From: an uncultured bacterium | GTDB lineage: Bacteria > Patescibacteriota > Kazan-3B-28 | Direction of reading: 5' to 3' | DNA: 52,780 nt | Assembly (NCBI GenBank): GCA_963695435.1 | Contig: OY968788.1 | Location: 1-52,780, forward strand | Shown: piece by piece, positions 1-52,780 of the stretch | Numbering within the stretch: position 1 is the stretch's first letter | How the letters are laid out: the number at the start of each line of letters is the position of its first letter | Notes under the pieces: generated by a model | Database searches by the model: none | The model's input: only the letters and a program-made list of their open reading frames with translations | What the model was told of the DNA's origin: nothing | Program-made: the position numbers and the translations under genes

Positions 1-1
1 C

Positions 2-523
2 GAGGTGCTCGGCGTCCAGCTCACCGTCACGCTCGGCGCGCTGCTCGCGGACGTCGCGCACACACGCCCGGTCCCGCTCGTCGGCCTCGCGAGTGACGCC
101 GCGCTCGTCGAGCGCCACGCGCTGTCGCCGACCTCCTACGAGGGGCCGACCGGGATCACCGGCGTCCTCTACACCGCCTTCCAGGACGCGGGCCTGCCGT
201 CGGCCTCGCTGTGGGCGAGCGTCCCGCACTACGTCGCCGCGGCGCCGAACCCGAAGGCGTCGCTGGCGCTCGTGCGCAAGCTCGAGTCCATCGTCGGTGT
301 GAGCGTCGACGCGAGCGACCTGGAGACCGGCGCCGCCGAGTACGAGCAGCGGGTGACCCAGGCGGTCTCCGGCGACGACGACGTGCGCCAGTTCGTCGAG
401 CGCCTCGAGCAGGCCGCGGACGCCGAGGCACCGTCGCCCGAGCAGCAGGACGTCCCGTCGGGCGACGTGCTCGCGCGCGAGTTCCAGCGGTTCCTCTCGC
501 AGCGCCCGCCGCACGAGGACTGA
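2..523 (+). CDS. PAC2 (proteasome assembly chaperone 2-like) family protein, C-terminal part; the 5' end lies outside the window
   Basis: The frame is open from the window edge to TGA at 521-523. The translation (GITGVLYTAFQDAGLPSASLWASVPHYVAAAPNPKASLALVRKLE) resembles actinobacterial PAC2-family proteins from memory. This frame shows strong GC3 bias. Confidence 0.55.
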   Translation, partial: EVLGVQLTVTLGALLADVAHTRPVPLVGLASDAALVERHALSPTSYEGPTGITGVLYTAFQDAGLPSASLWASVPHYVAAAPNPKASLALVRKLESIVGVSVDASDLETGAAEYEQRVTQAVSGDDDVRQFVERLEQAADAEAPSPEQQDVPSGDVLAREFQRFLSQRPPHED

Positions 524-2272
524 TGCTTCACACGACGTCAACCTCGCGCCAACACGGCGAACATAGGCTGAGGAACGTGCCAGGCCTCCCCGGACCGGCC
601 CGTTCGCTGGTCCGCGTCGTGCGCGCGGCCTTCAGCACGCGCGACCTGCGACGGCTGGAGTTCGCCTGGGCCTGCACATCGGTGGCGCACTGGTCGGGCG
701 TCATCACGCTCGCGGTGTACGGGTACGGCGAGGGCGGAGCGGCGGCCGTCGGCCTGATCGGGCTCGCGCGGATGCTCCCCCGGGACTGTTCTCGCCGTTC
801 GCGAGCCTGCTCGGGGATCGCCATTCCCGCCGCGACGTGCTCATCGTCTCCTCGGCGCTGCGCCTGACGACGGGCCTGCTGCTCGGCGCGGCCGTGCTCG
901 CGGGTCTGCCGCTGCCGTTCGTCATCGCCATCGCGTCGCTGAAGACGATCGTCGGCGTGGCCTACAAGCCGGCCCAGGCGGCGCTGCTGCCGCAGCTCGC
1001 GCAGGCGCCGCGGCAGATGGCGGCGGCGAATGCCGTCTGGACGGGCGTGGACAGTGCGGGCTTCATCGTCGGGTCGATCGCCGGCGGCATCCTGATCGCC
1101 TCGCTGCCCGCCTCGACGGCGCTCGCGGCCACGGCGCTGCCCTACGGGCTCGCGGCTCTGGTCCTGCTCGCGATCCGTCGCGACCCGACGCCCGAGCACC
1201 GGCGGGCGGTCGAGGACGTGACGGTCCGCGAGGAGGTGCTCGCGGGCTTTCGCACGATCGCCGCGGTGCCGCAGCTGCGAACGCTCGTCGGGACGCTCAG
1301 CGCCGCGATGCTCATCCAGGGCACGGTCGACGCGCTCATCGTCATCTTCGGCCTCCAGACCCTCGGGCTGGCGACGTCCGAGATCGGCGTGCTGACCGCG
1401 ATGTGGGGGGTCGGGGGCATGTTCGGCGGCGTCGCGGCGCTCGGCCTGCTCGGACGCGGTCGGCTGGCCCGGGGTCTGGGGTTCGGGCTCGTGATCATGG
1501 GCACACCCCTGCTGGTCCTCTCGCTCGTCGACACGCTCCCGGTGGCGGTCGTGGTCTTCGTCTTCGTCGGCGTCGGCTATGCACTGGTGGCGGTCGCGGG
1601 GCTGACCCTGCTCCAGCGCCTGGCCTCCGACGACGTCCTCTCGCGCGTGTTCGGCGTCGTCGAGAGCACGTACGTCATCTCCATGGGCATCGGCGCCGCG
1701 CTCGCGCCGCTGCTCGTGTCCCTGCTCGGCGTGCGCGGCGCGCTGCTGGCGGTCGGGGCGTTCCTGCCGGTGCTCGCGCTCCTGCGCTGGCGGACGCTGG
1801 CGCGCTTCGAGGCCGGTCGCCCGATCCCCGAGCGTCCGTTCGTCCTGCTGCGCGGGGTCCCGCTGTTCCGCCGCTGCCGGTGGCGTCGATCGAGAACCTC
1901 GCGCTGCGGATCCATCCCGTCGAGATCGAGGAGGCCGCGACGATCTTCCATCAGGGCGACCGGGGCGATCGGTTCTACGTCGTCGACAGCGGCGAGGTCG
2001 AGGTGCTCGTCGACGGCACGTCCCGCCGGGTCGAGCGCGCCGGCGAGTTCTTCGGGGAGATCGCGCTGCTGCACGAGGTGCCGCGGACGGCCACGATCCG
2101 CACGCTCGGGCCGGCGCGGCTGTACGCGCTCGAGAGCGCCGAGTTCATCGAGAGCGTGACCGGGCACCCGCGGAGCATCCGGTCGGCGGATGCCGTCATC
2201 ACCTACCGCCTGGAGAACTCCGGCGCGTCAGCGGGCGCTGACACGCCGGTCTCAGCCGTCGACGGCGGCTGA
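523..2272 (+). pseudogene. MFS-type transporter fused to a C-terminal cyclic-nucleotide-binding domain, broken by two -1 frame changes (pseudogene or consensus errors)
   Basis: Three consecutive frames each carry sensible protein. Frame 1 (523/577 to ~780) reads ...LRRLEFAWACTSVAHWSGVITLAVYGYGEGG...LARMLP. Frame 0 (~780 to ~1868) is a multi-TM MFS body, PGLFSPFASLLGDRHSRRDVLIVSSALRL...LLRGVPLF. Frame 2 (~1871-2272) reads PLPVASIENLALRIHPVEIEEAATIFHQGDRGDRFYVVDSGEVEV...FFGEIALL...RTATI, a cNMP-binding fold. The first shift sits in the C5 run at 777-781; one extra C would give MLPPGLFSPF. The second sits at about 1866-1871. Confidence 0.6.
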
Positions 2273-3412
2273 CGCCGGCCGGCCGCGGGCGCCCGGCCGC
2301 GCGGCGGTCGGCCGCGCGCGACCCGCGACGCGCCGGTGCGACCAGTCGATCGCCGGGCGCTCCACGAGCTTCCAGCTGAGCCACCCGGCCAGGACCGACA
2401 CCGCGAGCACCATCAGGAGGCGGGGCACGAACGGCTTCGGCAGGACGCCGGCGCTGCGCAGCACGAGGATCAGCGGCAGGTGCCAGAGGTACAGGCCGTA
2501 GGAGATGACGCCCGCCCCGGCCAGCGGCCTCCACGCCAATCCGTGCAGGACGGGACCGCGCCCCGCGGCGACCGCGCCGATCACGAGCGCGAAGCCCGCC
2601 GCGGCGGGCAGGTCGCGCAGCGGCCCGCGCCAGCCGTCCAGGTCGCAGGGCGTCTCCCCCCAGACGGCGTGACCGACGACGAGCGCGGCCCCCGCGAGCG
2701 CGGCGAGGGTCGTCGTGCGCGCGGTGAGGGTGGGCGCGCCGGAGCGCCGCCGCAGCTCGATCCACAGCGCCGCGAGCATCCCGCAGGCGAACACGCCCAT
2801 GAACGTCGGGAGCGCCTTCTGGACCACGTCGTTCCAGCCCTGCTCGTAGACGATGCGGTTCCAGCCCGTCGCGAGCGCGATGATCGCGACGAGCAGCGCG
2901 GCCTGGGCCCGGGGCCGCGCGCCGAGCTTCAGCGCGAGCAGCCCGATGAGCGGGAGGACGAGGTAGAACGCGACCTCGACGCAGAGCGTCCAGGCGACCG
3001 GGATCAGCTGCATGATCGTGTCCATCGAGTAGTTCTGCCCGAACACGAGGAACAGCGGCAGCTCGCGGGCCGACGGGGTGATGTTGTCGGGTCCGAAGAT
3101 CGCGTAGAGCGCGAGGACGCCGAAGATCGCGACGTCGTAGGCCGGGACGATGCGGGCCACGCGGCGGATCGCGTAGGTGCCGACGTCCGGGCGCGGGCCG
3201 CCGAGCGCCGCGCGCACGAACGTGCGGTAGAGGAGGTACCCCGAGAGGACGAAGAAGCAGACGAGCCCCAGGTGCAGCGCGAAGCCGATCTGATCCAGCA
3301 GCGCGTCGGAGCGCCCCGGCGGCCGGTCCCGGTAGAGCCAGACGTGGAACACCAGCACCGACAGCGCGGCGATGCCGCGGATCCCGTCGATGGCGGCGTT
3401 GCGCACCGGCAT
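2252..3412 (-). CDS. Acyltransferase family 3 (OafA/YrhL-like) integral membrane protein
   Basis: The 386-aa ORF starts MPVRNAAIDGIRGIAALSVLVFHVW, the typical acyltransferase_3 N-terminus, followed by about 10 hydrophobic segments. Its 3' end overlaps the convergent upstream gene by 21 nt (2252-2272). Confidence 0.8.
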   Translation of the reverse strand: MPVRNAAIDGIRGIAALSVLVFHVWLYRDRPPGRSDALLDQIGFALHLGLVCFFVLSGYLLYRTFVRAALGGPRPDVGTYAIRRVARIVPAYDVAIFGVLALYAIFGPDNITPSARELPLFLVFGQNYSMDTIMQLIPVAWTLCVEVAFYLVLPLIGLLALKLGARPRAQAALLVAIIALATGWNRIVYEQGWNDVVQKALPTFMGVFACGMLAALWIELRRRSGAPTLTARTTTLAALAGAALVVGHAVWGETPCDLDGWRGPLRDLPAAAGFALVIGAVAAGRGPVLHGLAWRPLAGAGVISYGLYLWHLPLILVLRSAGVLPKPFVPRLLMVLAVSVLAGWLSWKLVERPAIDWSHRRVAGRARPTAARPGARGRPASAAVDG

Positions 3413-3513
3413 GGTGGTGCGGACGGTAGCGGGATCCGTGGGGTGTCTGTAGGGGGCGTCTGAGATTGATCAGCGATCCGCGAGCGGATCCCTGTCCTGC
3501 CAGGGGGCCCTAC

Positions 3514-4140
3514 CTACCGCTCCGCCGCCGGGCACGCGATCCGGTAGTCGCAGATCGCGCAGGCGGCGTAGCTCGGCGTCGGCTCGAACCCCTGGCTGCC
3601 GATGCCGTCGGCGACCTCGAGCACCGTCTCGCCGATGCGGGCCGCGTCGACGTCGCCGCCCGGCAGCGGGACCTTCTCGTCGTCCAGGACGTAGAGGTAG
3701 GACTGCACCGGGGACTCGACCTCCCACGCCTCGCGCGCCGCGAGCGCGTAGAGGCTGAGCTGCACGTCGTCGCGCAGCTGCGCCTCGGTCCTCGGCCGTC
3801 CCGTCTTGTAGTCGATCAGCTCGTACCCGCCCTCGGGCAGGCGGTCCACCCGGTCCACCCGCCCGCGCAGCGTGTGCGGGCCCAGCCGGAAGGTGAAGGA
3901 CTTCTCGAACCACACCGGCTCGCCGTCCTCCGTCCGCCGCCGCTCCTCGTAGCGGTGCAGCGCGGTCTCGGCCTTCGCGCGCAGCTGGCGCTCCTCGTCG
4001 CCCGCCCCCAGCCCGCCGCGGCGCCAGGAGGCGTCGAGCAGCCCGAGCAGCTCGTCGACGGAGCCTCCGCCGGACTGGTGGTAGCGCTCGAGGACCTGGT
4101 GGACGACGATGCCGAAGCGCTGATTGAGGGCCTTGGGGTT
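3514..4140 (-). CDS. C-terminal PD-(D/E)XK (RecB/AddB/Cas4-like) nuclease domain fragment; the N-terminal part of the parent gene is absent
   Basis: This is the high-GC distal ~207 codons of ORF 3514..5082. Nuclease motifs appear in order: [33 protein letters not shown], and a terminal Cys cluster [10 protein letters not shown]. There is no start codon of its own, and it is fused in frame to recA. Confidence 0.7.
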
Positions 4141-4150
4141 GTCGATTAGA
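4125..4150. other. Compositional breakpoint / chimeric join between the high-GC block and the low-GC replicon
   Basis: Sequence to the left (…gccgaagcgctgattgagggccttggggtt) is GC-rich. Sequence to the right (gtcgattagatattgttttgcgg…) is AT-richer. Both flanking genes are truncated exactly here, yet the reading frame stays open. Confidence 0.8.
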
Positions 4151-5082
4151 TATTGTTTTGCGGCTTCGCGGCCTTGTCCAATTTTTTCGCCATTGTACTC
4201 GTACCATGCGCCACTTTTGTTCAGGAGCCCAAGCGGCACACCTAAGTCTACAATTTCACCCGCGTGAGAAATGCCTTGGTTGAACATGACATCAAATTCT
4301 GCTTGGCGGAAAGGCGAAGCTACTTTATTTTTTACGACCTTCACGCGAACATGGTTGCCGATAGGATTGTCGCCATCTTTCAGTGTTTCCACTCGGCGAA
4401 TGTCCATCCGAATCGAGGAATAAAATTTGAGCGCGTTGCCGCCGGTGGTGGTTTCCGGATTGCCAAACATAATCCCAATCTTCATCCGAATTTGGTTGAT
4501 GAAAATAATGGTTGTTTTGGAGCGACCGGTGACGGCAGTGATTTTGCGTAACGCCTGGCTCATCAATCGCGCTTGCAGACCCATATGCGAATCTCCCATA
4601 TCACCATCTATTTCAGCCTTGGGGGTAAGTGCGGCGACGGAGTCAATCACGATAATACCAACTGCGTTGGAACGAATGAGCGCTTCGACAATACCGAGTG
4701 CTTGTTCACCAGTGTCCGGTTGGGAAATGAGCAATTCTTTTATGTTCACCCCAATGCGCTTGGCGTATTCGGGGTCAAGAGCATGTTCAGCGTCAACGAA
4801 CGCCGCTACTTCACCTTTCTTTTGCGCTTGCGCAACAATATTCAAAGCTAGGGTAGTTTTGCCTGAAGATTCCGGCCCGAAAATTTCAATAACTCTGCCC
4901 TTGGGGACACCGCCTACACCCAATGCTATATCCAACCCCAAAGAGCCGGTGGGGGTTACTTCTACATCCAATAGTTTGGTATCACCCAAACGCATAATTG
5001 AACCTTCGCCAAAATCTTTATGAATTGCATCCAAGGTAGCATCAAGACTGTTAGCGGGGGAGACGACTGGGGTCTTAGCCAT
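4141..5082 (-). CDS. recA: Recombinase RecA (3'-truncated at the join; about 314 codons present)
   Basis: The ORF begins [34 protein letters not shown]. It has Walker [13 protein letters not shown] and the motifs [21 protein letters not shown] and [17 protein letters not shown]. The last recognisable RecA residues are ...[17 protein letters not shown]. Confidence 0.95.
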
Positions 5083-5104
5083 AGTGAGAGTCCTTTCTTA
5101 AAAA

Positions 5105-5596
5105 TTAGCGATAGTTAATAAATTGAAGAGGAATATCTAAATTGGAGTTTTTGAGTAAGTCCATAACGGCCTGAAGGGTATCAAGGCTGGGGTTGGTCAC
5201 ACGAATAGTTTCGCCCTGAATGGCGGTTTTGACTTTCGGATAAGTGTCGCGAACTAGTTTATTAATTTGCTTGGCTCGTTCTGACGAGACACCCGAAATC
5301 AGTGGGATAGTGGAACGGATTTGCCCTTGAGTGGCTGGTTCATTTTTGGGTTCGCCTAAGATTTTTAGGGTAAGCCCGCGGCGCAGCAACTTCGTATCCA
5401 GCACATCTCTGACCGCCTTTAGTTTATACTCGTCCGCGGTCGTAATCACCAGCTGGGTAGCTTCTTGTTTGATCTCTACCGGGACATCTTTGAAGTCATA
5501 TCGCACGGCAATTTCTTTTCGAGTTTGGTCGAGCGCGTTGACCAACTCCTGGCCATCAATTTCCGAAACAATATCAAAACTGTGGTCGCTTGCCAT
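5105..5596 (-). CDS. yajQ: YajQ family (UPF0234) nucleotide-binding protein
   Basis: The 163-aa protein starts SFDIVSEIDGQEL and contains RYDFK, IQGETIRVT and LQAVM. It is collinear with E. coli YajQ as recalled. Confidence 0.85.
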   Translation of the reverse strand: MASDHSFDIVSEIDGQELVNALDQTRKEIAVRYDFKDVPVEIKQEATQLVITTADEYKLKAVRDVLDTKLLRRGLTLKILGEPKNEPATQGQIRSTIPLISGVSSERAKQINKLVRDTYPKVKTAIQGETIRVTNPSLDTLQAVMDLLKNSNLDIPLQFINYR

Positions 5597-5598
5597 CT

Positions 5599-7818
5599 CT
5601 AGTAATCCTCGCCTTCAACAAATTCTTCGCCTGTTGTCTCGTCTAAATCTTTTCTGCCGGTGAAACTGGCGAGCTGTTCGCGTTTGATCAGAATGTCGCG
5701 TGCCTTGGCTCCATCACCCGGGCCAATCACTCCTTTTTCTTCTAAGATATCCAAAAGTCTGGCTGCGCGAGCATAACCAACTCGGAAACGGCGCTGCAAA
5801 TACGATGCCGACGCTTTGCCGGTCTTTACTACCAAATCTATCGCTTCGTTGGTCAGGGGGTCGGATTCACTATCATCGCCACCAAATGTACCGGGGCCTG
5901 ATTTGGTGTCCTGTAGAACTTCCGGTATGTATTGGGGAGCGTCGATTGATTTGAGAGCATCGGTAACCGATTTGATTTCTTTATCGCTAATAAAACAAGC
6001 CTGAATACGCTTTGGCTTGGCGGCATCTGAAGGCATAAACAGCATATCTCCGTTGCCCAACAATTTATCAGCGCCGACCGTGTCTAAAATAGTGCGAGAA
6101 TCAACGCCGGATGTAACAGCAAAAGCAATTCGAGAAGGGAAGTTCGCCTTGATGAGACCAGTGATAACATCCACAGACGGACGCTGGGTAGCGAGAATCA
6201 AATGAATGCCGACAGCGCGAGACATTTGAGCGAGGCGACATATGTAGGCTTCAACTTCGCGGGCAGATACCGCCATCAAGTCGGCCAACTCATCAATCAC
6301 TAGCACAATGTAGGGCAACTTATTTTCTTCGCCGACCTGTTTGTTGAAACTCATTATTTCTTTCACTTTGAGCTCGGACATCACCCGATAACGACGCTCC
6401 ATCTCCGCCACCAGCCACTTCATTGAGTTGATGGTTTTGTGTGGGTCAACAATGACAGGAGAAAGAAGATGAGGGACATCATTATAGTTGGTGAATTCAA
6501 CTCTCTTCGGGTCAACCAAAATCAACCGAAGGTCGGCAGGTGAATTTTGATATAGGAGACTTACCAGAATATCATTTAGAAAAACGCTTTTGCCAGCACC
6601 TGTGGCACCGGCGATTAGCAAATGAGGCATCCTCAACAAATCGGTTGCCATTGGTACGCCGGCAACATCACGACCGAGAGGCAGACGAAGCACGGATTTA
6701 ACATTCTGAAATCCTTCCGATTCCATTACTTCACGCAAACGAACCAACGCAGTCTTTTTGTTCGGGACTTCCACACCAACCAATGAACGACCGGGGATAG
6801 GGGCTTCAATACGAATTGGGTGGGCGGCTAGTGATAACGCTAAGTCATTAGAAAGATTAGAGATTCGAGACAGTTTGATACCGGCGGCAGGTTTCAGGGT
6901 GTATTGGGTAACAGTTGGCCCAACATTTACTTCATGCATTTCTACCGGAATCCCAAAGTCCTCCAGAGTCTCCCGAATAATTGAAACATTGTTGGTAATG
7001 TTCCCGCTATCAACCTTGGTTGTGATATCACTCAACAAGTCTAGTGACGGGGGAGTCCAGTCACCGCTCGGAATAAAGCGGGGGATGAAATCAGTGTCTC
7101 TGCCTTTGACCCCATTGATAACCGGCTTGAGTGGACCAGTGGCTGGTTCTTCGGAATCTTCGTCCTCTTCTTCTTTCCCTTTGCGACCCAACTTTCCTTT
7201 GGGTAGATTGTCGTTGATTTTAATATCTGGGATTGTCGGCAACGAGAAGCGGGTGCGCAAATAGATTTCGCGAAGAGGCAGCCCAAAGGCAAACAAAAGT
7301 GAAACCGCAAACATAACACCAATCAACAAGAATGATGCCCAAAAATCCATCACACTGATTAAGAACCGAGTGATGAAATAACCAAGGTACCCACCACCAT
7401 TACCGGAAGTCGCTAAATCCAGCCCGACTTCAGGACCGGTAAAAACATGGATCAGCGAAGATAGCGACACAACAAATAAAATCAGCCCGATAACATTAGC
7501 TGTTTTGAATTTGAAACGGGAAGGGAAGAACAACCCGATGCCTGCGATAGCAAGAAGAACTGGGAATACAAAACTAGTCCAACCGAACCCAATCCGAAGT
7601 CCTGCATAGAAAATCTGACCAAAACTTCCCGCTAACCCCAAAATGGCGAGTAGGGTAAAGACACCTAGACCTACCAGAACGATACCGAAAATCTCCCGAG
7701 TTACTTCGGGATCAAGTTCTAGATCAAAGTTCCAGTCCTTGAGGAACTTGCTAGTTTGGTAGGAACGATAGCGATATCGTCGGGCCCCAGTTTTTCTTCT
7801 CTTTCTACGACGCGCCAT
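5599..7818 (-). CDS. ftsK: DNA translocase FtsK/SpoIIIE
   Basis: N-terminal TM helices are followed by an acidic linker and a motor domain with Walker A GATGAGKSV and Walker B LVIDELADL. The C-terminus has a gamma-like winged helix (SYLQRRFRVGYARAARLLD). Confidence 0.9.
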   Translation of the reverse strand: MARRRKRRKTGARRYRYRSYQTSKFLKDWNFDLELDPEVTREIFGIVLVGLGVFTLLAILGLAGSFGQIFYAGLRIGFGWTSFVFPVLLAIAGIGLFFPSRFKFKTANVIGLILFVVSLSSLIHVFTGPEVGLDLATSGNGGGYLGYFITRFLISVMDFWASFLLIGVMFAVSLLFAFGLPLREIYLRTRFSLPTIPDIKINDNLPKGKLGRKGKEEEDEDSEEPATGPLKPVINGVKGRDTDFIPRFIPSGDWTPPSLDLLSDITTKVDSGNITNNVSIIRETLEDFGIPVEMHEVNVGPTVTQYTLKPAAGIKLSRISNLSNDLALSLAAHPIRIEAPIPGRSLVGVEVPNKKTALVRLREVMESEGFQNVKSVLRLPLGRDVAGVPMATDLLRMPHLLIAGATGAGKSVFLNDILVSLLYQNSPADLRLILVDPKRVEFTNYNDVPHLLSPVIVDPHKTINSMKWLVAEMERRYRVMSELKVKEIMSFNKQVGEENKLPYIVLVIDELADLMAVSAREVEAYICRLAQMSRAVGIHLILATQRPSVDVITGLIKANFPSRIAFAVTSGVDSRTILDTVGADKLLGNGDMLFMPSDAAKPKRIQACFISDKEIKSVTDALKSIDAPQYIPEVLQDTKSGPGTFGGDDSESDPLTNEAIDLVVKTGKASASYLQRRFRVGYARAARLLDILEEKGVIGPGDGAKARDILIKREQLASFTGRKDLDETTGEEFVEGEDY

Positions 7819-7837
7819 AGGTGATTTTTACTAGGTA

Positions 7838-7846
7838 ATTATACCA
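7838..7846 (-). promoter_or_regulatory. Extended -10 promoter element (TGgTATAAT) upstream of ftsK
   Basis: The reverse complement of attatacca reads TGGTATAAT. The TATAAT hexamer ends 19 nt upstream of the ftsK ATG (7818). The -35 element is weak. Confidence 0.45.
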
Positions 7847-7971
7847 TAGGAGGTGGGCATAAATAATTGGTGAGAAAATAAGGCTGGGAGCGAATAATTT
7901 GACCTTGACGCCTTGTTGTGATAGGCTGTTGGCACAAGGGGGAGCGTCCCTTGAATTTTAGGAGGTGGCTC

Positions 7972-8913
7972 ATGAGAGCCCTAATAATATTCTTTGTCGC
8001 CACCCTGGTGGCGATGATGTCGGTGGCTGCGGGAGCCACTAGCGGTGGTTGGTTTGTCAGCCAAGACAAACCCGATGTCACCGTCGTTTACGAAATCAGC
8101 GGTCATTTGACCGTTACTGACAATCTCGATGGAGATATCGAGACTGGCTCCTTCGTGAAAGCGGAGGGGGCATCAATCACGGGGATACTTGTTACCTCTA
8201 AGAAAAATCCTTTTGGGATGAAGTGCTTGCTGGGAGGCAAGCGCGAATTCTACATCAACGCCCAAGACAGCTGCCAATTGCCTAACGGCCAGGGGCAGCT
8301 AGTTATTCGGTGGGGTGAAGACGGGCCAACTGTTGTTCTTAGAACCGTCAAAAGGGATTTGGACGAGAGGGACTACTTTATTTACAGGGAGCAACCCAAG
8401 GAGCCAGTGGCTGTACCTACTACAGCACTGCCCACTCCTGCCCCTACGCGAGATGTTGGTATCCCTGACGGGGAATACCTTCGTCTTTGTTGGTGGGGCG
8501 GCTTTACCAAGGACGGGAACCCACGGGTGGACCCGAATCATGCGGTTGTCTGGTGGAGCGTTGAGTACCCGCCTATAAGTTTCTCTTGGTTGTTATATCA
8601 GTGGGAATTATGGGGCGAAGAACGCTCCCTATACCGCGCTGACGAACAACAGAAAACAACGGGTACCGATGAACCATCGGCGGTGATGGCTACCGTTGAA
8701 GAAGGAGTCCCTGTAATCCTGGCCGAGGAGACCCGGAGACTTAAGATCCCTGGGGCCGGAGAGGTGACACTTGGCTTCGTGGAAAAGGGAGTAAGTAAGA
8801 TTCAGGCAGGCGATTGGCCCCACATCGAGGTATCGATGCTTGAGGGGGGTCGCCCCCAGCAAGCCATTCTTCTACGCCGTGGTGGCGAATGGGAGTGGCT
8901 ACCACTAGAATAG
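7972..8913 (+). CDS. Secreted hypothetical protein (Trp-rich, no recognisable family)
   Basis: An internal ATG at 7972 is preceded by AGGAGG (7960-7965) and opens a signal-peptide-like MRALIIFFVATLVAMMSVAAGA. The gene lies on the opposite strand to all neighbours. It ends before a perfect bidirectional hairpin. Confidence 0.55.
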   Translation: MRALIIFFVATLVAMMSVAAGATSGGWFVSQDKPDVTVVYEISGHLTVTDNLDGDIETGSFVKAEGASITGILVTSKKNPFGMKCLLGGKREFYINAQDSCQLPNGQGQLVIRWGEDGPTVVLRTVKRDLDERDYFIYREQPKEPVAVPTTALPTPAPTRDVGIPDGEYLRLCWWGGFTKDGNPRVDPNHAVVWWSVEYPPISFSWLLYQWELWGEERSLYRADEQQKTTGTDEPSAVMATVEEGVPVILAEETRRLKIPGAGEVTLGFVEKGVSKIQAGDWPHIEVSMLEGGRPQQAILLRRGGEWEWLPLE

Positions 8914-8926
8914 TACTTTGACTAAA

Positions 8927-8954
8927 AGAGCCGGCACCTTCGGGTGCCGGCTCT
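8927..8954. terminator. Bidirectional intrinsic terminator hairpin between convergent genes
   Basis: A perfect 12-bp stem agagccggcacc / ggtgccggctct surrounds the loop ttcg. A/T-rich runs flank both sides. Confidence 0.75.
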
Positions 8955-8966
8955 CTTCGATTTAAA

Positions 8967-10742
8967 TTAGACTTCGATAACGACAGGGAGGACGAGGGGA
9001 CGGCGTTCTGTTTCGCGGAATAAGAACTCTCCAATATTTTCGCGAAGCTTCAGTTTGATATTATTCCAACCGTCAGAGGTTTTGGCGGGGTGTTGAGCAA
9101 AAATCTTTTTGACCTGCTGGCGAGTCTTATCAATGAGATCGCCTTTTTCACGCATATAGACGAACCCTCTAGAAATAATGTCGGGGCTGCCGATGAGTTT
9201 TCCTTTTTTATCAACCACAGTGATTAGAACAATCATCCCTTCGGTCGCCATTGCTTGGCGGTCTCTTAGAACTACTTCTTTCACATCACCAACACCCAGG
9301 CCATCAACCATAATCCCGCCTACGGGAACTTTTTTACCCTTATTCATTTTCCCGTTTTTGAATTCCAGCGTGTCACCGTCTTCAATAACTAAAATATTGG
9401 AGGTTGGGATGCCCATAGAAAGTGCCAACTCCCTGTGAGCAATCAACATATGATATTCACCGTGCACAGGAGTGAACCAGCGGGGGCGAGTGAGACGAAT
9501 CATCTCTTTCATTTCCTCTTGGTAGCAGTGACCCGTGACATGGATCTGCATTTTTTTGTCGAAGATAACATTAGCCCCTTCGCGATAGAGATTGTTGATG
9601 ACGGCGGTAATAGAACGCTCATTGCCAGGGATAGCAGAGGAAGATAAAACAACCGTATCGCCCGGTTTGATTTTGACTTGCTTGTGCTCACCAAATGCCA
9701 TCCGCTGAAGCGCGGAACCTTCTTGCCCCTGACTGCCGGTGCTCAAAATTACCAACTGACTATCGGGTATTTTTTTGATTGCATGGAGTGGCACTAATAA
9801 ATCTTTCGGGGTTTTGATGTAACCCAAGTCTGATGCCACTTTGAAATATTTGATCATGCTTCGGCCGGCAATCGCTACCTTTCTCTTATACTTGATGGCG
9901 GCGGCTACCACATGTTGCATACGGTCGATGCGGGAGGCAAAGGATGCCACGATTAGGCGCCCTCGGGTTTTGGCAAAAATTTGCATAAAGGCATCAACGA
10001 TAACTTGTTCGGAATCGGTTCGGCCGGGAGTGTGAGCATTAGTGCTTTCGCTCAAAAGCAATAGTAATCGTTCGCGGCCAAGGGCTTCGAGTTTGTGATA
10101 TTCAGCCTTGATGCCATCCGGCGGAGTGGGGTCAAATTTGAAGTCGCCCGTGTACATAATCTTTCCGTCCGGAGTATCAACGACAATACAGAATGTGTCG
10201 GGGATACTGTGATTGACCCGCACGAACGAGACGGTAAAAATGCCTGCGCGGATTTTGTCATCTGCACCGTAAGTAATAACACGAACATTCCCCGCATTGC
10301 CGGCTTCTTCCAAATTTACTTTGATGAGGGCGGCTGCCAAGCGGGGAGCGTAGACAGGCACACCGAGTTTTGGAGCAAGATGTTGGATAGCTCCGATGTG
10401 GTCTTCATGCCCGTGGGTAATAAAAATACCGCGAAGCTTTTTGATATTCTTTTCCAAATAGGTAGGATCGGGAATTACATAATCGATGCCGAGCATAGTT
10501 TCGTCGGGCATCATCATCCCGCAATCCAGTACGACAATATCGTTGCCGTATTCAATAGCGATCATATTTTTGCCCATATCACCAACTCCACCCAAAGGAA
10601 TTATCCGAAGCATTTTGCTAGGCTTGCCGGCAACTTCTTTTTGAAGAGGCTGGCTAGGGCGGGGCTTGGAGCGATTTGGTCGGTACCCGCGAGATGGGCG
10701 AGAGGTCTTGTTATTAGGCGTTGGGTGAAATGTCTTTCTCAT
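8967..10742 (-). CDS. rnj: Ribonuclease J (metallo-beta-lactamase / beta-CASP)
   Basis: The protein has the HGHEDHIG motif, the RNase J-like start LRIIPLGGVGDMGKNM, and a basic N-terminal extension. Its start overlaps the udg stop as ATGA. Confidence 0.9.
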   Translation of the reverse strand: MRKTFHPTPNNKTSRPSRGYRPNRSKPRPSQPLQKEVAGKPSKMLRIIPLGGVGDMGKNMIAIEYGNDIVVLDCGMMMPDETMLGIDYVIPDPTYLEKNIKKLRGIFITHGHEDHIGAIQHLAPKLGVPVYAPRLAAALIKVNLEEAGNAGNVRVITYGADDKIRAGIFTVSFVRVNHSIPDTFCIVVDTPDGKIMYTGDFKFDPTPPDGIKAEYHKLEALGRERLLLLLSESTNAHTPGRTDSEQVIVDAFMQIFAKTRGRLIVASFASRIDRMQHVVAAAIKYKRKVAIAGRSMIKYFKVASDLGYIKTPKDLLVPLHAIKKIPDSQLVILSTGSQGQEGSALQRMAFGEHKQVKIKPGDTVVLSSSAIPGNERSITAVINNLYREGANVIFDKKMQIHVTGHCYQEEMKEMIRLTRPRWFTPVHGEYHMLIAHRELALSMGIPTSNILVIEDGDTLEFKNGKMNKGKKVPVGGIMVDGLGVGDVKEVVLRDRQAMATEGMIVLITVVDKKGKLIGSPDIISRGFVYMREKGDLIDKTRQQVKKIFAQHPAKTSDGWNNIKLKLRENIGEFLFRETERRPLVLPVVIEV

Positions 10743-11362
10743 AGTTGTTCATTAAAAATAGTTGATTGTGTAACCGGATCCAAAGCGGAGGATTTATCCG
10801 GGAGTTTTTCGATCTTGTCTAAAATAAGGGGGATTTTTTGGATGTCTGAAATAAAGACTGTCCGAAGTTTCGGATCATACAACGCGGCGGCGGGGTGGTA
10901 CACGGGGAAGAAAACTCGGTCGCCTTGACGCTTGGCAGTACCCCGAACTTGGGAAATTTGCAGCCCCGGCAAAAACCAGTGCAGAGCATGACGGCCGAGC
11001 AAAACAATCAGTTTGGGCTGAATCAGTTTCAATTCGCGTTCCAAAAATGGTTTGTGTTCTTCCACCTCTTCGGGGAGGGGGTCACGATTGTCCGGCGGAC
11101 GACATTTCACCACATTGGTAATATAGACATCCTCGCGGGTCAACCCAATCTGCGCCAACCCTTCGGCAAGAAGCTTGCCGGCAGCTCCAACAAACGGCTG
11201 ACCAAGTTCGTCTTCTTTTCGCCCCGGACCTTCACCGATAAAAACTACCGGGCTTTCAATATTGCCTTCGCCCGGTACTGCTTGAATACATCCATCGCGA
11301 AGTGAGCAATGGTGCCGTTTGATGTCATCAACTATTTTTTGATACTCCGCTAGTTTATCCAT
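10739..11362 (-). CDS. udg: Uracil-DNA glycosylase, family 4
   Basis: The motifs GEGPGRKEDELGQPFVGAAGKLL and N-terminal Cys residues are typical of family-4 UDG, and HPAA occurs near the C-terminus. Confidence 0.85.
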   Translation of the reverse strand: MDKLAEYQKIVDDIKRHHCSLRDGCIQAVPGEGNIESPVVFIGEGPGRKEDELGQPFVGAAGKLLAEGLAQIGLTREDVYITNVVKCRPPDNRDPLPEEVEEHKPFLERELKLIQPKLIVLLGRHALHWFLPGLQISQVRGTAKRQGDRVFFPVYHPAAALYDPKLRTVFISDIQKIPLILDKIEKLPDKSSALDPVTQSTIFNEQL

Positions 11363-11609
11363 TGCTAATGAGCCACCAAATAATTAGCCCGACTACTATT
11401 ATTATACTCATTAGCCACCAACCTCCCGCTCGGCGGGGGGCAGGAGTCTCGGCGACTGCTCGTTCCCGTTCGATTTGGGGCGGCAAGAAAATTTTGCTTC
11501 GGCGCTCTTCCTGCAATTTAGAATGTTTGAGCCAAGTAGCACATTTGGAACAAAAAGTCGCACCAGCTGGATTGGGCTCGCCGCAATTATGACAGCGTAT
11601 GGTATTCAT
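11355..11609 (-). CDS. Small zinc-ribbon protein with a C-terminal transmembrane helix
   Basis: CHNCGEPNPAGATFCSKC forms a CxxC...CxxC ribbon. The hydrophobic tail is GGWWLMSIIIVVGLIIWWLI. There is an 8-nt overlap with the udg start. Confidence 0.6.
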   Translation of the reverse strand: MNTIRCHNCGEPNPAGATFCSKCATWLKHSKLQEERRSKIFLPPQIERERAVAETPAPRRAGGWWLMSIIIVVGLIIWWLISNG

Positions 11610-11614
11610 GAGAG

Positions 11615-13765
11615 TTAGCGGCGAGGGCGCCGATCGTCACGACGAGGAGGACGAGGTGGGCGAGGGTCGATTCGGCCACCATTTAGTACGGCTTTGTGAG
11701 AAAGATTGATGCGACCGAGATTGTCGATTTCGGTTACAATCACTTCCAAGGGGTCGCCGACTTTTACTACATCCTCAACTTGATTGACTCGTTCGTTGCT
11801 AAGTTCGGAAATGTGAACCAGCCCTTCTTTGCCAGGGAGTACTTCCACAAAAGCGCCGAAGTCCATCAGGCGGGTTACTTTACCTGTGAACTTTTCTCCC
11901 ACCTCAACTTCGCGCATCATATTGCGGACAGTATCAGCGGCTTGTTCGCCCATTTTGGCATCAGTCGAGGTAATGTAAACCATCCCGTCTTCTTCAATAC
12001 TAATGTTGGTAACTTGTTTGCCGCCGGCTTTATCAATAATGTCGTTGATGACGCGACCGCCGGGCCCGATAACTTCACCAATTCTGTCTTGGGGAATTTT
12101 GACTGTTAGCACTCGTGGAGCATATTGCGATAATTCTTTGCGAGGCTCGGCAATAATTTCCGCCATTTTATCCAACAAGAATAGTCTGCCGATTTTGGCT
12201 TGAGCCAATGCGTCTTTCATAATTGCGACTGTGATGCCGGCAACTTTAATATCCATCTGCAAAGCCGTAACACCATCGCGACTACCAGCCACTTTGAAGT
12301 CCATATCGCCGTTGAAATCTTCAATGCCCGCGATATCGGTAAGAATCTTGTAGTTGGCTCCGTCTGTAATAAGCCCCATCGCAACACCAGCAATTGGTTT
12401 GGTAATTGGCACACCCGCATCCATCAACGAAAGTGTACTGCCACAAACAGAGGCCATTGAGCTACTGCCATTGCTTGCTAAAATTTCTGATACCACGCGA
12501 ATGGTGTACGGGAAGTCTTCGCGAGCGGGGATTACTGGCAACAGCGCTCTTTCGGCTAACGCGCCGTGACCAATTTCACGCCGACCAGCTTGGCGAAGAG
12601 GTTTTACTTCACCAGTAGCATAGGGTGGAAAGTTGTAGTGGTGCATGTAGCGCTTAGTGGTTTCGAATTCCATCGTGTCCAACATCTGCTCATCATCTAA
12701 AGAGCCTAGTGTTGTAGTGGTGAGTGCTTGAGTTTCGCCGCGAGTAAACAAAGCGGAGCCGTGTGGGCGAGGGAGCAACCCGACTTCAATCATAAGCGGA
12801 CGAATTTCATCCAGCTTGCGGCCATCGGGGCGACGACCTTCGGTCAAAATATTTCTGCGAACTTCTTCGCTCAATGCTTTGTTGAAAATATCCGACACGA
12901 CTAGCTCGGGGTTTGTTTCGCTGACAAACTCTTCCCAAATGTCTTGGCGAAGTTTGGCTAAGCTAGCGTTGCGAACTGTTTTTTCTGGATGATAAATTGC
13001 TTCCTGTAGCCGAGGTTTAACTTTGCCCACGATTTGTTCTTTGAGCTCAAGAGGGGTTTCGGTGAAGGCGACTTCCATTGGCTGAACTCCGAGAGCTTGT
13101 GCCATTTCAGCCTGCAATTCGAGAGTCGGCTGAAGAGATTTGTGCCCAAACTCAATCGCCTGCAAAATGATGTCTTCCGACACTCCGCTGGCACCGGCTT
13201 CCACCATCATGATGCCGTCTTTAGTACCCGCGATAACAATGTCTAATTCGCTTTTTCCGCGTTGTTCATAGGTGGGGTTGATAACAAATTCGCCGTCAAT
13301 CTGACCGACTCTGATACCCGCAACTGGTCCCTTGAATGGAATACCGGTTTGCATCAAGGCACAGGAAGCGGCAGTGATTCCCAAAATGTCCGGATCATTC
13401 ATTACATCGGCAGATAGTACCGTAACAACCACCTGCACATCATTGTAAAAACCCTTTGGGAAAAGTGGGCGCAGAGGACGATCAATAAGCCGAGCCGAAA
13501 GAACGGCGTCTTCACTTGGACGACCTTCTCGTTTGACAAATCTGCTCCCGGAAATTTTTCCGGCGGCATAAAACTTCTCTTCAAAATCAATGAGAAGCGG
13601 GAAGAAATCAATCCCTTCTCTGGGAGTAGGGGAAACTACCGCGGTAGCTAACACAACGGTATCGCCCAAACGCAAAGTAACCGAACCGCTGGCGAGCTGT
13701 GCCAGCTTGCCGGTTTCGAGAATTAACTTGGATTCCCCAAGTTGGGTAGTAAATTGTTGAGACAT
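11615..13765 (-). CDS. pnp: Polyribonucleotide nucleotidyltransferase (PNPase)
   Basis: The 716-aa protein has two RNase PH domains, a KH domain and an S1 domain (GKVTRLMDFGAFVEV). It lies immediately downstream of rpsO, the conserved arrangement. Confidence 0.95.
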   Translation of the reverse strand: MSQQFTTQLGESKLILETGKLAQLASGSVTLRLGDTVVLATAVVSPTPREGIDFFPLLIDFEEKFYAAGKISGSRFVKREGRPSEDAVLSARLIDRPLRPLFPKGFYNDVQVVVTVLSADVMNDPDILGITAASCALMQTGIPFKGPVAGIRVGQIDGEFVINPTYEQRGKSELDIVIAGTKDGIMMVEAGASGVSEDIILQAIEFGHKSLQPTLELQAEMAQALGVQPMEVAFTETPLELKEQIVGKVKPRLQEAIYHPEKTVRNASLAKLRQDIWEEFVSETNPELVVSDIFNKALSEEVRRNILTEGRRPDGRKLDEIRPLMIEVGLLPRPHGSALFTRGETQALTTTTLGSLDDEQMLDTMEFETTKRYMHHYNFPPYATGEVKPLRQAGRREIGHGALAERALLPVIPAREDFPYTIRVVSEILASNGSSSMASVCGSTLSLMDAGVPITKPIAGVAMGLITDGANYKILTDIAGIEDFNGDMDFKVAGSRDGVTALQMDIKVAGITVAIMKDALAQAKIGRLFLLDKMAEIIAEPRKELSQYAPRVLTVKIPQDRIGEVIGPGGRVINDIIDKAGGKQVTNISIEEDGMVYITSTDAKMGEQAADTVRNMMREVEVGEKFTGKVTRLMDFGAFVEVLPGKEGLVHISELSNERVNQVEDVVKVGDPLEVIVTEIDNLGRINLSHKAVLNGGRIDPRPPRPPRRDDRRPRR

Positions 13766-13815
13766 TTTGACCTTTCTGTTGGAATCAGGAGTAAGCCGTG
13801 AGAGACAAGAGCTTG

Positions 13816-13863
13816 GTCAGGAGCGAATGTACATTTGGAACTAAATCTAGATTCACTTCTGAC
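13816..13863 (-). promoter_or_regulatory. Imperfect 13-bp hairpin in the rpsO-pnp spacer (candidate rpsO attenuator/terminator or pnp-leader processing stem)
   Basis: gtcaggagcgaat (13816-13828) pairs with attcacttctgac (13851-13863), with one mismatch and one wobble. Confidence 0.35.
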
Positions 13864-13885
13864 GACCTCTTGGCTGCTCAACGCT

Positions 13886-14155
13886 TTAGTCCCTTATTTT
13901 CAACTTTTTAATTAGACTACTATATGCTGTTGGATTGGTTTTTTGTAAGTAGCTGATCAGCCGACGACGATTGCCAACCATTTTGAATAGTCCCTGCCGA
14001 GAATGAAAATCCTTGGCGTGGGTTTTGAGATGAGCGGTCAGGTCGTTGATTTTGGTAGTCAATAAAGCTACCTGCACTTCCACCGAGCCGGTATCTCGAT
14101 CGTGACGACGATTGTCGCTGATGATCTTAGTTTTCTTTTCTGATTTACTTGCCAT
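13886..14155 (-). CDS. rpsO: 30S ribosomal protein S15
   Basis: The 89-aa protein contains GSVEVQVALLTTKINDLTAHLKTHAKDFHSRQGL. Confidence 0.95.
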   Translation of the reverse strand: MASKSEKKTKIISDNRRHDRDTGSVEVQVALLTTKINDLTAHLKTHAKDFHSRQGLFKMVGNRRRLISYLQKTNPTAYSSLIKKLKIRD

Positions 14156-14209
14156 CGATATAAGTATGATTCAAAGAGGATTTCATCATATCATCGATGA
14201 TCAAAAAAA

Positions 14210-15451
14210 TCAAGCGCCTAAGGGAGTATTTTGGGCTTCCGGAGCGGGTTCTGTCTGGGTTGGGGCAACTTGCCCCAGGCGGGCAGCCTGATATCCGCGC
14301 ACTTTTTCTAAGATCAAAGGTAGGGCTTCGGTGAGCGACATATCCATCAATTTGAAACCGGCCGCCCCCGGATGACCCCCTCCGCCCAGCCGTTCGGCAA
14401 TTTCCGAAGCATTGATCCCTCTGCTTGTTCTAATGCTACCCGACACTACTCGGGGTTCCCGTTCAGTGATGAGCATTACGATTTCGGCACCGGGGACGCT
14501 GGTCATTAGTTCATCAATCAACCCCGAAAATGCCTCGGGAGTAGTTTCGGTGGCAGACAAATCGGCGTAAGTGGCAGTTGCCCAAACTAACCGATTGATA
14601 GGGTCGAATTGTAGATTGGTCAGAATTTGTCCCCAAAGTTTCAGCGTGCTAAAGGCCTTAGTTTTGAATAAGTGTTTGATGATATCTTGCTGGCGAGCGC
14701 CAAACCCTACCATCTGCGCGGCAACAGTCAGCGATTTGGGGGTGGTGTTGCTGTGCTGGAAAGAACCTGTATCGGAAATAATTCCGGTAAGCAAACATGT
14801 GGCGATATCCGGGTCGATTTCTACCCCCATCGCTTCCAGCAAACCAACCAATACCTCGCCAGTGGAGGTTGCTGTGAGATCAACCAAATTCACCGCGCCG
14901 TAATAGCTGTTGGTGGCGTGATGATCAATGTTGATGACCGGTATTTCTTTGAATAGGGAAGGGTACTGATCGTAAATTAGTCCCAGTTGAGGGAGGTCAG
15001 GCGCATCGGTAGTAATAATCAAATCATATTTGAGACTGCCTTCGGAAAATGTTACATTTTCCGTCAAGTAGCGACCGGCCTTCGGGGTGATAACAATGTT
15101 GAGTACGCCGTTTTCGAAGGCGTAGGAGAGTTTTTCTGGCTCGGCATCTACATTGGCAACGGTGATAACAAAATCTTGAGTACCGGTGATGTCGGGCTTG
15201 ATTGTGTCGATCTCTGGCAAAAACTGAAGTTGTTGGTTGACTGGATCAAGGGTGGCAATGCCAACCTCTTTGCTAAGTTTTTTGAGCGCCATAGACAATG
15301 CCAAAGCGGAGCTGATCGAATCACCGTCCGGACGGCCGGGGGCGATCAGGATTCTTTGCGCCCGAGTAATCAAACTTACTGCTTGTTGTTTAGGGGTTGG
15401 TTCCATAGGAATCTGACAGGTCAGCTTATCGAAAAGACTCTCGTCTGTCAA
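14210..15451 (-). CDS. nrnA: DHH-family phosphoesterase (NrnA-like oligoribonuclease / pAp phosphatase)
   Basis: It has the DHH motif NIDHHATN and the DHHA1 motif GGGGHPGAAGF. Confidence 0.8.
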   Translation of the reverse strand: MTDESLFDKLTCQIPMEPTPKQQAVSLITRAQRILIAPGRPDGDSISSALALSMALKKLSKEVGIATLDPVNQQLQFLPEIDTIKPDITGTQDFVITVANVDAEPEKLSYAFENGVLNIVITPKAGRYLTENVTFSEGSLKYDLIITTDAPDLPQLGLIYDQYPSLFKEIPVINIDHHATNSYYGAVNLVDLTATSTGEVLVGLLEAMGVEIDPDIATCLLTGIISDTGSFQHSNTTPKSLTVAAQMVGFGARQQDIIKHLFKTKAFSTLKLWGQILTNLQFDPINRLVWATATYADLSATETTPEAFSGLIDELMTSVPGAEIVMLITEREPRVVSGSIRTSRGINASEIAERLGGGGHPGAAGFKLMDMSLTEALPLILEKVRGYQAARLGQVAPTQTEPAPEAQNTPLGA

Positions 15452-15529
15452 ACCAGACCGAACCCAAAAAGAAATCTTTACAGGAGACTCAATTCCGCTT
15501 ATCTTGGGTAGGTCAAGTAAAACTCAATT

Positions 15530-15763
15530 ATGCCAGTTATCAAATCAGCTCAAAAACAGGTTCGCAGTTCTGCCCGCCGACGGGTAAGTAATTTGCATCG
15601 TCGGAAAGCGATTAAGGCAGCCTACGGCAAAGTCGTAGAAGCTCCGTCAAAGGAAACTTTGTCGGGAGCTTATAAGGCTTTGGACAAGGCGGCACGGTGC
15701 GGTACGATTCATCACAAAAAAGCCGCCCGGCTGAAGTCGCGGTTAAGCAAAAAAGTTAAATAG
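15530..15763 (+). CDS. rpsT: 30S ribosomal protein S20
   Basis: The 77-aa protein starts MPVIKSAQKQVRSSARRR. Confidence 0.9.
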   Translation: MPVIKSAQKQVRSSARRRVSNLHRRKAIKAAYGKVVEAPSKETLSGAYKALDKAARCGTIHHKKAARLKSRLSKKVK

Positions 15764-15764
15764 T

Positions 15765-16712
15765 TTAGCTTGCGAAGCTAACTAACATTTGATCAAGAGC
15801 GTCTGCGGGGTCCAGCGCTCCGGTTTTGATTTGCCAGTCAGTTGCGATAAGCCGTTGGTAAGCGTTATTCAGTTGATCCGCTGTAAAGAGTCTGATTTGT
15901 TTTAGGGTGTTGGAAACGGCGTAAGGGTGTAGGCCGGTGATTCGAATGAGCTCGCCCGTTGAAAGCCGTTGGGTAGATAGGTTTTTGAGCAAAATCAAAT
16001 TACGAAGCTGAAACGCCAAGACGGGGAGCAACCGGGCAGGGTCTTCGCCCCGATCCATCAAATCACCAAACAACCGATTGACTGCAGCAGAGTTATGGTT
16101 GGCCACCGCATCCATCAGCGCAAAGATATTGTCTTCTAGGTCGGCAGAAATAAGTTCGCGTATGACACCAACCGAAAGGGGAGTTGTCTTGGCATAGCTC
16201 GCCAACTTTGTTAGCTCATTATCCAGCCGCCAGAGATCGCCACCCACGATGACGATTACTTCGCGGAGTAAACCATCATCAATATCAAACTTCTTGGCCT
16301 CGGCTAACTCTTTGGCGTAGCGAAACAGTTCTGTGCCAGCCAAGATCCCAAAGAATTGAGCGGTCTTGGGCTGATTGAGTAGTTTGAAAAGTGATTGGCG
16401 TTTGTCGAAATCAAAATTTTCCTGCAGCACTACGACCAAGTCATCCGGCAAGCCTCCCCGTACAGCTGCCACCAAAGAATCTTTGACCGCCGCTTCGCCC
16501 AAGCCCATCAAGTCAGTTATCACGACCAATCGTTTACCGCCCAGCAGGGTGGCACTCCCAAGTAATCGCAGTAGCCCATCGGCCGAGTTTATTTCGGAAC
16601 CGTTTATATGAATAAAATTGAAAGACGGTTGGCTTGCCAAAAACTTGTCACGAATGCCAAGAAGCTTAGCGCGTGCTCTGAATGTATCGGGACCGTAGAG
16701 AAGATAAATCAT
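15765..16712 (-). CDS. holA: DNA polymerase III delta subunit
   Basis: The 315-aa protein starts MIYLLYGPDTF. It has holA-like length and helical C-terminal domains, and lies next to rpsT as in many bacteria. Confidence 0.7.
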   Translation of the reverse strand: MIYLLYGPDTFRARAKLLGIRDKFLASQPSFNFIHINGSEINSADGLLRLLGSATLLGGKRLVVITDLMGLGEAAVKDSLVAAVRGGLPDDLVVVLQENFDFDKRQSLFKLLNQPKTAQFFGILAGTELFRYAKELAEAKKFDIDDGLLREVIVIVGGDLWRLDNELTKLASYAKTTPLSVGVIRELISADLEDNIFALMDAVANHNSAAVNRLFGDLMDRGEDPARLLPVLAFQLRNLILLKNLSTQRLSTGELIRITGLHPYAVSNTLKQIRLFTADQLNNAYQRLIATDWQIKTGALDPADALDQMLVSFAS

Positions 16713-18151
16713 AGGGTGGTAGGGGGATTAGTTGTGGGAACTTGGTCGCCGATGTTTTCTAGGTTCGTCTCCACTTTAGTAGCATCCTCCGCTCCACGCA
16801 AATACTTCGCCGGCCAGGGGATGTAGTGACTTGAGAAGGCGTCAGTTCTGATAAGCTTGCCCCCCTCGAAAATCTTGCGGTAGAGAACCGCATCTGCGCC
16901 TCGGTGGGCAGTATCTACTTTTTTGGTCTCACCCACGGGGAGGGTTGTGGTATCAATGTAGATTGGTTCGGGGTAGTCGGTAACATTAAAAATGTGCGGT
17001 CCGTCCAACTCAACGGTACGGCCGGTATCGGTTCCGTAAAAATCGAAATATAGTTTGTTGCCATCTATGTAGGTATCAATAAAAATATGCCCTCCGGTGT
17101 CATCGGTAAATTTGAGATCGGGGGCGGGCTGATAAATTGTCGCATCGCTTCCTGCTGGTTCGTAATACACCACGCGATAGGAATGATTGCGCCGCTCAAC
17201 TACCGGCAACCCTGAACGCAGAATCGCTCTGAAGGCGGTGGTGGAAACTTGGCAGAGACCTCCGCCGAATTCCGGAATAGTTTTGTCGCCCTTGATGACT
17301 AGTTCAGGCAAATAGCCCGTGGATTGATCCACTTCGCCCAAATGTTTAAGGAAAGAAAAGGTTTCGCCGGGCTCAACCAACAACCCATCAAACTTGCTTG
17401 CCCCAACACTGATATTATGACGGCGATTTTTCGGGCTCCCGGAGAAGTCGGATTCCCCACGACCAATCAGAGTATTAACCCCAAGCGAATTGGTCCCCGC
17501 TAAGGTAGTGGTAGGAGCTACAACTTTTACCGGCAGAGTAATTTTGCGATTATCCGACAGAATACTCCCAGTGATCAAGCTAATGGTTTGGGCAATATCC
17601 AGCTCTTGCCCATTTTGAGGGGATACGAACTCCATAACTCGATCGTTTGCTACTTTGAGTTTTGCGTCACGACGGGGCTGGTTGATGGCTTCCGCCAACG
17701 GACGAAGTTTTTCGGTCAGGACAGTTTTGTCAAAATTATAAAGACTCTCATCTTGAACCACCAAGGGCTGGCGAATACTAAATAATCCTGCCCAGCTTTC
17801 GGTTACGCGCTGAATCAGCCCACCACGCCGGCTGACCAAAAAGGCGGCATGAGCCAGCCTTTCCGGCTGAACTTTCAAATCAAAACTGGTCGGGTCAATC
17901 TGCCAAACGCCACCGTCGAATTGAAGCTCGATAGGTTTGAGATTTGTTTCGTCAGTTAGGGTGGCCACCAAATCAATTGCCTCGTCTTCGGTTGCCCGAC
18001 CCAAATCGACTCCTGCCAGACTCACGCCAGGGAGTACCAGCCCTCTAAAAATAATTTGGGGGATAAAAAAAGCACCGCTGATTACAACCAGTAAAATAAA
18101 AAATACCGGAACGGTTACCAGTAGATGAAGAGAGGAGAGGGGGCGAAGCAT
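16709..18151 (-). CDS. VanW-domain protein with an N-terminal membrane anchor
   Basis: It has an N-terminal TM segment and the VanW core motif GGGLCQVSTTAFRAILRSGLPVVERRNHSY. There is a 4-nt overlap with the holA start. Confidence 0.8.
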   Translation of the reverse strand: MLRPLSSLHLLVTVPVFFILLVVISGAFFIPQIIFRGLVLPGVSLAGVDLGRATEDEAIDLVATLTDETNLKPIELQFDGGVWQIDPTSFDLKVQPERLAHAAFLVSRRGGLIQRVTESWAGLFSIRQPLVVQDESLYNFDKTVLTEKLRPLAEAINQPRRDAKLKVANDRVMEFVSPQNGQELDIAQTISLITGSILSDNRKITLPVKVVAPTTTLAGTNSLGVNTLIGRGESDFSGSPKNRRHNISVGASKFDGLLVEPGETFSFLKHLGEVDQSTGYLPELVIKGDKTIPEFGGGLCQVSTTAFRAILRSGLPVVERRNHSYRVVYYEPAGSDATIYQPAPDLKFTDDTGGHIFIDTYIDGNKLYFDFYGTDTGRTVELDGPHIFNVTDYPEPIYIDTTTLPVGETKKVDTAHRGADAVLYRKIFEGGKLIRTDAFSSHYIPWPAKYLRGAEDATKVETNLENIGDQVPTTNPPTTL

Positions 18152-18156
18152 AGAAT

Positions 18157-18381
18157 TTATTGATTAACGATTTCTGCTAATAGCTGTTTGGCTAATTCTT
18201 GTTTATGCAGTTGGTGATGCTGCTTGGTCATTACCGCCACGGTTAGCTCTTGTCCGTCGGGGCAGGGCAGGGTCGAGGCAAGTTTTAGGGTTTGGCCATC
18301 AGCAAACCGAAGTTCGTCACCTTGAGAAGTTTTTACCAATGTAGCTGATAAGATGATTTCTTCTGCCCCCATAGTACGCAA
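18157..18381 (-). CDS. Hypothetical small protein (74 aa)
   Basis: The ORF fits tightly, 5 nt upstream of the VanW gene on the same strand. No family was recognised. Confidence 0.4.
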   Translation of the reverse strand: MRTMGAEEIILSATLVKTSQGDELRFADGQTLKLASTLPCPDGQELTVAVMTKQHHQLHKQELAKQLLAEIVNQ

Positions 18382-18435
18382 CCAAATAGAGTGTCTTAGT
18401 TTTATCTAAGACTTGTCATTATAACAACTTCTATT

Positions 18436-19587
18436 TTACTTCGTCGACGGGGAAGAATCTAAGACTTTCCGATAGACCGCGAGAGTTTCCCGAGCCATCT
18501 TGGCAAAAGAGTATTTGCGAACCTGCATTTCGGCTCGTTCTTTGAGCTCGTATTTTAGTTTGTGGCTGGTGGCAAACTGGTATAGCTTGGCGGCGATATC
18601 TTCAACATTCAGAGGGTCAAAGTAGAGAGCGGCGTCTCCCAAAATCTCTGGCATCACTGAAACATTGGAAGAAATAACTGGCGTGCCTTGGATCATCGCT
18701 TCCAAAGGCGGCAAGCCAAACCCTTCATAAAGAGAGGGGAAAACAAATGCTTCGGCGGCTGAATAAAAGTCCGGCAGAGAAGAATCTGAAACATACCCGG
18801 TAGTAATTACCGCATCCTGCAGCCCAAGCTGTTTGATGGTAGCGGGAATTTCGGGCGAAAGAGGATCGCGCTGACCAACTATTACTAGCTGATGATCCAA
18901 ATTGTAGCGCCGGCGCAAAATTGCAAAGGCACGGATCAGCCGGACTAGATTTTTATGAGCCCGCCACTGCCCAACATATAAAAAGAAGGGGGCGGTAATG
19001 TTGTATTTCGATTTGATCATTTCTATCCTAGCGGGGTCTGCTTGGTAATGGATTCTCGGCGCCACTCCTTCGTAAATTACATCAATGCGTTCGGGATCTA
19101 CCCCCAAATATTTCACGATGTCCTGCTTGGTACCTTCTGACACGGCGATAATTCGGGACGCGTTCCGACAGGATCTTGAGATTACATATCGATAAATCCA
19201 TTTGACGAAGGGGCTTTTATTTTTTCTTCCTGGGTAAAACCACAAAGTCAGGTCGTGAATAGTGACGACGCTTTTGACTCTCCTAAACCAAGCCGGGGAG
19301 TTGAAGTTGGTGTAGTGAATGAGGTCAAGGTTGGCTCTTCCCAGCACACGAGGGTAGAACAATTGCTCCCCGTAGGTATAGTGCCGATACGGTACCGCAA
19401 CTTTGGTCAAGTTGGGAGAGTAGAAAGGGAACACTGCTGCGGTTTCCGGCGTAACAAAAGCGGTGTAGTCCTCTTCGGGATCAATTTTTATGAGATTCCC
19501 TATCAGCTCTTCGGTGTATGTACCAATCCCGGCCGCTTGCGCGGTGCCGAATAGTCGGGCGTCTATACCGATGCGGTGGTTGGTCAT
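18436..19587 (-). CDS. Glycosyltransferase, GT-B fold (GT4-like)
   Basis: The motif [18 protein letters not shown] (E-x7-E) lies in the C-terminal half. Confidence 0.85.
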
Positions 19588-20816
19588 TGGGCGAAGGTTT
19601 TAGTTCGACTATTTACCGCGGCTAACGCCAAAATTATCCAAAATAAATAAGACAAATCGTTTTTCCAGTAAGGAGTGTCTACCAACCCGTGAACAAGAAT
19701 GGCAACCATTGCGGCAGTGAGGGGGATGGCCCAGGACGCAGGACAGTTTTTTAGAAACACAAAGAATTTAACCACTAGCCATACAAAACCAGCCAGCCCC
19801 GCTATCCCTAAGTTCAATAAAAATTGGAGGTAAAGATTGTGAGCGTGAAGCATCCCTGCTTCTAGCGGCTTGGGATACAGCCGAGTAACAAATTCGGGGT
19901 AGCGCGCGGGATATTGTCCCAGCCCGATGCCAGTGAGCCACTTTTCTTTTGCCATAAGCAAATCCGTTGCCCATACTTGCAGCCGTACGCTTACGGAGGA
20001 TTGGGTGGCAATATTTATCATCCGCTCAACCCGCTCGCTGGTAATTTGGGTGGCGGCTGCGATAAGCGCTATTGCCCCTCCGCCAACCCAGAATTGCCAT
20101 CGGTGGCGAAATTGCCAAATTCCTAAAACTAATCCGCCGACTATTAGAGCCAACCAGCCACCATAAGAAAAGGAAAAGAAAACCGCGAGTGCTCCAAGGA
20201 CAAATGATATCCAAAACCAAATTTGATAAAGACGGGATTTTGAATTTAGCAGCCAGTAGGTGCTAACCAGTAGAATTGGTACCAAATAAAGTGAAAGATA
20301 GTTGGCGGAAGCAAGCCAAGCCGATGCCCGATGATCGACAGTAATGAAGTTGCCCGTCGCTACTTGGTAGAGCGCAACTATGGAAAGCGCTAATGCCGAC
20401 AGCATTAGCGCGTTCACCAAAGAACTTATTTGTTTCCGCTCAAACATGACCAATGTCATCCCATATAACAAAATTGGGCTGACAAACCAGCCCTTCACAA
20501 TACCCAAACTTAGCCGCAGGTCGGTTGATACTATCGTACCGATAACTAGCCCCACCAATATTAGTATTAGTGGGATGGTGAGCGGGGAGTAGGTTTTTAC
20601 CAACGCTTTCAGGCGAGCAAGAGGTGAGGGGATTAGCCAACCGATAAACATTCCCCACAACATTACTTCTACTACCGTGGTGGGGATGGGCCCAATATTC
20701 AATTTGATGACATAGGTGGGTATGGCAAAGACTACCAGCCAAACCCCAACGCGAGGGGAGCGCCAGCCTAGAATCACGGAAATAATAAAAATGATTAAAG
20801 GAAGCCAGCTATTCAT
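19584..20816 (-). CDS. O-antigen ligase / Wzy-like polytopic membrane protein
   Basis: It has about 10-12 TM segments and the Wzy_C-type motif MLHAHNLYLQFLLNLGIAG. It overlaps both neighbouring genes. Confidence 0.75.
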   Translation of the reverse strand: MNSWLPLIIFIISVILGWRSPRVGVWLVVFAIPTYVIKLNIGPIPTTVVEVMLWGMFIGWLIPSPLARLKALVKTYSPLTIPLILILVGLVIGTIVSTDLRLSLGIVKGWFVSPILLYGMTLVMFERKQISSLVNALMLSALALSIVALYQVATGNFITVDHRASAWLASANYLSLYLVPILLVSTYWLLNSKSRLYQIWFWISFVLGALAVFFSFSYGGWLALIVGGLVLGIWQFRHRWQFWVGGGAIALIAAATQITSERVERMINIATQSSVSVRLQVWATDLLMAKEKWLTGIGLGQYPARYPEFVTRLYPKPLEAGMLHAHNLYLQFLLNLGIAGLAGFVWLVVKFFVFLKNCPASWAIPLTAAMVAILVHGLVDTPYWKNDLSYLFWIILALAAVNSRTKTFAQ

Positions 20817-21894
20817 ATTTGTGTAAAGTCGCGGTAGTTAATGAAAGGGTTTTTACCCAGCTAAAGTTTTTGGCTCGAGCCAACCCCTTGGCTCTCAAGG
20901 ATTCCCGCAGACTTTGTGAAGTAACAACTTGATACATTGCTTCCGCCAACGCGTTGGTGTCTGTGGGGGGGATCAGAATAGCGGCATCGCCAACAGTTTC
21001 TGGCAGGGAAGCACTGACACTGGTGATCACGGGAGTCCCGCAGGCCATCGCTTCCAAAGGCGGCAAGCCAAACCCTTCATAAAGAGAAGGGAAGACAAAG
21101 CCAGTCGCTAAATTATATATCAACGGGCGATCACCATCTTCAATATACCCGGTGATGACGGTGTCCGAATAAGTCTTGTCGCCCGTGTGCCAACCACGAG
21201 CTCCCGCCAATACCAGTTTGGTATCGGGGATCCTGTGGGCAATTCTCTGGTAGGCTTCTATTAGCCGTTCAATATTTTTGCGGGGCTCTAATGTACCTAG
21301 ATAAAGAATAAATTTGGCGGGCAAATTGTATCTTTGCTGAAGCTGGGTAATTGCTTTAGGGCTCACCGACATTGGTTGGAATTGTGACCCGGCAGAAAGA
21401 GGAGTAACAGTAATTTTGTTTACTGGAACATGGAAAATTGCTATCGCTTCTTGTTTGGTAAATTCAGAAATTGCTATCAGGTGATTTGAATATCGAAGCG
21501 ATGGAGCCATAAATAGTTTTTCGAGCATTACCGCTTTGGGCAAATGAGTGGTGGGAAATCGCCAGACGGTAAAATCAAAAATGGTGGTGATGGTTTTCAC
21601 CGACCTGACAAGAGAGGGGACGATAAGACTGGTGGTGGAAAAATATAATTTAGCTGGTCGGCAAAATTCCAACCAAAGAACGACCAAAAAATGCCACCAC
21701 AACCCCCGCGCTGGGATAACAACCGCTTTCCATTTGCCAACGGGCATCGCGATTTGCTGACCCCGTTCAATAACCAGGATCAATTCGTCGTCGAGGTTCG
21801 CTGAAATCCAAGCGTTTACTAGCTGCCAAACATACTCACCCTTGCCGGCGCGTTTTTCTTTTGCCCCTTCGCGAAAATCAATTGCTATTTTCAT
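20809..21894 (-). CDS. Glycosyltransferase, GT-B fold (GT4-like)
   Basis: It carries [25 protein letters not shown], a paralogous motif to the one in 18436-19587. Confidence 0.85.
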
Positions 21895-23324
21895 TACTTT
21901 ATTAGTTTTAGCTCTCGTAACATTTCTCTGGGCACGGCTTTGATGGCAACAATGGTGGCGCCGTAGACCGCCCCGCCCAGTAGGATGTTGAGAATTATGT
22001 TATCTAGCTTCAGCCAGTACATCACTCCTGCCATTACTGCGCTAGCGATCAGCGCTTTCAGCGTAACAACCCAAGCGGGGGTAATCCGCAGCAACCGAAA
22101 AACCAAGAAGCCGGCATACACCATCACCAAAGCTTCTGTTGCAACTGTAATATAGGAAGCTCCAATGTACGAGTAGCGAGGGATGAGAATAATGTTGGCA
22201 GCAATGTTGAAAACAGTGGCAACCAGGTAGGGGAGGGTGAGCCACGCTTGGCGACCGGCAGCGATGATGGTGTAATTTAGCACCGACCCAAAAAACGACA
22301 TCAAGACAGCCCAAATTATAATTTGCAAAGCTAGGCCGGAGGGGGCAAAATCCTTCCCGGCAATGGCAACCATCAGCGGGGTACTAATTACCATTGTTCC
22401 TACCACGATCGGGAAACCCAAGAGCGCGGAAACATCGAAAGCTTTTCGGAAAATTCGAAATGTCGCTTCTTTGTTTTCGTTCCACGCCTTAGTTAGAATC
22501 GGGAAGACCGAACTCATAAAAATGGTCGGTACCGAAAGTGCTACATCCACTACTTTGTACGGAGTAGTATAAATCCCAACCGCATAATCTCCCTTCATAA
22601 GCGACAAAATAACCGAATCAATACGGAAGTAGATCGTAGCCAATACCACTACCGCTCCCAGTGGAGCCGCTTGTTTGATAAAGTGCCACCAATATTTGAT
22701 ATCCCAATAAGGGATGATCGGTCTTTGTGGCCAAATCAAGGCCGTTTGAATAATAAAAGCCGTTACATTGGCGATGGTTGCGGAAACGACAATCCCCATA
22801 ACGCCCTGACCAGCACGAATAGCCCAAACAACCAGCCCGATATAAATTAGCCTGGTAATGATATTGGTGATTGCCACCCGATCCATTTGCAAACGAGCCT
22901 GAAACATGCTCACGGGGACGAGAGCAAAACTTAACGAGGCTTGCGAAATAGCGCCTATCAACACGCCGGTAGTGATGATCGGGTCGTGATACAAAAAGAT
23001 CGCCGCGACATAGGCAGCGCTAAACACAATTACACTAAGGGCTAGCTTCAGCCCCATTACATTACCGATGATGTAACCTTCGCGCTCTGGGGTTTTGGCA
23101 ATTTCACGGATTTGCAGAAGGAAGAACCCAAAATCTAAGACCACCCCAAAAAGTCCGAGGTAAGCAAAGATCAAATTGTATTTGCCCATCCCGATTACCC
23201 CCAAATAACGAGCGATGTACGCCAGGGCAACTATAGAAATGATCGTTACTATGGCGCGAGAGGCGATTTGGACGACGGTGTTGTAGGCAATTTTGCGTGT
23301 GTTACTACTCATGGCTTCTTTCAA
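21894..23324 (-). CDS. Polysaccharide biosynthesis / flippase protein (MOP superfamily, Wzx-like)
   Basis: The 476-aa protein has about 14 hydrophobic segments. The N-terminal pattern NTVVQIASRAIVTIISIVALAYIARYLG is typical of Wzx-like exporters. Confidence 0.75.
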   Translation of the reverse strand: MKEAMSSNTRKIAYNTVVQIASRAIVTIISIVALAYIARYLGVIGMGKYNLIFAYLGLFGVVLDFGFFLLQIREIAKTPEREGYIIGNVMGLKLALSVIVFSAAYVAAIFLYHDPIITTGVLIGAISQASLSFALVPVSMFQARLQMDRVAITNIITRLIYIGLVVWAIRAGQGVMGIVVSATIANVTAFIIQTALIWPQRPIIPYWDIKYWWHFIKQAAPLGAVVVLATIYFRIDSVILSLMKGDYAVGIYTTPYKVVDVALSVPTIFMSSVFPILTKAWNENKEATFRIFRKAFDVSALLGFPIVVGTMVISTPLMVAIAGKDFAPSGLALQIIIWAVLMSFFGSVLNYTIIAAGRQAWLTLPYLVATVFNIAANIILIPRYSYIGASYITVATEALVMVYAGFLVFRLLRITPAWVVTLKALIASAVMAGVMYWLKLDNIILNILLGGAVYGATIVAIKAVPREMLRELKLIK

Positions 23325-23898
23325 TTACCGCTAAGTATTGGATGGGTCTGCGCCAAAGCCATGGACGAGGGAAGCGCTTGGGAGAATAGTAGTAACTTTT
23401 AGTTACACCAAACTCCGAAAGGATCTTTCCCCAATGATGTTTGTCCATCAATCTTTCGTCTCCAAAATCCCGCCTTGGGTACCAGTGATTGGGGACCGAC
23501 AAAACTACTCTACGCGCTACCCGTAGCTGCTCGGCGAGTATTCGCCGAATGTCGCTATCTGAAAAGTGCTCCATCAGCCCTTGATGAAAAATCAAATCAA
23601 AAGTGTTGTCACCGTAGGGCAAATGAAAAGTGTCTGCCACCTCGAATTTGGCGGAAGAGTGAAGCTCGGCAGCTTCCGTCTCTGCTTTAGCAACAACTTC
23701 GGGGTCAATATCGATACCTGTGATGTCCAGCCCTAGCCAGCCCAAAAAAATGCTCATCCCGCCGCTACCAGTACCAACTTCCAAAATTTTACTCGGCCGA
23801 AAATTGATTATTTCTATCAAGAAATCTTTCTGGCTGTAAAGATTTCCCAATAACCCCTCCAGAGTAAGCGGAGCTTGATAATAGTTATGCCAACTCAT
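23305..23898 (-). CDS. Class I SAM-dependent methyltransferase
   Basis: It has motif I ILEVGTGSGG and the acidic loop DIDPE. Confidence 0.8.
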   Translation of the reverse strand: MSWHNYYQAPLTLEGLLGNLYSQKDFLIEIINFRPSKILEVGTGSGGMSIFLGWLGLDITGIDIDPEVVAKAETEAAELHSSAKFEVADTFHLPYGDNTFDLIFHQGLMEHFSDSDIRRILAEQLRVARRVVLSVPNHWYPRRDFGDERLMDKHHWGKILSEFGVTKSYYYSPKRFPRPWLWRRPIQYLAVIERSHE

Positions 23899-23907
23899 TT
23901 TAAAAAG

Positions 23908-24375
23908 TTATCCGGCTAATTTTACGACTATCCGACGCTCTATCCCTTCGCCTTCGCTATCACTAGTGATGTCTTTCTCTTCCACTAGAGCCATGTGGAT
24001 CAGGCGGCGTTCGTAGGATGACATCGGAGGAAGATACACCGCCATCTTGGTGGCTCGGGCTTGCTGAACTGCGTCTTTGGCAACTTGAGTAAGACGGTTG
24101 TTTTGGTATTGTTGAAACCCGCCAATGTTGAGTGACACCGTAAGTTTGGTTTCGGGGAAGTCGTGTCTTAGAATTACCCGAAGCAGGTGTTGAAGAGCAA
24201 GCAGGGGGTCGGCTGTCCCGCGGATAAATAAATCGTCTTTGCCCGTTTTTACATCTACCGCCAAAACATCATCATCTTTAGTGATAACAATATCCGGCTG
24301 TAGATTAAAATACTCGAGCAGGTTTACAAGCCGCTCTTTTAACTTTTCGTCCACTTGAGTGTCTGTTTTAACCAT
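23908..24375 (-). CDS. jag: Jag/KhpB-like RNA-binding protein (KH-like plus R3H)
   Basis: It has the R3H signature SYERRLIHMALVEE. It lies directly downstream of yidC, the conserved position. Confidence 0.8.
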   Translation of the reverse strand: MVKTDTQVDEKLKERLVNLLEYFNLQPDIVITKDDDVLAVDVKTGKDDLFIRGTADPLLALQHLLRVILRHDFPETKLTVSLNIGGFQQYQNNRLTQVAKDAVQQARATKMAVYLPPMSSYERRLIHMALVEEKDITSDSEGEGIERRIVVKLAG

Positions 24376-25156
24376 GGTGAGTAACCTCCGCTATCTTTTC
24401 CTCCTGTCGGTCTAATATAGCAAAAACCCAGATTTGTTCCAGTGTCATGATTATTGTGGTGGTTGCCCAGTAGAGACTTAGGGCGGAGGGGAGGGTCAGC
24501 GCCAACCCTAGCGTGACGAACGGGAATACCAGCATGAATATCAATTGGGTATTCATCCCACCTATTTTTTGGGTGCTAGTGCTAGTACGGCGCGCTGTAA
24601 CCCAACTTTGCAGAAGTTGCGCCAGCCCGGCAATAATAGCCAAGTAAACATTTCTAGTGGTGAGATCTATTACAAGTGGGGAGATGTGAGTAAATGCCAA
24701 AAATGTTGTGTGGAGTTGCTGGGGCGCATTGGGGAACCATGAATATAGGTGCGCCAAGCTACTGTTATCTAGCCCCGCGATGAATACGCGGTAAAGCGCG
24801 AACACTATCGGCAATTGGATGATGAGGGGCAAGCAAGAACCAAGAGGGTTGACCTTGTGTTCTTTGTAAATTTTCATCATCTCTTCGGATTGTTTCTTCT
24901 GGTCGTCTTTGAATTCAACTTTGATTTTATCAATGTAGGGCTGAATTTTTTGGATATCGCGCTGAGCTTTCAAAGTATTCCGATAAGACGGGTGAAGAAT
25001 TGCTCGAGTAAGTAAAGTAATCGCAATGATCGCAAGGCCTAAGTCTTGTCCGGGGATATAGACATAAAGCAGCACTAAAATATTTAGAATGGGTACATAC
25101 AAAAGTTTGCCCATCCATCCGCTCCACATTGCATCAGTAATTTTTGGTGTGTTCAT
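24368..25156 (-). CDS. yidC: Membrane protein insertase YidC (short, Oxa1-like form)
   Basis: The 262-aa protein has 5 TM segments. It contains NPLGSCLPLIIQLPIVFALY and sits between yidD and jag. Confidence 0.9.
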   Translation of the reverse strand: MNTPKITDAMWSGWMGKLLYVPILNILVLLYVYIPGQDLGLAIIAITLLTRAILHPSYRNTLKAQRDIQKIQPYIDKIKVEFKDDQKKQSEEMMKIYKEHKVNPLGSCLPLIIQLPIVFALYRVFIAGLDNSSLAHLYSWFPNAPQQLHTTFLAFTHISPLVIDLTTRNVYLAIIAGLAQLLQSWVTARRTSTSTQKIGGMNTQLIFMLVFPFVTLGLALTLPSALSLYWATTTIIMTLEQIWVFAILDRQEEKIAEVTHHG

Positions 25157-25158
25157 TA

Positions 25159-25407
25159 TTAGTTATTTTCTCTAGCTGGAACGGGGTCGGCTCCGATTGG
25201 TGCCCATGGATGACAGCGAGAAACTCGGGCGACCGCCAAAAATGTTCCTTTCATTATGCCGTATTCTTCAATCGCTTGTTTGGCATACTCACTACAAGTT
25301 GGCTGATACCGACAGTGCCCTGTAGGGTACAAACCATTAAGCCAACCGTGGTCGCGGGAAAGGGTTTTTTGATATAGGGTAATGAGACTAACTATTATTT
25401 CTTTCAT
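25159..25407 (-). CDS. yidD: Membrane protein insertion efficiency factor YidD
   Basis: It has the CRYQPTCSEYA motif and CHPW. Confidence 0.9.
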   Translation of the reverse strand: MKEIIVSLITLYQKTLSRDHGWLNGLYPTGHCRYQPTCSEYAKQAIEEYGIMKGTFLAVARVSRCHPWAPIGADPVPARENN

Positions 25408-25709
25408 TAAATTTGAGAGAGGATGCTGCCGAGGGTTTTCTTCAGTTCGGCGAAAGACAGTTCCAGCAATTCTTTTTTGACGATTACCGCTACGGCGCGG
25501 TTAGTTACTTGAGCTCCCTTGATGATCTCTCTGATTTGTCGGCGCAAACGGTTCCTGACAGTAGCCCGTTTGTCGACTTTCTGGCTGACCACGATCCGGG
25601 GGCGAGGAGGATGGAGAATTTTTAGGTAATACAAGACAAATCCTCGCCGGCTAACCCTGGTACCCCGACGCGTAACTCGATCCATCACATCATTCGCGGC
25701 CTTGGGCAT
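25407..25709 (-). CDS. rnpA: Ribonuclease P protein component
   Basis: This is a 100-aa basic protein directly downstream of rpmH. It contains RNRLRRQIRE, an RNR-like motif. Confidence 0.85.
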   Translation of the reverse strand: MPKAANDVMDRVTRRGTRVSRRGFVLYYLKILHPPRPRIVVSQKVDKRATVRNRLRRQIREIIKGAQVTNRAVAVIVKKELLELSFAELKKTLGSILSQI

Positions 25710-25719
25710 AGGTAACCCC

Positions 25720-25854
25720 TTAGACGCTAAGTTTCTTGCGCCCCTTGAGACGACGGCGTTTGACCACCTTCTGCCCGCCGGCCGAACTCATCCGAGCACG
25801 AAAACCATGGGCATTGCGGCGTTTACGCTTGTTGGGTTGGTATGTCCTTTTCAT
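25720..25854 (-). CDS. rpmH: 50S ribosomal protein L34
   Basis: The gene is absent from the ORF track because it is under 60 aa. My reverse-strand translation is [44 protein letters not shown] followed by a stop. Confidence 0.9.
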
Positions 25855-25876
25855 AAAACTTGTCTGGTACTTCACC

Positions 25877-25906
25877 AGTATATTCTGTGGTTCTCCCAAT
25901 GGTCAA
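25877..25906 (-). promoter_or_regulatory. Candidate sigma70-type promoter for the rpmH operon
   Basis: On the minus strand: TTGACC (25901-25906), an 18-nt spacer, then TATACT (25877-25882). The rpmH ATG follows 22 nt downstream. Confidence 0.5.
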
Positions 25907-25958
25907 TTTACCAGGGGTGACAAATCGCCTCGAGTCGAAGTTTTGCCGCATATACAAA

Positions 25959-25967
25959 TGTGGATAA
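25959..25967. promoter_or_regulatory. Perfect DnaA box (TGTGGATAA, the complement of TTATCCACA) in the rpmH-dnaA spacer
   Basis: An exact 9-mer match to the consensus lies 43 nt upstream of the dnaA ATG. Confidence 0.7.
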
Positions 25968-26009
25968 CTTTGATAAATTGAACTGTGCTGGGGGGTAAAA
26001 AAGGGGAAT

Positions 26010-27392
26010 ATGCTAACGGACCAAGAAAAGCTGTGGCAAACCATTTTGGGTGAGATTGAAGTAGGGATGAGCCCTGCTAATTTTCAAACTTGGTTCAAAA
26101 GTACCGCGCTGGAAAGCGTGGATTTGGATAAGGGTGTGGCCGTAATTCGCGTACCAAATGATTTTACAAAGAGTTGGCTTCAGAAAAAATACCAGAAAGA
26201 GATTCATCGCTGTTTGACCAAACATGTAGGGAAGATGGTGGTGGTGCAATATGTTATTGGCATTCACAAACCAGAAGCTCGTCCTGAAAAAGCTACTCTA
26301 CCGATGTTTGAGCTCCAGCCAATTTCTACCAAATCAGCAAAGATTGAAGGCAACAAAGAGGTAAAGGAGGGGCTCAACCCACGATTTACTTTCGAGAGTT
26401 TCATTGTGGGAGAAAATAGCAAACTCTGTTATGCGGCGGCTGAAGCGGTCGCGAAAAAGCCAGGGGTCAATTACAACCCATTGTTTATTTACGGTGGGGT
26501 GGGGCTAGGGAAAACTCATCTGTTACAAGCTATCGGAAACGAAACTATCCAACTCAACCCCAAAGCGAAAGTGGTTTATGTTACCTCCGAAAGGTTTACC
26601 AACGAGATGGTGGATGCTATCCGCGGACAAAAGATGAAGGAATTCAAGGATAAGTACCGCAAGGTAGACTGTCTCCTAATTGACGACATCCAGTTTATTG
26701 CGAACAAGGAGCAAACCCAAGAAGAGTTTTTCCACACCTTCAACGCTCTTCACACCGCCGGAAAACAAATTGTGCTGACTTCCGACCGACCACCAAAAGC
26801 TATCCCGGCATTAGAGGAAAGGCTGCGCTCCCGGTTTGAGTGGGGGATGATCGCAGATATCGCAATTCCTTCTTATGAAACACGGCTGGCAATCTTACAA
26901 TCAAAGCTTGCTGGTCACGGCAAAGAATTATCCCAAGACATTTTGGAATACCTGGCAAAAGCCATCACCAATAATGTTCGGGAGCTGGAGGGAGCGCTTA
27001 CTCGTATCCTTGCGTATGCCGAGATAAACAACTCCACCCCCACGCTTGATGATGTGAAGGGTCTGATGGGTGGGATTCTAACGGCACCAGGGAAAAAGAT
27101 AGTTCGACCATCGGAAATTATCCGTGCCGTGGTTGCCCATTTCAATGTCAAAAAAGAAGATCTGACCGGTCGCCAGCGTACTCGGGACATTGTTATCCCG
27201 CGCCAGATCTTGGTTTATCTTCTTAGAGAAGAGGTGGATCTCCCCTATAAACAGATTGGGGCGGAGCTTGGGGGGAGAGACCATACAACAATCATGCATG
27301 ATTACAACAAAGTGCGGGATTTGATCCTGAAAAACGACCTGATTCATCAAGAAATCACCCAAATCAAAAATAAACTTTACGCTGTGGATTAG
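26010..27392 (+). CDS. dnaA: Chromosomal replication initiator DnaA
   Basis: It has the AAA+ Walker A GGVGLGKTHLLQAIG, Walker B LLIDDIQF, and a C-terminal DNA-binding domain (GGRDHTTIMH). Confidence 0.95.
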   Translation: MLTDQEKLWQTILGEIEVGMSPANFQTWFKSTALESVDLDKGVAVIRVPNDFTKSWLQKKYQKEIHRCLTKHVGKMVVVQYVIGIHKPEARPEKATLPMFELQPISTKSAKIEGNKEVKEGLNPRFTFESFIVGENSKLCYAAAEAVAKKPGVNYNPLFIYGGVGLGKTHLLQAIGNETIQLNPKAKVVYVTSERFTNEMVDAIRGQKMKEFKDKYRKVDCLLIDDIQFIANKEQTQEEFFHTFNALHTAGKQIVLTSDRPPKAIPALEERLRSRFEWGMIADIAIPSYETRLAILQSKLAGHGKELSQDILEYLAKAITNNVRELEGALTRILAYAEINNSTPTLDDVKGLMGGILTAPGKKIVRPSEIIRAVVAHFNVKKEDLTGRQRTRDIVIPRQILVYLLREEVDLPYKQIGAELGGRDHTTIMHDYNKVRDLILKNDLIHQEITQIKNKLYAVD

Positions 27393-27551
27393 TGGTGGAG
27401 TTATCTGGAGATATTGGAGTTGTCCACTATTTGTCCACCGTCCATCAACATTTTTAGCAATTTACCTCTTTGGGGAAGCTAGCCCCAGACTATAAAATTG
27501 AATTACTGCACTATATTCACCGCTCTATAACTACTGTTAATTTCTAATCTT
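27383..27551. promoter_or_regulatory. Candidate oriC segment: cluster of DnaA-box-like 9-mers followed by an AT-rich tract
   Basis: The box-like 9-mers are tgtggatta (27383-27391, 8/9 as complement), ttatctgga (27401-27409), ttgtccact (27420-27428) and ttgtccacc (27431-27439). About 110 nt of AT-rich sequence then runs up to the dnaN ATG. Confidence 0.55.
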
Positions 27552-28679
27552 ATGAATGAAAGTATTTCTATAAAGGGGGGTGTGGATATCCAAATATCTT
27601 TGGTATTGGATAAATTCAAAACCGCACTAAGTGGGGTGGAAAGAGTAGTTAGTTCAAGAAGTACTTTACCAATCTTGAATAATATATTGATTCGAGCAGA
27701 TAAGAGCGGGGTGGAGGTGGTAGCAACTGATTTGGAGATTGGAATAAAATTTTTCTTGGGCGGTAAGGTGGAACAAGAAGGGGTGATTACGGTACCAGGC
27801 AAGACCCTAATCAATCTAGTAAACAATCTTCACGGCGACACGATTACTCTTACAAGCAAGAGCAATGTTTTGGAAGTGGTGTGTGGAGAAACCAAAGCAA
27901 GTATCAACGGAATGCCAGCAGACGATTATCCTGTTATTCCACAAGTAGAGGGGGGGAAGCAGGTAAAACTAAAGACAGACTTGTTGGCTGGGTTACTTTC
28001 CGCGGTGGAATTTGCTGTTTCGCGAGACGAATCAAGACCAGTACTCACAGGTGTTTCTTTGGTGTCCAAAGAAGGAAAACTAACTGCGGCGGCAACGGAC
28101 AGTTATCGGTTGGGTGAAATAATCGCTGATGTTAATTTGGGGGAAGAGTTTGGGGTGGTAGTCCCAAGTAGAACTTTGCAAGAAGTGCGGAGGATAATGG
28201 GCGAGAGCGAAGAAATAGAGTTGAAGGTGGATGAAAACCAAGTAATGTTTGTTCTACCAAGCGCTAGTATTGTTTCGCGGATCATTGAGGGGGAGTATCC
28301 GCCGTACAAACAAATTATTCCTGCCAACCACACTTTGTCAGCCGAGTTTGATATTCAGGAAATGGCTGATGCTCTAAAGACTGCCGTCATATTTTCATTA
28401 GAAGGTTCCAATAGTGTCAAAATGAATATCAAGGCGGGTGGCGAAATTGAAGTGAGCTCGGAATCGTCTCAACTAGGAAACTTTGTGGCGAAAATTCCAG
28501 CCAAGATTGAGGGTGAGCCAACGGAAATAACTTTCAATGCTCGGTATGTGCTGGACGGGTTGAATAGTTTCGACACCATTAAATGTTCAATGGAGCTGGG
28601 CGGGAAAACATCACCAGGCGTATTTAGGCCTGTGGGAGCGGAAAATCGGCTCTACATTGTGATGCCGCTTAGAAGTTAA
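27552..28679 (+). CDS. dnaN: DNA polymerase III beta sliding clamp
   Basis: The 375-aa protein has three-domain length and the motifs STLPILNNILIRA, ATDSYRL and IIEGEYPPYKQIIP. The exact start codon is uncertain. Confidence 0.9.
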   Translation: MNESISIKGGVDIQISLVLDKFKTALSGVERVVSSRSTLPILNNILIRADKSGVEVVATDLEIGIKFFLGGKVEQEGVITVPGKTLINLVNNLHGDTITLTSKSNVLEVVCGETKASINGMPADDYPVIPQVEGGKQVKLKTDLLAGLLSAVEFAVSRDESRPVLTGVSLVSKEGKLTAAATDSYRLGEIIADVNLGEEFGVVVPSRTLQEVRRIMGESEEIELKVDENQVMFVLPSASIVSRIIEGEYPPYKQIIPANHTLSAEFDIQEMADALKTAVIFSLEGSNSVKMNIKAGGEIEVSSESSQLGNFVAKIPAKIEGEPTEITFNARYVLDGLNSFDTIKCSMELGGKTSPGVFRPVGAENRLYIVMPLRS

Positions 28680-28684
28680 CTTTA

Positions 28685-28768
28685 TTTGTCATCCTCGAGC
28701 CCCGACAAGTCGGGGCGAAGGATCTAAAGAATTATTCATAGATTCTTCACTTTGTTCAGAATGACAAA
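28685..28768. repeat. Compound inverted-repeat element filling the dnaN-recF spacer
   Basis: The left arm is tttgtcatcctcgagc[cccgacaagtcgggg]cgaaggatct (28685-28725). The right arm is agattcttcactttgttcagaatgacaaa (28740-28768). The termini tttgtcat/atgacaaa are perfect complements, and gaaggatct/agattcttc match 8/9. A nested GC hairpin lies at 28699-28716. Confidence 0.7.
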
Positions 28769-28777
28769 ACAACGACA

Positions 28778-29899
28778 ATGAGGATTACAAGAATCCAACT
28801 TCAGCAGTTTAGGAATCTGGAGCAGGTTGAGCTTGCGCCTAGTGAGGGTGTGAATGTTTTGCTTGGGAAAAACGCGCAGGGAAAAACAAATATATTGGAG
28901 GGGATATTTGCAGTTGCCGCAGGCGGTTCTTTTCGGGTGAGTAATGAAAGAGTGTTAGTGCAAAAAGGAAAAGACTTCGCGCGGGCGGAAGTAGATTTTT
29001 CTGATGGGCGAGGTGAGACGAAAAAGGGAGAAATGATTTGGATGATGGAGGGAGGATTTGTCCGCAAAACGGGGAAGTTGAACGGCGCGGCGGCGCAAAG
29101 AGCGGCGATGGTGGGACAAATGCCCGTGGTGCTTTTTTCGCCGGAGGATATTGATCTTATTAGGCTTTCTCCGCAAAAGAGAAGAAGGTTCGTGGACTTG
29201 CTGATAGCGAGATTTGATATGGAATATGGGCAGGACATTTCGGATTATTGGAAAATTTTACGACAAAGGAACCAACTGCTTTTGATGGTAAAGCAGGGTC
29301 GGAGCGAAGAAGCCGAGCTGGATGTTTGGGATGAAAAGTTGAGCGAAACTGGAAGCAGGATTGTGGCGAAGAGACAGAAAGTAATGGAAGAGGTCGGCGG
29401 TTTGGCAAATAAGTATTATCACGAATGGTTTGGGGAATTGGGGGATGAACTAAAAATTTCGTATGTTCCGAATTTGAATTTTGTAACACCAAAAATGTAT
29501 ATGGCGGGGCTTGGGGGAGCGCGGCAAATTGATATTGCGCGAGCGAATACAACCAAGGGAATTCATCGGGACGACCTGATGTTTATTTTAAACGGAAGTG
29601 ACATGCGGGCGGCGGCATCAAGAGGGGAGTTTAGAAGCGCGGTGATGGCGCTGAAATTAGCGGAGGCAGAGATCCTGAAAAGCAAAGTCGGCGAGTCGCC
29701 GGTTTATTTGTTGGACGATATTTTTTCCGAACTAGACGAGGAACGCAGAAAGAAGTTGGCGGATGCCCTAAAGGATGAGCAGGTGTTTATTACCACTAGC
29801 AATGAGACGGTTGGGGGCTTGTTTGAGAACCCCGCCGTGTTTGAGGTGGAGAAGGGAAGGGTTGACCCCGTAGAGAATTTTGGAACAATTCAGGCTTGA
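28778..29899 (+). CDS. recF: DNA replication and repair protein RecF
   Basis: It has Walker A GKNAQGKTNILEG and Walker B YLLDDIFSELD. It lies in the conserved dnaA-dnaN-recF order. Confidence 0.9.
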   Translation: MRITRIQLQQFRNLEQVELAPSEGVNVLLGKNAQGKTNILEGIFAVAAGGSFRVSNERVLVQKGKDFARAEVDFSDGRGETKKGEMIWMMEGGFVRKTGKLNGAAAQRAAMVGQMPVVLFSPEDIDLIRLSPQKRRRFVDLLIARFDMEYGQDISDYWKILRQRNQLLLMVKQGRSEEAELDVWDEKLSETGSRIVAKRQKVMEEVGGLANKYYHEWFGELGDELKISYVPNLNFVTPKMYMAGLGGARQIDIARANTTKGIHRDDLMFILNGSDMRAAASRGEFRSAVMALKLAEAEILKSKVGESPVYLLDDIFSELDEERRKKLADALKDEQVFITTSNETVGGLFENPAVFEVEKGRVDPVENFGTIQA

Positions 29900-30005
29900 G
29901 CAACCCCAACTAATATTGCCGGATAGATTATCAGGGTTTGGTTGGCTCATGCTTCTTTTGTGCTGTGCCCAAATTGGGGGTGCTCTTCCAAAATCTTCTA
30001 CGGGG

Positions 30006-30034
30006 TTGACAAAGTGGCTCTGGAAGCGTATAAA
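30006..30034 (+). promoter_or_regulatory. Near-consensus sigma70 promoter upstream of the hotdog-fold ORF
   Basis: TTGACA (30006-30011), a 17-nt spacer, then TATAAA (30029-30034). The ATG is at 30064. Confidence 0.6.
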
Positions 30035-30063
30035 TAGGATATCTTAAATATCGGGGTGTTTCG

Positions 30064-30507
30064 ATGTCGGCAAATGCTGCAGAGGCGGTGCCGGTGACGA
30101 ACCCGGCGAATGTACCTGAAATAATAGTTGGCAAGGTCTACGAACTGGAAATCAAGCCGATTTCCCAGGGGGAAATTGACGCCGCCAGTAGGTTGTTTCG
30201 CGATAATAACCCCGTCCACCCGAAAGGAGTGGTTCAGGAAGCGCTGCTTCAAGGGGTCATCGCTGGAGCGATTTACGGGTGGATCGATGGCTCTTCGCTT
30301 CGGGCTAGACATATTGTAAAACAGGAGACCCACGGGGTTTACCCGTCCAAAAACCGCACAGTCTTTCGCAACACGGCGGTGCAGCTGAAGGCGAAAGTGG
30401 TAGAACTAGAGCCCGGTCAGGTCAAGATAGAATTCGAGGTCTGTCGCCCGGCTGACGGTCTGGTACTCTACTGCGGATGGGTGAGAGGATCGGCTGCTAC
30501 GGTCTGA
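30064..30507 (+). CDS. Small hotdog-fold (MaoC dehydratase-like) protein, tentative
   Basis: The 147-aa protein has FRDNNPVHP, which resembles the D-x-N-P-x-H hydratase motif of MaoC-like proteins. The size fits a single hotdog domain. The gene looks somewhat GC-richer than its neighbours by eye. Confidence 0.4.
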   Translation: MSANAAEAVPVTNPANVPEIIVGKVYELEIKPISQGEIDAASRLFRDNNPVHPKGVVQEALLQGVIAGAIYGWIDGSSLRARHIVKQETHGVYPSKNRTVFRNTAVQLKAKVVELEPGQVKIEFEVCRPADGLVLYCGWVRGSAATV

Positions 30508-30519
30508 ACTACGCCAACT

Positions 30520-30556
30520 GAAGCGCTTCCTGCCCGAAAGGGTCGGAGGCGCTTTC
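30520..30556. terminator. Hairpin between convergent genes (candidate bidirectional terminator)
   Basis: gaagcgcttcctgccc, loop gaaa, then gggtcggaggcgctttc. The stem is about 15 bp including wobbles and one mismatch. Confidence 0.5.
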
Positions 30557-30560
30557 TCGT

Positions 30561-31427
30561 TTAAGGCTTCTGGCAGGAGGGGCAGAAGTGGGCGGAGCGA
30601 CCGTTGATTTTTATTCTCTTCACTGTTCCCTTGCAGGGGCGAGGGCAGGGTTTGCCAGTTTTGCGATAGACTTTGAGATGTTTTTGAAAAGTTCCAATAC
30701 CGCCATAAAGATCGAAGTAGTCGGAGTCGGAAGTGCCACGGTATTTCACGCCTAATTTAAGAACTTTCTTGATGGCACTATAAAGCGCTTTGGTTTGTGC
30801 GGGTTTTAGATTTTGGGTTTTGGTTAGGGGGTGGACTTTCGCTTCAAATAAAATCTCGTCACTATAAATATTTCCAATTCCTGCCAAAAATGTTTGGTCC
30901 ATCAAAACTACTTTTACACCTCCTTTTCTTTTTTTGAGTTGTTGGGTGAAAAGGGGTAGGGTGAATTCTTTGGGGAGGGGATCGATTCCCAGTTTTTTGA
31001 TGGGGTTATTCTTGGCGACATCAGCAGTGTTCAATAAATAGACTTTGCCGAAGAGGCGTAGGTCGGAGAAGTCCAAAATCCGATTTTTATCTAACAAAAA
31101 TTGTCCTCGAACAAAGCGGTCGGGTTCTTTCTTTTTGGTTTTGAGATTTATCACTTCGCCCTTTTCTTTTTTGGGATGGAGCAAAAGGCGTCCTGTCATC
31201 CCGAGGTGGAGGATTAGGGTACGCCCTCCCGAAAGTGAAAGGAGGATGTATTTTGCTCGCCGTTCAATTTTTTGGATTTTCCTTTTGGCGATGGTTTTTC
31301 TGAAAGAGGGGTAGGGAATTCCTTTGATTAGTTTTGGGCGGGAGAATTGGGCATCTAAAATAGTAGCTCCAACGAGGGCGCGTTTCAGTTCGTTGACGAT
31401 AGTTTCAACTTCGGGGAGTTCGGGCAT
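30561..31427 (-). CDS. mutM: Formamidopyrimidine-DNA glycosylase (Fpg/MutM)
   Basis: It has the N-terminal MPELPEVET and a C-terminal zinc finger CPRPC...CPSCQ. Confidence 0.9.
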   Translation of the reverse strand: MPELPEVETIVNELKRALVGATILDAQFSRPKLIKGIPYPSFRKTIAKRKIQKIERRAKYILLSLSGGRTLILHLGMTGRLLLHPKKEKGEVINLKTKKKEPDRFVRGQFLLDKNRILDFSDLRLFGKVYLLNTADVAKNNPIKKLGIDPLPKEFTLPLFTQQLKKRKGGVKVVLMDQTFLAGIGNIYSDEILFEAKVHPLTKTQNLKPAQTKALYSAIKKVLKLGVKYRGTSDSDYFDLYGGIGTFQKHLKVYRKTGKPCPRPCKGTVKRIKINGRSAHFCPSCQKP

Positions 31428-31489
31428 AAGGGCAATTAAAAATTAAGAATGAAAAATAAAAAATGGAAGACAGGGCAATTCAACAATAG

Positions 31490-32131
31490 TTAGGTGCCTC
31501 GTTTTGATGGGCTGTAAATATCTAAATACTCGAGAGCATTTATGAGAATCTTGTGTAGGGAGGCGTCTGTTATTTTGGGGTCTAGTGATTTTTTATGGGT
31601 GGTATCGTTTCTCCATCTGTTGAGTGTAGATAGGTCGGTGTATATCAAAAATGGTGCTAGGTTCTCTTTTGCAAATTTGATTTTTCCCTCAAAATTCCCA
31701 AACTCACAGAGCAGAGTATGTAGCTTGGCGTCGATAGACGACACCCTTGGTCTGCGGGATGTTTTTTTGATGTTTTTAGGGACAAAGGAGTTTGCAAGTT
31801 GATTAGCAATCCACCCATCCAAATACTGTTCTATAACGAAGTGAGTTAGAATGACGCGAGTTTTTAATAAAGCTTTTTTGTATAAGGTGGTGTGGGGTGC
31901 CTCCTCAATACTTTGTATAATTTTTTCAGTTTGGTGGATTCTGCTTTGGATAGTTTTTGGAGCGGACAGCTTTGAAGATAGGGGAAGCTTGTTAATTTTT
32001 TCTTTGACTTCTTCAGAAAGCTCGTCCCAACCCTTTTTATCTCCAATTCCAACTAACATTACTAAATGGTATAGTGCCGCAAGAGCTTTCTTGTTCTTAT
32101 TGATGATTCTAGTTTTGTTCAGGGGCTTCAT
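31490..32131 (-). CDS. Hypothetical all-helical protein with a candidate HEPN-type RNx3H motif
   Basis: The 213-aa protein has a helix-favouring composition. The single motif RWRNDTTHKK (R-N-x3-H) lies near the C-terminus. The start overlaps the polA stop by 4 nt. The gene is AT-richer than its neighbours by eye. No family was recognised with certainty. Confidence 0.35.
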   Translation of the reverse strand: MKPLNKTRIINKNKKALAALYHLVMLVGIGDKKGWDELSEEVKEKINKLPLSSKLSAPKTIQSRIHQTEKIIQSIEEAPHTTLYKKALLKTRVILTHFVIEQYLDGWIANQLANSFVPKNIKKTSRRPRVSSIDAKLHTLLCEFGNFEGKIKFAKENLAPFLIYTDLSTLNRWRNDTTHKKSLDPKITDASLHKILINALEYLDIYSPSKRGT

Positions 32132-34296
32132 TTTACAGTTTTGGTATCGCCCCAGTTTTCTCCAGACTCGACATCGACATGGATGGGGACATCTAGCTGA
32201 TAGACATTTTCCATTTTGTCTTTGACGAGATTTGCGACCTTTTTGACATCCTTGGTTGGCACTTCCAATACTAGTTCGTCGTGGACCTGCAAGAGCATTT
32301 GGCTCTTGGGGCTGATCTTCGGCAGTCCCTTGGCAACGGCGAGCATGGCGGCTTTCAGGAGGTCAGCGGCGGTGCCTTGGACAGGCATATTGATAGCGGC
32401 TCTGGCAGCACCAGCACGAACGGCGGGGATATGTGATTTGATTTCAGGAATGTAGCGACGCCTACCAAACAAACTTTCGACATAGCCGTTCTGTTTGGCG
32501 AAAGCGGCGGTATCATCCATATATTGTTTGATTTCGGGGTGAAGCTCGAAGTACTTGTGGATGTAGTTGGTCGCTTGATGGATAGTCATATTAGTACGGG
32601 CGGCAAGACCGTATGGCGAGACGCCGTAGATAATGCCGAAATTGATGACCTTGGCATTGCGACGCATTTCTTTGGTAACATCCGCGACTTTGACGCCGTT
32701 CACGGAAGCAGCGACTGCGGTGTGGATATCCTCGCCCTTGTTGAAAATGCGAATCATTCGTTCGTCATGAGCGAGCGAAGCGATAACGCGAAGTTCGATT
32801 TGAGAGTAGTCAGCGGAAATAAGGCGGAAGCCCTTTGGGGCAATAAACGCCTTGCGGACTTCAGCGCCAAGCTCCGAGCGAATTGGGATGTTTTGGAGGT
32901 TGGGATTTTTAGAAGAAAGTCTCCCTGTGGAAGTATCTTGTGCGTAAGTGGTGTGGATACGATTATTTTTATCTACCAATTTCGGTAGAGTTTCGAGGTA
33001 GGTGTTTTGGAGTTTGGTGAGCTGGCGGTATTCCAGAATGTGTTTGATGATGGGATGTTCGCGGTAGATTTTTTCAAGCTCGGCGACACCGGTGGAGTAA
33101 CCTTTTTGGGTTTTAGCGATATCTAAGGTAGAGATTTTGAGGTCTTTGAAAAGAAAGTCGGCGAGCTGGGCAGGGGAGCCGATGTTGAATTCCTCTTTGG
33201 AATATTTGTAGATATTTTTTTGGAGCTTTTGGATGCGCTCGGTGATTTGCTCGTTTAGTTTGTTTAGTAGTTTGATATCCAGCAAAATACCCGCTTTCTC
33301 CATCTTGCGGAGAATGGGGTCGAGTTTTTTATCGAGGTCTTTGGCGAGCTTGTTGTTCCCAGCGACAGTTTTTATTTTCTGTGGCTGGGTCTTACTAAAA
33401 AAAGACGGTTGCCCTCCCGCGGTCAGAGTGCCATTAGGGATTTTTTCGTAGAGAGTGCGGAATCCCATTCGGCGGAAGAACTCGGCAACACGGAATTTAT
33501 CAAAAGCAATTGCCTCGGCTTTTTCTAAATCCAGTTTGATGGGGATGGCGGTGTGAATAGTGGCTAGCCCCTGACTTTTGATGGCGTTCTTTTCGTCCTT
33601 CTTTAGTTTTTCGGCGACTGTTGGAGAAATCTTGTCCAAATTTTTGTAGATTTTTTCAATAGTGCCAAACTCCTGCAAAAGTTTCAGGGCAGTAATTTCG
33701 CCAATACCAGCAACACCGGGGATATTGTCGGAGGGGTCGCCCCGTAGTCCTTTGAAGTCGATAACTTGGTCGGGCTTGATGCCTTTTATTTTGAAAACTT
33801 CTTCGGGGGTGTAGGTGGTGATGTCGGAAAAACTTTTGCGGGGAGCGTAAACGAAAGTGTGATTGTTCACGAGCTGAAGCGCGTCCATATCGCCAGTGGC
33901 AATATATGTGTCGATGTCAGTTGGCGCTTGTTTGGCGAGGGTGCCGATAATGTCATCTGCCTCAAAGCCGTCTTTTAGAAAAGCGGGGATATTGAAACTT
34001 TCGAGCAGGGCTTGGACTTCGGGGATTTGGTCATAAAGTTCCTGTGGAGCTTTGATGCGAGTGGCTTTGTATTCGACATATTCTTTGTGGCGGAAGGTCG
34101 GTGCTTCAGTATCAAAAGCGACCACGATGTAGTCGGGCTTGAGTTTGGTGTAGATATTCAAAAGCATCACGGCAAACCCATACACAGCGCCAGAAGGCGC
34201 GCCACTAGGGGTCGTTAGCTCGGCACGGGAGAAGGCGTGAAATGCTCGATGAACGAGAGAGTTGCCGTCTATCAGAACTAGTCTCTTTTTTGCCAT
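32128..34296 (-). CDS. polA: DNA polymerase I (5'-3' exonuclease plus polymerase domains; no 3'-5' exonuclease domain)
   Basis: The N-terminal FEN-like domain has LIDGNSLVHRAFHA and FEADDIIGTLA. The polymerase motifs are DYSQIELRV, RRNAKVINFGIIYG and QVHDELV. Only about 35 residues link the 5' nuclease (ends ~285) to the polymerase thumb (~325). Confidence 0.9.
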   Translation of the reverse strand: MAKKRLVLIDGNSLVHRAFHAFSRAELTTPSGAPSGAVYGFAVMLLNIYTKLKPDYIVVAFDTEAPTFRHKEYVEYKATRIKAPQELYDQIPEVQALLESFNIPAFLKDGFEADDIIGTLAKQAPTDIDTYIATGDMDALQLVNNHTFVYAPRKSFSDITTYTPEEVFKIKGIKPDQVIDFKGLRGDPSDNIPGVAGIGEITALKLLQEFGTIEKIYKNLDKISPTVAEKLKKDEKNAIKSQGLATIHTAIPIKLDLEKAEAIAFDKFRVAEFFRRMGFRTLYEKIPNGTLTAGGQPSFFSKTQPQKIKTVAGNNKLAKDLDKKLDPILRKMEKAGILLDIKLLNKLNEQITERIQKLQKNIYKYSKEEFNIGSPAQLADFLFKDLKISTLDIAKTQKGYSTGVAELEKIYREHPIIKHILEYRQLTKLQNTYLETLPKLVDKNNRIHTTYAQDTSTGRLSSKNPNLQNIPIRSELGAEVRKAFIAPKGFRLISADYSQIELRVIASLAHDERMIRIFNKGEDIHTAVAASVNGVKVADVTKEMRRNAKVINFGIIYGVSPYGLAARTNMTIHQATNYIHKYFELHPEIKQYMDDTAAFAKQNGYVESLFGRRRYIPEIKSHIPAVRAGAARAAINMPVQGTAADLLKAAMLAVAKGLPKISPKSQMLLQVHDELVLEVPTKDVKKVANLVKDKMENVYQLDVPIHVDVESGENWGDTKTVK

Positions 34297-34307
34297 ATGT
34301 CTATTAT

Positions 34308-34332
34308 AAACCCCGACGCGAGGTCGGGGTTT
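34308..34332 (-). terminator. Intrinsic terminator hairpin downstream of the SIMPL gene
   Basis: aaaccccgac, loop gcgag, then gtcggggttt gives a perfect 10-bp stem. On the minus strand it is followed by TTTATAAT. Confidence 0.7.
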
Positions 34333-34352
34333 ATTTATTGATTTAAGCGGAA

Positions 34353-35192
34353 TTACCGAATCTGGTAGACGAGGGTGACATTTACTTGGATTGCCAGACT
34401 ACCCGGCTCGGTGTTAGCAGTTGAACTGCTACCACCAAGTCCCTTGATCCCACCAATGTCGTAGAGCGGGCCCGGGGTTTGGTTGTATTCGTTGACCGAA
34501 ATCAGTCTGCCCAAACGGAAGTTGCCATCTTCGGCCATTTGTTTGGCTTTGTCTTTGGCTTTCTTCATTGCTTCTTTGCGAGCTTCGGCGATTTTGTCAT
34601 CCTGCTTCTCGACAGTAAAGTTTAGTTGACCAACTTCATTGGCTCCCGCAGCAGTTACTGCACCCAAAACCGCGTCAGTCTTATTTAGATCGCGAATGGT
34701 AACTTCTAAACTGTGGCGACCGGTGTAACCGGTAATGCGAGTGCCGGTAGTGGATGAATAGGTCTGGTCAGGATAAATATTGTAATCAACAGTTTTGATG
34801 TCCGCTTCTTTTACACCCGCACCAAGAATGGCCGCGGTAATTTTGTCGGTGGATTCAGACAACTGGGTTTCGACAACGGCAACAGTTTTGCCGGTTTTCA
34901 TCGCGCCAACATTAACTTTGGCAATGTCAGGCGTGGCATAAACAGTAGCATCCGCGTTGACAGTGAGCCCTTCCATTTGGCCGCTGGTGGATGGGTGGTA
35001 ATTAAGGGCGAACCAACCTGCGCCGGCAAGAATAACTATCACTATAACCCCTGCTACCAATCCCATCCCTCTACCTCCTCGGGGAGGCATCATCATTGGT
35101 TTTGGAGAGATTGGAGGAGCCGGTGGAGGGGTAAAAGCGTTGCCTGGCTGTGGTGGCTGGACGGGATTGAGATTTTGGTCAAATTCAATCAT
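34353..35192 (-). CDS. SIMPL-domain (DUF541/BP26-like) protein with a Pro-rich N-terminus and membrane anchor
   Basis: A TM helix is followed by the pattern ATPDIAKVNVG...IKTVDYNIYP...LEVTIRDL...V, typical of SIMPL proteins as recalled. Confidence 0.65.
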   Translation of the reverse strand: MIEFDQNLNPVQPPQPGNAFTPPPAPPISPKPMMMPPRGGRGMGLVAGVIVIVILAGAGWFALNYHPSTSGQMEGLTVNADATVYATPDIAKVNVGAMKTGKTVAVVETQLSESTDKITAAILGAGVKEADIKTVDYNIYPDQTYSSTTGTRITGYTGRHSLEVTIRDLNKTDAVLGAVTAAGANEVGQLNFTVEKQDDKIAEARKEAMKKAKDKAKQMAEDGNFRLGRLISVNEYNQTPGPLYDIGGIKGLGGSSSTANTEPGSLAIQVNVTLVYQIR

Positions 35193-35240
35193 ATAGTTAG
35201 ACTTATAGTTTTATAGACAAATAGACTAATTGGGTTTTTG

Positions 35241-36578
35241 TTAGTGGTTTACTATTGAGTGTAACAGATTTTTGGCGACTTCCCGCTCGTCATAGGGGAT
35301 AAACCCTTTTTTGACCGCCATTTTGGTCTGGGCGCCCATCGCGAGGAGCATCACGGTGTCGCCAGGCTTGGCAAGCTGAAATGCTCTGGTCAAAGCGTCT
35401 TTGCGGATGGGCACAGTAAAGAGATTTACGCTTTCGCGGAAGCGGGGAGGAACCCCTTTTTTGATTGCTTCAATAATTTTGAGGGGATCTTCGGTACCGG
35501 GATCCTCTTCGGTAAGAATTATAATGTCGGAGTATTTGCCAGCGACTTCGCCCAAGCCGGGGCGTTTTAGTTTGTCCCGATCTCCGGCGGCTCCAAATAC
35601 GGTGATTAGTTTTCCGGTCGTGAATTCACGGGCAGTAGAAAGCGCTTGGGCAAAGCCGTCGGGGGTGTGAGCATAGTCCACGATTACAGCAAACGATTGG
35701 CCGGCATTGATTCGCTCCATCCGGCCTGGTACGCCGACAACTTTTTCTAAACCGCGTTTGATAATGTCCAAGGGAATATCCAAAGCCAATGCGGCGCTGG
35801 CGGCGGCTAAAGCATTTTGCACATTGAAGCGACCTGGCAGGTGCAGGCTGATGGTGGTGTTGCCGAGCGGAGTGGAGATTTCAAAATCGGTGCCGGATGC
35901 CCCAGCTTGAATAATTTTCGCGGTAACGGAATTGTCAGTAATGTTAGACCCTTCGAATTTATCAATGGAATAAAAATATTTTTTGTCGGTGCTTGGTTGG
36001 GCGAATATTGCGGCGGCCGGATCGTCAAAATTGATAACCGCTACTTTGGGGATATTCGGTTTGCGGCGGGATATAAAAAGTTTTTTGAAAAGCTTCAGCT
36101 TGGCGTCTCGGTAGTCTTCAAAGGTGGGATGAAAATCTAAGTGTTCGGGTGTTAGATTGGTGAAAACAGCGACATCATAATCGATGCCGGTGACCCGATG
36201 TTGGGCAAGGGCGTGAGAGGAAGTTTCCACGATGGCATACTGGCAACGGGCGGACGCCATTTGGCGAAGTAGACCCTGCAGCCGGAACGGGCTGAAGGTG
36301 GTCATCTTGGTTTCGTTGATCCAGCGCTTGTCGCCAACCCAAAAATTGACAGTGGTGGCGAGCCCGACTTTTTTGCCGGCCTCATCTAGAATATTGGCGA
36401 GTAGGTTACAGGTAGTGGTTTTGCCGTTGGTGCCGGTGATACCGATAACGGTCATTTTTTTAGCAGGGAACCCGGCAAAAAAGGCGGCGGAAACACCGCG
36501 AGTTTTGTGATAGGCATGATAAAGCGGGGAGGAAGGAGAAAAAGTCTTGCCTAGAATTTTCTTTAAAACTCTTTTCAT
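35241..36578 (-). CDS. murE: Mur ligase family protein (MurE-like, lacking the N-terminal domain)
   Basis: It has the P-loop GITGTNGKTTT and the C-terminal domain motif FGAAGDRDKLKRPGLGEVAGKYSDIIILTEEDP. Confidence 0.7.
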   Translation of the reverse strand: MKRVLKKILGKTFSPSSPLYHAYHKTRGVSAAFFAGFPAKKMTVIGITGTNGKTTTCNLLANILDEAGKKVGLATTVNFWVGDKRWINETKMTTFSPFRLQGLLRQMASARCQYAIVETSSHALAQHRVTGIDYDVAVFTNLTPEHLDFHPTFEDYRDAKLKLFKKLFISRRKPNIPKVAVINFDDPAAAIFAQPSTDKKYFYSIDKFEGSNITDNSVTAKIIQAGASGTDFEISTPLGNTTISLHLPGRFNVQNALAAASAALALDIPLDIIKRGLEKVVGVPGRMERINAGQSFAVIVDYAHTPDGFAQALSTAREFTTGKLITVFGAAGDRDKLKRPGLGEVAGKYSDIIILTEEDPGTEDPLKIIEAIKKGVPPRFRESVNLFTVPIRKDALTRAFQLAKPGDTVMLLAMGAQTKMAVKKGFIPYDEREVAKNLLHSIVNH

Positions 36579-36580
36579 AA

Positions 36581-37585
36581 TTATCTACTTAGCAGCCGAT
36601 ACACTTTATATAACAGACGATTGATGGGTAGCTCAAGTGTGCCGAGGTATTCAACTTCTTCGCCGCCGAACCCGCGCTTGAAACGGGTGAAGCCGGCCCA
36701 AGGATGTTTTGGATTAGGATTGATGCCCCAGAAATCGTAGTGCTTGAACCCGTGTTCACGAGCATCTTTGATAGTGGCAAACTGAAGAAGGTAGGGTGCC
36801 ATCAGTTCGCGGTAGCGATTGTCAGAAGCACCATGAACATAAGTGGCGGTATCCCCAAAGTAATCTACTAAAATAGCAGCCAATGGTTCATCCCCTCGGC
36901 GAGCTAACCACAACTCCTGCATGCCTTGCGAGTGGAGGGTTTCATACTGTGTCTGGTAATAATTATTGGAGTGTGGTGAGAAGCCTTGTCGGCTAGAGGT
37001 TTCGCGAGTTAGTTGCAGAAATTGGTGCAGGTTTTCGGGGCGGTCAGACTTGGTGACTGTAATATTATGGCGTTCCGCCAAGTGGATATTGTAACGAGTT
37101 TTGGATTTCATCCGATTTAGGAGTTGTTCAACGCTTGGGCTAATATCCAGAATTGACGAATAGCGGGGCTGAATATTTTTCCTGTTTCTAACAAACTTTT
37201 GAACGGCGTAGAATCTCTCGGTGGTGATGTCGGCAACAGTTGCCGGGGGGTCGATTCTAAAGAAAATTGCTTTTTCTTCCTCGCCAATCTTTTTTATTTC
37301 TTCCAGCAATAACGCCGCGCTGGCTTGCGCGGTAGTGAGTGGTTGGGTTTTGTCGATGAGCTGACCGCGGGGGGAGTAGAGGATGGATTGTCCGAACCCA
37401 AGCGATAATTTGATGACCAAAAGTTCGGCGACAATGTCGCTATTGTCTTCAACAACGAGCCGCCAAATTTTGTTTCCTAATTTTTCCTGAAATTCTCCCC
37501 ATGCCCAGCTTTGCAAAAAATGGCCAGTCGAGCGGCTGGTCAAATAGGAGTCCCAAACGGTAGGGGTGGCAACAGCTAATCTCAT
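36581..37585 (-). CDS. FemAB/FemX-family peptidoglycan interpeptide bridge aminoacyltransferase
   Basis: The 334-aa protein has SWAWGEF, TRYNIHLAER, and a C-terminal YDFWGI...GFTRFKRGFGG, as in the FemABX family. Confidence 0.75.
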   Translation of the reverse strand: MRLAVATPTVWDSYLTSRSTGHFLQSWAWGEFQEKLGNKIWRLVVEDNSDIVAELLVIKLSLGFGQSILYSPRGQLIDKTQPLTTAQASAALLLEEIKKIGEEEKAIFFRIDPPATVADITTERFYAVQKFVRNRKNIQPRYSSILDISPSVEQLLNRMKSKTRYNIHLAERHNITVTKSDRPENLHQFLQLTRETSSRQGFSPHSNNYYQTQYETLHSQGMQELWLARRGDEPLAAILVDYFGDTATYVHGASDNRYRELMAPYLLQFATIKDAREHGFKHYDFWGINPNPKHPWAGFTRFKRGFGGEEVEYLGTLELPINRLLYKVYRLLSR

Positions 37586-37631
37586 CCCTAGTAGTTTACC
37601 AAGAAATGCGCTTCAGGACTATTGTTTTTGG

Positions 37632-37640
37632 TGATATAAT
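37632..37640 (+). promoter_or_regulatory. Extended -10 element (TGaTATAAT) only 10 nt upstream of the tsaD ATG
   Basis: tgatataat lies at 37632-37640 and the ATG at 37651. This geometry implies a very short or absent 5' leader. Confidence 0.5.
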
Positions 37641-37650
37641 GCTCTGGTAA

Positions 37651-38628
37651 ATGAAAATTTTAGCTATTGAAACATCTTGTGACGACACAGCGGTGGCGGT
37701 GGTGGAGAACGGCCGGAGGGTGCTGGTCAGCTTAGTGGCCTCGCAGGAAAAGCTTCATGCCCAGTTTGGCGGGGTAGTGCCAGAAGTGGCATCGCGCCAA
37801 CATTTGGAGGCAATTTATCCGCTGGTAGGGTTGGCGCTTGAAAGAACCAAGCTAACTCCCGCAAAGATTGATGCCATTGCGGTAACAACCAACCCCGGGT
37901 TACTCGGGTCTTTGTTGGTGGGAGTGAGCGCAGCAAAAACTTTGGGATATTTGTGGGACAAGCCGGTGGTTGGAGTTAATCATTTGCTCGGGCACATTTA
38001 CGCGGGGTGGTTGGGCGAAGAGAAAATCCAATATCCGCTAGTATCACTAGTGACGAGCGGGGGGCATTCCGAAATTGTGCTGACAAGGGAAGAGGGGGAG
38101 TATAAATATGTAGGTGGCACGCGGGATGACGCGGCGGGCGAAGCGTTTGATAAAGTAGCTCGGCTTTTGAAATTGGGATATCCCGGCGGGCCTTCGGTTG
38201 CACGTGAAGCTTTGGCGGGTAGGCCAAATAAAATGAAATTGCCGAGGCCAATGTTAGATGAAGATAATTTTGATTTCAGTTTTTCGGGGCTTAAAACAGC
38301 AGTGACGAGAGTAAAAGGAAAGACGGCTGATATTGCGTATGAATTTCAAGAAGCGGTGGTGGAGGTTTTGAGTAGGAAGCTTTTTTCTGTGGCGAAAAGG
38401 TATCACGCCAAGACAGTGTTGATTGGGGGAGGGGTGGCGGCTAATAAAAGATTACGAGAAGAAATCACAAAGCTGGCTAGTAAGGCGGGGGTAAAGTTGA
38501 TTATTCCTGAATTCAAGTACTGTACCGACAATGCCGCGATGATTGGGGCGGCAGGGAGCTCGATATATAAGAGTCGCGGTGCCTCCTCGAGATTCAAATG
38601 GTACAATGCGAATGTAGTGACAGATTAA
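37651..38628 (+). CDS. tsaD: tRNA N6-adenosine threonylcarbamoyltransferase TsaD
   Basis: It starts MKILAIETSCDDTAVAVV and contains GHIYAGWL and SGGHSEI motifs. Confidence 0.95.
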   Translation: MKILAIETSCDDTAVAVVENGRRVLVSLVASQEKLHAQFGGVVPEVASRQHLEAIYPLVGLALERTKLTPAKIDAIAVTTNPGLLGSLLVGVSAAKTLGYLWDKPVVGVNHLLGHIYAGWLGEEKIQYPLVSLVTSGGHSEIVLTREEGEYKYVGGTRDDAAGEAFDKVARLLKLGYPGGPSVAREALAGRPNKMKLPRPMLDEDNFDFSFSGLKTAVTRVKGKTADIAYEFQEAVVEVLSRKLFSVAKRYHAKTVLIGGGVAANKRLREEITKLASKAGVKLIIPEFKYCTDNAAMIGAAGSSIYKSRGASSRFKWYNANVVTD

Positions 38629-38632
38629 ACTC

Positions 38633-40747
38633 ATGGACAAATCATTCAATTTTGTTGAGCTAGAGCCGAAAATTTACCGCCTCTGGGAAGAGGCGGGTGC
38701 TTTCATACCCAAAATTGATCCGGACAAAAAACCGTATGTTATTACAATGCCACCGCCTAACGCGTACGATCAGCTGCATATTGGGCATGCGTTGTTTGTG
38801 GCGGTGGAGGATATTATGGTGCGGTATCACAGGCTCAAAGGCGAGCCGACATTATGGTTGCCTGGAGCTGACCATGCGGGGCTGGGGAGCCAAGTATTTT
38901 TCGATAAGCTATTGCAAAAAGAAAGAGGGATTAGCCGATTTGATTTGGGTAGAGAGAAGTTTGTGGAAGAGTTGCACAAACACATGAACGAAACTCGGAA
39001 AATTATGGAGGGGCAGCTTAGAAGTTTGGGCGCCAGCTGTGATTGGACGCGGGAAAAGTTTACGCTTGACTCCGATGTGAGCCAAGCGGTTTATTACACC
39101 TTCAAAAAGATGTACGACGAGGGGCTGATTTACCGTGGAGAGAGAATCGTGAACTGGTGCAGTAAGTGCGCGACTGGACTTTCGGATTTGGAAGTAGAGC
39201 ACAAAGAAATAGAAGGGACCCTTACATATATAAAGTATCCTTTTGCTGACGGTTCTGGGTTTGTGACGGTAGCAACTACTCGTCCCGAGACGATGTTGGG
39301 CGATACGGCTGTGGCGGTGAACCCAAGCGACAAGCGATACAAAGAACTGGTTGGGAAAATGTTGAAACTGCCACTGACGGAAAGAGAAATCCCCATCGTG
39401 GCGGATGAGGCGGTTGATAAAGAGTTTGGGACGGGAGCGGTGAAAGTAACACCGGCTCATGACCCGACTGATTTTGAGATTGCGGGTAGACACAAACTAC
39501 CGCTGATTTTAGTAATAGACGAGCGGGGCAAAATGACAGCAGCAGCGGGCGAGTCTTATGTCGGTATGAAAATAAAGGAAGCACGGGAAAAAGTGCTGGC
39601 CGATTTGCAAGCACTGGGTTTGGTTGAAAAAGAGGTTAAACATACTCATAGTGTGGGACATTGCGAAAAGTGCGGAACGATGTTGGAACCATTTGTGTCT
39701 AAACAGTGGTTTGTAAAAATCGCGCCCCTAGCTCGTCCCGCAATTGAGGCGGTGAAAAAGGGGAAAATCAAATTTATGCCTGAACGGTTCGAGAAGATTT
39801 ACTTCAACTGGATGAACAATATTCGTGATTGGAATATTAGCCGGCAGGTGTGGTGGGGGCATCGGGTACCAGTGTATTACTTGGTGAGCGACAGGGAAAA
39901 GTTTGTTGTGGCGGAGAGCGTGAAAGAGGCGGAGGTGTTGCTGGGTGGTCCGGTGGAGCAAGACCCAGATACTTTGGACACTTGGTTTTCTTCGGCGCTG
40001 TGGCCTTTCACGACCTTGGGCTGGCCAGAAGAGACCCCCGACTTTAAATATTTCTATCCGACAACGATGATGGAGACAGCGTATGATATTATCTTTTTCT
40101 GGGTGGCTCGAATGATAATGATGGGGTTGTATTGTACGGGTAAGGTGCCGTTTGAAACTGTATTTTTCAATGGGCTAGTGAGAGACAACAATGGCCAAAA
40201 AATTTCCAAATCAAAAGGCAACATTATCGATCCGCTGGTAATGGTAGAGAAGTACGGCGCCGATGCTTTGCGGATGGGTCTGATTGTAGGAACGGCCGCG
40301 GGCAATGACACTAATATTTCTGAAGACAAGATTAGGGCGTATCGAAACTTTGCCAACAAGATTTGGAATGCGGCTCGTTTTGTGACACTCAAACAGCCAA
40401 AGGGGAAATCAATTGACGAGGTGAAATTGGATGACCGTGATAAGGAAGTGTTGAAGGAATTTGGGGGAGCAACAACCACCCTTACTAGGATGATGGAGGA
40501 CTATCAATTTGGGCAGGCGGGTGAATTTATTTATGACTATTTCTGGCACACTTTCTGCGACAAAATTATTGAGGAATACAAAGACCAACTGGAAGACGGG
40601 GAGCGACAAGAAGCGGCCGGAGCGGTGCTCCACTACATTCTAAAAAACTCCCTCGTGCTGCTCCATCCGTTTGTACCATTCGCGACCGAATCGGTTTGGC
40701 AGGAGCTTTACGAGGGTCAACTTATTTCGGCTAGTTGGCCTAAATAG
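38633..40747 (+). CDS. valS: Valine--tRNA ligase (short form, 704 aa)
   Basis: It has the class I HIGH region PPPNAYDQLHIGHA and the KMSKS region KISKSKGN, with a CP1 editing insert. There is no C-terminal coiled-coil extension. Confidence 0.85.
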   Translation: MDKSFNFVELEPKIYRLWEEAGAFIPKIDPDKKPYVITMPPPNAYDQLHIGHALFVAVEDIMVRYHRLKGEPTLWLPGADHAGLGSQVFFDKLLQKERGISRFDLGREKFVEELHKHMNETRKIMEGQLRSLGASCDWTREKFTLDSDVSQAVYYTFKKMYDEGLIYRGERIVNWCSKCATGLSDLEVEHKEIEGTLTYIKYPFADGSGFVTVATTRPETMLGDTAVAVNPSDKRYKELVGKMLKLPLTEREIPIVADEAVDKEFGTGAVKVTPAHDPTDFEIAGRHKLPLILVIDERGKMTAAAGESYVGMKIKEAREKVLADLQALGLVEKEVKHTHSVGHCEKCGTMLEPFVSKQWFVKIAPLARPAIEAVKKGKIKFMPERFEKIYFNWMNNIRDWNISRQVWWGHRVPVYYLVSDREKFVVAESVKEAEVLLGGPVEQDPDTLDTWFSSALWPFTTLGWPEETPDFKYFYPTTMMETAYDIIFFWVARMIMMGLYCTGKVPFETVFFNGLVRDNNGQKISKSKGNIIDPLVMVEKYGADALRMGLIVGTAAGNDTNISEDKIRAYRNFANKIWNAARFVTLKQPKGKSIDEVKLDDRDKEVLKEFGGATTTLTRMMEDYQFGQAGEFIYDYFWHTFCDKIIEEYKDQLEDGERQEAAGAVLHYILKNSLVLLHPFVPFATESVWQELYEGQLISASWPK

Positions 40748-41449
40748 CTAGTTGCCGTAGTTGGGGAGGATGTTGGGGAGGCCGTAGATTGTGCCGCCTC
40801 CAGTATTAGGCGTGGCGAATTGAGGTTTTGAAACTTTAACCAACCCGCCGGAAGGGAATTCCATTAGCACCCATTGGGTAGCTTCGGCAACGATCTGGGC
40901 TTGGTAGTTTTTTTGGTAATTAGTGTAAGCATTGGGGTCGCTGATTGGGGGATAGGCAAGGCGGTCTTGCATCCAATTGGTTTCTACCCCAGTTTTTTTA
41001 TCGAAACTCTTGATACTTTCGTTGGGGAAAATCACCAAAATATTAGTGCCCTTGGAATACCACATTCTTCCGCCATCCTGGTAGGCATAATACAAATCAC
41101 TGGCGATGGGAGGGACCAAGTCGGCCAAAATGTCGTTGGTGTTCGTGGGGGTGGTGGGGGTGACGGGGGAGAATTGGGTGCCACCGATTAAGTTTGAAGA
41201 AATGATCGCATCTTTCATTATTCCGCTGGGGTCAGTAGGCCATTTGATATCCAAAAACTTGCCAGTAAAACTGGGGGAGCTGTTGTCTTCTGGTTTTTGT
41301 AGGATCGACAGAATAGTATTTTGCTCTTCGGTGCTAAGACGGCGTTCGGACTGGGCGGGAGAAGCGAGCTTGGTCAACGCTGGAACCGCTTCGGCGACAA
41401 TAAGACCGAAGAAAATCATTGCGATAAAGATGTGACGAAGTTTTGGCAT
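40748..41449 (-). CDS. Secreted or membrane-anchored hypothetical protein (last gene of the T4SS-like operon)
   Basis: It has the N-terminal hydrophobic anchor MPKLRHIFIAMIFFGLIVAEAVPA and lies 54 nt downstream of the PilB-like gene on the same strand. Its stop codon directly abuts the valS stop codon. Confidence 0.5.
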   Translation of the reverse strand: MPKLRHIFIAMIFFGLIVAEAVPALTKLASPAQSERRLSTEEQNTILSILQKPEDNSSPSFTGKFLDIKWPTDPSGIMKDAIISSNLIGGTQFSPVTPTTPTNTNDILADLVPPIASDLYYAYQDGGRMWYSKGTNILVIFPNESIKSFDKKTGVETNWMQDRLAYPPISDPNAYTNYQKNYQAQIVAEATQWVLMEFPSGGLVKVSKPQFATPNTGGGTIYGLPNILPNYGN

Positions 41450-41503
41450 AAAGAAAAGCGGTTAGGTTTTCCGCCCCTTTTCCCCTCCAGCCTGATTATA
41501 TCA

Positions 41504-43159
41504 CTAGACCCCTTCGTCACCGCCGACTGCGCGGAAGAGTTCGTCTAGAGAAGTGGTGCCTTCAATTACTCTAACTAACCCATCTTGGGCAAGGGTTTTC
41601 ATGCCTTGAGCGATAGCCAGTTTTCCAATTTCGCTGGCGCTAGCGTTCTCATTGATCTTGGTTTTGATTTCCGGAGTTGTTCGCAGGACTTCGAAGATAC
41701 CGATACGGCCGCTGTAGCCAGTGCCATTACATTCATCACATTTACCAGCACGGTAAAGTTTTTCAACTGAAGCGTCGGGAGAGATGGCTTTGATTTTCCC
41801 CAATTCTTCGCTTGTTGGCGAATAGGATTCTTTGCATTTGGGGCAAAGTCGGCGAACAAGTCGTTGGGCGATGATCAGACGAAGAGCATCGGAGAATAGT
41901 TTTGGTTGAGCGCCAAGCTCGACAAGCCGGGGGACGGCTCCGGAAGCATCATTGGTGTGTAGGGTAGACAAAACTAAGTGTCCGGTCAGAGAGGCATCCA
42001 CTGCGATTTCAGCAGTTTCTTTGTCGCGAATTTCCCCAACTAAAATAATGTCAGGGTCTTGGCGGACAATGGAGCGCAGAGCATTGGCGAAAGTGTAATC
42101 CTCTTCGTTGTTGACTTGAGTTTGGGTGATGCCTTGAAGGCGGTACTCCACGGGATCTTCGACTGTGATAATTTTAGAATCCGGCTTATTGATAGTATTC
42201 AAAATCGCGTAAAGGGTAGTGGTTTTACCCGAACCGGTAGGACCGGTGTTGAGGATAAGACCATTGGGTTCGCGGATAGCGGTTTCAACCCAAAGTTTTA
42301 CTTCGGGCGAGAAACCGATTTCGTCTAAACTAATGAAATGTCCTTCCTGCGGGAGTAGTCTTAGAACTGCAGACTCGCCGTATTGGGTGGGAAGAATGGA
42401 AACACGAATGTCGTAAGTGGTTTTGGGAGTGCGGATTGAGAAGCGACCGTCTTGCGCACCTTCGGTGATGTTGAGTTTTAGTTGAGCCAACATTTTGATG
42501 CGGTTTATCAGGGGGTCGAGTTGGGTGTTGGGGAGTTCGGCAATGTCTTGGAGGACGCCGTCCAAACGGTAGCGCAGGCGGAGCTTTTCTTTGGTCGGTT
42601 CGATGTGGATGTCGGAAGCATTCATGCCAGCGGCGCCGGCAAATATAGTTTCAGTCAGCTCGCTTGTTGAAGCGGTGGTGAGCACTGCCTGAAGCTCTTT
42701 GATGTTAGTTAGCTTAGAAAATTTTGCTTGCAGTTCGGCGCTGATGTTTATGTCATCAACTTTGGTTTGGGTGGGGGAGAAGGTGTCGTATACTCCCAAT
42801 AAATACTTCATTGTGGAAGGCGACACCAGCACGGGCTTGAACTCGAATTCATCCATTGCGGACAATTTCTTTAGGGCATCGATAGTCTTGGGGTCTTCCG
42901 GGTTGGCGATGGCGAGCGATACTACGGTACCGTCTTTTTCGTAGGCAAAAATGTTGGCAGAATTAGCGAGATCTTTGGAGACAATCCCGACAGCTGAAGG
43001 GTTCGGCTGAAAGCCGGTCAGATTTTGGTAGACAAGGTTTAGCTCTCCAGCTCGCTTCTGGGTGTATTCTTCTTCCTTCTTCCGCTGGAGGTTAGTTACA
43101 AACTGATCCATCGGAGCGTGGTCATCAGAAGGGTTGGGTTGGAGGTTCTGATTAGTCAT
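41504..43159 (-). CDS. GspE/PilB-family secretion ATPase
   Basis: It has Walker A GPTGSGKTTTLYA, the Asp box ITVEDPVE, Walker B DPDIILVGEIRD, the His box TGHLVLSTLHTNDA, and the tetra-Cys motif CPKC...CDEC. Confidence 0.9.
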   Translation of the reverse strand: MTNQNLQPNPSDDHAPMDQFVTNLQRKKEEEYTQKRAGELNLVYQNLTGFQPNPSAVGIVSKDLANSANIFAYEKDGTVVSLAIANPEDPKTIDALKKLSAMDEFEFKPVLVSPSTMKYLLGVYDTFSPTQTKVDDINISAELQAKFSKLTNIKELQAVLTTASTSELTETIFAGAAGMNASDIHIEPTKEKLRLRYRLDGVLQDIAELPNTQLDPLINRIKMLAQLKLNITEGAQDGRFSIRTPKTTYDIRVSILPTQYGESAVLRLLPQEGHFISLDEIGFSPEVKLWVETAIREPNGLILNTGPTGSGKTTTLYAILNTINKPDSKIITVEDPVEYRLQGITQTQVNNEEDYTFANALRSIVRQDPDIILVGEIRDKETAEIAVDASLTGHLVLSTLHTNDASGAVPRLVELGAQPKLFSDALRLIIAQRLVRRLCPKCKESYSPTSEELGKIKAISPDASVEKLYRAGKCDECNGTGYSGRIGIFEVLRTTPEIKTKINENASASEIGKLAIAQGMKTLAQDGLVRVIEGTTSLDELFRAVGGDEGV

Positions 43160-44444
43160 TTTTAGAATTGATTTTAACGGTTGCGGTGTAGGGTTTGCCG
43201 TCCCAGCTGGCTGCCTTCGATTCGTTGGTCAGACTGAAGGGGCCACCTGTCTTTACTTTAGCAGAAAAATAGATTTCGAACCGATTGGTGGCGCGGGTAG
43301 TCTTCAGATTCAGACTGGGGAGCCAAGTATCTTCTAATTTTTCCGGAGTTTGGTGGTTGTCATAGAAAATTTTTCCGCTTCCGGCAACATATTCCAGCCC
43401 CTCTGGCAGGATATCGGAGACGGAGAAGTCTTTGCTGTCACTTTCGAGATTGGTGGTTTCTATAGAAAGGTAGAAGTCTATTTGGTCGGAGGTTTCAGCA
43501 AAAACCTGGGTACTCCAAACATTATCGGCACTGGCGCGACCAAGCACAAAGATATTACAAATAGTACAGTTCGCGGGAGGCTGCTCGGAGTCGTAGGAAT
43601 TTTCGGGGAGGGTAACCCGAACATAGACTTTGTCGGACAAACCATTGAATTGGTTCGGTTCGTAGGCGGTTGCAACATTCTCCCAACTGCCGACTCCTAT
43701 GGTGGTGATAGAGAAATTGATTTCCACGGTTATGTTCGTGTCGCTTGGTCTGACATTGATCACATAGCGCCCGAGCAGGGCGGGGGTTAGTCTAGTTGCG
43801 GTGGAATTGTTGATTTCAATTGTTCCTGTGAAGTCGCGGAAGACATCGGGCAGTTTATCTTCGATGACGAGGGTGTGGTTGCCGCCAAGGTTTTCGGCTT
43901 CCATCCGAATTCGGAATTGGATAGTGCTTCCGACGGGAACGGTTACAAAATGAACTGGCTTACCGCCAACGAGTGCGGTCTTGGAAAGATTATTGATAAC
44001 CAACTTTTGAATAGTCGTGGTGGTCTCGGTTGGTTTTACTGGTGCCAGTCCGCCCTCATTGGGGTTGTTGGGGTTTGTCCCGCGTGTGTTCTCGATTCCG
44101 TCCGAAACACCATCACCATCAGTGTCGGGGTTGGTGGGATCAGTTCCTAAAATAGCTTCTAGATCATCAGAAAGCCCATCCCCATCGTGATCACTTGCGC
44201 CTGTAGGGCGGGGGGTAACATGCGAAGTGGTATTGGGTTGAAAGGTTCCATTTTCTTTATCTTTGGCGAGAGCGACAAGGATAGGATTGATAAGATCGGT
44301 TTGGCGTTCTTCGGCCGTGCGGCTGCCCCAGCGTTCCTCTATCCCAGAAGTCTCCCGAACAAATGTAGCAGCTAGCACCGCGACTAATACCACGATGCCT
44401 ACTGTCCCCCAAAAGGCGACTCCTAAAGCGTTGAAGGAGCGCAT
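43152..44444 (-). CDS. Membrane-anchored surface protein with thrombospondin type-3-like calcium-binding repeats and beta-sandwich repeat region
   Basis: An N-terminal TM helix is followed by DHDGDGLSDDLE and DTDGDGVSDGIE repeats. Two similar beta-rich segments follow (VTVPVGSTIQFRI... and DQIDFYLSIETTNL...). There is an 8-nt overlap with the PilB-like start. Confidence 0.55.
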   Translation of the reverse strand: MRSFNALGVAFWGTVGIVVLVAVLAATFVRETSGIEERWGSRTAEERQTDLINPILVALAKDKENGTFQPNTTSHVTPRPTGASDHDGDGLSDDLEAILGTDPTNPDTDGDGVSDGIENTRGTNPNNPNEGGLAPVKPTETTTTIQKLVINNLSKTALVGGKPVHFVTVPVGSTIQFRIRMEAENLGGNHTLVIEDKLPDVFRDFTGTIEINNSTATRLTPALLGRYVINVRPSDTNITVEINFSITTIGVGSWENVATAYEPNQFNGLSDKVYVRVTLPENSYDSEQPPANCTICNIFVLGRASADNVWSTQVFAETSDQIDFYLSIETTNLESDSKDFSVSDILPEGLEYVAGSGKIFYDNHQTPEKLEDTWLPSLNLKTTRATNRFEIYFSAKVKTGGPFSLTNESKAASWDGKPYTATVKINSKND

Positions 44445-44446
44445 GA

Positions 44447-46237
44447 TTAACCTCCTGTGAGGTTACGCAATTCGGCCAGCTGGCTGGGGTCGGAAGTTAC
44501 AATACGGTCTTCGATGAAGCTCGCGACTACTTTGATAGCGGCGTGGTTGGTACCAGCGAAGAAGAGACCTTCACCAACATTGGATTCGAGCAAGAGGAAC
44601 TTTTCGCCTTGAGTTAGATTGAAAGTTTCCGCCACAATATCTATAGAGGCGGGGGATTGGCGAAGCAAAAGCTGAAGCGAAGAGTTCGCAACCACAGCCT
44701 TCCCATATTTTGAGCCAAGGAAGTCCTCGATATCTTGAGTAATAGTGGTGAGCCCTAAGAAATACTTGCGGGCGCGTTTGGCGATAGAGTAAAGGAATTT
44801 GGCGGAGTCTTCGTACTGCATCAAAATCCACGCCTCATCAATTACAAGCATTCGCTTTTTGATATCAAAACGAATTTTATTCCAAATGTAATTCAGAACC
44901 ACATACATCGCGATGGGGCGAAGGGTATCTTCCAAATCGCGGATGCTGAAAACCATCAAACCACGGTCCAGTTCAAAGTTGGTTGGTTGGTTGAAGACTC
45001 CAGCGAAAGTGCCGGTGGTGTATTTGGTCAGGCGCAAGGCCAGACTTTCGGCGCCAGTCATATTGCTTAAAACATTGTGTAGATCCTGCATGGTCGGAGC
45101 GGCATTTTGATGAGTTTTGATGTCGCCAGTAACATCGCGCAGGGCGTAAGTTTCCATCAGCGCTTTTTCCATCAAAGCTTCCTCTTCTGGCGTGAGTTTG
45201 CCTAACATCAAATTCATCAACCCCATGAGGGTGATGACTGATGCACGGAGAATTTTCTCTCCATCGGCGTTGGTGCCAAGGTTGGGCAAATCAAACGGGT
45301 TGATTCGCTTTTCACTGTTGAGGCTCACTGAAATGTAGCTACCGCCAACGGCATCCGCCAGCGCTTTGTATTCGTTTTCGGGGTCAACCACGATGACATC
45401 GGTATCGAACATCATACTGCGCAAAATTTCCAACTTCACGGCGTAGGATTTACCACCACCGGATTTGGAGAAGACCACCATGTTGGCATTTTCTAATTCA
45501 AAACGGTCGAACAAGATTAGTGAATTGTTGTGGCGGTTGATGCCATACAGCACACCTTTGCCGGTAGTGAGATCAACGGAAGTGAAGGGGAAGGTGGTGG
45601 CGACGGATGAGGTGGTCATGTTGCGAATCACATCCAATTCGTCTAGCCCTAAGGGTAGACTGGAATTGAATCCTTGCTCCATTTGGAGGAGTGCCTGTTT
45701 GGTGTAGACTAGCTGACCACCCAAGACGGTTTCAAGGTGACTAGTAATGCTATTCAACTCTTCTTCGGTTTTGGCATAAACGGTGAAGTAAAGAGCGTAG
45801 TGGAAGAATTTTTCAAGGCCTCGTTGGAGGCGGTCGCGAAGTTCTTCGGCGTCTTGGTAGGCAATATCCAATTCGGGATCGCGAATGGCACCCTTCTCTT
45901 CGTTGATGCGAAGGCTGGATTCCATTTCGCCAACTTTTCGGCGGAGTACCCGCATAATGTTGGCGTTGTCCACGGGGTAGATATGCATTGAAATATCAAT
46001 ATTGGTGTCGTAGTTGATGAGGGGAGCGAGCCAGTTGGTTTCGATGTATTGAGGGTAGGTCAATACGAAGAAGCTACGGACAAATTTGTCGTTTAGCATC
46101 AGGCGATCGCTCTTTATTTCCATGGCGGCGGGAGCGATTAGATCGCGAACAGAAACCAAGCCACTTTCAAATTGCTCAACAGCCTTTTTGGCGGCTTCCT
46201 CTTCGGCGGTCTGAATTTTTTTCTTTTTTCCAAACAT
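44447..46237 (-). CDS. VirB4/PrgJ-like type IV secretion ATPase
   Basis: The Gram-positive VirB4-type N-domain reads DLIAPAAMEIKSDRLMLNDKFVRSFFVLTYPQYIETNWLAPLIN. It has Walker A FSKSGGGKSYAVK and Walker B MLVIDEAW. Confidence 0.85.
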   Translation of the reverse strand: MFGKKKKIQTAEEEAAKKAVEQFESGLVSVRDLIAPAAMEIKSDRLMLNDKFVRSFFVLTYPQYIETNWLAPLINYDTNIDISMHIYPVDNANIMRVLRRKVGEMESSLRINEEKGAIRDPELDIAYQDAEELRDRLQRGLEKFFHYALYFTVYAKTEEELNSITSHLETVLGGQLVYTKQALLQMEQGFNSSLPLGLDELDVIRNMTTSSVATTFPFTSVDLTTGKGVLYGINRHNNSLILFDRFELENANMVVFSKSGGGKSYAVKLEILRSMMFDTDVIVVDPENEYKALADAVGGSYISVSLNSEKRINPFDLPNLGTNADGEKILRASVITLMGLMNLMLGKLTPEEEALMEKALMETYALRDVTGDIKTHQNAAPTMQDLHNVLSNMTGAESLALRLTKYTTGTFAGVFNQPTNFELDRGLMVFSIRDLEDTLRPIAMYVVLNYIWNKIRFDIKKRMLVIDEAWILMQYEDSAKFLYSIAKRARKYFLGLTTITQDIEDFLGSKYGKAVVANSSLQLLLRQSPASIDIVAETFNLTQGEKFLLLESNVGEGLFFAGTNHAAIKVVASFIEDRIVTSDPSQLAELRNLTGG

Positions 46238-46914
46238 TATTGTCCCTCCGCGTCGCGAACATTACGAATAATCGAGACATCTACATTGCTGACGGAAAAT
46301 AGTTTTTGCCGGCGGGCGGAATCGGTATTGTAGCTGGTGTAAAAAAGCTCGATTAGCTCTTGAGTATTGAGCTGAACATTGTTCAGCCCAAGACTGGCTA
46401 ATCCGTTTGATACCAAACTAGTTTTTTCGGTAATGGCGGTTTTGACTTCTTCAAATTGAGCGTTGGGAGTGTTCTTTTTTCTGCCAAATAGGTGGAATCC
46501 AGCGGAGATAATAGGCGCCTCGTTGTGTGGGACGATGACATAAAAAGTCTTACTCATAATGTTGGCAACGCCGACTAGATCGCGGACGAAAGTGATGTAT
46601 TCGTTGGTTTGAGTGCGAAGCAAATCGTTAGTCTGTTTGATGGAGGCTTGGTTGAGGGTCTCCAAATAAGGCGCCAAGTCGAGGGTGCGGGACTGCATCA
46701 CTATCTGGATAGGGAAGGAAAGACCATTAAGAAAGCTCTGGTAACCTTCCAGCAATGCCTGCTGCTCATCGGCAGATTTCAGGCTGAAGTTGATGGCGTT
46801 GACCATCAAGATAGTACGATAACCGCCGTTTTTCAAAAGCACTATCCCGTCACGGATTTCCTGAACGGGTAGGAATTTTTGAGTGCTTTTGAATTTTGAT
46901 TGTTTGCGCGCCAT
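46237..46914 (-). CDS. Hypothetical protein of the T4SS-like operon (225 aa)
   Basis: It has a 1-nt overlap with the VirB4-like start. The segment LPVQEIRDGIVLLKNGGYRTILMVNAINFSLKSADEQQALLEGYQSFLNGL loosely recalls N-terminal regions of Gram-positive conjugation ATPases. That similarity is an unverified impression. Confidence 0.45.
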   Translation of the reverse strand: MARKQSKFKSTQKFLPVQEIRDGIVLLKNGGYRTILMVNAINFSLKSADEQQALLEGYQSFLNGLSFPIQIVMQSRTLDLAPYLETLNQASIKQTNDLLRTQTNEYITFVRDLVGVANIMSKTFYVIVPHNEAPIISAGFHLFGRKKNTPNAQFEEVKTAITEKTSLVSNGLASLGLNNVQLNTQELIELFYTSYNTDSARRQKLFSVSNVDVSIIRNVRDAEGQ

Positions 46915-46923
46915 ATTGGTGAA

Positions 46924-47454
46924 TTATTCTACATCTTTGAGAACATCTTCGATGTCCGCTGGTTCGGTTTTGATTGGTGGGGGAGTAAAAGTATTGATAG
47001 AAGTGGTCATAGATTCTTCTTGCTCCCGATTAATTGTACCACCCGTATCTAAGATGTGAGCGAGCTGTTCGATTTGCATTTTGACTTGTTTGCCGGACCG
47101 ACGATCGGCAAGTTCAGTTTTGGTATCTTTGAGGTCGGTTGCTTTAACTTTAATGGCGCCAACTTTTTCGCGAGGCTCTTTGTGCCAAATAAGATTCTTG
47201 GCGCTGGTCGTAAAGTGGAGCAGATTCGTTAGAAACAGCCCAAACGGGCGACCATTGATATTGCCAAACGCCAGCATCAATACGAGTCCTCCTATCAGTA
47301 GGCTGACAATGACAAACCAGAACCAGTTGAGAAACGACTGGTAGGCGATGAAGATAACTGCTCCACCTCCAAGCAAATAAAGGAATTGCTTTAGGGTAAG
47401 CGGACCAATCAGCTTATCTTCGCGGGTAACATCTTGTGGGATTTTGGTTGCCAT
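46924..47454 (-). CDS. PrgI-family (VirB3-like) small membrane protein
   Basis: The N-terminus EDKLIGPLTLKQFLYLLGGGAVIFIAY plus a second TM helix matches the PrgI-family pattern as recalled. Its position between the VirB6-like and VirB4-like genes mirrors the prgH-prgI-prgJ order. Confidence 0.65.
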   Translation of the reverse strand: MATKIPQDVTREDKLIGPLTLKQFLYLLGGGAVIFIAYQSFLNWFWFVIVSLLIGGLVLMLAFGNINGRPFGLFLTNLLHFTTSAKNLIWHKEPREKVGAIKVKATDLKDTKTELADRRSGKQVKMQIEQLAHILDTGGTINREQEESMTTSINTFTPPPIKTEPADIEDVLKDVE

Positions 47455-47468
47455 AAAAGTTATTTAGG

Positions 47469-50195
47469 TTAGCCTTGTTCGCGTATGATTTTAGTTAAGC
47501 CGACTATGCCAGTATGAATCCTGCTTAGGTAGGCGTCACCGTTATTAGTGAAAGCTGCTCCCGGCATGTCCACCCGATTTCCGAATTTATTGAATAGGTT
47601 AGCTAGGGTTTGTTGGGATGTTGGGCTAAGATCAACCAGACGCGTGTTGGTGGAGGTTTGCCCGGGGCCGAGATTCTTGATGACTTCTTCGAGGGAATTT
47701 AAGGCGCTAGTTACTTCACTGGAGAAGGAGGTAATATCGAAATCAGGTTTGGCAATGGTTGCCTTTAATGACTGAATACCGGGCTGGGCAGCACCAATGT
47801 CTCCGGTGGTTTCTCGGATGGTTTTGATCTCGGTTGTTTTGGTGGAAATTTTGTTGTCGAGATCGCTTAGAGCGTTTTTGCTAAGGATATCTTTCATTGC
47901 TCCCTTGGCGCTGTCAGAAAGGTTGGCAGACAGTAATGACTGTATGTTAGACAGGCTTTCTGGGGCAAAGCCTTGTTTTACAATAGTTTGGGCAAGCTCT
48001 TCGGCACCTGCTCCGCCGTAACCTAAAGCTTCTCTTACGCTATTGGCCTTGTCGTCGTCGGAGAGGGAGCTGCCGCCTAATATTTCTTTAAGTTTATCTT
48101 GGGTATCTTTACCGTTAAGACGGTCGTGTTGCTCCGCACTAAATTGTCCAAGGGCATTGAGATCGCCTTTGTTGAGGGAGACAACCTGCCCAGCATTTAA
48201 AGATTGGGTCAGCCCATTTAGAGCATTGACTAAATTGTCGCCGGCTTGCTGTTCAAAGACGGCCTCGTTGTTGGCGCTTGGGTTAGAAACTTTAAGGTCG
48301 TCGTGGAGAGACTTCATCTTCTCAAGTTCTCTTTGGGCTTTGAGTTCTTGTTCAAAAGCTGGTCCGCTACCTGAATCTTCGGTTTGCCCGCCTCTGCGCA
48401 ATTGGTCTAACGAGAATTTTCTTGGCATACCTGCGTCGCGGAAGAGACTTTGGTTGGAACTAACGAGATCGTTGAAGTAGTCCATTGCTTCTTCTGCCTG
48501 TTCTTTGCGCAAGCTTACGGAATACCTTCTCAATACCTGGGAAAGCACCATCATATCGAAGGCGGCTTCCTTATCGTCAGGGTTAGCTTTCAATTTGCCG
48601 ATGGCATCTTTCAATTTTTCTGCTACATCTGCCGAAGGGAACTGTTTTTCGAGTTCATCTGCAACAGTTTCGTTGATTGCTCCCATAAACATCTTTTCGG
48701 ACTCGGCTGATCTTTGCCCGAGGGCGGTGTTTTCCAGACCCTTTCTCGCATTTTTTACCTGTTCTTTGCGATTTTTCTTTTCTTGATCGTCTGGCGCGGA
48801 GTTGATCCACTCCTCTGTGCTTATGTTGATGCCAATTTTGGCTCTGACTGCGAGTTCAACATTTTTATTATCAGCTTGGTATCTATCGGAAACAGCCCTG
48901 TTTACAGTAGCTGCATCTTCTTTTTTGCCGATGCCCTGTTGAGCCTTTATTTCTTTTTCGCGTTTGCCGCGTACAGCGACAACCTTGTCATATGCGGCGC
49001 GGCCCCAGGCGGTGCCCCTGATTCCTTTTCGCAGCATGTCTTTGCCTCGGGCGGAAAGATCGGCTTTGATTGGTTTCCATGCCATTTCAGGAAGTTTGTC
49101 GGTGAAGAATTTGGTCATGGCGGAGACGGGAACTTTCAGTAGGGCAGGGGTATTCCCGGCGGCGATTAGGACACCCAAACAGATAATCAAATACATGATG
49201 CTCCCGACATTTGTCGTGGACACATCATTTATCCCGCCGACAACAAAAAGGCGGGTACTAAGAAATTGCTGGAGAGCCTCCACGGAGTTGAAGGGCGCGA
49301 TTGCCTTGGCTACGCCTATCAAGATAAATGTGACAGGAAGAACTAATATCCATCTAATTACATCCGAAAACCAATTACTATCTCCAATTTGAATAGCTTT
49401 TTCAGGGAGAACACCAAGGACGGCTTGGATGGGAGCAAAGATGGTTAGAATTGCTAGTCGGATAGCTCGTTCTATTAGTACAAAAGTTAGACGGTAGAGT
49501 ATCCATACGATAATTGCCTGAAATGCCATGGCAGTGAAGGAGGCAAAGAGGTACTTGAAGACGCTAACATCTCCGTTCACGAGGACATTTACATTCAGTA
49601 AAGTACCGAACTGGCTGATCCAAGTAGAGAATGTGCCGGTTGAACTTGCGTCTAAACCGGGGAGATGGGAAGCGGAGTTGCGGAGGGCATCACCAGCTTC
49701 GATCAATATTTGTACTAGTTGGTAGCTGATGTTGGCGAGAGCTATAGCGGTGATAAGAGCAATAACTGCCTTTTTGAAGTTGTAACCGGTTCGACGAATG
49801 ATAATCATAACGGCGAAGACTAGTAGGATGGCAAAAAATAGCCCGTTTGCGATGTTGAGCATCACATCATAAGCAATCTTTAGCTGTCCCACCTGATCGC
49901 CGTTCCCGAAGAATAAACTATTTTGTCCTGGGAGAACCAGATCATTGATAATCCAGATAAATAGATTTGATACACCGGTCAGCACCATGCTGATAAAGGA
50001 GAACAGAGTGCCGAGTATTGCTTTCAGAAGGCTTCGCCCGGATACATAATCGATAACATCTTCCCACCATGGCGCTGCTAGTACGATACGGCCATATCCA
50101 ATCAGGGCAAGTGTCGCAAAAGTCCCACCTAGCCATTTAGGCCAGTGGGGATGTTTGGTGGTGAAGGTTGTAATAAAACTAATGAAGCGCTTCAT
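47469..50195 (-). CDS. Large polytopic membrane protein, VirB6/PrgH-like, with a ~500-aa hydrophilic C-terminal extension
   Basis: The first ~400 aa contain about 7 hydrophobic segments. The rest is charged and helical with no TM segment. It is the first gene behind the consensus promoter. Confidence 0.5.
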   Translation of the reverse strand: MKRFISFITTFTTKHPHWPKWLGGTFATLALIGYGRIVLAAPWWEDVIDYVSGRSLLKAILGTLFSFISMVLTGVSNLFIWIINDLVLPGQNSLFFGNGDQVGQLKIAYDVMLNIANGLFFAILLVFAVMIIIRRTGYNFKKAVIALITAIALANISYQLVQILIEAGDALRNSASHLPGLDASSTGTFSTWISQFGTLLNVNVLVNGDVSVFKYLFASFTAMAFQAIIVWILYRLTFVLIERAIRLAILTIFAPIQAVLGVLPEKAIQIGDSNWFSDVIRWILVLPVTFILIGVAKAIAPFNSVEALQQFLSTRLFVVGGINDVSTTNVGSIMYLIICLGVLIAAGNTPALLKVPVSAMTKFFTDKLPEMAWKPIKADLSARGKDMLRKGIRGTAWGRAAYDKVVAVRGKREKEIKAQQGIGKKEDAATVNRAVSDRYQADNKNVELAVRAKIGINISTEEWINSAPDDQEKKNRKEQVKNARKGLENTALGQRSAESEKMFMGAINETVADELEKQFPSADVAEKLKDAIGKLKANPDDKEAAFDMMVLSQVLRRYSVSLRKEQAEEAMDYFNDLVSSNQSLFRDAGMPRKFSLDQLRRGGQTEDSGSGPAFEQELKAQRELEKMKSLHDDLKVSNPSANNEAVFEQQAGDNLVNALNGLTQSLNAGQVVSLNKGDLNALGQFSAEQHDRLNGKDTQDKLKEILGGSSLSDDDKANSVREALGYGGAGAEELAQTIVKQGFAPESLSNIQSLLSANLSDSAKGAMKDILSKNALSDLDNKISTKTTEIKTIRETTGDIGAAQPGIQSLKATIAKPDFDITSFSSEVTSALNSLEEVIKNLGPGQTSTNTRLVDLSPTSQQTLANLFNKFGNRVDMPGAAFTNNGDAYLSRIHTGIVGLTKIIREQG

Positions 50196-50221
50196 TGTTT
50201 GTTTTTGATTTTTGTTACTTT

Positions 50222-50250
50222 ATTGTAGCAAAAAAATCGGATTTTGTCAA
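50222..50250 (-). promoter_or_regulatory. Near-consensus sigma70 promoter driving the T4SS-like operon
   Basis: On the minus strand: TTGACA (50245-50250), a 17-nt spacer, then TACAAT (50222-50227). An A-rich 26-nt leader runs to the ATG at 50195. Confidence 0.7.
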
Positions 50251-50295
50251 CCCCAAGAGGATTGGTTGCTACCTCTCGTCAGAGGGAGGGGACAA

Positions 50296-50304
50296 TGGCA
50301 TAAT
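50296..50304 (+). promoter_or_regulatory. Candidate extended -10 (TGgCATAAT) for the divergent PEGA gene
   Basis: tggcataat lies at 50296-50304, 42 nt upstream of the ATG at 50347. The -35 element is weak. Confidence 0.35.
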
Positions 50305-50346
50305 GGGTGTAGTTTACAAATGGCCTAAAAAATGCTGTAGTCTTTT

Positions 50347-51804
50347 ATGATTGATGAGCAAAAAAGCCAGTCTGGGGGCGAAAAAACGCCAGAGCAACAA
50401 TTAGCAGAATTGCTTCGACAAAGCCAGAACAAACCCGCTCCTGCTAAGGAAATGGGTCTGAATTTGAATTTTCCTAGTCGAATGCCGCGGAAGCAGACCA
50501 AAATTAACTGGCTGGCGGTGGGGATTAGTATGCTTGCGCTGGTGCTGGTGTTCGGAACTGGTTATTTTTTGCTGGTAGGGCTCAAGTTCAATACGGGGGA
50601 GCTGACTTTGGAACTGAATGAGTCATCCGTCAGACTAAAAATTGATGATAAGTCGGTTGGGACAATAGACACCAACTATATGGTTTCGCTTCGGGCGGGC
50701 GAACATACGCTGATATTGGCGAAGGATGGGTTTCTGGAATTGGAAAAGACAATTACGATTGCCCGCGGTGACAAAACACTGATGAGTTTGCAACTATTAC
50801 CAATCCCCACAATTGATAAATTGGTGGATGGGAATATTGCGTATGCTCGGTTGAACCATAGTGGTGCGGAAGTGTCCTATTTTGATAGAAATGACCGTGC
50901 GTTCAAGTCTACTAATACTGGCGAAAACAAAGTTGCCACACTCTTCCGCGGTAGTTTTGATAGTGTGAGCGATGTGGTGTGGTCGCCGGTATCGCAGGCG
51001 GCAATTGTGAAGCTGCCCGGGCAGCCTAGCTTTAAAAATATGCAGGATAATCGGGAAGTAAAAGGGCGATATGTTGTGTTGGGTGAACGGCCGACACAGG
51101 GTGCCACAAAGTACATTGGTACTAGCACCTGGCTGTTTGACGATAGCCTAAAAACATCCAAAGGGTGGCAGCCAATAAGGCTGAATGACAATATAAGACA
51201 AGTAGCTTATAGCAGTGATGGTTCGGAGATTGTTTATGTTTACGATACGGCTGACGGAGAATATTCCTTGGTTAGAGCGCTCCCAAGCGGAGAAGAATGG
51301 GAGCGGGTAATTGTTGATTTGCCGCAACTTACAGACGCAAAATTGTTTTGGGGAGCGGATGATAGATATCTTTTGATCGAACAGTCGGACAAATTGTTGT
51401 TGGCTGATTTGGTAGCCAAATCGATTAGCGAAATAGCTCAAGATAGGGTGAGTGGGAGTCGGTATGCGATGTCGCAAGATGGTGCTAATTTGGCATACAT
51501 TGCGGATGTGAGCGGGCAACCTCGGCTGAAGATTTTTGAGCTAGCGACGGGAGCAGTAAAGGTTATTGATAAAGTGGAAACGGTCTCAAGCGGGACGGTG
51601 ATGACTTGGTTGAGCGCTAATGACATTTTGTTGGTGGAGCCAAATCAAACTTTTGTGCGAATAAATATTAGTAACAACGATCGAACTACAATTCCGTTTG
51701 TGGGGCAGGAAACCAATTTGCAAATTAGCGCGATGGAATACAGCCCGGTGGGACAAATATTGATGCTAACAACTGCCACCGGGATTTTTGTAATGAAAAT
51801 CTAG
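50347..51804 (+). CDS. Membrane-anchored PEGA-domain protein with a C-terminal beta-propeller-like (TolB/PD40-type) region
   Basis: A TM helix (LAVGISMLALVLVFGTGYFLLVGL) is followed by a PEGA-like segment (VSLRAGEHTLILAKDGFLELEKTITIARGD). Repeated beta-strand-rich units follow (AYSSDGSEIVYVY..., AMSQDGANLAYIA..., EYSPVGQILMLT). Confidence 0.6.
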   Translation: MIDEQKSQSGGEKTPEQQLAELLRQSQNKPAPAKEMGLNLNFPSRMPRKQTKINWLAVGISMLALVLVFGTGYFLLVGLKFNTGELTLELNESSVRLKIDDKSVGTIDTNYMVSLRAGEHTLILAKDGFLELEKTITIARGDKTLMSLQLLPIPTIDKLVDGNIAYARLNHSGAEVSYFDRNDRAFKSTNTGENKVATLFRGSFDSVSDVVWSPVSQAAIVKLPGQPSFKNMQDNREVKGRYVVLGERPTQGATKYIGTSTWLFDDSLKTSKGWQPIRLNDNIRQVAYSSDGSEIVYVYDTADGEYSLVRALPSGEEWERVIVDLPQLTDAKLFWGADDRYLLIEQSDKLLLADLVAKSISEIAQDRVSGSRYAMSQDGANLAYIADVSGQPRLKIFELATGAVKVIDKVETVSSGTVMTWLSANDILLVEPNQTFVRINISNNDRTTIPFVGQETNLQISAMEYSPVGQILMLTTATGIFVMKI

Positions 51805-52780
51805 ATGGCAGAGGGCGACCAAAAGAAATCGTCGAGGCAAGCAATCGCTCACCTGCAGCAGAGAGTGAAAGATTTGTTGTTGGCAAAAAAACTACCTAAA
51901 AAAGCGGTAGACGAAATATTAGAATCGCTGGGAGAGATTGTCAAAATAGTGACAGAGGCGGAGGGATACCGAAGGAGAAACAGCGACGATTTGGCGGAAA
52001 ATCGTGAGGCGGTGGCTAGAAAGAAATTGGATGAGGCAGAGAAGGATATTGATGAAAAAGTAAGACAGCAAGAGGAAGAACCAACCGAAGAAGAGGAAGA
52101 AGAAACAGAGGAACCGCAAGAGAGACAAAGAAAAAAAGACCAAAAGAAAAAAGTCGAAGAGGCGGAGAAGATAAGAAAACAAATTCAACAAAAGTCCAAA
52201 GGCAAAGCTCCGGTTAAGGTTGGCGGTGGCGGTGCAGCTGGTGGCGGTGTGGCCGGTGGCGGTGCAGCAGCTGGTGGTGCTGCGGCGGGTGGAGGTAGTG
52301 TGGGTTTGATAGTGGCCATAATAGCAATTTTACTTATTATAGTAATCGCTTTATTTATGTATTTTGGCGGAGTGGCACACAAAGCTTTCAATGAAGGCGG
52401 TGGCTCATTCCCGATATCAATGGATTACGACAACCCTGAACACCAAGTATTGGCGGGGGAAGTGATGAGGTTAAAAAATGCTGGGGTGTTGGTTTTTAAA
52501 GACAGGCTGGAAAAAGATATCGAGTGGGTGGATGTAGAAGGGAAGATGACGATGAATTTGGACTGGCGGATTATGGTGACGCTTAGGTATTTGGGTGAGA
52601 AGTGGGAGAGGCGAAGCGAGGGGGTGCTCGGAATAAACTTGAGTACGAGCAATGGGCCGGATACAACTCGCCGAGGGGTGGCGGTAAAAATCGCGGGGAT
52701 AGCGTTGGCTGACCAAAGAGAAGAACCGTTAGACGCTCCCAGCGCGTATGCAACTGGGCAGGCAATTGGGATTAGCCAAA
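51805..52780 (+). CDS. Hypothetical membrane protein, 3'-partial: charged coiled-coil, Gly/Ala-rich tract, one TM helix, then a globular domain
   Basis: The gene is absent from the ORF track because it has no stop in the window. The ATG at 51805 directly follows the TAG of the PEGA gene. The frame is uninterrupted for 325 codons: MAEGDQKKSSRQ...EEPTEEEEEETEEPQERQRKKDQKKK...GGGGAAGGGVAGGGAAAGGAAAGGGSVGLIVAIIAILLIIVIALFMYF... Confidence 0.55.
   Translation, partial: MAEGDQKKSSRQAIAHLQQRVKDLLLAKKLPKKAVDEILESLGEIVKIVTEAEGYRRRNSDDLAENREAVARKKLDEAEKDIDEKVRQQEEEPTEEEEEETEEPQERQRKKDQKKKVEEAEKIRKQIQQKSKGKAPVKVGGGGAAGGGVAGGGAAAGGAAAGGGSVGLIVAIIAILLIIVIALFMYFGGVAHKAFNEGGGSFPISMDYDNPEHQVLAGEVMRLKNAGVLVFKDRLEKDIEWVDVEGKMTMNLDWRIMVTLRYLGEKWERRSEGVLGINLSTSNGPDTTRRGVAVKIAGIALADQREEPLDAPSAYATGQAIGISQ

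Follow-up and report, generated by a model that had tools for sequence, protein, structure and literature searches.

The window analyzed here (52,780 b) opens a single contig of 560,194 b that contains no N, and close to its start the window carries a minus-strand open reading frame of 522 aa (3514..5082) that appears to encode a RecA-nuclease protein. Pfam placed RecA (PF00154) at residues 12-272 (profile 2-262 of 262, E 4e-135), RecA_C (PF21096) at residues 275-320 (profile 1-46 of 57) and PDDEXK_1 (PF12705) at residues 315-518 (profile 28-247 of 247, E 4e-33). An initial annotation made from the letters of the window had described one ORF in which RecA continues without a stop codon into a nuclease, and both the ORF listing and the Pfam domains agreed with this. 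Its RecA reading was also right, although the RecA part extends over 317 codons and not about 314. The nuclease had been called motif-complete; the domain identity held, and the completeness did not fully, as the domain starts at profile position 28 and lacks YRTCPLKYKFARVFRIPNEPT.

The bases from 4131 onward belong to a Patescibacteria genome, and the closest named RecA proteins among the matches listed were from 'candidate division Kazan' and 'Patescibacteria group'. The recA gene (4131..5082, minus strand) is represented by codons 1-317, and these are ordinary for a bacterial RecA with PF00154 and PF21096 domains. The core is complete, and the protein shares 94-79% aa identity with RecA of the same genus and the same family, whose open frames are 335-347 aa long. 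RecA proteins of the same genus end in ..DNPKVAKELExAIRxLHGVK followed by the stop, and the native gene in relatives goes 16 codons beyond position 4131 before the neighboring genes begin. In the window, foreign sequence thus takes the place of the stop codon and of the last 16 residues, in line with the earlier remark that the normal C-terminal tail of RecA is absent.

On the other side, positions 1..4130 form a foreign segment with a GC content of 0.73, assigned to the Solirubrobacteraceae (Actinomycetota) by its composition, by collinear metagenome-assembled genomes (MAGs) and by public contigs. A search of 40 relatives of the main genome did not detect the segment. It is collinear with two Solirubrobacteraceae/Actinomycetes MAGs, L012 (89.5%/82.8% nt identity) and L014 (93%/86%/93% nt identity), across four genes, after which the MAGs carry about 850 more codons of the nuclease gene upstream. 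Contigs from four public sequencing runs (X1-X4, four studies) also cover 1-4130 at near identity. The first of the four genes encodes a PAC2-family protein (2..523, plus strand; Pfam PAC2 profile 97-214 of 215), of which the contig start leaves the 3' part, with 97.7% aa identity to residues 124-296 of an L014 ORF of 296 aa. It is followed by a gene for an MFS transporter with a cNMP-binding domain (526..2272, plus strand), for which Pfam MFS_1 and cNMP_binding fall on overlapping ORFs in different frames. An intact 646-aa ORF of L012 is spread over three frames of the window (526-780, 777-1868 and 1859-2266), and the breaks correspond to the loss of one base each after 776 and 1868. The public contigs restore the reading frame with an extra C after 776 (every X1, X2 and X3 contig that covers the site) and an extra G after 1868 (X1, X2 and part of X3). 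The third gene encodes an Acyltransferase-3 family protein (2252..3412, minus strand; Pfam Acyl_transf_3, E 1.6e-32) with 85% aa identity to a 389-aa ORF of L014. Indels at 3450 and 3459 relative to the contigs of all four runs are intergenic and lie beside substitutions; they may be strain differences and were therefore left out of the error count.

The fourth gene (3514..4130, minus strand) is the nuclease part of the apparent fusion, and it consists of the last ~204 codons and the stop of a UvrD-helicase/PD-(D/E)XK nuclease gene. This is the last fifth of a protein that is 1056 aa long in L012, with UvrD-helicase at 21-293, UvrD_C at 303-659 and PDDEXK_1 at 824-1052 (profile 2-247). Residues 319-522 of the window's protein are 89% identical in aa to the C-terminus of that homologue; the match begins at LNQRFG, the sequence being described as identical from LNQRFG onward. 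Proteins of this type (AddA/AdnB/RecB-like, labeled 'ATP-dependent helicase' or 'PcrA' in the sources) combine a UvrD helicase with a C-terminal PD-(D/E)XK domain, and among the matches listed those to the nuclease tail were named 'ATP-dependent helicase' of Solirubrobacteraceae. Unlike them, the tail in the window has neither UvrD-helicase nor UvrD_C, as had been proposed when the nuclease was reported to lack everything N-terminal. Also missing are the initial ~28 residues of the nuclease domain, together with those that lie before LNQRFG in the intact homologue. Among them is the Cys of ..RTCPLKY.., which we take to belong to the Fe-S cluster ligands of AddB/Cas4-type nucleases.

The two parts of the ORF differ sharply in composition. 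The GC content was 0.734 for 1-4140 versus 0.455 for the remainder, and in steps of 200 nt it fell from 0.755 (3901-4100) to 0.500 (4101-4300). In the whole 560-kb contig, the first two 2-kb windows were the only ones with a GC content above 0.58. GC3 per 20 codons ranged from 0.25 to 0.65 as far as codon 320 and from 0.95 to 1.0 beyond, and composition alone put the change point at 4138 (support interval 4093-4146). A switch of 25-30 GC points inside the ORF at about 4125-4150, as first noted, was thereby recovered. The tetranucleotide comparison of 1-4140 with the rest, suggested along with it, was carried out, and the segment was found to lie 26.8 SD further from the genome than 134 equal-sized chunks.

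Homology and one public contig set the join at 4130|4131. All Solirubrobacteraceae alignments end at window positions 4125-4130, and recA homology extends to about 4131-4133. A 356-letter contig of run X1 (record 8) matched 3826-4130 with 0 differences, and its last 51 letters depart from the window sequence. The claim that everything to the left of about 4140 represents a different replicon was therefore borne out, with 4130 as the exact coordinate. On the minus strand, the letters over the join read ..GACAACCCCAAGG|CCCTCAATCAGCGC.., a blunt transition free of unassigned bases, Ns, adapter-like inserts and evident microhomology. The ORF stays open across it as both pieces happen to share strand and frame, a 1-in-6 chance.

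No tRNA was detected in 1-12000, the repeats were short chance ones with none at 4130, and no integrase was present among the Pfam matches of the ORFs scanned, consistent with the initial report of a boundary devoid of all three. A genomic island acquired by horizontal transfer would likewise contrast sharply with its host genome in composition. It was rejected on the lack of a tRNA, boundary repeats or an integrase among the ORFs scanned, and the segment further differs from an island in that both border genes are truncated and that it has indel errors of its own. As the segment lies at the contig end, only one border exists.

Sequences linking the two sides were sought in public data. None of the contig pieces listed from runs X1-X4 bridges 4130|4131 (626 more pieces exist beyond those listed), and no public sequencing run contained at least half of the words in 2140-6140, the best share being 0.25. 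Runs X1-X4 gave next to no cover in the bins of 4501-9000, which is not evidence that the Patescibacterium is absent there, and their high depth at 4201-4500 comes from short pieces of conserved recA. The 30-mer over the junction had 0 exact matches in metagenome contigs, a weak result since the nearest recA there is only 88% identical. With 88% aa identity as the best recA match, the strain of the main genome was not encountered in those contigs, and thus no same-strain contig shows the native 3' end of recA.

Homologous fusions with the same junction in related genomes, which the initial annotation had named as the observation that would speak against a chimera, were found in 0 of 40 relatives, all 40 of which have RecA alone. 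Among the best 120 of 8000 scored candidates, the window's own protein was the only one to span the junction region (the others cover at most 75%), and PF12705 was present on 0 of the 119 other matches in a separate RecA list, likewise the best 120 of 8000 scored candidates. At metagenome recA loci, 0 of 79 were extended, with 162-306 aa from Walker A to the stop compared to 450 here. The 522-aa protein is a singleton in a collection of 5.8 billion protein clusters, where it occurs on the one contig of 560,194 b only.

The other end of the contig is foreign as well. Homology to the L,D-transpeptidase-like gene of relatives stops at 558763, and the remaining 1431 b (558764..560194), joined inside this native gene, encode a Bacteroidales-like xylulokinase. 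Its longest open piece (260 aa) is 92% identical in aa to proteins of 492 aa, the named relatives being Bacteroidales/Bacteroidota. Apart from one weak match (E 8e-5), the xylulokinase tail was not found in the 40 relatives. The gene lies in five collinear pieces, that is, four frame switches, as counted by tblastn with P0121; the small pieces gave no significant result in Pfam and PDB sequence searches (E 0.29-0.59 or no match). In relatives, recA adjoins the L,D-transpeptidase-like gene with a spacing of ~0.5-1 kb, so the contig ends flank a single small gap that was left unclosed, and the native sequence missing between them would amount to ~1 kb (about 0.5-1 kb judging from the spacing in relatives).

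Frame switches are concentrated in the two tails, with 2 in 4.13 kb and 4 in 1.43 kb versus 1 in 90.9 kb of the main genome aligned to a same-genus genome (Poisson P of 1e-3 and 2.5e-9, respectively). The density of frame-breaking indels in the tails is thus 40 to 250 times that of the main genome, though the densities were not identically measured, as the reference for the main-genome control (same genus, at least 50% aa identity) is more distant than those for the tails. A homopolymer (a C5 run) is present at 776 but not at the other frame-breaking deletion of the left tail, making the error signature of this tail suggestive and not diagnostic. The tail frameshifts could in principle reflect real pseudogenization.

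Taken together, the RecA-nuclease 'fusion' is with a probability of about 93% an artefact of sequencing or assembly, of any kind, in a contig that is chimeric at both ends. This agrees with the initial annotation, which had favored a chimera over an evolved fusion or an island of horizontally transferred DNA, and it is supported by the collinear homologues on each side that continue past the join, by the lack of a homologous fusion in the searches, by the boundary without tRNA or repeat, by the public contigs and by the second foreign tail. Under this best explanation, the contig is a nearly complete circular chromosome of a Kazan-like Patescibacterium whose circle was not closed, and a protein of RecA-nuclease architecture is not expected in the cell. 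At the start of the contig, 4130 b of a Solirubrobacteraceae actinobacterium from the same sample would have been joined inside recA, and at its end 1431 b of a Bacteroidales-like bacterium, also from the same sample, inside the L,D-transpeptidase-like gene. The left segment would come from a high-GC soil or sludge actinobacterium unrelated to the host.

The most likely mechanism we infer is that of chimeric long reads, in which two unrelated fragments were ligated or read as one molecule. Such reads may have survived read cleaning and become the outermost reads of the contig. Each tail would then be covered by one or few reads, so that indel errors would be kept, and long chimeric reads can take the place of true ones and leave the circle broken. 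The clean join, free of adapter remnants and Ns, rules out simple scaffolding with N spacers. However, an unsplit back-to-back nanopore read usually does not leave so clean a join, and this counts against the chimeric-read route. A repeat-induced misjoin in a De Bruijn graph is unlikely, because the parents share no stretch at the join. In the myloasm preprint (doi 10.1101/2025.09.05.674543), chimeric reads that are not split are described as leading to the removal of contained reads, to broken assemblies or to chimeric assemblies. The inter-genome chimeric contigs from chimeric long reads described in that preprint resemble the contig studied here in the stitching of distinct genomes, in a circle left unclosed at that site and in the tails at the ends. 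The contig differs from them in that the read-level cause is deduced, both ends are affected and one join keeps an ORF open.

Alternatively, and as a less probable form of the same artefact that is included in the figure given above, three contigs of a bin (4.1 kb from Solirubrobacteraceae, 554.6 kb from Patescibacteria and 1.4 kb Bacteroidales-like) may have been concatenated or scaffolded without Ns after assembly. The genome being a single contig without N is compatible with such a step, the outer and inner ends, four in total, interrupt genes at arbitrary positions in the manner of contig ends, and short contigs of low coverage would also have more indel errors. On the other hand, joining without a spacer is unusual, and contigs of 4.1 kb with 73% GC and of 1.4 kb would be poor candidates for binning with a genome of 45% GC. 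Nothing in the sequence tells this route and that of chimeric reads apart.

It is very improbable that the join reflects a real and recent event, in which a Solirubrobacteraceae and Bacteroidales mosaic was inserted between recA and the transpeptidase-like gene by illegitimate recombination, with ~1 kb deleted, a true fusion formed and the assembly broken inside the insert. The ORF that stays open, the two foreign tails flanking one native locus and the join without N or adapter fit such an insertion. It would nonetheless need a mosaic from two phyla with every border gene truncated, and it is further opposed by the boundary without integrase, tRNA or repeat, by the lack of the fusion in all 40 relatives and in the protein matches and loci listed, and by the absence of the junction 30-mer from metagenome contigs. 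Further points against a real insertion are the frame-breaking indels private to the tails and the near identity of the left tail to public contigs from four runs, one of them with a different continuation past 4130. The papers listed for Saccharibacteria together with Solirubrobacter were community surveys only, and they have no bearing on a main genome that is Kazan-like. If the join were nevertheless true, which we consider very improbable, it would give a snapshot of DNA captured from other phyla beside recA, raw and not yet ameliorated, by an ultra-small Kazan-like cell that presumably depends on imported nucleic acids, with RecA bearing a foreign nuclease tail. Least credible of all is an evolved functional fusion with a new domain architecture, which has in its favor two Pfam domains well above threshold in one ORF and was rejected because no such fusion occurred in the relatives, the protein matches listed or the metagenome recA loci, the protein being a singleton whose GC3 changes from ~0.5 to ~1.0 at one codon where an evolved fusion would have ameliorated, and whose nuclease half is 89-93% identical in nt to Solirubrobacteraceae genes and lacks the first 27 profile positions and the whole helicase.

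With the artefact as the preferred reading, the locus is biologically ordinary, with no new protein architecture and no island, and the practical use of the finding is database hygiene. The 522-aa fake RecA plus PD-(D/E)XK protein is already in a large protein collection, where it could pass for a novel fusion or for inter-phylum transfer into Patescibacteria. The genes in 1-4130 (PAC2, MFS-cNMP, acyltransferase and nuclease tail) should not be ascribed to the Patescibacterium. We suggest that its recA be annotated as 3'-incomplete and the genome be trimmed to about 4131-558763. The genome is recorded as one contig, 96.67% complete and 0% contaminated, and serves as a one-per-species representative; marker-gene quality scores evidently missed the 5.6 kb from two other phyla at its ends.

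The RecA-nuclease fusion apparent in the ORF at 3514..5082 (minus strand, 522 aa) is almost certainly not real biology. Pfam profiles placed a complete RecA core at ORF residues 12-272 (E 4e-135), then RecA_C at residues 275-320 with merely 46 of 57 profile positions covered, and PDDEXK_1 at residues 315-518 (profile positions 28-247 of 247). The GC content went from 0.755 at 3901-4100 to 0.500 at 4101-4300 (200-nt windows), and GC3 along the ORF was 0.25-0.65, then 0.95-1.0 from codon 320. The GC content of 1-4140 was 0.734 vs 0.455 for the remainder, no 2-kb window elsewhere on the single 560,194-b contig that makes up this genome and begins with the window's 52,780 b exceeded 0.58, and the tetranucleotide profile of 1-4140 was 26.8 SD from that of the genome. 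The composition switch within the ORF, reported by the initial annotation, was thus borne out. From composition alone the change point was 4138 (support 4093-4146); the boundary proposed near 4140 lies in the right region, and the exact breakpoint is 4130|4131.

The minus-strand sequence at the join reads ..GACAACCCCAAGG|CCCTCAATCAGCGC.., with all bases assigned to one side or the other, no obvious microhomology and no Ns. As initially stated, neither a tRNA (1-12000) nor a repeat marking the join was detected. The junction 30-mer had 0 exact matches in metagenome_contigs. Among the 120 matches listed for residues 270-420, the window's own singleton protein alone spanned the join; the others covered at most 75% and were PDDEXK proteins with or without UvrD_C.

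To the right of the join, the recA is that of a Patescibacterium, the closest named proteins among the matches listed being from 'Patescibacteria group bacterium' and 'candidate division Kazan bacterium'. RecA was present in 40 of 40 relatives searched, which range from members of the genus to members of the phylum and have 0.4-1.2 Mb genomes; full-length matches spanned query residues 1 to ~320, and in a few genomes the matches were fragmentary only. The relatives' open frames were 332-347 aa within the order and at most 397 aa across the phylum. Same-genus RecA ends in ..DNPKVAKELExAIRxLHGVK*, so the window RecA is intact to ..DNPK and lacks 16 residues. In the same search the nuclease tail was matched in no genus, family or order relative; weak matches (25-38% identity) in a few same-phylum genomes were mostly separate ~1000-aa ORFs at other loci. 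PF12705 was in 0 of 119 other RecA proteins (304-363 aa) among the matches listed, and the Walker A-to-stop distance was 162-306 aa in 79 metagenome recA loci vs 450 in the window ORF. A homologous RecA-nuclease fusion was therefore found in none of these three sets, in agreement with the chimera first proposed.

A Solirubrobacteraceae bacterium was the donor of 1-4130, and a Kazan-like Patescibacterium was the recipient. With the tail protein (202 aa) as query, matches in Solirubrobacteraceae/Solirubrobacterales MAGs reached up to 92-95% amino acid identity, and 1-4128 was not found in the 40 relatives of the main genome. At the DNA level 1-4130 was collinear with two public MAG loci: L012 (89.5% identity in the nuclease tail, 82.8% over 2919 nt of the acyltransferase and MFS-cNMP genes) and L014 (three blocks, 93%, 86% and 93%). 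Every Solirubrobacteraceae alignment ended at 4125-4130, though those loci go on for 7 kb. L012 encodes an intact helicase-nuclease of 1056 aa (UvrD-helicase 21-293, UvrD_C 303-659, PDDEXK_1 824-1052) whose sequence is the same as that of the window from LNQRFG onward, so the window retains just the last ~204 residues. The nuclease domain had been described as motif-complete, which does not hold: its start is missing, including a Cys present in L012 that probably corresponds to a ligand of the Fe-S cluster of AddB/Cas4-type nucleases. Alignment of the orthologous L014 gene (4349-7651) to the window takes two frames and switches between them near window positions 3976-4026; L012 and a third MAG locus, L013, match the window in one frame, so a frameshift or consensus error in the L014 MAG, not in the window, is likely from the alignments.

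No public run contained at least half of the sampled words of 2140-6140. The best four runs, from four studies labelled as activated sludge, sediment and sludge metagenomes, were examined, and their contigs covered 1-4130 at near identity. A 356-letter contig matched 3826-4130 with 0 differences, its other 51 letters being unlike the window, and a second contig stopped one letter beyond 4130. All covering contigs of three runs had an extra C after 776 (a C5 run), and an extra G after 1868 was also seen in these runs. Both sites coincide exactly with frame changes of the intact 646-aa MFS-cNMP ORF of L012, which falls in three window frames (526-780, 777-1868 and 1859-2266), indicating private 1-base deletions in the window copy. 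Four of four runs also differed from the window at 3450-3474, in the spacer that separates the start of the acyltransferase gene from the stop of the nuclease: they have +G after 3450 and +C after 3459, and bases 3452, 3456 and 3474 are substituted. The cause is either variation between strains or additional errors in the consensus.

At its far end, the same contig bears another chimeric tail. Relatives of the same genus have, within ~0.5-1 kb after recA, a convergent gene (~316 aa) with an N-terminal Ig-like domain and, in our reading of the motif ..HGCVRWG.., a putative L,D-transpeptidase domain. Its N-terminal half is at 558288-558763, ~1.4 kb from the contig end. Homology ends at 558763, where a foreign xylulokinase (558764-560194, minus strand, outside the window; Pfam FGGY_N in two frames) is joined inside the gene. 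The closest PDB match of the latter was xylulokinase 5vm1 (E 1.7e-31), its longest open piece (260 aa) had 92% identity to 492-aa proteins, and its named relatives were Bacteroidales/Bacteroidota; in the 40 relatives it was not found, save for one weak match (E 8e-5). Its alignment to a reference protein (P0121) falls into five collinear pieces, successively in frames -2, -1, -3, -1 and -2 (residues 14-490 of ~492), hence four frame switches within 1.43 kb. A control alignment of 89 ORFs from a genome of the same genus to 90.9 kb of the main genome showed one switch; at this rate P = 1e-3 for at least two switches in 4.13 kb and 2.5e-9 for at least four in 1.43 kb. The sole control switch, near 502245-503059 (outside the window), places a 280-aa ORF of the same-genus genome in two frames; either the frameshift is genuine or an error persists in the consensus.

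Together, these results support an artefactual chimera. The contig is a nearly closed Patescibacteria chromosome. Between its two ends ~1 kb of native DNA is missing, comprising the 3' end of recA, a spacer and the second (3') half of the transpeptidase-like gene, and each end is capped by a low-quality DNA fragment from another organism joined mid-gene. According to the myloasm preprint (doi 10.1101/2025.09.05.674543), long chimeric reads stitch segments of distinct genomes, and when unsplit they remove contained reads and break the assembly or give a chimeric one; foreign mid-gene caps at both contig ends match the effect described there. We infer that chimeric reads made the join. Later concatenation of binned contigs is an unlikely origin, although the sequence by itself fits both artefact routes. 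A real insertion into the Patescibacterium is highly improbable, as it requires a mosaic from two phyla in which every border gene is truncated and mobility genes are absent, as well as indel errors private to this copy and near identity to same-sequence contigs in unrelated public runs. What the feature does bring to light is contamination of a reference genome, together with a spurious fusion protein.

Elsewhere on the contig, the lowest-GC 2-kb window was at 146001-148000, outside the window (0.35 vs a mean of 0.457). A 331-aa ORF at 7918-8913 (plus strand) lies within a stretch of raised GC at 8001-9000 (0.54 vs ~0.47 in adjoining windows). GC skew was positive throughout ~27000-47000, reaching 0.35 per kb window, a pattern that would fit a single replication arm or genes with a strong strand bias.

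Follow-up and report, generated by a model that had tools for sequence, protein, structure and literature searches.

The window, by which we mean the whole 52,780-nucleotide (52.8-kb) stretch of DNA that was analyzed, carries a real and intact T4SS-like gene cluster of an ultra-small bacterium of the Kazan lineage. We consider it likely that this locus is a type IV secretion system (T4SS) of the chromosomal kind typical of Patescibacteria (CPR), here in the Kazan-3B-28 lineage, and that it is inherited vertically, descends from monoderm (MPF-FATA) conjugation systems, and has a non-conjugative use in host contact; its function is carried over by homology from one cultivated Saccharibacterium, Southlakia epibionticum. 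As read from the ORF calls and the promoter, seven genes form a single promoter-headed operon, in which a cytoplasmic-membrane core (VirB6-like, PrgI/VirB3, TrsD, and VirB4) is followed by a surface protein, PilB, and a secreted protein. These features and the divergent gene pair beside them are as follows.

50222..50250, minus strand: sigma-70-type promoter at the operon head, TTGACA-17-TACAAT with an extended -10 TG; 11 of 12 consensus positions, top site in the region
47469..50195, minus strand: extended VirB6-like protein, 908 aa; N-terminal polytopic domain (~1-363) and hypervariable hydrophilic C-terminal half (~545 aa)
46924..47454, minus strand: PrgI/VirB3-like membrane protein, 176 aa; Pfam PF12666 PrgI, 1.8e-09, 38.5 bits (cutoff 27)
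46237..46914, minus strand: TrsD/TraC-like protein, 225 aa; free-standing homolog of the VirB4 N-terminal domain
44447..46237, minus strand: VirB4-family ATPase, 596 aa; linker and C-terminal P-loop domain
43152..44444, minus strand: membrane-anchored surface protein, candidate adhesin, 430 aa; TSP3-type Ca-binding repeats, Pfam TSP3_bac 2.7e-14
41504..43159, minus strand: PilB/GspE-type assembly ATPase, 551 aa; MshEN-type N-domain and tetracysteine motif
40748..41449, minus strand: signal-anchored or secreted protein, 233 aa, encoded by the final operon gene; no Pfam or NCBIfam match
50347..51804, plus strand: membrane-anchored PEGA and beta-propeller-like protein, 485 aa; Pfam PEGA 7.4e-07, weak beta-propeller matches
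51805..52780, plus strand: N-terminal 325 residues of a 681-aa membrane protein; abuts the PEGA gene and runs off the window end

The operon spans positions 40748-50195 and all seven of its ORFs are intact. By ORF coordinates the genes are tightly packed, with gaps of 14 bp (VirB6-like gene to prgI), 9 bp (prgI to the 225-aa gene), 2 bp (virB4 to the TSP3 gene), and 54 bp (pilB to the 233-aa gene), and with overlaps of 1 bp between the 225-aa gene and the start of virB4 and 8 bp between the TSP3 gene and pilB. The initial annotation had described these ORFs, their near-abutting minus-strand arrangement behind a near-consensus promoter, and their prgH-prgI-prgJ-type synteny (VirB6-like, PrgI, then VirB4), all of which we were able to reproduce. 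The promoter hexamers are moreover kept 5' of the orthologous gene in two related loci (L002 and L003). Across the whole region the total number of promoter-like sites equals that expected by chance.

Searches of Pfam, NCBIfam, and the PDB and comparison of AlphaFold models by Foldseek upheld the component assignments made from the sequence alone, save that of the 225-aa protein, which had been left as an unknown. This protein is a TrsD/TraC-like homolog of the VirB4 N-terminal domain, with NCBIfam matches to conju_CD1110 (model positions 2-153), VirB4_plasma (model positions 97-280), and TrsD/TraD (1.9e-05), and a precomputed Pfam match to PF26593 (TraC-like). Judged by these profile matches, VirB4 is split between two genes, the N-domain-like TrsD and the 596-aa ATPase; relatives likewise encode TrsD by itself, as an ORF of 225 aa. 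The ATPase carries GGGKS as its Walker A and VIDEAW as its Walker B motif, exceeds the NCBIfam cutoff for conju_CD1110 (2.2e-118; 396.6 bits, cutoff 325), and matches Pfam P-loop_TraG (8.4e-26) and the VirB4 structure 4AG5 in the PDB (E 8.5e-45). The hydrophobic segments of PrgI lie at residues 19-63.

The 908-aa protein has no direct match in Pfam or NCBIfam, and its probable identity as a VirB6 homolog is supported indirectly, through remote homologs and predicted structure. A profile of its N-terminal domain retrieves 2729 proteins, and a TrbL/VirB6 Pfam match was obtained for 13 of 46 remote homologs (best E 1.6e-08). The AlphaFold (AF2) model of residues 1-363 (pLDDT 86) has as its top PDB match in Foldseek the R388 TrwI/VirB6 protein (7o3v; probability 1.00, E 0.015, TM 0.42-0.47). 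Extended VirB6 proteins include TraG of the F plasmid and RvhB6 of the Rickettsiales. The present protein resembles them in having a polytopic VirB6-like domain and then a large hydrophilic domain, but no sequence similarity is detectable outside the membrane domain, and its C-terminal half diverges extremely fast: identity to orthologs is 31% overall, 45% in the N-terminal part, and 21% in the C-terminal part, in genomes whose VirB4 proteins are 94-95% identical (21% for the C-terminal half where VirB4 is at 95%). One or more large hydrophilic domains define the extended VirB6 type (review PMC12857230). The final TM segment is followed by a stretch rich in K and R, which hints that the C-terminal half may begin on the cytoplasmic side.

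Two hundred and twenty relatives of VirB4 were found and the best 80 kept for locus comparison; nearly all of these 80 are labeled Patescibacteria MAGs (52-95% identity). The PrgI-TrsD-VirB4 triad is adjacent in ~70 of the 80 related loci, spread over many Patescibacteria classes. Throughout the Kazan clade (L001-L012, among them CP011216, a complete Kazan genome) the gene order as a whole is conserved, being PEGA<-|->VirB6L-PrgI-TrsD-VirB4-TSP3-PilB-233aa<-LeuRS<-TsaD. Many other loci have dnaA/dnaN less than 10 kb away from virB4. The initial annotation had put the system forward as a candidate uncharacterised machine and as the most likely undescribed system in the window, which does not stand. 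Such chromosomal T4SSs were found in Saccharibacteria and other CPR lineages by McLean 2020 (PMC7427843), and a gene cluster of S. epibionticum, SEML1_0006-0019, was shown by Tn-seq to be essential for epibiotic growth, with pilins and with neither a coupling protein nor a relaxase recognized (Wang 2023; PMC10633639). The same system was described across the Patescibacteria by Quiñonero-Coronel 2025 (PMC12102498) as kin to monoderm (MPF-FATA) conjugation systems, relaxase-free and often near dnaA, with TrsD, PrgI, and VirB6 and with Kazan-3B-28 in the dataset; it is also reviewed in PMC12857230. The closest known systems are this S. epibionticum cluster and the TM7x region of Nanosynbacter lyticus. 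The present locus resembles them in its MPF-FATA-related VirB4 with TrsD encoded directly 5' of it, in having PrgI/VirB3 as well as a VirB6-like protein, and in its chromosomal and origin-proximal position with no relaxase or T4CP nearby; VirB2-like pilin genes, which the known systems have nearby, are seen here in relatives only. It differs in what follows virB4, which in the Kazan clade is a TSP3/DUF11 protein, PilB/GspE, and the 233-aa protein, whereas S. epibionticum has peptidase and lysozyme homologs there (PMC12102498). Essentiality is known for S. epibionticum ML1 only (PMC10633639). In the papers cited here on Patescibacteria T4SSs we found no mention of a PilB embedded in the T4SS operon, of a VirB6-like protein at 31% identity where VirB4 is at 94-95%, or of a variable adhesin-like slot after virB4.

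The genomic context of the locus bears on whether it could instead move DNA between cells, as the mating-pair-formation part of a plasmid remnant or an integrated conjugative element. That VirB4 exceeds the cutoff for the CD1110 'conjugal transfer' ATPases, and that the names PrgI and TrsD come from conjugative plasmids, would agree with such a reading. The locus has in common with the conjugative MPF-FATA systems (pCF10/pGO1/pIP501 type) the order prgH (VirB6-like), prgI (VirB3-like), prgJ (VirB4), a TrsD-like protein as in pGO1, and a monoderm architecture without VirB7, VirB9, and VirB10. However, among the large ORFs of the 52.8-kb window Pfam detects no relaxase, VirD4/coupling protein, VirB7, VirB8, VirB9, VirB10, or integrase, and neither repeats, a tRNA attachment site, nor other mobile-element hallmarks are present in it; the window is also free of tRNA genes and Rfam matches. 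The same Pfam searches detect no PilC/GspF, PilD/prepilin peptidase, PilM, type IV pilin, or comEC, the one assembly ATPase being the PilB/GspE protein, and a VirB1-like cell-wall hydrolase domain is absent from all nine locus proteins (Pfam, NCBIfam), so that the absences reported from the sequence alone (relaxase, VirD4, VirB8-10, PilC, prepilin peptidase, and recognizable hydrolase) are confirmed. The sole FtsK-like protein in the window carries the alpha and gamma domains of FtsK. A SpoIID-domain protein is encoded ~9 kb upstream in a relative (L081). In a close relative with a 94% identical VirB4, no relaxase, T4CP, integrase, or tRNA occurs within 10 kb past the VirB6-like gene. The proposed position in the core chromosome near oriC, off any mobile element, was likewise borne out: dnaA (26010-27392), which stands between rpmH-rnpA-yidD-yidC and dnaN-recF, is 13 kb from the operon (operon span 13-24 kb away). 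The order of the housekeeping flanks is kept across genomes with proteins 45-95% identical, from which we infer vertical inheritance. In the published survey relaxases were restricted to 103 Patescibacteria genomes, and just 15 of 109 relaxase genes were near virB4 (PMC12102498). Relative to the conjugative MPF-FATA systems, then, the relaxase, T4CP (PcfC), VirB1-like hydrolase (PrgK), VirB8-like protein (PrgL/PrgD), and PrgB adhesin were not found in the window, the locus is off mobile elements, it has an extra PilB ATPase, and its relatives have VirB2-like pilins, which the Gram-positive conjugative systems do not. The conjugative-element reading is largely refuted by the absent DNA-processing genes and the conserved housekeeping flanks, and we regard it as very improbable.

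That VirB1, VirB8, T4CP, and relaxase are missing from the window might suggest an ancient conjugation system in decay that no longer works, but this reading is contradicted by the conservation data and is scarcely credible. None of the seven ORFs is disrupted, VirB4 is better conserved than LeuRS in the same genome comparison (94-95% against 84-86%), the promoter is conserved, the triad is retained across many Patescibacteria classes, and the homologous cluster of S. epibionticum is essential.

The role suggested in the initial annotation was either DNA or nucleotide uptake or host contact, and of these the published work favors non-conjugative host contact. A machine like Helicobacter ComB or the archaeal Ced system, feeding a cell unable to make nucleotides, appears improbable to us. 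Like the present locus, ComB is chromosomal and has no coupling protein or relaxase, but it is a diderm system that requires VirB7-10, which are absent from the window, and the present system is of monoderm type. VirB4 has a weak NCBIfam match to CedB (2.3e-12) that is far under the cutoff and reflects the common P-loop fold. The PilB-type ATPase in the operon recalls the type IV pili that confer natural competence on S. epibionticum (review PMC12857230); however, deletion of comEC in that organism ends competence and leaves viability intact, as summarized in the same review, whereas the T4SS cluster is essential. The requirement for the T4SS is therefore not via ComEC-dependent DNA uptake, which disfavors uptake through ComEC as the role.

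Adjacent to the operon, the divergent PEGA/beta-propeller gene and Gly-rich membrane-protein gene are both on the plus strand, as had been noted. The PEGA protein has a TM segment at residues 58-76, and among Kazan-clade loci with enough sequence on that side, most retain its gene in synteny with the operon. The 681-aa protein, for which a full-length gene call is present on the source contig, has a charged N-terminus, a Gly/Ala-rich tract, a single TM segment (residues 166-184), and an external domain; its ortholog in L003 has no informative Pfam or PDB match. The claim that the locus has no pilin holds for the window, in which tblastn detects no VirB2-like pilin gene, but not for close relatives, which carry VirB2/TrbC-like pilin genes ~3.5 kb past the PEGA gene, so that none is seen here probably because the window stops early. 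At the position just past the window end, relatives have a 111-aa TrbC/T4SS_pilin ORF as well as one of 77 aa that contains two hydrophobic stretches and matches no family. In Kazan-clade relatives the pilin genes number one or two and are ~5 kb upstream, across the divergent PEGA/681-aa pair, whereas the known cluster has an in-cluster array of six.

Of the three genes after virB4, the first encodes the TSP3 protein, which has an N-terminal TM segment (residues 6-24), variable DUF11/isopeptide-like beta domains, and weak NCBIfam matches to RrgB_K2N_iso_D2 and DUF11. Every Kazan-clade locus checked has the same TSP3 architecture in this slot, with divergent distal domains. The last encodes the 233-aa protein, the sole candidate for a counterpart of VirB8-like, NTF2-fold proteins, of which PrgL and TraM are examples. 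It has 38 homologs, and both of the organism-named ones are from candidate division Kazan. Its AF2 model has a C-terminal domain (110-215) with pLDDT ~90 and an N-terminal half of low confidence, and with that limit it matched nothing in the PDB at E<=0.001 and no VirB8 was among the 50 matches listed.

Between them, PilB (Pfam T2SSE 1.6e-119, MshEN 1.9e-08; NCBIfam GspE at 491.6 bits and PilB at 469.7 bits, neither reaching its equivalog cutoff) raises the question of where the T4SS ends. We see an even chance that PilB and the genes downstream are outside it, with PilB driving extension of a type IV pilus whose remaining genes are elsewhere and its position a matter of gene packing in a ~0.6-Mb genome. 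Its full GspE/PilB architecture is consistent with this, and MPF-FATA systems are not known to have a VirB11-type ATPase. A 48%-identical PilB (L083) keeps a tRNA-synthetase-TsaD-FemAB neighborhood with other genes upstream, and in S. epibionticum the T4P and T4SS are separate essential loci (PMC10633639). Against this, the TSP3 gene overlaps pilB, every Kazan-clade locus that extends over this part of the operon has pilB at the same place, neither PilC, PilM, nor a prepilin peptidase is encoded within 52 kb, and in L026 a pilB gene directly adjoins five small ORFs in a row, three of them with a match to a VirB2-like pilin. A bolder proposal, which we think rather unlikely, is that the Kazan lineage and its neighbors have a hybrid T4SS, with the hexameric PilB/GspE ATPase as third motor, either in the place of VirB11 or the coupling ATPase or in assembly of the VirB2-like pilus, and with the VirB6 C-terminal half and the TSP3/DUF11 protein setting host specificity.

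Under the favored reading of the locus as a host-contact T4SS, and by homology to the S. epibionticum system, VirB4/TrsD would dock onto PrgI and the VirB6-like protein and power assembly of an envelope-spanning conduit, which probably also builds a VirB2-like pilus from the genes just outside the window in relatives. The machine would act at the site of host-cell contact, in protein export or other host exploitation rather than conjugation. The fast-evolving C-terminal half of the VirB6-like protein and the variable surface protein would then be its likeliest host-specific parts.

The seven minus-strand ORFs at 40748-50195 (908, 176, 225, 596, 430, 551, and 233 aa) form a compact operon, with intergenic distances ranging from an 8-bp overlap to a 54-bp gap, and the locus belongs to a published kind of type IV secretion system (T4SS) that is experimentally essential in a cultivated relative. 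The genes of the operon and those next to it are as follows.

47469-50195 (-), extended VirB6-like protein, 908 aa (remote-homologue profile and structure search)
46924-47454 (-), PrgI/VirB3, 176 aa (Pfam PrgI, above the gathering score)
46237-46914 (-), TrsD/TraD-type protein, 225 aa (matches positions 1 to ~150 of the CD1110 VirB4 model, and TrsD/TraD)
44447-46237 (-), VirB4 ATPase, 596 aa (NCBIfam CD1110 family, 396.6 bits vs. a cutoff of 325; Pfam P-loop_TraG)
43152-44444 (-), surface protein, 430 aa (TM anchor, TSP3 calcium repeats, weak DUF11/isopeptide-domain matches)
41504-43159 (-), full-length PilB/GspE, 551 aa (Pfam T2SSE, 1.6e-119, and MshEN N-domain)
40748-41449 (-), 233-aa protein (no Pfam or NCBIfam family)
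50347-51804, divergent from the operon, PEGA gene, 485 aa
adjoining the 485-aa gene and extending past the window end, gene for a 681-aa membrane protein

The component calls of the initial annotation were largely correct, with VirB4, PrgI, and PilB identified by Pfam/NCBIfam and the VirB6-like protein by indirect evidence. What it had left as a 225-aa unknown is in fact of the TrsD/TraD type and matches N-terminal positions of the NCBIfam VirB4 model; its precomputed match is to Pfam TraC-like. The 596-aa VirB4 contains Walker motifs and matches 4AG5 (8.5e-45) and TrwK (7e-09) in the PDB, and the 225- and 596-aa proteins jointly span the whole of a canonical VirB4. A search of PDB sequences revealed no hydrolase or other known domain in either the 681-aa protein or the TSP3 protein. 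Among the sigma-70-like sites of the region the best, TTGACA-17-TACAAT extended by a TG (50250-50222, minus strand), is located 27 bp 5' of the first start codon and is also kept 5' of the orthologous gene in two Kazan-clade loci (L002 and L003); the regional total of promoter-like sites equals the shuffle expectation.

The VirB6-like protein is the least secure of these assignments. Searches of Pfam and NCBIfam, and of PDB sequences with a profile, returned nothing for the 908-aa protein, and nine of its homologues searched against Pfam at E ≤ 10 gave nothing relevant. When the conserved membrane domain at its N-terminus (residues 1-363) was made into a profile and run against 1.84 billion representative proteins, 2729 of them matched at E ≤ 0.001; among the 150 matches listed, most have lengths of 800-1000 aa and match at their N-termini. 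Pfam TrbL/VirB6 was matched by 13 of 46 more remote profile matches (best E 1.6e-08), the TrbL match overlapping the profile-match region in the one case shown. The top PDB matches to an AlphaFold2 model of residues 1-363 (pLDDT 86, pTM 0.79) were TrwI/VirB6 chains of the R388 T4SS (7o3v, 8rtd, and 8rt9; Foldseek probability 0.93-1.00, E 0.015-0.21, TM 0.42-0.47, ~290 columns). With direct family searches empty, it is because of the remote Pfam matches and the structure search that we accept the protein, on indirect grounds, as an extended VirB6-like protein. Its identity is 31-34% to genomes in which VirB4 is 94-95% and LeuRS 84-86% identical (in the same genomes, 44-45% over the membrane domain and 21-27% over the C-terminal half), and it evolves faster than any other gene of the neighborhood. 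The C-terminal half (window 47469-48557) is hydrophilic, and a K/R-rich stretch with a net charge of +10 over 73 residues follows the last TM segment, which by the positive-inside rule hints that this half may start in the cytoplasm.

Relatives of VirB4 were sought in one genome per species, giving 220 loci; the best 80 of these were nearly all labelled Patescibacteria MAGs with 52-95% identity, and the closest named ones were "candidate division Kazan," the complete genome CP011216 (82%) among them. Gene order, as determined by tblastn of the window proteins against these 80 loci, proved to be conserved: PrgI, TrsD, and VirB4 are adjacent in ~70 of the 80, spread over many Patescibacteria groups, with dnaA/dnaN frequently ≤10 kb from virB4, and the loci of the Kazan clade (L001-L012) keep the full order of PEGA gene, operon, tRNA synthetase, TsaD, and FemAB. 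This conserved order shows the operon to be a vertically inherited part of the core genome rather than a mobile element. That it might be a decaying remnant is contradicted by its conservation, and is excluded because of it.

The window is ordinary chromosome. At 23908-29899 there is a textbook origin region, with rpmH, rnpA, yidD, yidC, and jag/R3H on the minus strand followed by dnaA (26010-27392), dnaN, and recF on the plus strand, and cumulative GC skew climbs steadily from ~26 kb on. The sole perfect DnaA box in the window (25959-25967) is 43 bp upstream of dnaA; the overall count of DnaA-box matches across the window equals chance, and six of the 11 cluster at 25959-27890, a distribution that is supportive of the origin placement, not decisive. 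The earlier placement of the operon in the chromosome near oriC is upheld by the origin block. The published T4SS loci of Patescibacteria are close to dnaA in many classes (Quiñonero-Coronel et al., 2025; PMC12102498). The window also encodes DNA polymerase I, Fpg, a MurE-like ligase, FemAB, TsaD, a class-I tRNA synthetase, PNPase, RNase J, UDG, RecA, and an FtsK that carries alpha and gamma domains. A polysaccharide/cell-envelope gene cluster (16709-23324, minus strand) separates holA from the origin genes and comprises a VanW/PG_binding_4 protein, two GT4 glycosyltransferases, a Wzy-type polymerase/ligase, a Wzx-type flippase, and a methyltransferase.

Three ORFs have no Pfam family: 7918-8913 (+, 331 aa, with a TM segment or a signal sequence at its N-terminus), 30064-30507 (+, 147 aa), and 31490-32131 (-, 213 aa). 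The G+C content is 73% in the first 4.1 kb of the window vs. 47-50% beyond, and the switch spans ≤100 bp at ~4100, inside an ORF (3514-5082, minus strand) that joins RecA (Pfam RecA and RecA_C, residues 12-320) in-frame with a high-GC PD-(D/E)XK nuclease fragment. The high-GC segment (1-4100) also encodes an MFS transporter plus an acyltransferase. The arrangement has the look of a chimera created during assembly, with Actinobacteria-like DNA joined on; a real transfer is less likely.

A Pfam scan of every large ORF in the window bore out the earlier claim that the window holds no relaxase, VirD4-type coupling protein, VirB8-10, PilC, or prepilin peptidase; there is also no integrase or tRNA gene in the window, an Rfam scan of it matched zero families, and tblastn gave zero matches to a VirB2-like pilin inside it. 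In L081, the locus of a relative with a 94%-identical VirB4, neither a relaxase nor a coupling protein is present across 10 kb beyond the VirB6-like gene. A conjugation machine is very unlikely. The order beyond the VirB6-like gene in this locus is PEGA, 681-aa protein, 157-aa membrane protein, cytidine/deoxycytidylate-type deaminase, 77-aa ORF, and pilin, and further out a solute-binding protein, followed by an NTP transferase, HSP20, and a protein with a SpoIID domain. The pilin and associated features of the relatives are as follows.

L081:4280-4513, 77-aa ORF preceding the pilin (two hydrophobic stretches, no family match)
L003:805-1140 (+), same gene as L081:4591-4926, TrbC/VirB2-type pilin, 111 aa (Pfam T4SS_pilin 1.2e-08, TrbC 1.4e-07)
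L005:242-571, pilin match, with a second pilin-like match at L005:6-200

A TrbC/VirB2-type pilin is thus also found in L005, and in L002. As the pilin genes of the relatives lie ~3.5 kb beyond the PEGA gene, that of the source genome would, by synteny, be ~2.5 kb outside the window.

At its start pilB shares 8 bp with the gene upstream of it, and its position is identical in every Kazan-clade locus that covers it. In a more distant locus, L083 (positions 1-17770 of the 148,628-bp contig NODE_21), PilB is 48% identical to that of the window and retains the downstream block of tRNA synthetase, TsaD, FemAB, and Mur ligase. An unannotated 1892-aa protein precedes pilB in L083, and a similar ORF of 1904 aa is downstream of virB4 in another relative's locus, L033. 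In a Berkelbacteria MAG (L026:14858-18308), five small ORFs of 103-120 aa are downstream of virB4, three of the five matching a VirB2-like pilin, and a convergent gene for a PilB-type ATPase directly adjoins this run; we consider this to be a second, independent linkage of PilB to a T4SS. The window PilB may serve the T4SS machine, or it may serve a type IV pilus encoded elsewhere.

The surface protein after virB4 has a constant plan, consisting of a TM anchor, a conserved RETSGIEERW-like motif, Asp-rich TSP3 repeats, and one or two beta-rich distal domains that vary among genomes. Such a plan is as would be expected of an adhesin. An AlphaFold2 model of the 233-aa protein, built from 29 homologues, had a pLDDT of 71 overall and ~90 over its C-terminal domain (residues 110-215), and Foldseek against the PDB gave no match at E ≤ 0.001. 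We rejected the possibility that this protein is the missing VirB8-like component, as VirB8 was not among the 50 Foldseek PDB matches listed.

The initial annotation had regarded the system as undescribed, whereas it was described in 2020, 2023, and 2025. TM7x, most Saccharibacteria, and other CPR lineages were reported to have a putative T4SS region encoding VirB4, VirB6, and PrgI (McLean et al., 2020; PMC7427843). In the cultivated Saccharibacterium Southlakia epibionticum, Tn-seq showed the cluster SEML1_0006-0019, pilin genes included, to be essential during growth on the host. [quoted passage not shown] In a survey of the phylum, most VirB4s formed a distinct clade sharing ancestry with MPF-FATA; TrsD was the most abundant component associated with their loci, PrgI and VirB6 were also associated, VirB2-like pilins were common, VirB8 and VirB1 rare, and relaxases almost absent, and the genome table covers Kazan-3B-28 genomes with VirB4 (Quiñonero-Coronel et al., 2025; PMC12102498). 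A 2025 review adds them to the T4SS superfamily as new members (PMC12857230). Given these surveys and the Tn-seq data, the earlier inferences of a non-conjugative, chromosomal locus near oriC with a role in host contact coincide with the published view (PMC7427843, PMC10633639, PMC12102498, PMC12857230). A machine for ComEC-dependent DNA uptake is disfavored, since loss of comEC abolishes competence and leaves viability intact, so that the requirement for the T4SS is not through such uptake (PMC12857230). In the portions of the survey's text and supplements available to us, the terms "PilB," "T2SSE," "PEGA," and "TSP3" are absent, and we found no description of an operon-embedded PilB, a fast-evolving VirB6-like protein, or a variable surface protein after virB4 in the available portions of the cited Patescibacteria T4SS papers.

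To the gene content, operon structure, conservation, and lack of DNA-processing genes, all directly observed here, a mechanism can be added from the families represented and from S. epibionticum. VirB4, its N-terminal domain supplied in trans by TrsD, would dock on PrgI/VirB3 and the VirB6 channel at the cytoplasmic membrane and would power assembly of a conduit across the monoderm envelope, and it probably also energizes assembly of a VirB2-type pilus. By analogy with S. epibionticum, growth on a host cell would depend on the machine, which would most likely export proteins to or into the host.

Patescibacteria account for much of the diversity of bacteria, and the majority seem to live on other cells. 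The locus is a compact, fully syntenic Kazan-clade version of a known system, not a new one. The PilB linkage, the hypervariable VirB6-like protein, and the adhesin-like calcium-repeat protein are leads worth following; the operon PilB and these two fast-evolving or variable proteins are candidate parts for host recognition or engagement.
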